NCBI GenBank assembly: GCA_002269645.1
Contig: NIVC01000600.1
Location: forward strand, 1 to 64,000
Reading direction: 5' to 3'
DNA: 64,000 bases
From: Macrostomum lignano
Taxonomy: Eukaryota
Part shown: piece by piece, positions 1-64,000 of the stretch
How positions within the stretch are numbered: position 1 is the first letter of the stretch
Layout: each line of letters opens with the position of its first letter
Translations under genes and position numbers: made by a program
The notes under the pieces: model-generated
Databases searched by the model: none
Told to the model about the DNA's origin: nothing
What the model saw: the letters and a program-made list of their open reading frames with translations, nothing else

Positions 1-91
1 CATGCAATTATTAAAATTCCCTGCACTGCACTGGCACTGGAGTTTTTAGTTTCACTACTGTCCTGTCTTGTCCTGTCTTTCCTAGAATCTT

Positions 92-517
92 CACTGAAGC
101 TGTCCTGTCTCCACTGAAGCTGTCCTGTCTCCACTGAAGCTGTCCTGTCTCCACTGAAGCTGTCCTGTCTCCACTGAAGCTGTCCTGTCTCCACTGAAGC
201 TGTCCTGTCTCCACTGAAGCTGTCCTGTCTCCACTGAAGCTGTCCTGTCTCCACTGAAGCTGTCCTGTCTTCACTGAAGCTGTCCTGTCTCCACTGAAGC
301 TGTCCTGTCTCCACTGAAGCTGTCCTGTCTCCACTGAAGCTGTCCTGTCTTCACTGAAGCTGTCCTGTCTTCACTGAAGCTGTCCTGTCTCCACTGAAGC
401 TGTCCTGTCTCCACTGAAGCTGTCCTGTCTCCACTGAAGCTGTCCTGTCTTCACTGAAGCTGTCCTGTCTTCACTGAAGCTGTCCTGTCTCCACTGAAGC
501 TGTCCTGTCTCCACTGA
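92..517. repeat. 20-bp minisatellite (CACTGAAGCTGTCCTGTCTC), ~21 copies
   Basis: Near-perfect 20-bp periodicity read directly; explains ORFs 11..334 and 371..595. Confidence 0.95.
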
Positions 518-911
518 ACAGTCTTTTGAAATCAGAAATCGTGACTTTTCGAAGGTTTTCAAGCGCAATTTTTTCCTGCCATTCAACATCGCCATTGCAG
601 TTTCATTTGGTTTTTCAAGTTTTTAATAAAATGAGAGAATCAATCCTGCTGGAAAAAACTATAAAGTAATTAGGTTTGTTAATAATTTTAATGGCAGACT
701 AATTATTAAATGCTGCTTGATAAAAAGCAAGCAGCCCAGGCCTAAAAAAATGGATCGAGAGTTGCACAAGAACTTCTTGCAGTTTTTATGCTTCCGTTCT
801 GATGCTCCACGAGGGCGCTTGCACTCGACAAGCAGGTAAGAGACTTGGCCTTTAGTCCGAGACACTGAGCTGTAGGTGAGATCGGATGAGAGGGCTCTGT
901 TGGGCAAGAAG

Positions 912-1655
912 GGGAGGCAGGGGAGGCAGGAGGGGTAGAAGAGGCAGGGGAGCAGGAGAGGCAGGGGAGGCAGGGGAGGCGGGGGAGGCAGGGGAGGCAG
1001 GGGAGGCAGGGGAGGCAGGGGAGGCAGGGGAGGCAGGGGAGGCAGGGGAGGCAGGGGAGGCAGGGGAGGCAGGGAGGCGGGAAGGCAGGGGAGAGGGGAG
1101 GCGGGGGAGCAGGGGAGGAGGGGAGGCAGGGGGCAGGGGAGGCGGGGAGGCAGGGGAGGCGGGGAGGCAGTGAAGGCAGGGGAGGCAGGGAGGCAGGGAG
1201 GCAGGGAGGCAGGGAGGCAGAGAAGGCAAGTGGGCAGGGGAGGCAGGGGGGCAGGGGAGGCGGGGAGGCAGGGGAGGCAGGGGAGGCAGGGAGGCAGGGG
1301 GCGGGGGAGGCAGGGGAGGCGGGGAGGCAGTGAAGGCAGGGGAGGCAGGGGAGGCAGGGAGGCAGGGAGGCAGGGAGGCAGAGAGGCAAGGTGGGCAGGG
1401 AGGCGGGGGAGGCAGGGGAGGCAGGGGAGGCGGGGAGGCAGGGGAGGCAGGGGAGGCAGGGGAGGCAGGGGAGGCGGGGAAGGCAGGAGGCAGGGGAGGC
1501 GGGGGAGCAGGGGAGGCAGGGGAGGCAGGGGAGGCAGGGGAGGCGGAGGCAGGGGAGGCGGGGGAGGCAGTGAAGGCAGGGAGGCAGGGGAGGCAGGGAG
1601 GCAGGGAGGCAGGGAGGCAGAGAAGGCAAGGTGGGCAGGGGAGGCAGGGGAGGAG
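912..1655. repeat. G-rich GGGGAGGCA-type low-complexity satellite
   Basis: Dozens of 8-10 bp GGG(G)AGGC(A/G) units; explains the Pro/Leu/Ala- and Gly/Arg/Glu-rich ORFs at 659-1737. Confidence 0.95.
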
Positions 1656-2107
1656 AGGCACATGCAGCATCTTGTCCTCATCAAGTAAGGACAGGCATGA
1701 GTGCCCCATAGTAATCTTGGTTGCTGAATTTCAGTAGGCGCTGAGGTGCTTTGAGTTGCAGCGCCATTTTCCCAATTGGATTATTCCCCAGCTCCAGGCC
1801 GGGAAGCATCCCATGGGAGCATCAAGTTGGGATTCTGGGGCTTGAGTAAATTTTATCAGATGATCGCCGAAATCAATTTGAAAATGCAGGCAGAAGTGTG
1901 CAAGAAATTGATGGGCCCTGAGCTGATGAAGGAAGGCACACATCTCCTGCCAGTTCTGTCCTTCATTCCAGTTAACTCAATCCCATTTCAAGTGCCGATA
2001 TCTGGCGCTCACAAATGGAGCATTATCTTTTCGAATGCAGTCTAAGTTTGTTGTGCCAGTAGGACAGTAGTTTTTTTATATTGCAGCGTTCAAATTTACT
2101 GTCTATG

Positions 2108-2680
2108 ACTCTGATCATAGACCCATTCACTCTGATCATAGACCCATTCACTCTGATCATAGACCCATTCACTCTGATCATAGACCCTTTCACTCTGATC
2201 ATAGACCCATTCACTCTGATCATAGACCCATTCACTCTGATCATGGACCCATTCACTCTGATCATAGACCCATTCACTCTGATCATAGACCCATTCACTC
2301 TGATCATAGACCCATTCACTCTGATCATAGACCCATTCACTCTGATCATAGACCCTTTCACTCTGATCATAGACCCATTCACTCTGATCATAGACCCATT
2401 CACTCTGATCATAGACCATTCACTCTGATCATAGACCCATTCACTCTGATCATAGACCCATTCACTCTGATCATTGACCCATTCACTCTGATCATAGACC
2501 CATTCACTCTGATCATAGACCCATTCACTCTGATCATAGACCCATTCACTCTGATCATAGACCCATTCACTCTGATCATGGACCATTCACTCTGATCATA
2601 GACCCATTCACTCTGATCATGGACCCATTCACTCTGATCATAGACCCATTCACTCTGATCATAGACCCACTCACTCTGAT
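2108..2680. repeat. 21-bp intronic minisatellite (ACTCTGATCATAGACCCATTC), ~27 copies
   Basis: Direct periodicity; ends ~25 nt from the GPCR exon-3 donor at 2704. Confidence 0.95.
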
Positions 2681-2704
2681 CACCACCCACACTCGGTGAC
2701 TCAC

Positions 2705-2942
2705 CCCTCCATTGGCGAAGGCGTGCCACCCTAGAATGGGAATAATCCACAGAGCGGATGCGAGCCACACCAGGAAGATCATGATGCGAGCCCGAGTTTT
2801 GGTCCGCTGGTGCAAGTAGAGCAGAGGGCTGGACACGGACCAGTAGCGGTCCAGGCTGAGGATCAGCAGGTTCAGAATTGACGCGGTGCTGGCAGTGTAG
2901 TCCACAGCGAGCCACAGCTGGCACAGGGCTCTGCCGAATTTC
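2705..2942 (-). CDS. HRH1: Histamine H1-like class A GPCR, coding exon 3 (TM3-DRY-TM4): W|KFGRALCQLWLAVDYTASTASILNLLILSLDRYWSVSSPLLYLHQRTKTRARIMIFLVWLASALWIIPILGWHAFANGG
   Basis: CAG acceptor at 2945-2943 and GTGAGT donor at 2704-2699; phase 2 matches exon 2. DYTASTAS, DRY and RTKTRA closely resemble H1-type aminergic receptors, with the TM3 amine-binding Asp present. Confidence 0.9.
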
Positions 2943-2971
2943 CTGTGCGGCATGGTTTAGTGGTGTCCAAG

Positions 2972-3495
2972 AGGCTAGATTAGCAATCCATTCTATTCCT
3001 GCATCCTCAATGATGTTGGCTAGATTAGCAATCCATTCTATTCCTGCATCCTCAATGATGTTGGCTAGATTAGCAATCCGTTCTATTCCTGCATCCTCAA
3101 TGATGTTGGCTAGATTAGCAATCCATTCTATTCCTGCATCCTCAATGATGTTGGCTAGATTAGCAATCCATTCTATTCCTGCATCCTCAATGATGTTGGC
3201 TAGATTAGCAATCCATTCTATTCCTGCATCACCAATGATGTTGGCTAGATTAGCAATCCATTGTATTCCTTCATCCTCAATGGTGTTGGCTAGATTAGCA
3301 ATCCATTCTATTCCTGCATCACCAATGATGTTGGCTAGATTAGCAATCCATTGTATTCCTTCATCCTCAATGGTGTTGGCTAGATTAGCAATCCATTCTA
3401 TTCCTGCATCACCAATGATGTTGGCTAGATTAGAAATCCATTGTATTCCTTCATCCTCAATGGTGTTGGCTAGATTAGCAATCCATTCTATTCTT
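2972..3495. repeat. 45-bp minisatellite, ~11-12 copies; same family as the 42-bp array at 40230-40876
   Basis: Unit GGCTAGATTAGCAATCCATTCTATTCCTGCATCCTCAATGATGTT; its reverse complement aligns with the 42-bp unit with one 3-nt indel. Confidence 0.95.
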
Positions 3496-3702
3496 TCAGT
3501 ACACCATGAACTTTCTACTATGTACTTTAACAACAACAAGAAGCGGCATTTTAACTGAAAGACATGAACTGCAGGGCGTCTCTCAAGTGGCTCAGCAAGG
3601 GCAGGCAGCTCAAGCAGCATTAATTTAATAAAACTTGGTCTGAAATTTAAGCTGAAGGCTTCGAAGACTTGACTTTTTTATGAAAAAAAACTGATTTTAT
3701 GA

Positions 3703-3928
3703 AATCAGTGGCATTCTCTCATCTATCAGTGCCATTCTCCCATCTATCGGTGCCATTCTCTCATCTATCGGTGCCATTCTCTCATCTATCAGTGCCATTC
3801 TCCCATCTATCAGTGCCATTCTCCCATCTATCGGTGCCATTCTCCCATCTATCAGTGCCATTCTCCCATCTATCAGTGCCATTCTCCATCTATCAATGCC
3901 ATTCTCCCATCTATCAATGCCATTCTCC
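3703..3928. repeat. 21-bp minisatellite (TCAGTGCCATTCTCCCATCTA), ~10 copies
   Basis: Direct periodicity; lies ~65 nt into the intron after the exon-2 donor. Confidence 0.93.
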
Positions 3929-3994
3929 GCCACCGAACTCTGCGGGGCCGCTCCCCAACTCATGAAGCGCAATAAATCATAACCCCGCACTCAC

Positions 3995-4092
3995 CAGCTG
4001 TCGGACAGCACGTACACAGCGGAGATCGGCATGACAAAAGTGCCAACCGTGAGATCGGCCGCGGCCAGAGACACAATGAACATGTTGCACAC
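3995..4092 (-). CDS. HRH1: H1-like GPCR coding exon 2 (TM2): VCNMFIVSLAAADLTVGTFVMPISAVYVLSDS-W
   Basis: CAG acceptor 4095-4093, GTGAGT donor 3994-3989; NxFIVSLAxADL..G..VMP is the class A TM2 motif; 98 nt, phase 0 to 2. Not in the ORF track. Confidence 0.9.
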
Positions 4093-4244
4093 CTGTTGAT
4101 AAATCATTTTATTGTCAATAATCTCAGGTAATAAAAGTTATAATTTTATTAGCTTCTATAGTAAACTTTTGACTGCTTAAGACAATGAAACTCATTTTAA
4201 ATCAAAAATTGACTTGTCATACACTCACCATTAGTCATATATTC

Positions 4245-4748
4245 ACTGTTGATGGCCATACACAAATTGTTGATCATCGACTTACTGTTGGTCATACACT
4301 CACTGTTGGTCATACAACACACTGTTGGTCATAAACTCACTGTTGGTCATAGACTCACTGTTGGTCATACACTCACTGTTGGTCATAGACTCACTGTTGG
4401 TCATACACTCACTGTTGGTCATACACTCACTGTTGGTCATAAACTCACTGTTGGTCATAGACTCACTGTTGGTCATAGACTCACTGTTGGTCATACACTC
4501 ACTGTTGGTCATACACTCACTGTTGGTCATACACTCACTGTTGGTCATAGACTCACTGTTGGTCATAGACTCACTGTTGGTCATAGACTCACTGTTGGTC
4601 ATAGACTCACTGTTGGTCATACACTCACTGTTGGTCATACACTCACTGTTGGTCATACACTCACTGTTGGTCATAGACTCACTGTTGGTCGTAGACTCAC
4701 TGTTGGTCATAGACTCACTGTCGGTCATAGACTCACTATTGGTCATAC
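4245..4748. repeat. 18-bp minisatellite (ACTCACTGTTGGTCATAG/C), ~27 copies
   Basis: Direct periodicity; explains ORFs 4249-4941. Confidence 0.95.
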
Positions 4749-5369
4749 ATATGGGCAGCCAAGCACATTATCAACGTACCATATCATTCCTTACCATTTT
4801 TATCTGTGCACTTTAATACCCCTGAGCCAGGACCCTCTGATCTGCTGCGGGTCAAGACCATTGATATTTAAACTCACAGCCCCCCCCCAGAAGCAGAGAC
4901 TATGCAAATGGCTTCCACTGGAACAGAGCAGCTCTCTTTGAGGCCGCGGCTTCCTGACTCAGGATGTGGCCAGGAGATTGCTAATTTCATATTTCTCCTG
5001 TCAGCCCCGCTCCTCTTCCGCCTCAATCTTGTTGCCAAGCTAAAATTAGCAATTCTGCTTTCTCTCAAAGACAGACATCAGCGATTCTGCTTCCGACTCT
5101 AGGAACCGCTGGTCGACATTTTGCTGACAAAGAAAAACTGCCAAACAGGCATTGCTGGCTTTGCTCTGCCATAACGAATTTAAGAATAAAGTATAAGAAC
5201 ACTGAAGAGTGGTAGAGGAGGAAGTTAAAAAAAATTTCCGGATTCTTTACCATGGGAAAAACTGTTTAACCGACAAACATCCTATACTGCAGTTATGCTC
5301 GTAAACAAATTTAAAACATTTTGATTTAGTAAAAAACATTGATAAAAATATTGATAATAGAATGACAAG

Positions 5370-5795
<426 letters not shown>

Positions 5796-6317
5796 TGCAG
5801 GCATAATACGCTCATACTATGCCCTCCCGCCATCCCCAAAGAAAAGAAGGAACTGTCAATCACTTTGCTCTTCGTTTCATTCCCAATATTTTCACGAAAA
5901 TTTCCGATATGAAATTCGAAACCAGAATCTCGGGCACACAAACAATCAAGTGTTATTCGATCACGGCGGTGCATCTCTCGGTCGCATCTCTCTCACTGCA
6001 GTCCAACAGTGCAGCAAACTGAAACTCCACAACTGCAGGCCAGAAGTTTATGTTCTTCTTCGCGAGAAACTACTGCCGAAGCATTCTTATGTTTACAAGG
6101 CCTGATTAGTCATGCAAATTTAGTCGGCGCATGACATCCCCCCTAGATTAGCGTGTGTCAAGTTGTGGTTGACTCAAGCAAACAGTTGGTCTGGATAGCA
6201 GCTGACTTGTTGTTGCATGTTAAAGGCTGAGTAAACAGGGATTTGAGACCAGAGACTGAGTGAGACTCGAGTAGTGTAGGAGGTAGACTGACGGGATTTG
6301 AGAAGTAGTGCATGCAT

Positions 6318-7050
6318 GGGCTGAGAAGTAGGGCACGGGGTGGATGCGGTCTGAGAAGTAGGGCACGGGGTGGATGCGGTCTGAGAAGTAGGGCACGGGT
6401 GGATGCGGTCTGAGAAGTAGGTCACGGGGTGGATGCGGTCTGAGAAGTAGGGCACGGGGTGGATGCGGTCTGAGAAGTAGGGCACTGGGTGGATGCGGTC
6501 TGAGAAGTAGGGCACGGGGTGGATGCGGTCTGAGAAGTAGGTCACGGGGTGGATACGGTCTGAGAAGTAGTGCACGGGGTGGATGCGGTCTGAGAAGTAG
6601 GGCACGGGGTGGATGCGGTCTGAGAAGTAGTGCACGGGGTGGATGCGGTCTGAGAAGTAGGGCACGGGGTGGATGCGGTCTGAGAAGTAGGGCACGGGGT
6701 GGATGCGGTCTGAGAAGTAGGTCACGGGGTGGATGCGGTCTGAGAAGTAGGGCACGGGGTGGATGCGGTCTGAGAAGTAGGTCACGGGGTGGATGCGGTC
6801 TGAGAAGTAGGGCACGGGGTGGATGCGGTCTGAGAAGTAGGGCACGGGGTGGATGCGGTCTGAGAAGTAGGGCACGGGGTGGATGCGGTCTGAGAAGTAG
6901 GGCACGGGGTGGATACGGTCTGAGAAGTAGTGCACGGGGTGGATACGGTCTGAGAAGTAGGGCACGGGGTGGATGTGGTCTGAGAAGTAGGGCACGGGGT
7001 GGATGCGGTCTGAGAAGTAGGGCACGGGGTGGATGCGGTTCGAGAAGTAG
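6318..7050. repeat. 30-bp minisatellite (GAGAAGTAGGGCACGGGGTGGATGCGGTCT), ~24 copies
   Basis: Direct periodicity; ends ~35 nt from the exon-1 donor at 7086. Confidence 0.95.
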
Positions 7051-7086
7051 CTAAGGTAGTTAGAGGCTCCAGCCGCCCGTACTCAC

Positions 7087-7248
7087 AGTTTGCAGCCGTT
7101 TCTCCGTCCGCACGGCGTGCAGCACCATGGCGTTGCCGAGACAGGTTGCCAGGCTCACTGTGCTCAGCAGCAGGCCAAGGAACACCCGGCTGACAACGGC
7201 GCCGGATAGCGGCGCGTCCCAACTGGAGTTTTGGGTCGAATTCGACAT
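7087..7248 (-). CDS. HRH1: H1-like GPCR coding exon 1 (N-terminus and TM1): MSNSTQNSSWDAPLSGAVVSRVFLGLLLSTVSLATCLGNAMVLHAVRTEKRLQT
   Basis: ATG at 7248, two N-glycosylation sequons (NST, NSS), TM1 GN motif, GTGAGT donor at 7086-7081; 162 nt, phase 0, joins exon 2 as ...RLQT|VCNMF. Confidence 0.9.
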
Positions 7249-7917
7249 CTTCGGATGCAGACAGAAATGACGCGTTCGTTATTAAACGTCATTGTGCTAA
7301 TCAGATTTAAGTCGGCGTTCCTGCAAGCTCTCGAAGCAGAACTCGGGAAATTTCTATTGGCCTTGAAGCTGGAAGCCATGTCATTGGCTGGCTGAGAAGG
7401 TAGGGCTTTTTAATTCAAGTAATGGTTCGATGTTTAACATAAACTAATTGCAGAAAAATGCTCCCCGGAGTACCGCTTGCTTGAAACAACACGTGCATGC
7501 ATAAATTGGCTTCATCTATACTTCATCTGATTTAGAAATGCAGCCAGGTACGCACGAACACCGAGATGGAACTGGCTGAGACTACAATTAGACTGCGGAT
7601 CTGACGATGAATGATTATTCCCGAAAAATGTTTTGAAAGAGAGGCCGGGCATTCCGAAACATCTGCCGATTTCCGATGCTCAGGAATCGGTGCGGCTGAG
7701 TCTGACTGAGTCTGACTGTTGACATTCCGCCATCATTGCCCCGACTGAGAGAGAAGCCCCTTCGTCCATGTTTCTGTTGGGGAGCTCTGTGGCTTCCCAA
7801 AACACTCTTCTTGGGCTGATCTGCACTGGCAATCATGCACTTCCCTCGTGCCCATCCTATAGGAATGAATTAAACCTAATCAGTCCATTTTGTAAGCTAC
7901 TAGCTTGTAGCTTATTC

Positions 7918-8290
7918 TTGCGAGTGTGCAGGACTTGTTTCTCTGTGCAAGACCTTGCGAGTGTCCTGAAGTGCAAGACCTGCATCTCTGTGCAACACCT
8001 GCGAGTGTCCTGTGCAACACCTTGCGAGTGTCCTGTGCAACACCTTGCGAGTGTCCTGTGCAAGACCTTGCGAGTGTCCTGTGCAACACCATGCGAGTGT
8101 CCTGTGCAAGACCTTGCGAGTGTCCTGTGCAACACCTTGCGAGTGTCCTGTGCAAGACCTTGCGAGTGTCCTGTGCAACACCTTGCGAGTGTCCTGTGCA
8201 AGACCTTGCGAGTGTCCCTGTACAAGATCTGCATCTCTGTGCAACACCTTGCGAGTATCCTGTGCAAGACCTTGCGAGTGTCCTGTGGAG
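7918..8290. repeat. 23-bp minisatellite (CAA[C/G]ACCTTGCGAGTGTCCTGTG)
   Basis: Direct periodicity with alternating caac/caag variants; explains the Cys-rich ORFs at 7768-8497. Confidence 0.92.
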
Positions 8291-8710
8291 AACTCTTCCA
8301 ATCCGCCTGACCATCAAACGCCAGCCAAGGGTTTCAGATACGAGTAGCGGTGCGACAACAACTGGAAGAGAGGCGAGTTCAGTCCGAGAAAAGGGAGTGC
8401 AAGACTCCCATGCAAGAAGTGTCTGACAGAAGCATTCACTGAAAGCTCGGGATTGCGTAGCTGCACTTCTAGTCCGGTAGAGTTCTTTCAAGCACACGAC
8501 GTCGTTACGTCGTAAGGGGAAATGAAGGCGAGGATCGGAACAACCAGAACAAGCAGAATGTCATTCTTCTTGAAGCTCTCATTGGTTTCGGAACGGCAGC
8601 CATAAAATTCATATAATCGCAGGTAGTTTAACGCATCTTTGTGTGTGCCATGGATAGTTGAAATACTACGTGGCACAATTTTAAACTCGTTTCAGTTAAA
8701 TACATAATAA

Positions 8711-9461
8711 TATAGCATTTTGCAGCCCATTTGGGCTTACGCGCATTTAATTTAATCCAAGATACATTTGCCAATGTAACAGAGCTTTTGTCTATGGTAG
8801 CAAGGCTGGCGCAGCGGCATTTAATTTGGTCCAAAAAGCATCCATTTGGTCCAAACACTCGTGAGCCATTGGACAAACTCTTGCCTTCTCGCAACCGTCT
8901 GCAGGTTGTTGCGCACCGCTGGAATGTCAGCGTCTCTTACCAAAAGTTTTCAGTTGCTTTTCCAGAGCTCTGCTGATAGTCGAAATCTGATAACCAACTG
9001 GAGCTGTTCCCTCAACTTCTGCTGCATTTCGGCAACGTCAACAAAGGGTTCGTCTCCACTGCATCGAGTAGCAGTTGGACCTGAGGCTCTCGAGCAACTT
9101 TCCTTGGCGATTGCCACCCTTTCGCAGGCAATCTCTGCCGGCAGAGTTTCAACGCGCTGCTAGATGCTGTAAACCACCATTTCTTTCACATTCAGCAACC
9201 TTGCAATGTCCTTTGGGTGTTCACCTCCGTCGAGTGCTTCGATCACAAGCCAATGACATTCGTTCAATAGCCTAGCATATGGTCCACAATTCTGGGACTG
9301 AGCTGCAAATGAACTAAATGGACCAAATTGATGCTTGTTGGACCAAATTAAATGCCGCTGTGCCAGCCTTGCTACCATAGACAAAAGCTCCATTGCTTTG
9401 ACAAACATATCTTGGATTAAATTCAATGCGCGTAACCCTAAATGGGCTGCAAAAAGCTATA
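8711..9461 (-). mobile_element. Non-autonomous IS630/Tc1/mariner-type element with ~150-bp TIRs and a decayed N-terminal transposase segment
   Basis: 8711-8852 is an imperfect reverse complement of ~9320-9461, with TA-rich ends. The minus-strand interior reads across stops and frameshifts as VIEALDGGEHPKDIARLLNVKEMVVYSI*...QLLLDAVETNPLLTL.EMQQKLREQL...STISRALEKQLITL, typical of paired-HTH N-termini of IS630/Tc1 transposases. Confidence 0.8.
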
Positions 9462-10017
9462 TGTTATGTAAGTAATGTTCAGCGGGTTGAATTCTATTAT
9501 ATAGTGGGGTTGTCTGCCTCGCTCCCTTTTGGCTATTAGACGAATGATGACACGGAGCTTTGACACGAAAAATTTTAAACATCGATGAATAGATGACAAT
9601 AATGAAGATAGGAGATAGTGCACGTAAGAATGGGGCTCTAGTTTTGTTCTTCTTTTGTTTTACTCATAAAAACAGCATCGTGAGTAAAATTTAATCTCCC
9701 TTGAAACATTTTAAAAATTAAAATAATCTACAATAATTTTTAGAAAACAGACGATCTTTTAGATATAATGCCTGCCTGAATATCTGTCTAGAAAACCCAC
9801 CCATGCAATTTAGTCAGCAAGTTTATTTCTATTATGCTCACAGACACAGGTCGCAGCTCGTGCAGTATTCTAAAATTTCTCATGTAATATTATTACATGA
9901 TATGAATAAGTAGGCCTATATTCTTCTATAGAGTATAAAAGTACATTAGCCTTTTATTTTATCCACATTAATTTTAAACTATGCCCTATAATATTGAAGT
10001 TAGGCCTAGATACTAAT

Positions 10018-10135
10018 CAGGGGTGTAGCCAAGGGGAGTACACGGACACCAGGGGCATGCTTCCATTGCTAACATTGGAAATGGATTGATGTCTTTGTCC
10101 CCCCTCCCTTGACATGAATCCTGGCTATGCACCTG
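10018..10135. mobile_element. 118-bp hAT-type MITE
   Basis: Ends CAGGGGTGTAGCCAAG and CCTGGCTATGCACCTG are imperfect inverted repeats; flanks ATACTAAT (10010-10017) and ATATTAAT (10136-10143) form an 8-bp TSD with one mismatch. Confidence 0.7.
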
Positions 10136-10609
10136 ATATTAATTCTAATATTTTTTTACTTGTAATAAATATATCAAGATTAGAGTTAGACCTCTAGGCC
10201 ATCTGAAAATAAAAACTACAAATGGATGAAAGTCACTAAAAGAGCCTAATATTGCAAGATTGCTCATTCCTTTAGCATATTCATTTATTTTAATCATTTA
10301 ATTTTATTAATTAATTAATTCTCTATTATTAGATTTTTTAGATTTCAAAGCTTATGGGGCATCGCTGAGATGTCAAGGGGGAGTTGATATATTAAGGCTT
10401 GTGGGGAGAATTGTTGACATGTCAAGGCTTACAAGGGACTGCTAGGATAAAATGCAAAGAGACGCTACATGTAGTTTATTAAACCAACTTGTACTGCATT
10501 TTTGGCTCCCGAATGGGGGGCGCTGATTGCTAGTTTCTTTTAGATTTCTTAAAGCACAGCTTCTCTAAACATAGCATGCTAGCATTATCTTGGGCATCCT
10601 GCTGTCTAG

Positions 10610-11270
10610 TTGGTGGGTCCATGAGAATTGCCCGCAGATGAATTGCCTGCCAAGATTTGCCCATAGGAGATGGGCTTTTTCTGCCAAGATTTGCCTGCAG
10701 TGCATTTTGCCTATGAGGGAATTGCCCATGGAGATTTGCCTGCCAAGAATTGCCTATTGAGATTTGCTCACAGTGCATTTTGCCTGTGAGCAAATTGCCC
10801 ATAGAGATTTGCCCGCAATACAATTTGCCCTCAAGTGGATTGCCTGCAAGCGAGTTGCCCGTAGAGTTTTTCCCATTGTGGTTTGCCTACAATGCTTTTT
10901 TATTGCAGATTTTGTCTGCATTGCCTTCCCAATGCTTATTATATGTAATACATCTTAGTAAAAAGATTTACACCAAAACTTTTTGATAGTAATTGCATAT
11001 CAACTGCATATTTTTGGGGGGCCAGGCAATACAGACAGAATCTAGCTACCAAATCTACTGTAGTAAAAAAGCATTGTGGGCAAACCTTGGCAGGAAAAAA
11101 CTCTTCAGGCAACTCGCTCATGGGCAATTCATTGCGGGCAAATTGCACTGCGAACAAATCTCGGCAGGCAATTCTCGGCAGGCAAATCTCCACAGGCAAT
11201 TTACTCACAGGCAAAATGCACTGTTTACAAATCTCTTTAGGCAAATCTTCTGCAGGCATTTCTCGTGCTC
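10610..11270. mobile_element. Foldback-like element with internally repetitive inverted arms
   Basis: The left arm ~10610-10930 (TTGCC units at roughly 15-bp spacing) aligns with the reverse complement of ~11020-11270 (GGCAA units). Confidence 0.7.
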
Positions 11271-11632
11271 CCCTAATTGGTATTGTCATTATCTATCCTA
11301 CTCCATTTCACTGTATGCCTATGTTGTTTGCCACATCAGTGATAAATTAGACTTTGTCCAACTACACTTTGCTACCAAAAATGTACTATAGAAAATAAAG
11401 AGACCAATTGTCTATCAAACTGTATAGAGCTGAGGCTTAAGCAAGACAATAAATAATAAGATAAACATTCTAGATAAAGATAAAGATAAACATTCCTTTT
11501 CAAAAAGATATTTATTTGTAGTCAAATTATCAAACTAGAGTAGAGTGGGTAAGTGAAACACTGCCTAGGCTAGATCAACACTCATAGCAAACTAATAGCT
11601 ACTTAAACTAGCTAAGTATATATAAATATACT

Positions 11633-11692
11633 GCTGGGTGGCAGAGCAGCTTAGCATCTGACTCTTGCACTACAGTCCTTGGTTTGATTTAA
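11633..11692 (+). mobile_element. Possible decayed tRNA-derived SINE head
   Basis: GCTGGGTGGCAGAGCAGCTTAGC...CTTGGTTTGATT resembles RNA Pol III A-box and B-box motifs at tRNA-like spacing; no full cloverleaf. Confidence 0.35.
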
Positions 11693-11937
11693 TGTGTGGC
11701 CACATTCATTTGGGGCTTGTTTAACAAAATTTTCCAAGGTTATGTGATTCACACTTATGAAGACCAACCCCCTCAAAGCATAGAGTTTACATGACTAGAA
11801 AGAAGCATAGAATATATATTTCTGTACATTTCAAATTTTTTTTCTGAATTCTATATTTCTGTGAATTGTAACTCACACACACCTTTACCAAGACACCATC
11901 AATAGAGTACATGAGGTGCTACTAGCTTAGAAGTGAC

Positions 11938-12378
11938 CACAGATACTGGAATAACTAGATGGGCATATTTTCGTGCAAACTACTTTCAGTTCAGTAGTAA
12001 GTAAGTTAAACTGAAGCATTTTAATGTATTTACAAGACAAGGCTCATTTATTGGCTCTTACCCCCCAAGCTTAAACCCCCCAACTGCGCCTTTCCACGCT
12101 ACACCCCTGCCCCACCCCAATTTTTATTGCCTTTCTTGGAATTCCAGTTTAATGTTGCCATGTACATTTCAGTGGCTGACTAATATACATTATTGCTGAA
12201 CCAATTAGCAAGTTGTTTACGCCTGCTTGTGGGCTTCTAATTTTATCAAAGTCATTTTAGCTGCCTTTATTTCTATAAAATAGCTTATGTATTCTTCTTT
12301 GCTACTGAACTGTAAGTAGAAAACTGTTTTACTAAGTATATGTTCCAAGTGGCCCATCTAGTTATTTTAGTATCTGTG
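11938..12378. mobile_element. 441-bp hAT-type MITE just upstream of OST4
   Basis: TIRs CACAGATACT..AATAACTAGATGGGC and its reverse complement; perfect 8-bp TSD GAAGTGAC at 11930-11937 and 12379-12386. Confidence 0.85.
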
Positions 12379-12512
12379 GAAGTGACTTAAGAGAAGAGCT
12401 TTGATTTTTGGCCCTTGGCCTGTTTGACTAAACTTATCTGCCAATAAAAAAAAGTATTTCATATTTAGGTTAATTTCTTTAATTTTTTTCAATGCATGCA
12501 GACCCCTGCAGC

Positions 12513-12629
12513 ATGATCACGGACATACAACTGGCAATCTTTGCTAACCTGTTGAGTGTGTCCCTGTTCCTTTTGGTCATTCTCTACCACTATATTGTGG
12601 TAAATCAGGGTAAAAGTCGACCAGAATAA
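12513..12629 (+). CDS. OST4: Oligosaccharyltransferase subunit OST4 (38 aa): [38 protein letters not shown]
   Basis: Hand translation closely matches the known OST4 sequence ([27 protein letters not shown]...); single TM helix; preceded by a T-tract and CAG acceptor; below the 60-aa cut-off of the ORF track. Confidence 0.95.
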
Positions 12630-15600
12630 TGGTGCTAATTGCAACTAATTGCAGTTTTCTTCAATTTTATCTGATTTCATCCATCTATCCATTTTTATCA
12701 ATGTGTTTTAAACTTAATTTTTTGCTTGCTACTACAAGTAGATAAATTGTGTCGGACAATGATTTTTGTTTGTGTGTGTTGTATTTGAGAAGCAGTTCCA
12801 GCCCTTTGCTTCCATTAATTGTTTGCTATTATTTAGCTATTCGAGTTAAGCTATTCGACAAAATATACAATACAAATTGGCAACCCAAAAATTAAATCTA
12901 TCGACCTGTTCGCTTTTTTGTTTCGATAATTTTTTAAATTAATTTCGCATTGCTTCGTGGTGCAGTTGCAAGTATGGTGTCCAGTTGTCATTGTGTCTAT
13001 AGTGTGAAAATTTGCTAACTATTCTTGTATAAAAAAATTTAAAATACATCGCTTTATTTTGCGACGCAGAAGATTTTCGTTTCGGCCAACTTCTGTTCCA
13101 CTTCTGCTCTTTGAAGCGACAGCTCATTCAGTGCGGGGGATAATTTATTCATTTCTTTTGGATTTTCATTCCAGTCGCTTTTTGTCGTCTCTTTAAGCTT
13201 TTCGCGGAGGAAGCCAATGGACACTTCTGGTGCATTTTCTCCGCCGTTCTTCTCCTTGTCTTCCTCTTGGATTTCAGCGGCTTCTCCACTTCAACTGCCC
13301 CTGTATGATAGAAATTTTATTAGCGAAAGCGGCAATGAAGGAATAATGAGCAGCCCCCCGTATGCACGCCATGCAATGTGTTGATTTATTCATTTGAATG
13401 CTGCTGAAATTCAGCATTTACGTTTACTGCCTTCCCTTTTCTTGCTGATGGTTGATTATGGCAGGTGATGCGATGCAACAGCCAGCTTCACGTAGCTTCA
13501 TCGTTTGGAATTGAAAAATATATTTCCCCGGCCTTTTTCCCATCTGTGCAATGCTGATATTGCAAACAATAAGTGTCTAAATTTAACTATTAAAGCCTAC
13601 GTCTGCATGTCTACGTCTGAAAATTGATAGTAGAATGGCGCTGCACTCTTGCGAATCCGGCCTAATTCACTACAAAATGGATACGAGAGTACCGGAGTGT
13701 GCTTTTATAGTTGATGTTGATCAACAAGTTTTCCGTATATAAAATTTAACAAAATTCCCTGTAAACCCGTAACTATAGCATTAAAAATGTTTAAGAAGTC
13801 GAAAATTTAATTTAAGACACGTCCAACCATTACGCTCGTATAACGCCCGTAATGTTAATTAGAGCATTAAACATTTAAGAATTCCAGCATTGAATTTAAG
13901 ACACGTTGTCTTAAATTGTCTATTGTCTATATACAATTGCCTATGGCCAATCCTTTGAGACAATTCTAAGCGGTACGCTAATACATCTACACAATCTACC
14001 ATTGTCTCACTTAGTAGGAAAAAGCTGTTGCTTTCGTGTTCTCTAAATATATTACATGGATGTAGATTAGTTTTGTATACATATCGTTTAATGCACTCAT
14101 AGTTTTGCCAATAACAAGCTGGGCTGATAAAATCTATCTAGGACGACTATAATCTATAAAAAAACACTAAAAACGATTAAAACAATAAGGATTGTCAATT
14201 GATTGTTTTTAATAGGTAAAACTCTCTTCTCGATAGTGCATTTTGCAGACAAAACCTGCTTTAATGAAATTTGCACGGTTCGCGAGTGTAGCCGCTTTCT
14301 GCAAAAATTTTCCCCGACTGTTTTTACTGCGATCGACTGCGAACGACAGCAATGTCCAAAACGTGCTGAAATTTTAGCCAAAACTCATATCCGCATATCC
14401 GCATATCCGCTCTGTTGAATGGTAAAACTAAAACGATTTGTCATTAGACAACTTGCTTATTGAATTTCAAAAGTATTTTTGCTGTCAAGCGCACCAAAAA
14501 GTCTCGTAGCATAAGTGTCGTCAGTGCAAATTAGGTTTAATAAAAGCCCTATAGGTGGCACCTAGAGCTGTTTACAATTAGCTTAAAGGTAAGGTAGTGC
14601 AAATCGGGGCAACTTCATCCGAGTTGCGGCGCTCAAGGCACACCTGCAACGCAATTATCGAGGCCGCGGCAATTTCGACTGTTAAGAGAGAATGAATTCA
14701 CTTTACTTTGTCAGAAGGAGCTAATGTATAATTACACGAATGCAGCTCTTGATTAGGTAAATACTTGAGTTCTTTCTTGAAACTCCGTCTTACTGATTAA
14801 CGTTATTGTCTTCAGAGAAGCCTTTCATTTTGCTTGCACATGCGCAGAATGCTTTCAAACAAACCACGGCAACGCGTATTGCTTGGACTTGGACACCCCA
14901 CAATTTTTTGCTGCGCTGAAATCGAGCAACGCAGGCACACGAAATTCAAGAACACGAGCTAACTTTTGTTGCGCGCCTTCTCAAACCAGAATCAAGTCGC
15001 CAGCCCGCCGTCTGTCATGGCGCCGCGCCCGGCTCCAGGACCAGCTCAGGAAGAGGTGGTGGCGCCTCCGGACCGTCGAGATATTCGACGCTTCTGCCAG
15101 AAGGTCGGATTTTCCCATAAGCGCCAGTGTATTCAGTACACCCCTGTGCGCCAATCAGCACTGCGCCTCAGTGCAGCCTTGCCAAGCCTCCAAATTTCAT
15201 CAGCACGTCGATCACTTGTCTGCATCAGCACTGACTTCGTTTGTTACTGACCTTCACTTCTGAGCATGCAAATGTGCCGTCACTCATCGTGGCATCTTGA
15301 TCACCAGCCGGTTGATGAGCTCTTAGGCAGCTGCTGCCAGGCATTCAGAACCGCCCGTCGATCGCATCTGTCTGGAGAGACTTTGACTGCTTGTTAAATG
15401 TGCGAATTCCCCGGCCCCCTTCAGTTCCTTTATGCCTTACTTTGCGTTGACGTCTGGCGGCGGCAACCTTCGCACATTTCTGAATCACCGACGGCATGCA
15501 CCGAGGACTGTCGGAAGTATGCCAACGGTAGTGAGTGGTCAAAATTATCGTGTTATATAGTGTGGTACAAATCCAACCAGGTGATTTTGCACTCACACTT

Positions 15601-16467
15601 GACGATTCGATCATATTATATTGTACGCTCGTATATATTTACGAGTAATAAATGCATTAGTTACTTTTCAGTAGAGTATCGTTTACGAGTGCAAGCGTAC
15701 TCATCATGCGGTAATTTTGTACATTGTACAATGTATAACTAAAAAGTTATGAGAAAGTAACAACAGGAGCACACGATGACGCATGCATGATTGTTGTCAT
15801 GGCTTGTAGAGCGCTGGACCGAGCAGCTCAATATCAACATTAAGCCATGCCTTGTCAGAGTCAGAGGCAACTCGAAGACACCTTTCCGTGATAGATACGG
15901 CTCCTTGATTAATCTGTAGGATGGTGTATCGCCGATGCAAAAATCGAGAATGACCCGCCGAATCATCAAAGCTGTAACGCTGGTGTCTTCGTTTAGTCAC
16001 TATGAATACATGGAAGGCCATCTACATATCGGAGCGAAATGGTCGCATCATCACGCTCAGCGGCCATAGAAGTTTTTTCTTAGACCGGATTCGTCGATCT
16101 GCACGCTGCCCTGAGTAACTACCATCGGAATCTGCTGCGCCGCCTCCTCCGACTGCGATTGACGACGGCTGCTTTTCCGCCGGTTGCGCAGTTCCAGCTG
16201 AGTGCTCTGCCGCGACTCGGACATCCTCGGCGCGTACTGCACACTGTCGAGCGTCTGCGAACCCCGAATAGTTTCGAAGTAAGGCCACTGAGCCGGGAAT
16301 TGAGTTCGAATTATGACATCGTCGCAGCAGCGAGTCCGGTACGTCAGTTTTGGTATAAAGTCTGCTTGGTGTCTGCAATTCATAGGAGTGCAATGGCCGG
16401 TCGCTTATTAAACCTGTGCAAATTTTGTTGCATTAAAATTGTCTCTGGTTACGAAGGTGCTCCATCA

Positions 16468-16563
16468 TTCTTCATCATCCTTACACTTCATCATCCTTAC
16501 ACTTCATCATCCTTACACTTCATCATCCTTACACTTCATCATCCTTACACTTCATCGTCCTTA
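16468..16563. repeat. 16-bp tandem repeat (CTTCATCATCCTTACA), ~6 copies
   Basis: Direct periodicity. Confidence 0.9.
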
Positions 16564-17151
16564 GAGCTGTGACTATATGCATGCACTTCAAGAGTCTGGT
16601 TAAGACAGAATTTTAAACAGAATTACTGTTGCTCTTGATGCCACCCGGGTCATAACACTGAGGTTCAAAAAACTGATGACACATACTGCGATCTCCGAGA
16701 ATGCATAAAATACTGCAAAAGTCACGCTTTATTTTAGTTAAGAAGTCTTTACTTTACTTATTTATATAGATGGCTGTATAAAGGCGAATTATTCTAGTGA
16801 AGAGTTTGAACAACGGTCTTCCGACTCTACACGTTGTTATAGTGACTACTTGAGCGCTTAAAAATGGAGACAGCCCTAGAAAAAGTTCTAAGTTCCTAGA
16901 AAAAAAAGTTCCTAGAAAAAAGGGGCGTTCACGGAGGTAGACGAAGATTCATTGATTTTCATCATAAGTGAGGAATCCTGCCCGATAGTTTAATGCATCC
17001 GAAAGGCTCGTTAAAGTGAGCAAATCCTATCACTTCCCGAAGAAATGGCTGGGATATCTCGACGGTCTCAAATTTTGTTGACAATTCAAGAAAATTCTGC
17101 TCCAGTGTGACACGAATCGTTGAGCTATAGTTCGATCTACACAAATGAAAC

Positions 17152-17472
17152 TTACACATGGCACGGCTCCATTTCATTGACGCTGAAAATGTTCAGCTTT
17201 TGGCGGAATTTTTCTCCCGGCCAGGCCGATCGAGTTTCACCCAGCCTGAAAGTCAGCATCAGGCACTGAACAAAGACGGCCGCGGCTGCTCCATTCAAGG
17301 CCAGCATCGCGTAAATCGACGCCCGCCACAGGCTGGCGAACGGCTTTGAAGTCACGTGACAGTTCTCGCGGCGAATCATGATGTCTAGCATGCGGCAGGA
17401 GATGGCGCCGACCGTTGCCGCGTACACGGCGAGGCCCGCTAGAGATAGCAGCACGAGGAAGGCCTTGTATGC
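17152..17472 (-). CDS. Orphan membrane protein, exon 2 (AYKAFLVLLSLAGLAVYAATVGAISC...SIYAMLALNGAAAAVFVQCLMLTF...EPCHV*)
   Basis: TTTGCAG acceptor ending at 17473, phase 0; two hydrophobic TM-length segments; GC-rich relative to flanks; no family recognised. Confidence 0.6.
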   Translation of the reverse strand, partial: AYKAFLVLLSLAGLAVYAATVGAISCRMLDIMIRRENCHVTSKPFASLWRASIYAMLALNGAAAAVFVQCLMLTFRLGETRSAWPGEKFRQKLNIFSVNEMEPCHV

Positions 17473-17724
17473 CTGCAAATTGTGAGCGTTAAAGACGGCA
17501 GTTGGTTGCTACGACTTTTCTAGTACTTTGTGGCCTCGGGTACAGGCTGCTTCTTGAACGCTTCTATAGATGCTTGTCTAGAATTAGTGTGGCCTCGTAC
17601 AACACGCATTAAGAGATTGTTCATTCTTTCATGACGTGGAAAGGTGTACCATGGTAGTTGTTCAATGTTGATTTATTATGTGTATCCCCATAATAATGCA
17701 AAACACCGGTGCCAGTGTACTTAC

Positions 17725-17832
17725 AAGGACCGAGATTCGAAGAGTTAGCTCCTTTTTCTGTTTGTTTTCTTCAAGCAAATGAGTTTCCCAATTTCCTTCT
17801 TCAACTTTTCTTAAGATGAGTGTTTTACCCAT
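17725..17832 (-). CDS. Orphan membrane protein, probable exon 1 (MGKTLILRKVEEGNWETHLLEENKQKKELTLRISVL)
   Basis: ATG at 17832 and GTAAGT donor at 17724; 108 nt, phase 0, in frame with the exon starting at 17472 (142 aa total). It could be an internal exon, because the frame stays open a little further upstream. Confidence 0.5.
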
Positions 17833-18519
17833 AGTTGGCAGGGGGCTGCTGATCCGATCACAGAAATGAACTAATGTTGCAATAATAAATGTTTTCCTAC
17901 TATATTATATCCAAAAAGCCCAATTCTCGTCTATGGTACGTGTCCTTAAAAGCAAAGTTACTTAGGAAACATATCGCTTTCGTGAATCAAGTTAAGAAGT
18001 TTAGAAGAAGCAAGAATTTTATGGCCTCAGCTATTCGATGGCTCCCTTGAATTGATTTTTTAAATCCTTAATTTGACTTCTCTAACGCGCAGAATTTTGT
18101 CTATGGCCAAGACTTTTTATGCAGCCAGAATACGATAGTTCTTTCTTAAATTGAATTCCTTAAATCTTAATTTGATTTACAAAAGCGATATTATACATAA
18201 GTAGCATTTTCCAGTCAATTTTATCCAGAGAGCAGTCAAATTAATCCTACTCGGATTCACACCAAAGACTACTCAAAAATTTTTTGAGTAGTCCTTGATT
18301 CACACTCGGATTCACAGAGCCACTGGGTTTTTAAGCTCAAAGCTTTTGTTCCGTTTCAGTCAGTTTATTCTTGAAAGCACCCAGTTTTGGTCAATGAGTT
18401 CTATAATTAGCATCTGGAGTGGAAACGTGAGCATGAGTGACTCGGAGAGCGGCGCAAGTTTCGCCGCTGCTGAGGAGGAACTGCACGAATGACGCCGTTT
18501 ATACGATAAAAATCTGCGA

Positions 18520-18810
18520 CGACAAGTACTTCTTGGTCATACGGGCGCTTGGAACGTGGGAAATGACTCAGTGGCTGAATGTGAAGATCCGGACAGTCTA
18601 CTCAATCAGAAGACGGTACGAGACAACTTGACGCCGAGATCTTGCACCAAAAGGCGGCAGACGTCACAAGAAGTTGTAGGATGAAGACGTGCAAGCGTTG
18701 CTTCCTCTTCTTGAAGATAACACTTTGCTGACCTATCGGCAGATGCAGCAAGAGCTACAATATCTCCATGGAGTTGAAGCTGGCACAAGCTTGCACTGAT
18801 GTTCCTATAA
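18520..18810 (+). pseudogene. Decayed IS630/Tc1-type transposase N-terminal fragment related to the element at 8711-9461
   Basis: DDKYFLVIRALGTWEMTQWLNVKIRTVYSIRRRYETT*RRDLAPKGGRRHKKL*DEDVQALLPLLEDNTLLTYRQMQQELQYLHGVE aligns by eye with the 9.0-9.3 kb fragment (LNVK..VYSI, LL.L.EMQQ.L); two in-frame stops. Confidence 0.7.
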
Positions 18811-19461
18811 TTCAAATGGCTTGTGCGAAATTGACTGCTTGTAGGGTCAAATCGATTGGACAGATAAACAACTTTGGCCATAGAACCCAGAGAAATTGAC
18901 TGGGCAATGCTATAATAGTATAACTTTTGCTAGCAAAACAGTGTTTTTCCATGTCCTACAAATAATTGTCGTTAAGTCAATCTGACAGTATTCCGCAGCC
19001 AGACCAATTCACGGCTTCCAGGTGTTTGATGTCGACGGTCTGGACATGGACATTTTCGAAGTGCCCAGGTTCAGAGCTTCAGAGCGGATCTCGGCGTGGT
19101 TGTGAAACTGAATCAGATTAATTGCATTCAAGAAAACTTGTTCTTAAAATGCGGAAACGAGTTCATTTTACAGTGTAATCGGTTGGCCCCTCTAGATTCC
19201 GCTGTATACGGTGCTGTTACATCCAGGAACGCAACACGCGGTTTGCGTTTCTGTTGCTGCCGCAGACGATCACAGTCGATTTTCTCTATTGTTACTAACT
19301 TTTTCAAGCTGCTGACAATAATCTTCGATGAAGGAAGGTATTTTGTAAAAAAACGTGAACAATTTGATAGAAGCAAACGGCTGAGTACATTGGCGTGCTA
19401 ATATAACAGAACAAATGGTCAATTTGGATCGAAGTTTATTTTAACTGTTAGTCTCAATCTA

Positions 19462-20097
19462 CACTCAGCAACATTTAAAAGTGCCCCCCAACCTTGCGCC
19501 AAGGGTTCATGGGCAGCACGATCGATGGTTTCGCCAATTGGTTTTGGGCCATAGACAAATGAGCAAAAAAAGGCACGAAAGTAAAGACCGATATCTGGTG
19601 TCACAGGGAAAAGCGTTACAGTAACGCGTGTACAGGAGTTAACTGGAGGCATCTGGACGCAGGTGACTGATGGCGTACTTTGCGTTGGCCGTCCAGACCA
19701 CCGGATATGAACCCGATTGAGCACGTGTGGGATTTCCTGAAGCGCACGATTAGTTGCAACAATCTCTATCCCCCCAGAACAGGGTCCAGCTGCGCAATGC
19801 GCTTTCAGTCGCGTGGCAACAGCTTCCACAAGACTTTCTGCGGCGCCTTTTTCGGGAATGCCTCGACGAGTAAGCGGTCTGTTGGACGCTCGCGGTTGTT
19901 ATCTATACCTGTTACTGACTGTGCTTTAGACACGTACACGGCGTGGAAATTGGCATGGACTTGTTTCGCTGTTCATTCTTTGTTGCCTTATTTTGATTGT
20001 CTATGGCCCAAACATAGTTAAAAACCTTTCAATCCCTAATCGTTCAGCTAGTGTAGCCTTTTGTGCAGACGTGGACACTTTTCAATGTTGCTGAGTG
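19462..20097 (+). mobile_element. Internally deleted Tc1 element retaining the C-terminal transposase segment
   Basis: TIRs CACTCAGCAACATT(T/G)AAAAGTG, TA flanks at 19460-19461 and 20098-20099; interior RWPSRPPDMNPIEHVWDFLKR, then frameshifted QLRNALSVAWQQLPQDFLRRL and MPRRV..LLDARG, matching the Tc1 WPxxSPDLNPIE signature. Confidence 0.92.
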
Positions 20098-22611
20098 TAA
20101 CTAACTACTGTTTACCTATACTGGATAAATTAAGCGTGCAGTTTTGAAACGTACCATTGAAGTTCACCATTGAAGTCGATTGAAACCAAGTCGCAGCCCT
20201 GTCCATCTGCTTTGCAGAAGACTTGAAAAATTCTTCTTGTTCAAGCTGTCTCAGGCCTCAGCTCATTCATTTTCGTCCGGCTTTTCTTCCTTCAAAGTCT
20301 TCGAGTAAAACAGCTGCTTAGCTCTTCCAGATAACGGCTTGCTGGTTCAGAAATAACCCACTCAGCTCTTCTGTTAATAAGCCGGAGATCAGTTTGGTCA
20401 GGCGGATTACTTAGGTTCAACATTTTCTAGACTTGGCAAAACTCTGTATTTTCCCTCCCCGGATTAAAGTGAACAAGTATTTCTCTCTCACTTTCCTCTC
20501 ATGAACTTTCGTCTATGGCTCAACTCTCTACCCATCAGCGAATCAAAAACAGACGTTGACCTTAGACAGTATTTATTAGAAATGTGCTCGTTGTCTATGG
20601 CCCAAACCCACAACTTTATCATATAGGATTTCAACGCTGGATGTCTGATTTCTAATTTGTCTGACAAAAGCTGTACCCAATACCCTTTGACCACAAATAC
20701 GAGCTACCTCATAATGCAGCACCTGTACGATCAGCAAAATGTACTTTTATTCACCTAGTATCATTTGAGAAGCAACTCAGCAAGCCTATCGAGCTCATTT
20801 CTTTAAAGCTGAAAATTTTTGTTGATCTGAGACGAATTATTTTTTAAGACAATGCTGCGAGCGCAGAAACTTGAGAGTCTCTTGAAAGAAACGAATAAGA
20901 ATGCTAGATTTTTTCCATTTCGCTGAGTTGAAATTCTAATCCAAGTCTTGGCATTTTTTGGTAACCGATTGAAACTGCCAAGAATTGATGAGAGAATTTG
21001 ATACTCGTGAGATGGCGCATGGTCTTAGATTGTCTGGAATTGCCCGACTGAATCTGGGTTTTTAGTCTGGCAATTGAGTTGCCATACAGTGCTAAACTAA
21101 TCTCATCAGGTTTCACAGAAAAAACCAAGTTGACCTGATGGAGCGTTTAGACTTTAGAGTCACCCGATTGGCATCCAGTATAAACAAACATTTGAGCGTG
21201 TTCTCTAAGAAATCGGACAAAATGGATCTGGATAAACCGGAACAGGACAAACCGGAAATTACAGGTGGACTGTAAACCCACCTTGCCCATCGTCAGGGGA
21301 AGGGATTCAAGTGCATCATCCCGCCGTGAGGCAGACCCCCACTGGATGTTGGCGTCAACTGGAGAAGTCAGGTCGTTCACTGCTTCACTGACGGATCGTT
21401 CTGCGAGGGCACGGCGAGTTCATATAGCCGTTTTCCACAAGGTTGATGCGATCCTGCAAGAGAGAGCCTCCATCTTGGTGCGACTGTCTCGGTTTTTCAA
21501 TCCGTAGTCATGAACATTAACCAATGTGCTTAACCAATGTGTCCTCTCTATCAACGAAGCCTGGAGACACCATCTCGGGTATCCACTAAGATTGGACGAG
21601 CTGACCACCCCGGACCGGATCCGTGACCTGACTCGTCCGGGGCACTCGGGCCAGATGAAGATCGCAGACGCCATGCTCTCGCGAGCTCTTTTGCTGCTAT
21701 TGAGGGGTGGGCGCAGCCATAAGGTAACGCCTCACTGTTTCCTTGCTTGATGTTGCGATTGGGCTTCGCGACCTGCGCTCTGCCCCCGTCAGTAGTGAGT
21801 AATTGACAGAGAAATTGACAGAGAAATTGACAAGCCGGATCTGGATAAACCGGTTTCCAGATTTGATGATTGCTAATCCAGAAATTTCTACTTTGGAAAG
21901 TGAAGAATTCTGTTAATCAACAAATTTTCCACACGATGCATAAGAATAGAGTAACTATAATGATATTCAGAAGTTCAATTCAGAGTACAGCTCAACTCGC
22001 AGACTGCTTTATCTTCGATGCAACAATAAAGAAATTGAAAAAAAACTGATTAAGTACGCTACGTATTTCTTGTCAAAGTAAATTTGTTTTTTGCTTTTGA
22101 GCTTACGAAACGGCAAACACTGGACGCTGGACATATATGACTCGGCTAGAGAAATATCCTCGAATCTCAGATTTCTTCCTTTCAATCACTCATTGAAATC
22201 CGCTTTGATCCGTTGGACTTCCTGCTTGGAGAGCGGCCGCTGCTCCAAGTCTTTCCTGAACCGGGCATTTCTAGGAAAGCGGGGTTTGAGAAACTAATCA
22301 GATCGCATCAGGTCAGAAGCTAAGAGTGTGTAATTAAACTTGAGAAAATTGATGCAGAAATTGAATTGTTATAATCGTGGGGGCGGCTCTTTTTTTCTCG
22401 CCCTATGTCTTTGCACTTTAACTGAGATCAGGCAGTACGTATTAACACGTTCGCGAAGCTGCGTTGATTTTGCAAGATTAGTGCGGGACAAACTCATCTC
22501 AAAGCTGTGAGAAACATCAAATATATTTTTTTCCAACCAAAACGGTTTTACTACAGTCCGAACTCGGTAAAGCATGCGATAAAAATAGGGAACTGGACAC
22601 AGAGAATGTGA

Positions 22612-22647
22612 TTTATTAGCCGAGCTGTTCTTGAAAATTAGTTTATT
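22612..22647 (-). terminator. Candidate polyadenylation signals (AATAAA x2) of the prohormone-like gene
   Basis: TTTATT on the plus strand at 22612-22617 and 22642-22647, ~130-165 nt past the stop codon. Confidence 0.5.
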
Positions 22648-22778
22648 GCAAGTTTGTCACAGCATTTAACTCCGAGCTTATATGCTCAATGGGGATCGTC
22701 ATGCTTATCTGTTATACATCATTTTGCACCTAGTAACATTTAGATCACTTTCAATTTACATTTCAAATCCAAATTATT

Positions 22779-23348
22779 TTAGGCGCGTTTGTAACGGTCG
22801 TTGTTCTCGAAGAACTTCTTGTAACGGTCGTTGTTCTCGAAGAACTTCTTGTAACGGTCGTTGTTCTCAAGAAATTTCTTGAAGCGGTCGTTGTTCTCGA
22901 AGAACTTCTTGAAGCGGTCGTTGTTCTCGAAGAACTTCTTGTAACGGTCGTTGTTCTCAAGAAATTTCTTGAAGCGGTCGTTGTTCTCGAAGAACTTCTT
23001 GAAGCGGTCGTTGTTCTCGAAGAACTTCTTGTAACGGTCATGCCTGTCTAGAAACTTTTTGAAGCGGTCGTTGGCGCCAAAGAACTTCTTGTAGCGGTCG
23101 TTAGCGCCAAAGAACTTCTTGTAGCGGTCGTTGGCTCCAAAGAACTTCTTGTAGCGGTCGTTGGCGCCAAAGAACTTCTTGAAACGGTCGCCGCCGAAGA
23201 ATCGCTTGTTGTCTTGGTGCTCATGGTGGGGGTGCTCAACAGCATGGGAGTCGCTGGGAGCGGCGTCTGCCATGACGGTAGCTGCCACGGTTAGTAGCAG
23301 AAGCCCGGAGGCCAGCAAGCGAATGGATCCGCAGCACGAAACCGGCAT
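22779..23348 (-). CDS. Secreted multi-copy peptide (neuropeptide-prohormone-like) precursor, 189 aa, with 14 KK/KR-flanked peptides of the FFGANDRY / FFENNDRF type
   Basis: ATG at 23348; hydrophobic signal-peptide-like N-terminus (MPVSCCGSIRLLASGLLLLTVAATVMA); His-rich spacer; KR, then 14 peptides separated by KK, ending KR-A-stop; upstream TATA and CCAAT boxes and downstream AATAAA signals. Confidence 0.88.
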   Translation of the reverse strand: MPVSCCGSIRLLASGLLLLTVAATVMADAAPSDSHAVEHPHHEHQDNKRFFGGDRFKKFFGANDRYKKFFGANDRYKKFFGANDRYKKFFGANDRFKKFLDRHDRYKKFFENNDRFKKFFENNDRFKKFLENNDRYKKFFENNDRFKKFFENNDRFKKFLENNDRYKKFFENNDRYKKFFENNDRYKRA

Positions 23349-23451
23349 CTTTGCTGTAGCAGTCGCAGCTCTCTGCAATGTCTTGAAAAATTTGACGATA
23401 ATATGTTTTGCAGTCGGTGAGCAGCGGATGAGCTTTAGACGGAGGCGGCAG

Positions 23452-23529
23452 TTATATAGACGCTATACCACCCCCCCCCCCCTAGTAACGTCCTCATCCC
23501 TACGCATGCCATTCTCACATTCCTATTGG
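23452..23529 (-). promoter_or_regulatory. Core promoter of the prohormone-like gene (TATATAA at 23458-23452, CCAAT at 23529-23525)
   Basis: Both motifs are on the minus strand, ~105 and ~180 nt upstream of the ATG, with a G11 tract between them. Confidence 0.6.
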
Positions 23530-25901
23530 CTGCAGGCAGGCGGCGGGCTTTGGTAAATGAAAGGAAATCAAGCTAGCTAACGGAGAGCAAATCCCACCTC
23601 CGCAGAATCGGAGCTGCTTCAGGCCTTAATGAATCGTCAGCAGAGCTCGCATCGCATGTTCCGACTCGTAATTAGACAAAATCAACTGGAGACAACTAGT
23701 GAATGCTTCGAACAGAAGAAATTGGCTGCTGCAGACGAGCCGAAACAGAATGGAAGCATAGCCTTTTAGGACGCTTTCTGGCTAGCTTGTACTAGCTGGA
23801 ACATGGCTGACGCTGGCATTGATTACTCATATCTCAACATGGCTCACTATACTTCATACATTTAATGGAATGCATGCAAATGGTGCATGGAGTACAATTT
23901 TTGCGCACTGTATCTTATTTCTGATAGCGCACGTTCCGATTCGAACTCATTTCTCTGAACGAGGGTCCAACAAAGCGAGCCTGGTTCGTTCAGTGCGCAT
24001 CCAATTAGACATAAAATTGGTTTACGCTGTGCAGAAGCCCGCCCTTCATTTGCAATTTAGGGATCAGAAAAAGAAGCGATATCTTTGTACTCTGCGACGA
24101 TTCATGTCTCCTAGCGCACACTGACAGCCTGCGCTCTACAAATTAACTCTCAGATTTTAGGAAATCAAGGATATCAAATATCAGATTTAAAAATTATGCT
24201 AATGTCAAAAATTCGTCAGGAATAGCCCCTTGAAAGGACAATAAACCCCTCACGGAATATTTTCTCCAGTAGAGGGAAGCAAGCAGCAAATAGACATGGG
24301 AGTCAGTGCTGCTGCAGATTCGCTCAGCTGGATCATCTGGCCGAGGCACTCAAGGGTGAAATGCTCAGTAACTTCCGAACTCTTATTGTACCTGATTAAC
24401 TCTTTCGAAAGTTTTATTAATAATTCTGTGAGGCAACCAGGTTTTCCGGTCCATCTATTGTTGCAGGCTCGTATTTTTGCTCACGCAAATCATGCTGGTC
24501 CACTTGTCAGGCAAACTCAATTTTGATTGAGACTAAACACACCAGCTGGTTAATTAACATCTTACTCTCTGAAGCCTTGACATTGAGGTGGCCTTGTAGG
24601 CCTCACTGATTAGGCTGTAGGAGGTGGACTATTGTTTGTTCGACTCACAAAACAGAAATTTCAGTAAAAATGCGGCAAAGTAATCTGCAAAGCTTTTCAA
24701 GAGCGTCTGGAGCTGCACGGAGTCCAGTGCCCGCGATCGGCTCAAGTTGTTGAGCGGCCTGCCGCCGGGAGCCCCGTGAAACTTGATGACCGCAGGAGTA
24801 GAACGGCCGGCTGCGCTACCGGATCAAATTCGCCGTACTGCTCGCCACTCTGAATGCACACAGGGCGGTAGGTCGGAAAATTCACTGCTGAATTAAAATG
24901 CAAATGAGGCGACGCACTTTCGGATCGACAGAATTGCGCCAGTCTCTTGAGACTGCAGTTTGAGACGAAGGATAAACTCGCTTTTTTGTGTGCCGTCATT
25001 GCTGGAAAATCAAGCACGGAAGGACTGACTGCTCGGGGATCGTTTCAAGACACCGCGACCTCGGTCCTCAGGCTTTGTTGGGCTGTTGCGACTGCTTGAT
25101 CACGGGAGCTTATTTATTAGAAAAATCGCACAGGGAAGGAGAACTGCTCCGTTGAGTAGCTGAGACGAGAGAAGAAAGAAGATGGAGAGTTCACTTAACT
25201 CGCCCTAAGGCGGTTTCTCGCAACCGGAGTTAGAAAAGTCGAAGTTTACCAGCTTTTCCATTCCCCTCCCCCGACCAGTCTTCCCTTCTGCGGGAGGCAA
25301 GACCAGCTGAAAAAGGCTGTCGAGTCGGTTGTTCTAGAATCAAGTCGAAGGGTTTATATCCTTGAGCAAGCACTCTAATGCTCGAATCGAATGCTGCTAC
25401 AAGGACGCTGAAGGCGATTCGACGCTGCAGGCTGTCCAGTCGCTCCCCTCTGGGGACTATTAAATAATGCCTGCATCGAGTTCCAGACTCATCTGAGCCC
25501 CCTCTCTGCCTCCATCCTCGCCGCACTTCTGCTAGTTAGTTCAGTGACCGCTTGCATTTTAAAATACTGCGTAAGCTCCAACTGGTGACATGACAGGCAC
25601 GGCACGCATACATCGCGTATAAGATGAGCGCGACAACATTGATGAGCTTCTTCTGAATTGATTTCATCAAACCGTAGCTCATCCTCAAACTATCCTCATC
25701 GCGTAGCAGCTTAATATGGTGACGTCAGCATGTTCTGTAGCTCAGTTTGCAACTAATCGTACCGTGTCGAAAAAAGAAAATCCTAATACAAAAAAGCAAT
25801 TTTTATTGTAAAATATTGTGTCGAAGGCATATCTACAAGGAAATAGTTCGTGTAACTAGCAAGGAAAGGAGTAACATTTTTTTTATAAACTACATGTATG
25901 C

Positions 25902-26835
25902 TAGCAAACTTCGGCTAGCACATTTCGGCTAGCAAACTTCGGCTTGCAGATTTCGGCTAGCACATTTCGTCTAGCAAACTTCGGCTTGCAGATTTCGGCT
26001 AGCACATTTCGGCTAGCACATTTCGGCTAGCACATTTCGGCTAGCACATTTCGGCTAGCACATTTCGGCTAGCACATTTCGGCTAGCGGATTTCGGCTAG
26101 CAAACTTCGGCTAGCACATTTCGGCTAGCACATTTCGGCTAGCACATTTCGGCTAGCACATTTCGGCTAGCACATTTCGGCTAGCACATTTCGGCTAGCA
26201 AATTCGGCTAGCACATTTCGGCTAGCACATTTCGGCTAGCACATTTCGGCTAGCACATTTCGGCTAGCACATTTCGGCTAGCACATTTCGGCTAGCGGAT
26301 TTCGGCTAGCACATTTCGGCTAGCAAACTTCGGCTAGCACATTTCGGCTAGCACATTTCGGCTAGCACATTTCGGCTAGCACATTTCGGCTAGCACATTT
26401 CGGCTAGCGGATTTCGGCTAGCAAACTTCGGCTAGCACATTTCGGCTAGCACATTTCGGCTAGCACATTTCGGCTAGCACATTTCGGCTAGCACATTTCG
26501 GCTAGCACATTTCGGCTAGCACATTTCGGCTAGCACATTTCGGCTAGCAAACTTCGGCTAGCACATTTCGGCTAGCACATTTCGGCTAGCACATTTCGGC
26601 TAGCACATTTCGGCTAGCGGATTTCGGCTAGCAAACTTCGGCTAGCAAACTTCGGCTAGCACATTTCGGCTAGCACATTTCGGCTAGCACATTTCGGCTA
26701 GCGGATTTCGGCTAGCAAACTTCGGCTAGCAAACTTCGGCTAGCGGATTTCGGCTAGCAAACTTCGGCTAGCAGATTTTGGCAAGCAAATTTCTCGCTAG
26801 CAAACTTCGGCTAGCAGATTTCCTGCTAGCAAATC
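25902..26835. repeat. 14-bp minisatellite (GCTAGCACATTTCG), ~65 copies, possibly inside a TIR element
   Basis: Direct periodicity with a few variant units; flanked by short inverted AAGGAGTA (~25866) and TACTCCCTT (~26838), with no clear TSD. Confidence 0.93.
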
Positions 26836-29800
26836 TCGTACTCCCTTTGACTTTGTACAGTCGCTATTGTCAGTATCCTAGGGAAAATGATGTTTCAAAG
26901 CCTCCCTTTAAGCAAGCCATGTCATAAACATAACTCTCCCTTTGATGCTTGGCCTACCAACGACTCTCAATTGATCCTTGGCGTCTCACCAGTTCCTCTG
27001 TAGGTCTTAGCATTTACGCAATTCCCCCAAGAGCATCTCGATCATTCGTCTGTCACATTTTGTCTCCAATGTTTGTCAAGTTGAAATTTTTTCACTCAGC
27101 ATTTTTTGAAAACTAAGAAATTTTTACCCATAAACTGGCAGACTGCAGAGCTCAGAAATTCAGTTCAAGTATCCATCTAGAACTACCCTTCACAGAAGTA
27201 CTTCAGTGCTTTGGGCCTTGCACACCTGCTGGGGAACACGTGACAAACAATAAAATTTACTTGAATGGCAGGTCACAGGAAATTTTATTAGGAGTCTGAG
27301 AGAAGGTGTTAATCCCTACCAGTAGTTGTCAGCTGGCTCGATGCCGAAGTCTTAAAAGTACATTTTGCCTAGCCGACACAATCGATATTGGCAACTTCTG
27401 TTTTTCGGCAAAAATAGCGCAAGATTTTAGATGCAATATGGTCACATGATATTGTTATCCAGCCTATATTTGATTCAGTCCATAAAATTAGTAAACTATT
27501 TCCCCGCCAAAAATGTAGTTTATTATTTGCTTTGCTTCTTTTTCCATATTTTCACCTACCTGAGCCTTCTTCTTCAAACAGACACGCAAAGCCGACTGTG
27601 GTCATGCATGTGTTGAGTCTCCTTTGCCGAGCAAACGGCACTATAGGCCCGGTTCTGTTGCATTCACGGCGACATCCAGGCCTACAAGTCAAGACACGAG
27701 CGAAAGTAAAAATTCGGACGCGATTTGGGCCGCTTAATCCTTCCCTTTTACCCCGTCTGAGTCCCCAAAGCTGCTTCAACACGCAGGTTTCAGCCAAAGG
27801 AAAATTAATAAGTTTTTCCTGAGCTGTCAGCTTTCCCCATCGCGGCCAGAAAAATTGAAAAGACCCGTTGAACCGTTAAAAATTATTTTATTAAAATTGT
27901 CTGTCAGTTTGGCCTGCTAATGCTGAGTTAGATTGGAATTAGCCAAGCAGAGAGGACGAGCACACTAAACCTAGTCAGTTTCATGCTTCCCAAGCCTCAC
28001 GCGTACGGCCGTACTCAAGAAGGAAACTGTATATTTTGCGGATATTTCAAATAGAAGACAATTCAGCAATAAATGACATCATGATCTGCAGTCATAAAAG
28101 CAGGGCCACAGTTAATGTGCGTCTGAGGGCCTGGGTGCAAACGTCAGCCGAGGGCGTGGCCCTGTCATAGGGCGCCTGCAGCATCAGCAGCACCTCTTGC
28201 AGGGACCATATGGTGCAGAAAGGCCACCACCTTGACCTTGACCAAGGTGACCTACTCCATGAGCGGCTCCACGAAACGGTGGAGCCCTGAAAAAAAGAAA
28301 CAAAAGAGCAGCTATACTACAGCGGCTGTGATCGCTCCAAAATAATTGATAAAACCCTTTATGCCTCTGTACAAGAACATAAAAGTATGGTTAGATTACA
28401 TATGTACGTGTATTAATAGCATCAATGGTTTAATATCATTGTCACTATAACATATGCCTATAAATTGCAACAAAGAATGAGAGCTGCGTTTAGCAAATCA
28501 ATAATTCCGCGGATGCTTTTTCAATCTATTTGGGATCCATCTCGCGCGGCACACTTTATCCTGGCCATTCCAATCATGAAAGTTTGGTGTGCATGCGATT
28601 CTAGAAACAGTGCTTGTTAGGGCAAGCACTGACAAGCCCCAGGGCAAGAAAAAGCACACACCCAGCTAACCAAATTCATTGTTCTATGAACATTTTTAAA
28701 ATCAATTTTTTTAACTGTTTGTTAGAAAGTGAATTAGCCAAAACTACTTGTAGAACTTGTTGAGATGGAAGTAGCATTAGATAGTCAAAGTGCCTGCAAA
28801 CTCAATTAGAAAACTGCTTTTTCTATCAGAAGGCTCTCTGATCCTATGCATGCATATACTCATAAGTTTTTCTAAATCCTTACCAGCTATCCAGATCCTC
28901 TTGTTTGGCCTCTCATCTCCTAGTAACTGTCATACGATAATTCGATCAATATTTCTCTTGCATGCAGAAAATTTTCAAAAAGCGACCTTTTTGGAGATTA
29001 GGCGGCCTTTTTAGTTAAAGAGCATGCATTTTTCTACCGAAAACATATCCGTCAGAGCGTCTCTAGCTGAAATTCATTTTACAATATGCTTCTTAGAGGC
29101 GAACATGTTTAATTACTGTTGGAGACTAGTCCATTGTCCGTGGAGAACCATGCATTTACAGCAGAGACTGCATGTTCACACAAGCGTGACATCAAGTCGG
29201 CCTGTACAATCGGCCTGCATATGATGCTTAAATTAAATAGGGATTGGGATGCTATGTAGACAACCAGGCGCACTAGTTACTTTTTACTGTGCATGTAGGA
29301 GTAGGTTTAAGGATGTTTTTACGTGGATGGGATCAGCCGCGCTGCAACCCTAGCCCATGTTTTTTACATCACAAAAGCCGACGGCCATAACCAAGGAAGA
29401 ATTGAAGTTGCTCTTGTCGAAAAAATCAGGAACCTGGTGTTATTATACATGTCTAATGTATAATTAGAGTTTAATAAAGGGCCATGAGCCCAAAGGGCTG
29501 TGACACATCCAAACACAGAGTTTTGATTTTGAAACTATTTTTGTTGTGTTGGCTAGCTATTTCAACCCCGCTTGAATTGCATGACTCTGCAGCCTTTTCC
29601 GAGTCTCCTCTCCTTGGGTAGGAGTTACGATCGGGGTGACCTGGCCCATCATTAAAACTTTCCGGCCGATACTTGATGTTTTTCTATAAAAAAATTAATG
29701 CGACCAATTGATCGATGTACTGCGCATAATTTCCTCGTAAATACAGATTTCTCGTTTTAATTCCAGCATCCTGTCGGAAAGTGAAAATCACTCGAGAGAA

Positions 29801-31525
29801 AGAAATGGCGGGATAGGTCAGTTGGAGCTAGATATGTAGCCGGAAGTAAAGTTCCAGATTTAGCCAACTGGTCCGATCCTAGTGGTCCTTGGTTGCATGT
29901 CTATTGCAGTCCGTTTGCTCCGATCCTCCGGAGCCTTACTTCAGGCTCTATTCCGAAGTTGGCATCCTTTTTTCCAAATTAGAAATTTATTGCGTACCGA
30001 AAGGTACTTTGTGACTGAATGGCAAGCTGCCAGAAGATCTCGGCTTTTATTTCTATAAAACAAAGAATAAGATGGGTTAAATATTTATTCGACAGCAATA
30101 TATTTTTTAAAACCAATTGTGATTTATTTTAATTAATACTGTGGACAATTCTGAGCAATAGCTTCATAATATTGCATTTCTTTTTAAAGAAAGTCGCATG
30201 GCAAATTTTTTAAAAAATCTAACTGTATATTTAAAATAATTGTATAGTTAAAAAAACTCGGATTGATTGATTCATTGATTGATTGATTGTCAACCTTTTG
30301 ATGACTTGTCAGATTTTCAGTTAATCGTAAATGGTAGTAATACATCAATAATAGATTGTTCCCTTATCATCACTGTATCGTCAAACTAGTCAGTTGAGAT
30401 AAAGTTTGAGACTCGAGACTGAAAAAAGGCTAAGCCCAAGTGGACTTCTTCAAGTTTAGGTCGATGAAATTATCCCGATTTTCCCTTTTTCTGAAACTAT
30501 TGCCAGACACTTAAATCGGAAATGAGCATTATCCAAAACCATATGCAAACAAAATTATGATCCTATCAAGATTCAAAACTGTAACTAATTTATCAATATC
30601 AACCTAAAATTGAGAAGAAGTCTAACCAAATATAGCTATAGGCCTGATATTAGATCAGAACATATTTGAACTGATTGTCTTGGTGCAGCCATTCTAGTTT
30701 GCTTTATATTGTATATTAGCATTATGTAATAGCCAAAGCCAGTCTTTCTTTAAGAACTATTCCCTAATTCTTTAATGTATGTTATGACTCCGTTGAATTA
30801 GTTATATTTGTATTCTTTGTTCTTTATCAATTAGCTAAAATCAAAATTTAAAATCACACTTTGAATATATTTTTGACCCTTAGTGTCTTTTATAATTATA
30901 TGATAGCAACAAATTAAAAGTGAAAAATTATGATTATCATAGGGCTGGCTGACCTAAATTTAAATCTCACTAGGGCCTATTGCTACTAAGTTGTCAGTGT
31001 TCTTTTCATTTTATCTCTGTTAAATGCTTTTTAAAATTGTAGTAAGGGCTACATTCTAGATCATATAGTATAGGCTATGCCCAAAAATTTGGGCGTGCAT
31101 TGGCTATACATGCCAAAAGTAGGTGTACACAGTTGGTCACTCCTAAGAAAAAAGTGTGCGTGTACACCTGGCATGCACTTTATAGAATCACATGGAAGAG
31201 TTATTGTAAAGTAAAAAAAGATAAAAAAAGTTCATTCTTAAGTGTAAATTTCAAGCTTTCTGGGTTTTTTAAGCTCGTAATAAAGCATTTAAACAAATCT
31301 TTGTGTGCATTAATTTTCTACTATACAAAGTACAGCTGAAAAAGCAGAAAAAATAACCAAAATACTTGCCAAAAAGGTTCATTATGCAATTCAAAAAGGT
31401 CATTTATTGACATAATACCGGCATAGTTTTGAGAATGGGCATGCACACTATTTTTTTGCATGCATTTGTGACTATTTAATTTTTTTGGGTGTGTACCCAG
31501 CATGATCTAGACTATAAAGTAGGGA

Positions 31526-31822
31526 CATACATGCGCAACAGTCGGCCGAGTCGGCCGATCCGGCCGACTGATTTGGCAGCCAACCAAGGAAGTCGCAAAA
31601 ATGCCCACCCAAAAAATACCCACGCAGTAGTACTAAGTAGCTGACGAGGCATTTTTGCCTGATAAGACAGTCATAGTTACTCCCGCCGTTTACCCAAAGT
31701 TGCGTTAATTTTGCTTTAGGGTTTTTTTACATGTAAGTCGCATTTTTGGCCAAAAACTACGTCGCATTTTTGTTAAAACTAAGTCGCACGGCCGACCGAA
31801 TTTTGGACGTTGCGCATGTATG
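31526..31822 (+). mobile_element. 297-bp hAT-type MITE, copy 1
   Basis: TIR CATACATGCGCAAC...GTTGCGCATGTATG; perfect 8-bp TSD AGTAGGGA at 31518-31525 and 31823-31830. Confidence 0.92.
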
Positions 31823-32194
31823 AGTAGGGATGACTTACTTTAAATCTCAATCACTATTACAAACTTATAATAAGGCTGTTTATTCTAAGCTTTATCTACT
31901 GCTATCATCAAAGTTGTCATAGGAGTCTTCTTTCCTTTATTTATTTATCTTGGCTAAGGGCTATTGCCTCTAACGTATTCAAGATATCCTATTGTTTATC
32001 TTATAGGGCTTATTTATTTAGGTAAAATTAGGCTCAAACCCATTAATACATAGACTACCTCCTGTGCAATGCTGTTATGCCTAATATTGCCAATGGGACA
32101 GGTGTTATCTACTTTTAAGATCATACATGTGCAACTCCCTTGGTTTATACTGGCCATGCAACTTACTTTTTGACCAGAATATGACTTATTTGTA

Positions 32195-32335
32195 AAAGAA
32201 ACCCTAAAGTAAAAATTAACCTAATTTTGGGAAAAGCAACTATAACTGTCTTATTAAGGCTAAATGCTTTGTCATCTAGTTAGTACTATATCTATATTAT
32301 TTTGGGTAGGCATTTTTGCAACTTACCCTTGGTCT
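32195..32335 (-). mobile_element. Truncated, more diverged copy of the same MITE family
   Basis: AAAGAAACCCTAAAG...GGCATTTTTGCAACTTACC aligns with the interior of the copy at 32513-32810. Confidence 0.65.
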
Positions 32336-32512
32336 ACTACAATTTAAGTTAAAAAGCAACATTAAAAAAATATAAGGTAGGCCATAATTTTATATATGTC
32401 AGGCCTGGTAGAATCACCTTAGAAATAACAGATTTCATTAGATAAGCTTGGATATAACAAATAAAGAATTTAGCAAGTAGAGTAGAATAGAAAAGTAGAA
32501 GAAATTGTCAGA

Positions 32513-32810
32513 CATACATGTGTTACCTCCAAAATTCGGTCGGCCCTTTGACTTAGTTTTAACAAAAATGTGACATTGTTTTTGGCCAAAAATGCGACTT
32601 ACATGTGAAAGAAACCTTAAAGCAAAATTAACACAACTTTGGGTAAACGGCAGGAGTAAATATAATTGTCTTACTAAGGCAAAGTGCCTCGTTATCTACT
32701 TAGTACTACTTGGGTATTTATTCGGGTGGGCATTTTTGCAACTTACCTTGGTTGGCCGCCAAAATCGGTCGGCCGGATTGGCCAACTTGGCCAGCTGTTG
32801 TGCATGTATG
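32513..32810 (-). mobile_element. 298-bp hAT-type MITE, copy 2 (inverted relative to copy 1)
   Basis: CATACATG...CATGTATG ends; the interior is the reverse complement of copy 1; perfect 8-bp TSD TTGTCAGA at 32505-32512 and 32811-32818. Confidence 0.92.
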
Positions 32811-33689
32811 TTGTCAGAGCATTCTTAGAGATTTGAAAGCATCTAATATTGCTTTATGAGACACAATTGTTCTCAACTTATATATTATGCTTTTGCATTT
32901 GTCTATATTGATTTATTTCATTAAAATCAAAGAGGTAGTGCTGATTGCTTTTTAAATGTATTCCGCAAACATTTTTGTCTAATTTTTTTAATAGAATCTT
33001 TTGTGCTTATGTTTGTCATGTGTACCCCTTACTATTTTTTGTGTGTGATTGATTGGTTTTGCAATTTGTAATTGCCTACTGCCTTGAGCATGGGGTCACC
33101 TGGCTGAATCAGCTGGGTCAGCCATCTGTCATGTATCTATATAGACAATAGCAGGCCTCTCACATCTGACTAACCTTAGCCCCAAGTAGTACTTTCTTAG
33201 TTCCCAATAAGTTGAGTCCCATTCAGATTCTAATAACTCATTCTCATGTGCAGACCTCTCACAGAGGGAATTCTTAGGGTGTGTATGTACTAAATATTCT
33301 TTTGATATTCGTTTCTTAAAAGTTTGCAAAGAACAACTTTATTTATTGTTTAGTACTCGGGCGCTTTACTATACCTTGGGGGGGTTGGCCCTGAAGGGCG
33401 TAAACTTCACGAGCAGAGCCAAGCCAAGATTCCGATTTACCCCCTAATTTATGACTGCACTTGGAATCGAGCCTGTGCTGTTGGCGCATAAGAGTGCCGT
33501 GCTGGACCTCCCTACAGCCTCCCATCGAATAGTAGTGACAAGATGTTCTCAGATATTCAAGTCAAAAGTTGTTTTATAAAAATGAAAAGTACAAACAGTT
33601 CCTAGTTTTGTTGGAATAACTAGACCGTGTAGTCTATGCCATGCATCATTTTATTGCATGCGATTCTGCATGCAGCAGAGGCGGCCGCA

Positions 33690-33768
33690 ATGGACAGGAC
33701 AGTCATTGTATTGCGCAATCCGGATGATCCAGGCTATGGCATCTCGATCAGCTTTGCCACAGACCAGT
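33690..33768 (+). CDS. PDZ-PH-RhoGAP (ARHGAP21/23-like) exon: PDZ start MDRTVIVLRNPDDPGYGISISFATDQ
   Basis: PDZ beta-A/beta-B pattern (R..V.L.R....GYGISI); CAG acceptor ~14 nt upstream of the ATG; GTAAGC donor at 33769, phase 1. Confidence 0.8.
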
Positions 33769-34026
33769 GTAAGCTGATATCGCTGCAAAGTTTTTGCTTT
33801 CATGCGAATTTACTAAATCTGTTTCAAGTTGTGCCTTCTGCGAACACAGTACTTGGGGTCCGGAAGGCGATAAGAATTTTGCAGACAATAAATAATTTAT
33901 TAGTAAATCTGCGCAGTTCTGCCGATATGCCGACAAAATCCACACTGTTTTGTTCAGCAGAATATTCGGTAACACTTGCTTATTTTTAGGGGACGCTGAT
34001 TGCGCATTTGCATCAGATAGTGTATT

Positions 34027-34460
34027 GTGTCTGGCTTATTTCACATACTAAATAGGGAATGTTCGCAGAATGTCTGCTGATTGAGTGTCTGGCTTATTTT
34101 ACATGCTAAATAGGGAATGTTCGCAGAATGTCTGCTGATTGAGTGTCTGGCTTATTTTACATGCTAAATAGGGAATGTTCGCAGAATGTGTGCTGATTGA
34201 GTGTCTGGCTTGTTTTACATGCTAAATAGGGAATGTTCGCAGAATGTGTGCTGATTGAGTGTCTGGCTTGTTTTACATGCTAAATAGGGAATGTTCGCAG
34301 AATGTGTGCTGATTGAGTGTCTGGCTTATTTTACATGCTAAATAGGGAATGTTCGCAGAATGTCTGCTGATTGAGTGTCTGGCTTATTTTACATACTAAA
34401 TAGGGAATGTTCGCAGAATGTGTGGGGCTGATTGAGTGTCTGGCTTATTTTTTACATACT
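34027..34460. repeat. 58-bp intronic minisatellite, ~7 copies
   Basis: Unit GAGTGTCTGGCTTATTTTACATGCTAAATAGGGAATGTTCGCAGAATGTCTGCTGATT. Confidence 0.93.
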
Positions 34461-34646
34461 AAAATGTGTGTGGGTATTTTTGTGTTTAATGTCTATGCTT
34501 GTAGAGTTTTTACACTCCATCTGGTCGCTATAAGTAGTATCAAAGGCATTTTCTGCTGTCGGATTTCTACTGTAAAAGTCTCAATAGTGCAGAACTTTGC
34601 ATTCAAATCCAAACCCTCGGTCTCTCTTCCCGACTGTCCCGGACAG

Positions 34647-34797
34647 CTCGCAACGCGGTCGTCCCTGTCACCGAGGTCGCTCCTGGAGGTCCGTCCGCCC
34701 GCGCCGGGCTCCGCCGCGGTGACCGAATCTCCGCCATCAACGGCACCCCGCTGAGCCGCTTCAGCGAGGAGGCGCTGCGCAATCTGCTGGAGAATCG
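34647..34797 (+). CDS. PDZ-PH-RhoGAP exon: PDZ core S|RNAVVPVTEVAPGGPSARAGLRRGDRISAINGTPLSRFSEEALRNLLEN
   Basis: Canonical PDZ motif V..V.PGGPA..AGL..GD.I.AING; CAG acceptor and GTGAGC donor; phase 1 to 2. This frame is not listed in the ORF track. Confidence 0.9.
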
Positions 34798-36094
34798 GTG
34801 AGCTCTTAATGCGTGCAATGCAACTAACAATATGACTTCTTAGTTAAGTTGAGTTGGCCGAGGTTAGTACGCAACCAGCTAGGCTTCTTTGCCATCATCC
34901 TTTGAAGCAGTCACTGGGAGAGTTGCGACCATCCCACAGTCTCAGGAGCTTAATAATTATGCTAATCTTAATAATTTTGGCTTCCATGTCTATGTAATGG
35001 CTATTGGCTCAGAAAATATGCAGCTTTTCTGTATGAGATTCTTGCAAAATGAAATTCTATTCTTAGAAAATGTAATTCGATTCCAGGAAAATCGGATTCA
35101 ATTCCTGGAAAATGAGAATCAGTTCATGAAAAATGGGGTTTATTTTCTCTAAAATTGGATTCAATTCCTGAAAAGTCTAATTCAATTCCTGGAAAGTAGG
35201 ATTTGATTCCTGGAAAGTCGAATTTAATTCCTTGAAAGTCTAATTCAATTCCTGGAAAGTAGGATTTGATTCCTGGAAAATCGGATTCAATTCCAAGAAA
35301 ACTGGAGTTCGAATCTTGGAAAATAAATATTCGATATTTGTGAAGTAGAATCACATTCTAGGTTGCTGGGATTCGATTCGCAAAAAAAAACGTTTTATGC
35401 GATTGTTTTGTAGAAAGAATTAAGATTGTTAGGAAATTCTTAAACAAATGCTTTTGCTATTCTTAGAGAACGGGGGCTGTACAAGAAATGCATTTTTTGC
35501 TCAATTGCCTGAGCAGTCATCGGGTTCCAACGGATAGAATTCGGCTCTGCAGAAACTTGGCAGACTCAGAGAGATACAGAGAAATCTCATTAACAGAGCG
35601 TTATATTTGCACTTTAAACTGGCTGGCAGCCACATAAAAAAGTGAAAGTTGACTCCAAGTATCTTATATTGCCGCGATAACTTCATCAATTAACTCTGGC
35701 TGGATTCCAGCCAGCGCCACAGTTAAATGTCTGTATTGGGACTGAGAGACTTGGCTTTTACTATTTATCTGTATGGTACCATAAAACTATATTATTTACT
35801 AGTACGAAAATTGCACTTGCTGTGCCGCACCTCGGCCATCTGCTCCCCTCTGGGCGCTGGAACAAGTGGCCGGTAGGCCGATTTGGCCAAGTAATATCGG
35901 GGCAGTTGGGGCTTCGAATTCCCTCTGCATTCAAGCCACCATCAGACCCCCTGCAGTGGTGCTGTGTCCCGCGGTATACTATGCGAGCAAAATAATTACG
36001 ATAAAAATGGAATTATGAAGTAAATTTAAAAGTAGTTATGGAACCAATTGGAATTCTTAGCTCCGCTATTTGCAACTTCGACTCTCTCGTGTCT

Positions 36095-36945
36095 CCACCA
36101 CTGGTCTCCCTTCTCTCCCTGTCGTGTCTCTCTCACTCCACTGGTCTCCCTTCTCTCCCTGTCGTGTCTCTCTAACTCCACTGGTCTCCCTTCTCTCCCT
36201 GTCGTGTCTCTCTCACTCCACTGGTCTCCCTTCTCTCCCTGTCGTGTCTCTCTCACTCCACTGGTCTCCCTTCCCTGTCGTGTCTCTCTCACTCCACTGG
36301 TCTCCCTTCTCTCCCTGTCGTGTCTCTCTAACTCCACTGGTCTCCCTTCTCTCCCTGTCGTGTCTCTCTCACTCCACTGGTCTCCCTTCTCTCCCTGTCG
36401 TGTCTCTCTCACTCCACTGGTCTCCCTTCTCTCCCTGTCGTGTCTCTCTAACTCCACTGGTCTCCCTTCTCTCCCTGTCGTGTCTCTCTCACTCCACTGG
36501 TCTCCCTTCTCTCCCTGTCGTGTCTCTCTCACTCCACTGGTCTCCCTCCTGTCTCTCTCTCACTCCACTGGTCTCCCTTCTCTCCCTGTCGTGTCTCTCT
36601 CACTCCACTGGTCTCCCTTCTCTCCCTGTCGTGTCTCTCTCACTCCACTGGTCTCCCTCCTGTCTCTCTCTCACTCCACTGGTCTCCCTTCTCTCCCTGT
36701 CGTGTCTCTCTCACTCCACTGGTCTCCCTTCTCTCACTCTCCTGTCTCTCCCTCACTCCACTGGTCTCCCTTCTCTCACTCTCCTGTCTCTCCCTCACTC
36801 CACTGGTCTCCCTTCTCTCACTCTCCTGTCTCTCCCTCACTCCACTGGTCTCCCTTCTCTCACTCTCCTGTCTCTCCCTCACTCCACTGGTCTCCCTTCT
36901 CTCACTCTCCTGTCTCTCCCTCACTCAACTGGTCTCCATTCTCTC
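36095..36945. repeat. ~40-bp pyrimidine-rich intronic minisatellite (CCACTGGTCTCCCTTCTCTCCCTGTCGTGTCTCTCTCACT) changing to a variant unit at its 3' end
   Basis: Direct periodicity; explains ORFs 36026-37070. Confidence 0.93.
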
Positions 36946-37839
36946 CTCTTCTATCCATCACTTTCCTTTCCATTTTTAATTCCGTGTACTCCGTGTACTT
37001 TTGCATAGCATGTAAACACTTCAAGTTCGAGTATTTTTCCTCACAAAACTCACTGGAGTTGACGTTATAGCGGCTGTATTATGTGATTGCGAGTGGATGG
37101 GCAATCTTATAAATGATCTGGGATCACTAACCCGGGCCCCTGTGGATTAATAAAAAACTCTAGCCTAGCCTAGCCCATAATTTGACGTTGATGACTCCTC
37201 TGTCAGGCGCACGCGGCTGTGTACTTTTAGTTTGCGAGTCCTACACGGCCGGCCAGCAGATTAAGCGTGTAACAGAAGAAGCCACAGGGCCGCCTTGTCT
37301 CCTAGCTAAATTCTCCCAGGAACTATTTGTTTCCTGAGTCTCCCTCCCCGATATCCTCATGCCTGCGCTTCATCCTTAGCCGGATCTGATGGGATGCAAG
37401 CTGGATTGGCTTTTGACTGAGGCCTCGCCCTCCCTCAGCCCCTCCCCATCCGGCGGGTGGATAAATAGCGCGGGCCCAGCAACTCTCTCGCCAGCCGTAG
37501 GTCTACTATCGAACTCAGTAGCGCAGGACAGCCAGCCGGGCGGAGATTGAGGATCCAGGACTCGGTTCCGGACTTGGCAAGCGGAGCACGCGATATCGCT
37601 GCAAATCCTCCTGTGATTTTGTATACCTGTCCCTGTTCAGAGGCAAGTGCTTTTGGGGCTCCCAAATTTATGCGCTGGCCTGTTTCGAAATTCTACATCA
37701 TTTCCTCACCTTTTTACCGTTGTTGCAGCGCTGTCTTCCTGAGTTTTGCTTTTGATTCATTTTTTATATAAAAAAGGTGCGCATTTTGTGCGACTTTTGT
37801 CACGTCGTTTTGTCTGTCCATTCCTCTGCCTTTCCATGT

Positions 37840-39385
<1,546 letters not shown>

Positions 39386-40229
39386 TTCAGCTTTCTGTCT
39401 GTTTTATTCTGTCTTTCTGTGCCCACCAATCTCCGCCTATCCATTTGCGCAATGCCCACCCCACAAGTGGTGCCCGTCGGGCCGTTGCCGCCCAGTTGCC
39501 AGCGGCAGTGAACCCCACAATAACGCCAATTTCCCCAAAACTGCTGCGCGTTGTCCTGCAGGCCAGCGCCACTTGCCTGTCAGCCGGGCCGCCCGCAGAC
39601 CGCAGCCAGGGTATGTGCGCGCACCTGCCGAAGTGTTGCCGAGTACTTTTTATTTTCGTCTTAATGTATACATTGTCTTTCCATCCTTGTTTCTCCTTAA
39701 CTTTCCCTATTTAATGCATCACTGCTCATTGACATAGCAACTATTTTGTGTAGAATAAAAACTTTGTAGGTACACATGTAGTTCCTCATGAGGCTGTTTT
39801 GGTTTAGCTACTAGATTGGTGCACCAATATTCGTTATTTTTCCTTTAATTAACATTTATAGTCGTTAAAACTAACAAAAAGTCTGTAAAAAGTCTGTTGT
39901 AAAGCATGCGCGATGGTAGTTTTGGCACAAAATGTAAAATGACAGAATTAAAGAATTTAGTAGATTGTATACATGTGCTTAAACTTTGTGTAGACAGCTT
40001 GCACTATTTAAAATTGATTTGTTTGCACAGGTGACAGCGATTAGTTTCTTTGCGTTATAATTCAGTTTAAATTGGATTAGTTTGAATGCACTTTTATTGG
40101 TTAAAAGGTCTTCATTTTCTCTATTTACTGATGGGTTGCAGCAGTCTAGTAGAATTTGCATCATCATTCATTTTGTTTATAGTGAAAAAATGTGATTGCT
40201 GCTATGCTCTAGTAGACGTAGGGGCCAGA

Positions 40230-40876
40230 ATGGATTGCTAGTCTAGTCAACATCACGGATGCAGGAATAGAGTGGATTGCTAGTCTAGCCAACATCACGG
40301 ATGCAGGAATAGAGTGGATTGCTAGTCTAGTCAATAGCACGGATGCAGGAATAGAGTGGATTGCTAGTCTAGTCAATAGCACGGATGCAGGAATAGAGTG
40401 GATTGCTAATCTAGCCAATAGCACGGATGCAGGAATAGAGTGGATTGCTAGTCTAGTCAATAGCACGGATGCAGGAATAGAGTGGATTGCTAGTCTAGTC
40501 AATAGCACGGATGCAGGAATAGAGTGGATTGCTAGTCTAGTCAATAGCACGGATGCAGGAATAGAGTGGATTGCTAATCTAGTCAATAGCACGGATGCAG
40601 GAATAGAGTGGATTGCTAATCTAGTCAATAGCGCGGATGCAGGAATAGAGTGGATTGCTAGTCTAGTCAACATCACGGATGTAGGAATAGAGTGGATTGC
40701 TAGTCTAGTCAACATCAAGGATGCAGGAATAGAGTGGATTGCTAGTCTAGTCAATAGCACGGATGCAGGAATAGAGTGGATTGCTAGTCTTGTCAACATC
40801 ACGGATGCAGGAATAGAGTGGATTGCTAGTCTAGTCAACATCAAGGATGCAGGAATAGAGTGGATTGCTAGTCTAG
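40230..40876. repeat. 42-bp minisatellite, ~15 copies, abutting a 3' splice site; same family as 2972-3495
   Basis: Unit TGGATTGCTAGTCTAGTCAACATCACGGATGCAGGAATAGAG; ends ~19 nt before the acceptor AG at 40894-40895. Confidence 0.95.
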
Positions 40877-40895
40877 TTCACCGTTGCCCTCGCAG

Positions 40896-41448
40896 CCGCG
40901 TGAATCGGATCGCCCTGACGGTGCTGTCATTGGCGTCGCCTACTGTTGCAAAAGCAGAAGACGCCAGCGCGGTGGAAGACCGAGCAGAGCTGTTCCCCAG
41001 CGACGAAGAGGAAGCCTTTGCCACAATGGACTCGCCCCTGAGTCAATCCTGCGATGGCGCCGACGGGCCGCGGGTCACCCGTCGAGAGAAACGACGCTGC
41101 ACGCCGGAGCGCGGTCTGTCCTCGCCTTCGTCGTTGACGTCCGCCGCCGCTGCCGGGCCGACCTCCCCGCGGGTGCACCTGAGGCGCGGCTATCCCCGGT
41201 CGCCTCAGCAGCTGGAGCAGCTGGCGCCGCCCTGGTCGCCCCGGTCTGTGCAGTCCTCGCCAGCGAAGTCCCAGCTGGCCTCGCCGTCCGCCTCCTCCGT
41301 GTTTGGCCGGCTGAGCGGCGAGGACTCGTCCCTTTCGATGTCGCCGTCGCCGCAGACGCCGTTGGTTGGCATGCGGCAGCGAGCGGCTACCGGCTCGGCC
41401 ATCGGTCGGCCTCCCCCGTGCCTGTGTTTCTGTTCTCCACCGTTCCTG
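40896..41448 (+). CDS. PDZ-PH-RhoGAP exon: last PDZ strand (R|RVNRIALTVLSL) plus a Ser/Pro-rich linker
   Basis: CCCTCGCAG acceptor at phase 2 matches the previous exon and completes the PDZ fold; GTGAGC donor at 41449; frame of ORF 40900..41466. Confidence 0.78.
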
Positions 41449-41689
41449 GTGAGCGTTGCGTGTTGACTCCCTCCTAAGCCATTCCTAATCATAGCTTTCT
41501 GGTTAAGGGTAGGGCATTGAAGCTTAATTTATGGGTTGTGGAGGCGTTACTCCACAGTAAGTTTTTGTGCTGCTCCTCATAGTACGCTGTGCTTTTTCAA
41601 GAAGTGGAAGGCGAAAACAAAGGCTCTCAGGGATGCGATTGAGGGTGAGATAGGGGATGACAATGATAGAGTAGACTAGGGATGACTAG

Positions 41690-42090
41690 AGATAGACAGG
41701 ATTAGGGGTGAGAGTGACAGGATTAGGGATGAGATTGACAGGATTAGGGATGAGAGTGACAGGATTAGGGAAGAGATTGACAGGATTAGGGGTGAGGTTG
41801 ACAGAATTAGGGATGAGATTGACAGGATTACAGATGAGGGAGAGATTAGAGAGGATTACAGATGAGGGTGAGATATAGAGGATTACAGACGAGTATGAGA
41901 TAAAGAGGATTACAGATGAGGGAGAGATTAGAGAGGATTACAGATGAGGGTGAGATATAGAGGATTACAGACGAGTATGAGATAAAGAGGATTACAGATG
42001 AGGGAGAGATTAGAGAGGATTACAGATGAGGGTGAGATAAAAAAAGGATTACAGATGAGGGTGAGATAGAGAGGATTACAGACGAGGGAG
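41690..42090. repeat. GA-rich degenerate tandem repeats (GACAGGATTAGGGATGAGA and GAGGATTACAGATGAGGG types)
   Basis: Direct reading. Confidence 0.85.
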
Positions 42091-42741
42091 AGATAGCGTC
42101 TGTAATCCCCTTTATCTCATAATCGACCACCAGTATTATTGGTAGAGGCTTAGGCCAGGGCATGGAGTGGGAGCTGGGTAGGGACTAATGCATTACCGTA
42201 GTCCGCATGAACGCTCACTGCAATGCAATACTTTTTGATAGGCAAACAATAACACACTTCATCACTTCCCGTCTGCTTCGGTCTCCCTTCGCTCATGTCA
42301 GCGGGATTTGCTTTTTTCACATTTGCATAGCTGTAAATTTGCCTGCATTGCTACGGAGGAGCCTCCGCCCGCGGCCTAAGCTGCTGGGATTTGCACGGAT
42401 TCCCTTCACGGGTGTGCGGCCAGGGCCCGGGGAGTCTGTTTACATCCTGCCTGACTGCCGATTTCGGAATTATTCACGAGTTCCCACGGCTGGGCGGGTG
42501 GGTAGGTAGGGATGCGGACCTGCCGCTCTGTCTGAGCTCTGCTCCGATTGAGCTGCAACTGCTGCCAGTCTGGCTGTCCGAACCCCCCCCCCCCCACCCA
42601 CCGGATTCCAGGGCTGAAAGCAGGGAGGGGATGCTGGGCGGGGCATCGGGGAGACTGAGCGCGCATTCATTATTCCACTTTATTGCTGCGTCCTGGGTGC
42701 GTTCGCATATTGCTACATTTCTGTGGGGTTGTCACCTAGCT

Positions 42742-43271
<530 letters not shown>

Positions 43272-43288
43272 AAATCTGCATCCCGCAG

Positions 43289-43419
43289 ACTCCGCCGACC
43301 CCAGGCCGGGCAGCGGCAGCAGCCAGTGCGAGTCGCCCGGCTCGGGCCCCAGCCCAACACACCGGCGGCTGCATCAACAGCCCAGAATAGCCGGCAACTG
43401 CGGCTCTCCAGCAGTCGAT
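43289..43419 (+). CDS. Probable linker exon of the PDZ-PH-RhoGAP gene (reading frame uncertain)
   Basis: CATCCCGCAG acceptor, GTAAGT donor, GC-rich; two frames are open (phase 2 to 1, or 1 to 0). Confidence 0.6.
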
Positions 43420-44145
43420 GTAAGTCCTTTGCCTCCCCCTCGTGCGTAGCCCCTGCTCGCGCTTGCAATTTTTCCTCATTCCGCGCGTTCACGCCGAAGC
43501 CTAAGAATGGAGGCGGCTATATTTATACGCCCGAGCCCGCCTCCTGAGGATGCTCAAGCCTCCCGCCTCTAATCTTTTTTCTGCTCCTCTTACCCTTCGG
43601 TTCTTCGTCTTTTTCGGCTGTTCTGCTTAGAGGAAGCGCAATTCAAGTCACTAATTTTTGCCACACTGTGTTCTTTCCTATCGCATGTATTATCCGCATC
43701 GGTTATCTTTTCTGCGTTGCCTAATCCCTAATCCCTCTGCATCCGTTAATCTGTTTGCGATTAGTTGCTAGTCTCCTCTATTGCATATTTATTGCATTTA
43801 TTATTCCGTGCCCTGTTTGATTTATCTATTGCTGAGCTTGCATCCGTGTTTTACGACTTGCGCTAGAATGTGGCAATAGCTACTTTAAGTACTAATTACT
43901 ACTGATAGCGATTTGCGTGTCAGGCGGCACATCTTACCCATTGAAAGCGTTACCGTGACAAGAATCGCTAAAAGAGTCATTGAAAAATAATCACCATGGA
44001 GCATCAAATCAATGCAATGCGGCGGAGAATCACGTGAGCTGTAGAATCGTAAAAAAAGTATAGACTAAACAGAGCTGTTAAAAATGCGATATGGGATTCT
44101 AATTCATCGATGGACGCAGATGTGCTTTAGACGCAACTCACTGAT

Positions 44146-44634
44146 TCTGCAGCGACTGTACGCCCCCTGAGTTAGTATACTCGTAGAAGCTTCCCAGAGT
44201 CGTTTCAGAGTCACAGAGACAATAAAACACCTCAAATGGACTCTTTAGGCAACTTGTACCGTGACATCTCGTCGTTTTAGCGTCGTCTAGTCTAGATACT
44301 AAAACTTCTATTTCTTTCCTATATTACCCGTGTTTACCTGCAACGACTCTGAAACGACTCTGGGGAGTTTCTTTGCCAAGGTTTGCCCGCGATGCTCTTG
44401 TCAAGCAGATTCTGTCTGCATTGCCCCCCCCCCCAATGCTTAGTATAACTACTAGAGTTTTTCCGATCAAAACGTTTTGATTGTAACTGCATATCAAATA
44501 GGTTTTATCTCTATATACATACAGGGGTACATGCAGTTTTCATGCACACAAGCCCCAAATGAGTGCGGTATTTACCAATCAGAATTTTGAACAAATTTCC
44601 TATAAAAATCGCAGAGTACCGCAGTCGCTGCAGA
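44146..44634. mobile_element. Nested inverted repeats, MITE-like
   Basis: Inner pair CCCAGAGTCGTTTCAGAGTC (~44192) and GACTCTGAAACGACTCTGGG (~44345); outer pair TCTGCAGCGACTG (44146) and CAGTCGCTGCAGA (44622); no TSD seen. Confidence 0.45.
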
Positions 44635-45189
44635 TACTACTGCTACTGCTACTGTTGGAAGTAGGCTGAGACGAAAAGTCAGCTTAAAAAAAATCACAGC
44701 CCTATGGGCCTCGTTGCCGGAGAAGTATGGTCAGGTAAAGTGTGTTTGCGTGTTATCCGTTAACCCGTGTCAGGCCGCTCCGCCTTGGACAAGAGTGGAA
44801 ATTCAAAGCTTTTTGCCAGTTGGCTTGGAGATAGTTGTCACCATGGCAACCCAGGCTTTTCAATAGCTGTTAATTTCCGCTTAATTTCTCCGCTCTAACT
44901 GTTGCCAGATTGTGATTAGGTGCTTAATTGTACCCTCGTGTATTCCCAGCCTCTCGCTCGAGTAGAGCAATATGAATTTGCCAGGCGCTTAATTAAATTG
45001 AGTGACAAATTTATACTGCAAAGTTCCATGTTTTGCCAATAATGTTTGATTTTTTTAAACCGCAGTTTTGCATTACCGCTGGCTTGCTTTGCGATGCTTT
45101 CCATTTGTGTAGGGGCGCTGGATTCTGCTAGCTTTATAATCTGTTCCTCTGCTGCTAATAAGTGGACTGCTTTCCTGACTGTTTTGTGT

Positions 45190-45910
<721 letters not shown>

Positions 45911-46814
45911 TCTGGAGCTTCTACCCCGTTCCCGTTACTAAAGTGCGGCAGGGTATGAAGAATATCTGCTGATCCTCTGAAGCACGAAATCTGCTTAGAA
46001 GCTGGCCTTTAAAGCTCTGTTAAATCATAATTAAACTTTATTTTCGACCCCGCTAGCAGAATTTTAATGAATGGTTTTTGAGCGCCTATTGATGAGGCTT
46101 TGATTTGGTTTCCAGTCGCCGGCCCTGTTTCTCGATCCTCTGTTTCAATGCTCTTGCCTTTCTTCCTGCTCTGTAGGCCTATTCAGCTCTCCCTAGCTCT
46201 TATCGGGACTGATTCAGTCCAGCGAGCCTGAGCGATGGCTCACCCGTTTCCCATGCAGAACACACGGCTTTTGTTACAGGGGATTGACGGGGGGGGCAGG
46301 CGGAGATGAAGGCTCAGCGCTCGGCCTCGGAGCTGACGCAAACAGGTCTTTTTACTTGGGAGCAGCGCGGTTGAGTCAAGTCTAATTCTGTGATTTTATT
46401 TTCCTGCTAAATATTCGCGTTTTCTTTTAATTAATCGCATGTGCCTGTCTGTCTGCCTGTCTTGTCCAGTAGGTTATATTGGATAAATCTATTTAGTTGA
46501 CGAAGATTCAATTAGCTATCAACGGCAATCCGAATGAATGGCCATATCTGTTGCTAGGGCTCGAGTTTTCTGTTTTGTATTATTAAGCGGATTAGTGCAT
46601 GTGTAGACACGGTGCGAAACTTGATTAACTAATACGGATTTAACAGCTGGCTGAGCTCACCGCCTCCATGGCTCTGTAGTGATGACTCCTACAGTTACTT
46701 CGTATGTTGTTAGGCCTGCGTTTGCTTTGTGTGCGTTTGTGTGCGCGAGACATGCCTTCTGCTGGTTGATGACTGTCTGTGTGTCTGTAGCATGTCCGCC
46801 TGCCCAATCAGCCT

Positions 46815-48185
46815 CCTTTCCTCTTCTCTCACCCTCCTCCCACACTCTCTTCTTCCTTACCCTCCTCTCCTATCACCCTCCTCTCCGTCCCTCACTCTCC
46901 TCTCCTTCCCTTACCCTCCTCTCCGTCCCTCACCCTCCTCTCCTTCCCTCACTCTCCTCTCCGTCGCTCACTCTCCTCTCCTTCCCTTACCCTCCTCTCC
47001 GTCCCTCACCCTCCTCTCCGTCCCTCACTCTCCTCTCCTTCCCTTACCCTCCTCTCCTCTCACCCTCCTCCCCACCACACTCTCTTCTTCCCTTACCCTC
47101 CTCTCCGTCCCTCACCCTCCTCTCCGTCCCTCACCCTCCTCTCCGTCCCTCACCCTCCTCTCCGTCCCTCACCCTCCTCTCCTTCCCTCACTCTCCTCTC
47201 CGTCCCTCACTCTCCTCTCCTTCCCTTACCCTCCTCTCCGTCCCTCACCCTCCTCTCCGTCCCTCACTCTCCTCTCCTTCCCTTACCCTCCTCTCCGTCC
47301 CTCACCCTCCTCTCCGTCCCTCACTCTCCTCTCCTTCCCTTACCCTCCTCTCCGTCCCTCACCCTCCTCTCCGTCCCTCACTCTCCTCTCCTTCCCTTAC
47401 CCTCCTCTCCTCTCACCCTCCTCCCCACCACACTCTCTTCTTCCTTACCCTCCTCTCCGTCCCTCACCCTCCTCTCCGTCCCTCACCCTCCTCTCCTTCC
47501 CTCACTCTCCTCTCCGTCCCTCACTCTCCTCTCCTTCCCTTACCCTCCTCTCCGTCCCTCACTCTCCTCTCCTTCCCTTACCCTCCTCTCCTCTCACCCT
47601 CCTCCCCACCACACTCTCTTCTTCCCTTACCCTCCTCTCCGTCCCTCACCCTCCTCTCCGTCCCTCACCCTCCTCTCCGTCCCTTACCCTCCTCTCCGTC
47701 CCTCACCCTCCTCTCCGTCCCTCACTCTCCTCTCCTTCCCTTACCCTCCTCTCCTCTCACCCTCCTCCCCACCACACTCTCTTCTTCCTTACCCTCCTCT
47801 CCGTCCCTCACCCTCCTCTCCGTCCCTCACCCTCCTCTCCGTCCCTCACTCTCCTCTCCTTCCCTTACCCTCCTCTCCTCTCACCCTCCTCCCCACCACA
47901 CTCTCTTCTTCCCTTACCCTCCTCTCCTATCACCCTCCTCTCCGTCCCTCACTCTCCTCTCCGTCCCTCACCCTCCTCTCCGTCCCTCACTCTCCTCTCC
48001 TTCCCTTACCCTCCTCTCCTCTCACCCTCCTCCCCACCACACTCTCTTCTTCCCTTACCCTCCTCTCCGTCCCTCACCCTCCTCTCCGTCCCTCACCCTC
48101 CTCTCCGTCCTCACTCTCCTCTCCTTCCCTTACCCTCCTCTCCTTCTCTCACCCTCCTCCTTCCCTCACCCTCCTCTCCGTCCCT
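46815..48185. repeat. CT-rich compound minisatellite (CCCTCCTCTCCGTCCCTCA-type units)
   Basis: Direct reading; explains the 500-aa Pro/Ser/Leu ORFs. Confidence 0.95.
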
Positions 48186-49464
48186 CAACCTCTTATGCTG
48201 CCATTTAGTATTACTCGAGATAATTGAAGTCTCGCAATGATTTATTGTTTCGAATGATGCGCTGAAACTAATCAAAATCATAATGGCTTAGAAATTTTTT
48301 CTTTAGACCAGTGTTCTCGATAAGCGAGTTATCTTAGTAGATTAATGATGTGCCTAATGCATGGGTGAGATAACGCGAATTTCAGCGTGAGATTGATACC
48401 CCCTGGTGTAGGAAATCAAGCAGAGTGATGATTCGCTGTGGTTCATTGAAGGTGATATTGTGTCACTGCATTTTGAATGGTTAGGTGGGTATATGAGGTG
48501 AGATTGACAGTTAGATAGGGATGAGACTGAGAATGAGATTGAGATTAATGAAAGTGATAGTGGGATGGGGGTGAGAATGAAAGGGGGATGAGGGTGAGAG
48601 TGAGATAGGGATGAGAGTTGAAGTGAGAGTGAAAGAGGGGTGAGAGTGGGAATGATGGGGATGAAAGTGAGTGATAGTGAGATATGGGTGAGAGTGAGTG
48701 AGATAGAGATGAGAGTGAGAGAGGGATGATAGTGAGAATGATGGGGATGAGAATGAGAGTGATGTGAGGTCATACTGAGCTCAAGCTAAAGTTGAGAATA
48801 AAGTAGTTCGTGAAACTTTATACAAGAGTAAGAAAAGTTTGAGTTCAATAAGCTGGTGACTTTGGTAGCGAGCCTTGACCCGTTATATTAGAGGAATTGT
48901 TGCATGCAAGCAAAAAGTGATGAAGCAACCGTGTTAAAGAAATGTCAGCATCCTCATTTGCTTTCATCTCCTACTCAAACAGGTTCAGTTCAGATAAAAA
49001 AGAAGTTGCACTCCTTTGTAACGCGCTGCCCCGGGATCTCATATGCCATTATATGCAATCTAAATCCCCCCGGGACCATCGATCTCTTTGTTAGCTCTGT
49101 CTGTCTGCCTGCTGCCGGAGCGCTGTAGTTTTAGCTGCAGCCTGCCCGGCTTACGGGGCTTGGCATCGAACTTCTAAGCTGGGACATTGCGAGTCCCGCT
49201 CCCTCCTATTTTTACCTTTTGCCTCCCTGGGATCAATGCGCGTACTGAAAGAGAGGGAGTAAGAGAGAGATTAGTCCGTAATGTATTGCAACTCGGGAAC
49301 TCTGATTCTGGGCTACTCTTAGCATTGCTACATTCTGCTCATATTGGGTGGGCATTGATTAATATGCTCCATCAACTAGCTTCGCTCTCCATGTTGGAAT
49401 CTCGATTGCCGATTCCAATGCTAAGTTTACCTGCCTAGTAACCCTTTGCCCACACCCCTTTGTA

Positions 49465-50265
49465 GTTTCATCTACTCTCCCCTCCTACTCCCCAGCATCT
49501 ACTCTCCCCCCCCCCTACTCCCCATCATCTACTCTCCCCCCTACTCCCCATCATCTACTCTCCCCCCCCTACTCCCCATCATCTACTCTCCCCCCTACTC
49601 CCCATCATCTACTCTCCCCCCCCTACTCCCCATCATCTACTCTCCCCCCTACTCCCCATCATCTACTCTCCCCTCCTGCTCCCCATCATCTACTCTCCCC
49701 TCCTACTCCCCATCATCTACTCTCCTCTCCTACTCCATCATCTACTCTCCCCTCCTACTCTCCATCATCTACTCTCCCCTTGTACTCTCCATCATCTACT
49801 CTCCCCTCCTGCTCCCCATCATCTACTCTCCCCTTGTACTCTCCATCATCTACTCTCCCCTCCTACTCCATCATCTACTCTCCCCTCCTACTCTCCATCA
49901 TCTACTCTCCCCTTGTACTCTCCATCATCTACTCTCCCCTCCTACTCCTCATCATCTACTCTCCCCTCCTACTCCTCATCATCTACTCTCCCCTCCTACT
50001 CCCCATCATCTACTCTCCCCTTGTACTCCCCATCATCTACTCTCCCATTGTACTCCCCATCATCTACTCTCCCCTCCTACTCCCCCATCATCTGCTCTCC
50101 CCTCCTACTCCCCATCATCTACTCTCCCCTCCTGCTCTCCATCATCTACTCTCCCCTCCTACTCCCCCATCATCTGCTCTCCCCTCCTACTCCCCATCAT
50201 CTGCTCTCCCCTCCTACTCCCCCATCATCTGCTCTCCCCTCCTACTCCCCATCATCTACTCTCCG
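49465..50265. repeat. ~27-bp CT-rich minisatellite (CTACTCTCCCCTCCTACTCCCCATCAT)
   Basis: Direct reading. Confidence 0.93.
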
Positions 50266-51039
50266 TCTACTGCCTTGGAATTTGCAAGTCAGGGCACAGT
50301 TTACCAAAAAGATCAAAGCTTATCATTATCTAACAGTGCACTGTATCCCTACACTGGACAGGCCGGCTTTGGGATGTCAGTCACGCTCCGCTGCCAGCTT
50401 AAATCTGATTTGGGTTCGGGCTTTGGGGATTCGGAATCTGCAAATTTTAGGAGGGAGGATCTGCCTAGGTGGATGGAAGCTGGCTGGCTTGATGCGATGA
50501 AGCATTAGACTCCGTGGCTCTTGCCAGCCAGCAGCAGCAGCTGGTTCTGTTTCTGGCATCAGCAGCAGCAGCAGACATTGTTTTAACTGAGATTTTACTA
50601 TTTGCCTGCGAAGGACAGCAGGGCGACCACTGGCCGATGCATATTCATGCAAACACTGCACCCTTGTCCGAACCTTATCCATCCTGAACTGCACTGTATA
50701 GTCATGCCCGCTGCCGCCAGGCTCCTCTATCCCCCCTCTCCCTCTCATCCCATCCATCCCGTCTCTCTCTGTTGCTACTTCCGTTTTTATCGTTTTCGTA
50801 TTTTCGCAGGTGCTCAGCTCTCTGCTGCTCTTGCATCTGTGTTATTCCCTTCACTCCCAACCCCCCTGTAGCTTTTATCGCTTTGGGTGTTTGTTCAGCT
50901 GCGCTCGGAGTATTGCTTATCTGCCCTCATCTGTCTTGCTTACTGTTATAAGTATTATCACTTTCGCTTGGTTCTAATGTGTTCATTCACATGTCTTCAC
51001 CTTTTTACCCGCTCTCCTGCCTGCTTGTCCTTGTGCCTC

Positions 51040-52584
51040 TCGCTTATCTCTATCTCCCTTTCACACTCCTATCTCTCTCCTGCTCCCTTATCTCTCCCTC
51101 CCACTCCCTTATCTCTCTCTCCTGCTCCCTTATCTCTCCCTCCCACTCCCTTATCTCTCTCTCCTGCTCCCTTATCTCTCCCACCCACTCCCTTATCTCT
51201 CTCTCCTGCTCCCTTATCTCTCCCTCCCACTCCCCCATCTCTCTCTCCTGCTCACTTATCTCTCCCTCCCACTCCCTTATCTCTCTCTCCTGCTCCCTTA
51301 TCTCTCCCACCCACTCCCTTATCTCTCTCTCCTGCTACCTTATCTCTCCCTCCCACTCCCTTATCTCTCTCTCTCTCTCTCTCTCACGCTCCCTTATCTC
51401 TCCCTCCCACTCCCCCATCTCTCTTTCTCGCTCCCTTATCTCTCCCTCCCACCCCCCATCTCTCTTTCTCGCTCCCTTATCTCTCTTTCCGCTCTCTTAT
51501 ATCTCTCCCCACTCCCTTATCTCTCTCTCCTGCTCCCTTATCTCTCCCACCCACTCCCTTATCTCTCCCTCCCACTCCCCCATCTCTCTTTCCCGCTACC
51601 TTATCTCTCTTTCCCGCTCTCTTATATCTCTCTCCCACTCCCTTATCTCTGCCTCCCACTCCTTTATCTCTCCCTCCCACTCCCTTATCTCTCTTTCCCA
51701 CTTCCTTCTCTCTTTCCCGCTCCCTTATCCCTCTCCCGCTCCCTTTTCTCTCCATCACTCTCCCATATCTGTCTCTCACTCTCCCATATCTCTCTCTCCC
51801 ACTCCCTTATCTCTCCCTCACTCTCCCTTATTTGTCTCTCATTCTCCCATATCTGTCTCTCATTCTCCCTTATCTGTCTCATTCTCCCATATCTGTCTCT
51901 CATTCTTCCATATCTGTCTCTCACTCTCCCATATCTCTCTCTCCCACTCCCTTATCTCTCCCTCACTCTCCCTTATTTGTCTCTCATTCTCCCATATCTG
52001 TCTCTCATTCTCCCTTATCTGTCTCATTCTCCCATATCTGTCTCTCATTCTTCCATATCTGTCTCTCACTCTCCCATATCTCTCTCTCTCCCACTCCCTT
52101 ATCTCTCCCTCACTCTCCCTTATTTGTCTCTCATTCTCCCATATCTGTCTCTCATTCTCCCTTATCTGTCTCATTCTCCCATATCTGTCTCTCATTCTTC
52201 CATATCTGTCTCTCACTCTCCCATATCTCTCTCTCCCACTCCCTTATCTCTCCCTCACTCTCCCTTATTTGTCTCTCATTCTCCCATATCTGTCTCTCAT
52301 TCTCCCTTATCTGTCTCTCATTCTCCCATATCTGTCTCTCATTCTCCCGTATCTGTCTCTCATTCTCCCTTATCTCCCTCCTATCTTTCTTTCGACCTAT
52401 TTTTTCTTTCTTTTCTTTCTCACTCTTCCTTTTTCTCCCTGTCTATTTCTCTCACTCTTCCTTCATCTGCCGCTCCCCCTCTCTCTCTCTCGCCTTTTTC
52501 CCCTGTTGCATCAGTTGCTATGTGCCACTTCCTGTTTTATGCTATTCCAGTGTTTCCTGTATTTTACCTATCTTATTTTCTGGT

Positions 52585-52635
<51 letters not shown>

Positions 52636-52645
52636 CCTCTCTCCT

Positions 52646-52712
<67 letters not shown>
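51040..52712. repeat. CT-rich compound satellite ending in (CT)n
   Basis: Direct reading. Confidence 0.93.
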
Positions 52713-52717
<5 letters not shown>

Positions 52718-53229
52718 TGTGAGAGTCGAGTCGAACTATTATTTTAAAACAATATTGTAGTGTCTGTCCCAAGTTCCGTTTTTAAGTGTTTTAACTAAGG
52801 CATCTTAAAGTACATTTGCACCGTTATTCGAGCGGCGGCCAATCAGTTTTGCTTGAAGTCGTCGCAGCGGCCATTGGCTGGTCTCCCGTCTCTCCGGTGC
52901 TGCAGTTCCCTGTCTAGGGAGGGCGGATTTTTTATTCCCAAACCCTGCAGTGACAAGCGGCAAGCCTGTCTGCCAGAGGCTTTTTGGGAAAACTCGACCT
53001 GCCACTTCCAATTCCCAGCTGTTCTCAAAAATGTTCTCGGTGAGATTTTTGGCTTATTTTCTGTCGGTTTCGTACTCGCTTCTCATGTCCTCTTCGATCG
53101 GTTCGTGCCAGCTTAATAATGCGGGCTGTCAAATGGCTGCTGAGATTTGTCCGCCTCATCTTTGACCTCCCTGAATACTGACTACCATTGTTCCTCTGTT
53201 CTGCCTCTGCTGTGGCTGCCGAAGTATCT

Positions 53230-55040
53230 CCCTGCCTCTATCTACCTCTCTGCCTGCCTCTCTGCCTGCCTCTCTCCCTGTCTCTCTCTGCCTCTCTGCC
53301 TGCCTCTCTGCCTGCCTCTCTGCCTGCCTCTCTCCCTGCCTCTCTCCCTGCCTCTCTCCCTGCCTCTCTCCCTGCCTCTATCTACCTCTCTGCCTGCCTC
53401 TCTGCCTGCCTCTCTGCCTGCCTCTATCTGCCTCTCTGCCTGCCTCTCTGCCTGCCTCTCTGCCTGCCTCTCTGTCTGCCTCTCTCCCTGCCTCTCTCCC
53501 TGCCTCTCTCCCTGCCTCTCTCCCTGCCTCTCTCTGCCTCTCTCTCTGCCTCTCTCCCTGCCTCTCTCCCTGCCTCTCTCCCTGCCTCTCTCCCTACCTC
53601 TCCCTGCCTCTCTCCCTGCCTCTATCTGCCTCTCTGCCTGCCTCTCTGCCTGCCTCTATCTGCCTCTCCCTGCCTCTCTCTGCCTCTCTCTGCCTCTCTC
53701 TGCCTCTCTCTCTCTGCCTCTCTCCCTGCCTCTCTCCCTGCCTCTCTCCCTGCCTCTCTCCCTGCCTCTCTCCCTACCTCTCCCTGCCTCTCTCCCTGCC
53801 TCTATCTGCCTCTCTGCCTGCCTCTCTGCTTGCCTCTATCTGCCTCTCCCTGCCTCTCTCCCTGCCTCTCTCCCTACCTCTCCCTGCCTCTCTCCCTACC
53901 TATCTCTGCCTCTCTGCCTGCCTCTCTGCCTGCCTCTCTCTGCCTCTCTCCCTGTCTCTCTGCCTCTCTCCCTGTCTCTCTCTGCCTCTCTCCCTGCCTC
54001 TCTCCCTGTCTCTCTCTGCCTCTCTCCCTGCCTCTCTCCCTGTCTCTCTCTGCCTCTCTCCCTGCCTCTCTCCCTGTCTCTCTCTGCCTCTCTCCTTGCC
54101 TCTCTCTGCCTCTCTCCCTGCCTCTCTCTGCCTCTCTCCCTGCCTCTCTCCCTGTCTCTCTCTGCCTCTCTCCCTGCCTCTCTCTGCCTCTCTCCCTGCC
54201 TCTCTCCCTGCTTCTCCCTGCCTCTCTCCCTGCCTCTCCCTGCCTCTCTACGTGCCTCTCTCTCTGCCTCTCCCTGCCTCTCTGCGTGCCTCTCTCCCTG
54301 CCTCTCTCCCTGTCTCTCCCTGCCTCTCCCTGCCTCTATCTGCCTCTCCCCCTGCCTCTCCCTGCCTATCTCCCTTCCTCTCTCCCTGCCTCTCCCTGCC
54401 TCTCCCTGCCTCTCCCTGCCTCTCCCTGCCTCTCTCTGCCTCTCTCCCTGTCTCTCTCTGCCTCTCTCTGCCTCTCTCCCTGTCTCTCTCTGCCTCTCTC
54501 CCTGTCTCTCTCTGCCTCTCTCCCTGCCTCTCTCCCTGCCTCTCCCTGTCTCTCTCTGCCTCTCTCCCTGCCTCTCTCCCTGTCTCTCTCTGCCTCTCTC
54601 CCTGCCTCTCTCTGCCTCTCTGCCTGCCTCTCTGTCTGCCTCTCTCCCTGCCTCTCTCCCTGCCTCTCTCCCTGCCTCTCTCCCTGCCTCTCTCCCTGCC
54701 TCTCTCTGCCTCTCTCTCTGCCTCTCTCCCTGCCTCTCTCCCTGCCTCTCTCCCTGCCTCTCTCCCTACCTCTCCCTGCCTCTCTCCCTGCCTCTATCTG
54801 CCTCTCTGCCTGCCTCTCTGCCTGCCTCTATCTGCCTCTCCCTGCCTCTCTCTGCCTCTCTCTGCCTCTCTCTGCCTCTCTCTCTCTGCCTCTCTCCCTG
54901 CCTCTCTCTGCCTCTCTCCCTCCCTCTCTCCCTGCCTCTCTCCCTCCCTCTCTCTGCCTCTCTCCCTCCCTCTCTCTGCCTCTCTCCCTGCCTCTCCCCC
55001 TCCCTCTCTCTCTGCCTCTCTCACTCAATCTCTCCCTCTC
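53230..55040. repeat. TGCCTCTCTCCC-type satellite (~12-bp units)
   Basis: Direct reading; explains the ~680-aa Leu/Ser/Pro/Cys ORFs. Confidence 0.95.
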
Positions 55041-55959
55041 ACCCCTCATTCACCCTCTCTCTCTCCCTTTCTCACTTCTTCTTTATCCTCTCCATACTTC
55101 TCTCTTTTTCACTCTCTATTTTGCTTTTTCTCCTCAAGCCACTCGTATTCCTTCGCTTGCTCAATCGCATTCCCTTTTTAACTTAGTCTGTCTGTTGCGG
55201 GTCAGTGTTGGCAATGCTGCCGAGGTCTAATCAGCCAGAGTGCTGCTTAAATATAGATGAGCTGCAGAGAGGACAGCAAATTTTTAACTTGTTGTTCTTT
55301 GTCCACTTTGTTCGCTTTCCTTGCGCAACCCAATTGCTTTGTTTTCTTGTCCGATATCTCTCACCGCCCGCATCTGTTCTGGAGGCTGTTCAATCATTGA
55401 ATCGCTATCCGCTCTTCGTCGCCACCTAACGGCAAAACTGCGAATGAGTGATTGTGCTGTGAGGCTGGCTGGGCTGACTTGACTAACCTGAGCACCAGTT
55501 GTTGAGTTATGAATTATGAATTTCAAATTTTCGCTCTGTCAGTTTGTTGATGCTGTCTTCTGGTCTGATTTTCTCGTTGCTTCGAATTAATAGTTAATAC
55601 GACGTAGTTTGAGCGCCTTCTCCACACCGCTCTCAAAGCTGGATTGCGTATCCGGAATCCCGGATGCTTAAGTGGGCCTGCAGGATATTGCCGCCCCACC
55701 TGAGTCCTTCCTGTGCGACTTCCTGGGGCTGCTGTGTTGTATCCCGAGTGTTGATTCACCCTGTCCCCTTCTCTCTTTCTCTCTTCTAAGTCTTTCTAGT
55801 GGCTTGCGTGACGAAATGTGCGAATTTCCAAAACGGATTCAGGCCTTCGACTCGAATTTTCACCCTAACAATATGCCACTCACTCATTTTCCATTGCGGA
55901 GTTATCCCGTCCGACAGTTTTTATTGCGCATTAAATAAGTAGTTTGAGCAGTATATCAG

Positions 55960-56045
55960 CATGGCTACATGGGCTGGTAGCGAAGATGCACACGAACAGG
56001 TTGATAAAGGCACCATGCTCAAGCAGGCTTTCACCCGCCACTTCA
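55960..56045 (+). CDS. Probable exon of the PDZ-PH-RhoGAP gene (x-WLHGLVAKMHTNRLIKAPCSSRLSPATS), possibly PH strand 1
   Basis: ATCAG acceptor and GTGAGT donor; phase 1 to 0 is compatible with exons 43289-43419 and 59024-59317; WLH resembles the EGWLH start of the ARHGAP21 PH domain (weak). Confidence 0.5.
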
Positions 56046-56850
56046 GTGAGTAGCATTGATAGATGTAGGGATGCATTCAGTGCTAGCATTGATAGATGTA
56101 GGGATGCATTCAGTGCTAGCATTGATAGATGTAGGGATGCATTCAGTGCTAGCATTGATAGATGTAGGGATGCATTCAGTGAGTAGCATTGATGGATGTA
56201 GGGATGCATTCAGTGAGTAGCATTGATAGATGTAGGGATGCATTCAGTGAGTAGCATTGATGGATGTAGGGATGCATTCAGTGAGTAGCATTGATAGATG
56301 TAGGGATGCATTCAGTGAGTAGCATTGATAGATGTAGGGATGCATTCAGTGAGTAGCATTGGTAGATGTAGGGATGCATTCAGTGCTAGCATTGATAGAT
56401 GTAGGGATGCATTCAGTGCTAGCATTGATAGATGTAGGGATGCATTCAGTGCTAGCATTGATGGATGTAGGGATGCATTCAGTGCTAGCATTGATAGATG
56501 TAGGGATGCATTCAGTGAGTAGCATTGATAGATGTAGGGATGCATTCAGTGAGTAGCATTGATAGATGTAGGGATGCATTCAGTGAGTAGCATTGATAGA
56601 TGTAGGGATGCATTCAGTGAGTAGCATTGATAGATGTAGGGATTCATTCAGTGCTAGCATTGATAGATGTAGGGATGCATTCAGTGAGTAGCATTGATAG
56701 ATGTAGGGATGCATTCAGTGAGTAGCATTGATAGATGTAGGGATGCATTCAGTGAGTAGCATTGATAGATGTAGGGATGCATTCAGTGCTAGCATTGATA
56801 GTTGTAGGGATGCATTCAGTGCTAGCATTGATAGATGTAGGGATGCATTC
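56042..56850. repeat. 33/34-bp minisatellite whose unit contains the exon/intron junction TTCA|GTGAGT, ~24 copies
   Basis: Unit TTCAGTG(AG/C)TAGCATTGATAGATGTAGGGATGCA; about 14 units keep GTGAGT. Confidence 0.95.
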
Positions 56851-58014
56851 ATACGAACTGTATCAAGAGTTACTACTAGTGTAAGTAATGCATTCAGAGT
56901 ATGCGCTTTCATTTCATTTTCGTAATTCCCCTAGCCCCATCTTCATCAGTAATTTTTTGTATCTGAATATGCATTTGTCAGGAGACAGTGCATATGAATA
57001 TCAGGAATGCAGAGAAGCGAATGCTGGGGCTCTGTGCAATATATTCGTTTGGTTATAAAGTGTAACGATGGGCTATACAGATAATAGGGAATAATTTATC
57101 CTCATCTGGTTTCCAACTGCCTCCTGTTTTGTTGGTGCTTCCCGCCTTTCCCTGCGTCTCTCCTCTGGCCTCCTCTTCTCTGCCTCCGCCATCTTTTACC
57201 TCCCCCCCTAGCTATCCGCTTCGAGTGCTCTGTTGCATGCAGGCCAATGCAGTGTTGCCCTGTGTTAAAATACGCTCTCCTGCCTTCCTTTTAGTGCATT
57301 TTATTTTCTAAGAAAGCCAGATTTTAAACTGCGGTAGGTGGCCCTCCGGTAGGGGTCGTATACTTATTGAACCCTATGTACTCTCTCTCTCTGCATACAC
57401 ATTGGCGTACATCGCAAAGTGGACGGAACAGGGAGCTGAGAGGGGTCGGCAGCAACGGTCGCTTCCATGATGACGAACCCAGCGGCTGTGGCTTCTACCG
57501 CCCCCTCCCCCCAGCGAATGTGATGCGTCTTTGCTTGATCGGAAATCCCCTATTTATCTATCCCCACGCCGCCTGTCTGTTATCCCATCTGATCTGATCG
57601 GTCTCAGCAGCTCTCTCTGATTCGAAGTGTGTCCGGCCGGGCCATGCATATATAGGATATATATATATAGAGGGGGGCTGAACGTCAGCCGAGGGAAATG
57701 ATATGGCGAGATTAGCCGCAAAGTCTGCCGAGATTTGAAAATCTCCCGCGTGCCTTTCTCCCCTCTCTCTCTGCTTCCCCCTCCCCTATTCTGGCCTTCA
57801 AGCCAAAACAACTCTTCCGGATTTTGCATGGCAACTGCCTGCCTATAGGGGGGGGGGGTCTGAAATCTGAACTGCGGTCGGGGCGCTGGCATGCCATTGG
57901 AGAAATAGCTAAGAATAATAATGATAATTACGAGTGCCGCATGTATTGCATCTCAGCAATACATGAGTGAGCCAACTCTCAGTGTGCCTGTGTTCGGTAA
58001 TCATGGTTGCAACT

Positions 58015-58420
58015 CGCACTGCTGTAACATGTGTAACAGCAGTAGCGTCTGTCAGGCAATGCTGTACCCAGTGTCACACTGCTGTAACATGTGTAACAGC
58101 AGTAGCATCTGTCAGGCAATGCTGTACCCAGTGTCACACTGCTGTAACATGTGTAACAGCTACAGCATCTGTCAGGCAATGCTGTACCCAGTGTCACACT
58201 GCTGTAACATGTGTAACAGCTACAACATCTGTCAGGCAATGCTGTACCCAGTGTCACACTGCTGTAACATGTGTAACAGCTACAGCATCTGTCAGGCAAC
58301 GCTGTACCCAGTGTCACACTGCTGTAACATGTGTAACAGCTACAGCATCTGTCAGGCAATGCTGTACCCAGTGTCACACTGCTGTAACATGTGTAACAGC
58401 TACAGCATCTGTCAGGCTCT
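58015..58420. repeat. 60-bp minisatellite, ~6-7 copies
   Basis: Unit GCTGTAACATGTGTAACAGCTACAGCATCTGTCAGGCAATGCTGTACCCAGTGTCACACT. Confidence 0.95.
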
Positions 58421-58639
58421 GTGGGCTCTGGGGTCAGTGCTTGGGGTGGGTTATTTGTCTGGTGAGGGTTTGCGTAATCTGTGTACATCGTTGCTCATTC
58501 TCTATTCCATTGTTCATGCCTTATCTCTGTCACCCACCCCAATGCTATGCTGCGATGCTTATTAAATGTGTTTCTGATCTAAGGTTAACTTCAAAAAATT
58601 TTTGTAACAACTTGAGAGCTAAAGCTATTGACTTTCAGT

Positions 58640-58985
58640 CACACTGCTGTATTGGTGTACTGCTGTAACACCTGCGTCGAAATGGTGTAACCACTGTGTC
58701 ACACTGCTGTAACATCTGCGTCGAAATGGTGTAACCACTGTGTCACACTGCTGTAACATCTGCGTCGAAATGGTGTAACCCTAGTGTCACACTGCTGTAA
58801 CATCTGCGTCGAAATGGTGTAACCACTGTGTCACACTGCTGTAACATCTGCGTCGAAATGGTGTAACCCCAGTGTCACACTGCTGTAACATCTGCGTCGA
58901 AATGGTGTAACCCTAGTGTCACACTGCTGTAACACCTGCGTCGAAATGGTGTAACCACTGTGTCACACTGCTGTAACATCTGCGT
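58640..58985. repeat. 44-bp minisatellite, ~8 copies, sharing a GTGTCACACTGCTGTAACA core with the 60-bp array
   Basis: Direct periodicity; ends ~38 nt before the acceptor at 59023. Confidence 0.95.
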
Positions 58986-59023
58986 CGACAAAATAGGCTC
59001 CCCCCCTTGCATTCCGTTTCTAG

Positions 59024-59317
59024 AGCGCCTCTTCTAAAAGCGGAAGCGGCCACTCTCCGGCTCCGGAAAGTCGCCCCGGCCGGCTGTCCCGCGCCGCCTG
59101 CAGCCTCGGCATTGTCGGCAGCGGTAGCCGCCGCGCCCACTCTGTCGACGCTCTGGACGGTCCGGCCACGCCGCCAGGCAGCGCTGGAGTCGGCGGAGCT
59201 TCGCCTCCGGTTTCGGCAACGCCTGGCAAATTGTCTACCGCCAATTCGCTGGACTTGGAATCCGCCGTGTTCTCCGTCACTGTGGAGCGGGCGGCTGCCG
59301 GCCCAGAGCCTGCTAGG
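59024..59317 (+). CDS. PDZ-PH-RhoGAP exon, Ser/Gly/Ala-rich (SASSKSGSGHSPAPESRPGRLSR...AAAGPEPAR)
   Basis: CCGTTTCTAG acceptor, GTGAGC donor, 294 nt open, phase 0 to 0, GC-rich. This frame is not in the ORF track. Confidence 0.75.
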
Positions 59318-59337
59318 GTGAGCCGCACTCGGGTGGA

Positions 59338-59625
59338 TGCTGTCACAGTCTGTGTGAAATGCTGTCACAGTCTGTGTGAAATGCTGTCACAGTCTGTGTG
59401 AGATGCTGTCACAGTCTGTGTGAGATGCTGTCACAGTCTGTGTGAGATGCTGTCACAGTCTGTGTGAGATGCTGTCACAGTTGGTGTGAGATGCTGTCAC
59501 AGACTGTTTGAGATGCTGTCACAGTCTGTGTGAGATGCTTTCACAGTTTGTGTGAGATGCTGTCACAGACTGTGTGAGATGCTGTCAGTCTGTGAGATGC
59601 TGTCACAGTCTGTGTGAGGTTCTGT
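59338..59625. repeat. 22-bp minisatellite (GATGCTGTCACAGTCTGTGTGA)
   Basis: Starts ~20 nt after the donor at 59318; a stray further copy lies near 59752-59790. Confidence 0.93.
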
Positions 59626-61339
59626 CACACAGTAGTAGTACTAGTCTGTCAAAGGTGCTGTCACTTTGACAGTTAAGGGGGCCAATTTCATGTCAAACTG
59701 TTTCTGTCGCATGCCTGACAGGCAGTGATATTTTCCAACATCTTTGATCCCTGTGAGATGCTGTCACAGTCTGTGTGAGATGCTGTCAGACTGGCTAATG
59801 ACACTATATTATGCCACGCCATTTTCCAATTTTCTATTCTGGCTCTCCCAGTTGGGGAAAAGACGCTTTCGTCTTTCGCACGCCGCCCCCCCCCCAGCTC
59901 GCTTCATCTCGCCCCGGCCGTTGTCGTCCCCCTTCAGCCCATCAGTCTCACTAGTCTGGCTTCCCCTGTCTGCTTGCGCATGCCTTCGGCCTTCCGCCTT
60001 CGCCCTTCGCCCTTCGCCCTCGCCCTCGCCCTATCTTCACCTCTGGCTCGGCCGCCATCCCCCCATTTCTGATTTGCGTCCCGGCAACCCCCACCTAGCA
60101 GCTCATACTTTTCCTCTCTCGACTCTCCTCCCCGCTGTGCGATCATTCCGAGTTAGCCGCGAAGAGACGAGATGAGAAAGGAAGCCGGCCTGCTTCTAGT
60201 GGCAGCCAGCATTGGCAAAACTAGCTCGTAGCTCTCTCTCACTCTCCCTCCCTCTGCCTTAAACGCGCCTCTGAGTTGCTTGAGTATTTCAGGCAAGACA
60301 GACAGACAGGCAGCGAGATAGTGGGATAAATCCCGCGCAGACCTGATGGAAATGAGGCGGGAGTCTGACGCAGGAACTTCTTTTCCTTGCCCAGTAGTCT
60401 TATTGATGCGCGCTGCGCGGACTATAAGTAGTTCTGCGTTCTGTTATTATAAAAGTTCCTTTTTAGAACCAAATAGGGAGGCTCAATTGTAGTTAAGCGT
60501 ACGTAAGAGTTGATTATATTCCCTGTAGCATTGTTCCCTGTTCTCGTCGATAAGAGTGCACGCTGAGCACCTCTAAATATAGACTTTTGAGCGAGTATTT
60601 TTCATAGTCATACTTTGCTTGTCTCAGTGAAACGGCCCGCCTGCGGACTCGCCTGCTCTCTGAGACGCCACAGGGAGAGATGGTGATTTTTTTTTGGTTC
60701 GAGAAATGGAAATGGCGAGGGGGGTTGGCGCTCCGGCGTGGGCGATGCTGGCTGCGGGATTTTGGCTCCCCTCCCTCCCCCCCCCAGCACCCGAGCCTGC
60801 CCTGCCCGGCCCAATTCCTGCTGGCGGCCTGGCAGGAGATTCGGAGGGAGCTGTTGGGGCAGGGAAGAGAGGAGAATTCATTTTCTACTACTATATGGAA
60901 GCGCAAATATCCCCTCCCCGCTCCCCCAGCCCCTTCTTCTCTCGCCCTCTCTCGTCTCCGCTTAGCCACACACTTGCTGGCGGTCGGGCGCCTGCGCTCT
61001 TGCCCCACCGTTTCTCCCTGGCTGAAGCTCTCGCTTGCCTGCTCTCAAACTCGCTCTCCCCTCCTCTCCCCTGTCCTTTCGCCTTCATATCCCCAAAAAT
61101 CCTTGCTCCACAATTCTCCCTCTCCTGCTGCCTTCCCATCCTCTCGCATTGGATTTCCACCCCCAACACTGTCGCCTCAAACTCTACCCTCCGACTCCCT
61201 CTGCCCGGTCTCTGTTTCCATTCCGCAGTTCAAACTGGAACCCCTCCCCGCCCTCCCCTATTCCATTCCCCCGGACCTCTCCCGATAATCTAAGCTGCTT
61301 CGGAGCGAGAGATTCCTTTCCTAGTCCGCCAATTCGCAG

Positions 61340-61880
61340 CCGGCCTATCCGCACGTGGCAACATTGCAGACATCGGCGGGCACAGCGGCGTCACTGTCTC
61401 AGACTCCTCCTTCGTCATCAACTCTAGCGCCATCAGCCGCAGCCGGTTCCTACAGCATCGATGCCTGGATCCGAGTTGACCGGGACGCCAGCTTAACTGT
61501 GCTGCCAGTGTCTGGCGAGCAGCAGCAGCTCACTGTAGGCATCGGCAGAGACTGCTCCACCAGTTATAAGCGGCGCAAGCTGCGCCTCACAACGCCCGAC
61601 TGGCAGTTGGTGTTCCGTCACGACGAGGATCGCTACGTGAGGGCGCTGCAGGAGCGCCTGGCAGCTGGTCCGCCATTGACTCCCTCAAGGGCCCAGCAGC
61701 ACCAGCAGCAGCATCAGCACCAGACTCGAAGATCCCGGCTGCAGCATCAGAGAATGCTCAATAGCGCCAGCGTTGATGAAACTGGAGGCGCCGGCAGCGG
61801 CGGTGGCGGCAGCGGAAGCGGCGTTGGCTCTCCCCGGCCGTTCAAGCTGGGCCTCCTGCGGAACCTGCGCACCAACCGGC
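61340..61880 (+). CDS. PDZ-PH-RhoGAP terminal region, part 1: C-terminal half of a PH domain
   Basis: TTCGCAG acceptor, phase 0; YKRRKLRLTTPDWQLVFRHDEDRYVRALQERL resembles the ARHGAP21 PH segment [32 protein letters not shown]. The 3' boundary is uncertain (frame break). Confidence 0.7.
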
Positions 61881-61881
61881 T

Positions 61882-63045
61882 TTGGCCCGGCTCGCCTCCC
61901 CGCCTGGCCGCTCCGCTGCCGCCTCTTCGTCCGCCTCATCCTCAGCCTCCGCCGCCGCATCGCACCGGCCCGGCTCCTACGGAGTGCCGCTGCACCTGTG
62001 CCCGATGGGCCCCGACGGTGTGCCGCTGATTGTGCAGCTCTGCTGCCGGGTGCTGGAAGCCGCCGGCCTGCGCCGCGAAGGCGTCTACCGGGTCAGCGGC
62101 AACGCGCGGAACATCGAAGCCTTGGAGGCCGAGCTGGCCAAGCCGCCTCACGAAATGGACCCGGCCTGCGAGCTCTGGCTTGAGCACAATGTTGTAGCCA
62201 GCGTGCTCAAACGGTTCCTGTTGCAGCTGCCGGACCCGCTGATCCCGGCCGTTTACTATAACGACTTTGTGAGCGCCCAGCAGCTGCACGAGCACAGCGG
62301 CCGGATGCTGAAGCTGCATCGCTTGCTCAGCATGATGGAGGAGCACGCCGAGCATCCGCAGCACAAATGCCACAGGCGCACACTGCAGTACCTGGTCGGA
62401 CACCTGGCCAGGGTGGCCCAGCTCAGCGCCAGCAATCGGATGCGAGTCTACAACCTGGCCATGGTGTTCGCTCCGTCTCTGTTCGGCCAGCGGGCCCAGG
62501 AGACCCTGGTCTCCGACTCTGCTCACCTCATCGGCCTCACCAAGGCCATCATCGTGTACAGGGACTGGCTGTTCGCCGACTGGCAGACCGCCGACCTGTC
62601 CGTGCCCACCCAGCTGGACGATCAGGAGCTTGACGCTGATCCTTCCGCTGCCGCCGCCGCGTCTGTTGACGAAGCCGACTCGTCGGCGATCCCCGCAATC
62701 GACTCCTCCTCCCCGACGCCTGCGCCGCCACCGCCGCCGCCGCCGCCGCCGGCGTCGCCTCAGCAGCCGCAGCCGCCAGTCGACGTCGAAGAAGAGCACC
62801 GTCGGATTTTAAGCGTCGTTCGCAGCCTCCTTGCTGACTGGCAGCGTCAAATCGGCGCGGATTCGACCGCGGCTGCTAGCAGCAGCGAGGCGTCGCCGGT
62901 GCATCGCCGGCCGTCAACGGCTTCGTTGCGTCGTTGCGCCAGCATGAGCGACGAGGCGACCCAAAATGCGCCTGTGCCCGCAGCCGCAGGTGCCGCCGCC
63001 TCAGCGCCCGCCTCGACGCCTCCGTCTGGCGAGCAGCCGCTTTGA
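61882..63045 (+). CDS. PDZ-PH-RhoGAP terminal region, part 2: RhoGAP domain and low-complexity tail
   Basis: YGVPL..CP....VPLIV..C...E..GL..EGVYRVSGN (arginine finger), VASVLKRFL..LPDPL, NRM..YNLA.VFAPSLF; stop at 63043-63045. The true 5' boundary lies within 61882-61975. Confidence 0.93.
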   Translation: MARLASPPGRSAAASSSASSSASAAASHRPGSYGVPLHLCPMGPDGVPLIVQLCCRVLEAAGLRREGVYRVSGNARNIEALEAELAKPPHEMDPACELWLEHNVVASVLKRFLLQLPDPLIPAVYYNDFVSAQQLHEHSGRMLKLHRLLSMMEEHAEHPQHKCHRRTLQYLVGHLARVAQLSASNRMRVYNLAMVFAPSLFGQRAQETLVSDSAHLIGLTKAIIVYRDWLFADWQTADLSVPTQLDDQELDADPSAAAAASVDEADSSAIPAIDSSSPTPAPPPPPPPPPASPQQPQPPVDVEEEHRRILSVVRSLLADWQRQIGADSTAAASSSEASPVHRRPSTASLRRCASMSDEATQNAPVPAAAGAAASAPASTPPSGEQPL

Positions 63046-63094
63046 TGCTTCGTTTCTGCCAGCTGCCCTCAATTGGCACCCGCCGTTATACAGC

Positions 63095-63490
63095 TTTGCT
63101 TTGATGTTAACCGCCAGTTAAACTTCTCTTTGATGTTTGCCTCCAGTTTACGGGGATCACTTTGATGTTTGCCGCCAGTTTAAGGGTTCACTTTGATGTT
63201 TGCCGCCAGTTCAAGAGTTCTCTTTGATGTTTGCCGCCAGTTCAAGAGTTCTCTTTGATATTTGCCGCCAGTTTACGGGGATCACTTTGATGTTTGCCGC
63301 CAGTTTACGGGGATCACTATGATGTTTGCCGCCAGTTCAAGAGTTCTCTTTGATGTTTGCCGCCAGTTCAAGAGTTCTCTTTGATGTTTGCCGCCAGTTT
63401 ACGGGGATCACTTTGATGTTTGCCGCCAGTTTAAGGGTTCACTTTGATGTTTGCCGCCAGTTTAAGGGTTCACTTTGATGTTTGCCGCCT
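63095..63490. repeat. ~30-bp minisatellite (CTTTGATGTTTGCCGCCAGTT...) in the 3' flank or UTR of the RhoGAP gene
   Basis: Direct periodicity with three variant tails. Confidence 0.92.
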
Positions 63491-64000
63491 GTCGAAACTT
63501 TATTTTTTTGCTGCCGGCCGATTTCTTTCTTTAATGTTTGCCGTCATTTGCCACTGTCTAGCCAAAAAAGTGGACAGGGTACTTTATTGATTCCTTTCGA
63601 TGTTATTTTGTTATTTTTATCGTTAGGTTTTTAAACCTTGCAGCAATTAAGATAAAGAATGCTGTAATTGAGGCGGCCCTAATTATTCAAAGTGTTATTC
63701 AAAGGTCAGCTTGTTTATTTTTTCTTGTTGTTTGAGTGAGAACTAATCTCAATCTGTAACTTTCCGGTCTGTGCATCGGCCGTACTCTCTCCCTTTGAAT
63801 ACGAACAAGTCACCATTATCAGTTTTATAATATTTGTAAAGAAATTATGAGTCTTTTTGCGCCCTAAATTTTAGTACACAACATTTTTATAGATTTTTTG
63901 TTTCTCATGCTTTTAGCTAGCTTATATGTTACAGAGAATACAAATTCGAGTATATTATTATTATTATTTAGGCGCTTGTGCATTCCAGATTTGTACATTG

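What the first reader, a model, noticed from the sequence alone, without database searches (positions are those of the whole stretch)
22779..23348. Unrecognised multi-copy, non-amidated FF-x-R-F/Y peptide prohormone
Seen in sequence: an intronless 189-aa ORF with a signal-peptide-like N-terminus, a His-rich spacer and 14 peptides bounded by KK or KR: FFGGDRF x1, FFGANDRY x3, FFGANDRF x1, FLDRHDRY x1, FFENNDRF x4, FLENNDRY x2, FFENNDRY x2. It also has TATA, CCAAT and AATAAA signals. Established knowledge: signal peptide plus dibasic-flanked paracopies is the architecture cut by PC1/3 and PC2 convertases and carboxypeptidase E, and amidation by PAM needs a C-terminal Gly. No copy has that Gly, so these would be RF-OH/RY-OH free acids rather than RFamides or RYamides. 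Inference: a new or lineage-specific neuropeptide family. Aromatic ends around a polar or acidic core loosely recall non-amidated pedal peptide/orcokinin peptides, but the FDxI-like core is missing. An uncleaved secreted repeat protein is the alternative.
Basis: partly seen in the sequence, partly recalled or inferred. Interest (0 to 1): 0.88.

Follow-up and report, generated by a model that had tools for sequence, protein, structure and literature searches.

The report
Unannotated flatworm multi-copy peptide precursor gene
An unannotated, intronless gene in the flatworm Macrostomum lignano most likely encodes a secreted precursor that is cut into 14 short non-amidated peptides; this is a lineage-specific example of a well-known kind of neuropeptide-like gene, with expression and processing still unproven.

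Summary
On the minus strand, 23348 to 22779, a 189-aa ORF encodes a signal-peptide-like N-terminus, a His-rich acidic spacer and 14 peptides of 7-8 aa. Every peptide is flanked by KK or KR, and none has an amidation Gly.

The window is Macrostomum lignano. 30.6% of it is tandem repeat, so an open frame in a minisatellite proves little here. Other evidence supports a real coding gene:
- Variation among the units falls on third codon positions (8/10 against 6/20, p=0.013).
- F1, D6, R7, K9 and K10 are invariant in protein despite synonymous changes.
- GC3 is 0.79 against flanks of 0.38-0.49, the strongest coding signal in 27 kb.
- TATA, CCAAT and two AATAAA motifs sit in the expected places.

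No homologue exists in 5.8 billion proteins or 1.84 billion representatives, no Pfam family matches, and no paper contains the peptide strings.

The best reading is a lineage-specific multi-copy peptide prohormone cut by PC2 and a carboxypeptidase into free-acid peptides. The kind is not new: planarian 1020HH-2 yields MS-confirmed non-amidated -GGIRY peptides cut at KK, and acoels have species-specific non-amidated multi-copy peptides. Expression, cell type and processing could not be tested. It is a new member of a known kind, of moderate interest.

The parts
22779..23348 (-). Complete intronless CDS, 189 aa plus TAA stop (stop = 22779-22781)
   Evidence: GC3 is 0.79 against flanks of 0.38-0.49. 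It has the largest GC3 excess of any ORF of 50 codons or more in 8.5-36 kb.
23268..23348 (-). Predicted signal peptide, aa 1-27 (MPVSCCGSIR / LLASGLLLLTVAATV / MA). Likely cleavage is VMA|DA by the -3/-1 rule.
   Evidence: The sequence shows an n-region with Arg10, a 15-residue uncharged h-region, and Val at -3 and Ala at -1. A crude hydrophobicity and -3/-1 screen passes it. Only 4 of 121 ATG-ORFs of 60 aa or more pass, and the other 3 are CT-rich minisatellite frames. SignalP was not available, so the cleavage site is inferred.
23208..23267 (-). Acidic, His-rich spacer peptide DAAPSDSHAVEHPHHEHQDN (aa 28-47)
   Evidence: pI 5.1, charge -4.8. It is unique, non-repetitive sequence with GC3 of 0.67 over the N-terminal 49 codons.
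23202..23207 (-). First dibasic site, KR (aa 48-49), immediately before the first peptide copy
22785..23201 (-). Array of 14 paracopies (aa 50-188): F-[FL]-x(2-3)-D-R-[FY] followed by KK (13 times) or KR (last)
   Evidence: Variable nucleotide columns by codon position are 3/3/8 (Fisher p=0.013). F1, D6, R7, K9 and K10 are invariant, with synonymous TTC/TTT, CGT/CGC and AAG/AAA variation.
22845..23024 (-). Two nucleotide-identical 90-nt blocks (FFENNDRF-KK-FFENNDRF-KK-FLENNDRY-KK, twice): a recent block duplication inside the array
   Evidence: period 90, 4.4 copies; units 7-9 identical to units 10-12
23453..23458 (-). TATA-box-like TATATA(A), 110 nt upstream of the ATG, with no intervening ATG
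   Evidence: Chance expectation is 0.065 per 100 nt.
23525..23529 (-). CCAAT motif, about 70 nt upstream of the TATA
   Evidence: Chance expectation is 0.077 per 100 nt. This is weak evidence on its own.
22612..22647 (-). Two AATAAA polyadenylation-signal hexamers (22642-22647 and 22612-22617), 132 and 162 nt after the stop
   Evidence: Chance expectation is 0.068 per 100 nt each.

Best explanation
This is a real but unannotated single-exon gene of Macrostomum lignano. It encodes a preprohormone of the multi-copy peptide (MCP, neuropeptide-like) type.

Proposed mechanism:
1. The 27-residue signal peptide takes the protein into the ER and is removed, probably at VMA|DA.
2. In the regulated secretory pathway a prohormone convertase cuts after each of the 15 KK/KR sites. 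The likely enzyme is PC2, and M. lignano has a neural PC2 homologue whose knock-down is lethal. Internal and last sites have Arg at P4 (R-[FY]-K-K, R-Y-K-R), which favours convertases.
3. A carboxypeptidase E/D-type enzyme trims the basic residues.
4. The products are 14 peptides of 7-8 residues in 7 sequence variants, consensus F-[FL]-x2-3-D-R-[FY], with free carboxyl ends because no Gly donor for PAM is present. A 20-aa acidic His-rich spacer peptide is also released.
5. The peptides are released as intercellular signals, most likely from neurons or neurosecretory cells, and act on an unidentified receptor.

Shown here: the ORF and its architecture, coding constraint in this frame, gene-like composition and signals, and the absence of homologues.

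Inferred: the signal-peptide cleavage site, cleavage at KK/KR, the free-acid ends, neuronal expression and a signalling role.
For: Architecture. A signal-like N-terminus, a spacer and 14 paracopies, each flanked on both sides by dibasic sites, with the stop one residue after the last KR.

Coding constraint. Variable columns among units number 3/3/8 for codon positions 1/2/3, p=0.013. The framework residues F1, D6, R7, K9 and K10 never change in protein while their codons vary synonymously. Amino-acid change is confined to core positions 3-5 and to the conservative F/L and F/Y swaps. The only length change is one whole codon. Six of seven other in-frame minisatellites in the window show no such bias.

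Composition. GC3 is 0.79, and 0.67 in the unique N-terminal part. Flanks are 0.38-0.49 GC, and the annotated RhoGAP gene in the same window has GC3 of 0.80. This ORF has the top GC3 excess in 27 kb.

Signals. TATA at -110, CCAAT, and two AATAAA after the stop.

Structure. AF2 finds no confident fold (pLDDT 52, pTM 0.22), as expected for a precursor rather than a domain protein.

Processing machinery and precedent.
- The M. lignano PC2 homologue RNA815_2403.2 is nervous-system specific and essential (PMC4490696).
- Planarian 1020HH-2 is cut at KR and KK into MS-confirmed non-amidated -RY peptides (PMC2953531).
- Species-specific non-amidated MCPs with aromatic ends are common in survey data (PMC6188537).
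Against: - There is no evidence of transcription. The protein is absent from both public M. lignano protein sets and from every searched collection.
- No orthologue or paralogue was available, so conservation between species or copies could not be tested.
- The window is 30.6% minisatellite, so open repeat frames are common background.
- The codon-position test rests on only 14 variable columns and 11 distinct units that are related by duplication. One control array also gave a nominal p=0.01.
- KK is the least efficiently used convertase site type.
- If uncleaved, the mature protein would be a strongly cationic (pI 9.9, +17), Phe/Lys-rich decapeptide repeat. Such a protein could function intact.
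- The signal peptide was judged with a crude screen, not SignalP.
Confidence: 0.55

Rival explanations
1. This is a processed peptide precursor, but not a neuronal one. The same signal-peptide and dibasic processing would take place in a gland, epidermal or reproductive secretory cell (prostate or seminal fluid, cement or shell gland, adhesive organ, rhabdite cell). The released peptides would be exported as antimicrobial, pheromonal, seminal-fluid or defensive agents rather than acting as internal neuromodulators.
For: - All the architectural and coding-constraint evidence applies equally.
- Planarian prohormone genes are also expressed outside the CNS, for example mpl-2 in marginal adhesive glands and others in pharynx, intestine and sub-epidermal cells (PMC2953531).
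- The complete lack of homologues and the recent block duplication fit fast-evolving secreted or reproductive genes.
Against: - The peptides are short (7-8 aa) and neutral to acidic (charge -0.2 to -1.2), which is unlike cationic antimicrobial peptides.
- Many near-identical short paracopies is the typical neuropeptide pattern.
- No expression data exist either way.
Confidence: 0.17
2. This is an uncleaved secreted repeat protein. After signal-peptide removal the roughly 20.6 kDa product would stay intact and act as a material or binding protein. The product is a strongly cationic, Phe/Lys/Asn/Asp-rich decapeptide repeat. It could be a cation-pi-rich adhesive or coacervate component, or an egg-shell or mucus constituent. 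On this reading the KK pairs are structural, not cleavage sites.
For: - The mature protein has pI 9.9 and charge +17, with 19% Phe, 17% Lys and 5% Tyr, in a regular 10-residue period.
- AF2 draws short helices, one per unit, at low confidence.
- Decapeptide Lys/aromatic repeats are known from marine adhesive proteins (from memory, not tested here).
- KK is a relatively poor convertase site.
Against: - Every peptide is flanked on both sides, so there are 15 dibasic sites for 14 units.
- The two terminal sites are KR, which keeps the dibasic character through multi-nucleotide change (AAG to CGC).
- The last site is a full R-x-K-R convertase consensus one residue before the stop.
- There is no Cys, no Gly- or Tyr-rich cross-linking composition, and no confident fold.
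- KK is demonstrably cleaved in a flatworm prohormone (Smed-1020HH-2).
Confidence: 0.13
3. This is not a functional gene. A 30-nt minisatellite happens to be open in one frame and happens to abut a hydrophobic ATG-initiated stretch. On this reading it is an accident of a very repeat-rich genome, or a dead or never-expressed proto-gene.
For: - 30.6% of the window is tandem repeat, and many arrays have open frames of 160-680 codons.
- The gene is absent from both annotated M. lignano proteomes and from all protein collections.
- A second minus-strand frame is nearly open across the array.
- One control array also reaches nominal significance in the codon-phase test.
Against: - Third-position excess of variation falls in exactly the frame defined beforehand by the ATG and signal peptide.
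- GC3 is 0.79 in an AT-richer neighbourhood, and 0.67 in the non-repetitive N-terminal part.
- Only one frame has no stop across the array.
- The array is more diverged (84-88% matches) than typical neutral arrays here (90-98%), yet it has only a whole-codon indel.
- TATA, CCAAT and two AATAAA motifs are in the right places.
Confidence: 0.12

Closest known systems
Lineage-specific multi-copy peptide (MCP) or neuropeptide-like precursors. Examples are the acoel LWDY, AWDF, MRF and SSxxxF peptides (Thiel et al. 2018, PMC6188537) and, from memory, the nematode NLP precursors such as the nlp-21 GGARAF peptides.
   Same: Signal peptide followed by many short paracopies between dibasic sites. The peptides are non-amidated, often with aromatic C-termini. 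They are restricted to one species or clade and have no detectable homologues elsewhere. They are found by pattern, not by homology.
   Different: There is no sequence relationship. The F-[FL]-x-x-x-D-R-[FY] motif was not found in any paper or any protein database.
Planarian 1020HH prohormones (Smed-1020HH-2; Schistosoma npp-27), Collins et al. 2010, PMC2953531
   Same: These are flatworm prohormones. Their peptides end in a non-amidated -R-Y. Cleavage at both KR and KK was confirmed by mass spectrometry: KR-QSYLTGGIRY-KK-QVPG-KR-YLTGGIRY.
   Different: 1020HH has two copies, not 14. Its core motif is LTGGIRY, not FFxxxDR[FY]. There was no similarity in the searches, and the Smed supplement contains no 'DRY' or 'NDR' string.
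Luqin / RYamide family (arthropod RYamides with the FxxxRY-NH2 motif; spiralian WRPQGRF-NH2), Yanez-Guerra and Elphick 2020, PMC7041311
   Same: An aromatic residue a few positions before a C-terminal R-Y or R-F. The first copy, FFGGDRF, fits FxxxR[FY].
   Different: There is no amidation Gly. Thirteen of 14 copies have four residues, not three, between F and R. There are 14 copies instead of 1-2. The precursor has no C-terminal Cys-x10-Cys motif, and the only Cys residues are in the signal peptide. Flatworm luqins keep WRPQ...RFamide. This is a resemblance only.
Pedal peptide / orcokinin family (Smed-ppp-1 and ppp-2; crustacean orcokinin NFDEIDRSGFGFN, recalled from memory)
   Same: Multi-copy, non-amidated peptides with an aromatic residue near the N-terminus followed by acidic residues. 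Orcokinin also contains a D-R pair.
   Different: Flatworm ppp-1 copies are [FY]YDPIGGGLL, 10-13 aa long. The FDxI/YDPI core and the Gly-rich tail are absent here, and these peptides are only 7-8 aa.
EFLGamide (TRH-like) precursors. These were the only genuine neuropeptide precursors among the phmmer hits (P0055, P0068, P0084).
   Same: A period of 10-11 residues with KK(R) spacers and Phe-containing short copies. That is why phmmer aligned them, at E of about 1e-5.
   Different: Their copies are [FY]SEFLGG with an amidation Gly. There is no shared motif beyond KK and F. The match reflects periodicity and composition, not homology.

Membership tests
Multi-copy peptide prohormone (architecture class) | N-terminal signal peptide | tested here: met
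   The n-region, 15-residue h-region and V-x-A cleavage motif pass a crude screen that only 4 of 121 ATG-ORFs pass. SignalP was not available, so this is a heuristic test.
Multi-copy peptide prohormone (architecture class) | Repeated short peptides, each bounded by mono- or dibasic convertase sites | tested here: met
   14 copies and 15 KK/KR sites. K9 and K10 are invariant, with only synonymous or K-to-R change.
Multi-copy peptide prohormone (architecture class) | Processing enzymes present in the organism | tested here: met
   From the literature only. The M. lignano PC2 homologue RNA815_2403.2 is neural and its RNAi is lethal (PMC4490696). Carboxypeptidase E was not checked.
Multi-copy peptide prohormone (architecture class) | Transcribed in neurons or endocrine cells; mature peptides detectable | not testable with these tools
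   No transcriptome, in situ, single-cell or peptidomic data were reachable. The protein is absent from all protein collections.
Luqin / RYamide | C-terminal RYamide, RFamide or RWamide (Gly amidation donor before the cleavage site) | tested here: not met
   All 14 copies end in R-[FY] directly followed by KK or KR, with no Gly.
Luqin / RYamide | Precursor C-terminal region with two Cys about 10 residues apart; 1-2 peptides next to the signal peptide | tested here: not met
   There is no Cys after residue 6, the precursor has 14 copies, and it ends KR-A-stop. Family definition is from PMC7041311.
FMRFamide-like / flatworm FaRPs (YIRFamide, GNFFRFamide type) | C-terminal RFamide generated from an RFG-dibasic sequence | tested here: not met
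   There is no Gly after RF or RY. Smed spp-11 encodes YIRFG for comparison.
Pedal peptide / orcokinin | [FY]-D-x-I core with a Gly-rich C-terminal half, 10-15 aa, non-amidated | tested here: not met
   Only the non-amidated character is shared. The copies are 7-8 aa and lack the FDxI/YDPI core and the GGGLL or GFGF tail.
1020HH family | [YL]-L-T-G-G-I-R-Y motif | tested here: not met
   The motif is absent. Only the free -RY end and the KK cleavage context are shared.
Any Pfam or sequence family | Significant sequence similarity | tested here: not met
   - Pfam: nothing above cut-off, best E=0.027 at 14.6 bits against a cut-off of 27.
- Word-indexed search of 5.8 billion proteins: none.
- Exhaustive phmmer of 1.84 billion representatives: only low-complexity 10-residue-period artefacts.

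The most novel reading that the evidence does not exclude
The gene founds a Macrostomum-restricted family of free-acid FF-x3-DR[F/Y] neuropeptides, with its own still unknown receptor. It has been missed by both genome annotations, probably because its repetitive, intronless structure is hard to assemble and annotate. Its copy number would be evolving by recent block duplication. That would make it a tractable case of de novo or very fast neuropeptide-family birth in a genetically manipulable flatworm.
Probability: 0.4. Interest if true: 0.5.

Novelty: new member of a known kind. Interest (0 to 1): 0.38.

Why it matters
If the gene is expressed and processed, it adds an unannotated peptide-signalling gene to M. 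lignano. This is a transgenic and RNAi model flatworm, and I found no openly searchable published peptidome for it.

It would also show that repeat-rich, single-exon prohormone genes escape transcript-based annotation in this genome. Other such genes may therefore be hidden among its minisatellites.

The seven closely related free-acid peptides are cheap to synthesise, and their masses are predicted here. Receptor deorphanisation and behavioural or RNAi tests are therefore direct.

It does not change the general picture. Lineage-specific, non-amidated multi-copy peptides are a known and frequent outcome of neuropeptide surveys.

Tried and rejected
- Homology. A word-indexed search, an exact-sequence look-up, Pfam and an exhaustive phmmer search found nothing real. 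Twenty-nine of the 93 phmmer hits were read. All were unrelated 10-residue-period repeat proteins, apart from EFLGamide precursors that matched through KK and periodicity.
- Literature. The peptide strings occur in no paper. No M. lignano neuropeptide catalogue could be found or read. McVeigh 2009 (PMC2749192) is not held.
- Structure. The AF2 single-sequence model has low confidence, so no fold search was run because it would be meaningless.
- Paralogue within the window. None was found.
- Fetching the sister copy on NIVC01000052.1. The contig region reached through the RhoGAP gene (L001) stops about 27 kb short. No called gene lies near the target. The best neighbouring ORF (17155-17508) has no database match. 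This used the last protein search without result.
- Rfam. No RNA family was found in the window.
- Luqin/RYamide, pedal peptide/orcokinin, FaRP and 1020HH membership. Each was rejected because defining features are not met (see Membership tests).

Full report
WHAT IS THERE. The ATG is at 23348 and the TAA stop ends at 22779, giving 189 aa. The protein reads MPVSCCGSIRLLASGLLLLTVAATVMA | DAAPSDSHAVEHPHHEHQDN | KR, followed by 14 short peptides. The peptides are FFGGDRF, FFGANDRY x3, FFGANDRF, FLDRHDRY, FFENNDRF x4, FLENNDRY x2 and FFENNDRY x2. They are separated by KK, the last is followed by KR-Ala-stop, and none has a Gly before the basic pair. At DNA level this is a 30-nt tandem array with 13.4 copies and 84% matches. 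It also has a 90-nt higher-order period, and units 7-9 and 10-12 are nucleotide-identical.

ORGANISM AND CONTEXT. A RhoGAP ORF at 61882-63045 is 100% identical to Macrostomum lignano BOX15_Mlig031060g1. The public contig carrying that gene is NIVC01000052.1 in GCA_002269645.1. It is only 89-98% identical to window 50.1-64 kb. The window is therefore a paralogous or homeologous copy, or comes from another assembly. The window is extremely repeat-rich. 30.6% of it is tandem repeat, and many arrays have periods divisible by three and open frames of hundreds of codons. This matters because an ORF in a repeat is the background state here and does not by itself indicate a gene. Between 8.5 and 36 kb I found no other convincing coding sequence, only a decayed Tc1/mariner element at about 18.4-20.0 kb.

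IS IT A REAL CODING SEQUENCE? Four independent lines say it probably is.

(a) Pattern of variation among the 14 units. Of the 14 variable nucleotide columns, 8 are third codon positions (8 of 10) and 6 are first or second positions (6 of 20). Fisher one-sided p is 0.013, in the frame fixed beforehand by the ATG. F1, D6, R7, K9 and K10 are invariant in protein although their codons vary (TTC/TTT, CGT/CGC, AAG/AAA). Amino-acid change is confined to core positions 3-5 and to the conservative F/L and F/Y swaps. The only indel is one whole codon. Of seven other in-frame minisatellites used as controls, six show no phase bias. One reaches a nominal p=0.01 before correction for choosing the phase. 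The test is therefore supportive but not overwhelming.

(b) Composition. GC3 is 0.79, and 0.67 in the unique N-terminal 49 codons. The flanks are 0.38-0.49 GC, and the RhoGAP gene has GC3 of 0.80. The ORF has the largest GC3 excess of all ORFs of 50 codons or more in 27 kb.

(c) The N-terminus is unique sequence with a classical n/h/c signal-peptide layout. A crude screen passes 4 of 121 ATG-ORFs, and the other three are CT-rich repeat frames.

(d) Gene signals lie on the correct strand at sensible distances. TATATA is at -110 with no upstream ATG. CCAAT is about 70 nt further upstream. Two AATAAA hexamers lie 132 and 162 nt after the stop. Each is expected about 0.07 times per 100 nt by chance.

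HOMOLOGY. There is none. The word-indexed search of 5.8 billion proteins, the exact-sequence look-up and Pfam were all negative. The exhaustive phmmer search of 1.84 billion representatives returned 93 hits. The 29 I read were unrelated proteins with 10-residue low-complexity repeats, for example SNNDRVSPAT, LFVNNNGRYAQ and FQDISRYFKI. The only true neuropeptide precursors among them were EFLGamide-type (KKRFSEFLGG repeats). These matched through KK spacing and period, and they carry the amidation Gly that this gene lacks. The gene is therefore unannotated in both public M. lignano protein sets. The peptide strings occur in no paper held in the library. AF2 gives no confident fold, with pLDDT 52 and pTM 0.22.

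MECHANISM (best explanation, confidence 0.55). This is a preprohormone of the multi-copy-peptide kind.
- The signal peptide is removed, probably after Ala27.
- A prohormone convertase cuts after each KK or KR. Internal sites and the last site have Arg at P4, and the last site is a full R-x-K-R.
- A carboxypeptidase trims the basic residues.
- 14 free-acid peptides in 7 variants and an acidic His-rich spacer are released. No amidation is possible without Gly.

The machinery and precedent exist in flatworms. M. lignano has a nervous-system-specific, essential PC2 homologue (PMC4490696). Planarian 1020HH-2 (KR-QSYLTGGIRY-KK-QVPG-KR-YLTGGIRY) yields mass-spectrometry-confirmed non-amidated -RY peptides, showing that KK is used (PMC2953531). 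The architecture, the constraint and the lack of homologues are shown. Cleavage, free-acid ends, neuronal expression and signalling are inferred.

RIVALS.
(1) The same processing occurs in a non-neuronal secretory cell, giving exported bioactive peptides (0.17). Planarian prohormones are also expressed in glands, pharynx and gut.
(2) An uncleaved cationic Phe/Lys-rich decapeptide-repeat protein, with pI 9.9 and charge +17 (0.13). Against this, every peptide is flanked on both sides, KR is retained at both ends of the array, and KK cleavage is documented in a flatworm.
(3) A non-functional minisatellite ORF (0.12). The repeat-rich background and the absence from annotations favour it. The codon-phase, GC3 and signal evidence count against it.

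COMPARISON WITH KNOWN FAMILIES. The closest in kind are lineage-specific multi-copy peptide precursors. The acoel LWDY, AWDF, MRF and SSxxxF peptides are non-amidated, have aromatic ends, and are clade- or species-restricted (PMC6188537). The closest flatworm precedent for free -RY ends and KK cleavage is 1020HH. The motif loosely recalls arthropod RYamides (FxxxRY-NH2, luqin family; PMC7041311), but the defining features fail. There is no Gly, there is no C-terminal Cys pair, there are 14 copies rather than 1-2, and the spacing is wrong in 13 of 14 copies. Membership of pedal peptide/orcokinin, FaRP and EFLGamide families also fails (see Membership tests). It works like a neuropeptide-like precursor but belongs to no described sequence family.

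VERDICT. This is most likely a genuine, unannotated, Macrostomum-restricted multi-copy peptide precursor. It is a new member of a known kind, not a new kind. Non-amidated aromatic-ended peptides are not unusual in flatworms, so the original interest score of 0.88 is too high, and I score it 0.38. The decisive missing data are transcript evidence, the sister and orthologous copies, cell-type expression and peptidomics. None of these could be reached with the tools available.

Noticed in passing
window 50109-64000 vs L001 (NIVC01000052.1:728751-749641, GCA_002269645.1): The window is Macrostomum lignano. It is only 89-98% identical, with indels in repeats, to the public contig that carries the identical RhoGAP protein. 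It is therefore a paralogous or homeologous copy, or comes from a different assembly. A sister copy of the peptide gene should exist on that contig but could not be fetched.
   Followed up: partly
whole window; e.g. 910-1653, 6321-7050, 37839-39420, 46855-48192, 51072-52380, 53227-55037: 30.6% of the window is tandem repeat, in about 45 arrays. Many give long spurious ORFs in several frames. This is a major source of false 'genes' in this genome.
   Followed up: yes
2973-3493 and 40227-40877: The same minisatellite family lies at two places about 37 kb apart, in opposite orientation. Its units are 45 and 42 nt, and its frames read ...LARLAIHSIPAS... and ...IANLANIIEDAGIEW....
   Followed up: no
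18437-20021 (+): A decayed Tc1/mariner-type transposon remnant. A DDE_3 fragment (PDMNPIEHVWDFLKR) lies at 19680-20021 with E=0.002, and a weak HTH_23-like stretch lies at 18437-18628.
   Followed up: partly
61355-63045 (+): A RhoGAP-domain gene (Pfam E=1e-37) is identical to BOX15_Mlig031060g1. An overlapping upstream ORF at 61355-62029 in another frame, and the two differing public models (296 aa and 383 aa), suggest the annotated 5' end is incomplete or that there is an intron or frameshift.
   Followed up: no
56042-56851 (window) vs L001 3830-4908: TRF reports a 336-nt-period repeat here. It aligns to the sister contig at many offsets about 33-34 nt apart. This indicates a nested short-period array whose length differs between the two copies.
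   Followed up: no
17155-17508 (-): A 118-codon open frame has GC3 of 0.70 and hydrophobic segments that look like a signal or transmembrane region (MQAYKAFLVLLSLAGLAVYA...). It has no Pfam hit and no database homologue. It may be another unannotated small gene or may be chance.
   Followed up: partly
database proteins P0055, P0068, P0084 (not in the window): These are unnamed EFLGamide-type (TRH-like) neuropeptide precursors with KKR[FY]SEFLGG repeats. They surfaced as periodicity matches in the phmmer search.
   Followed up: no
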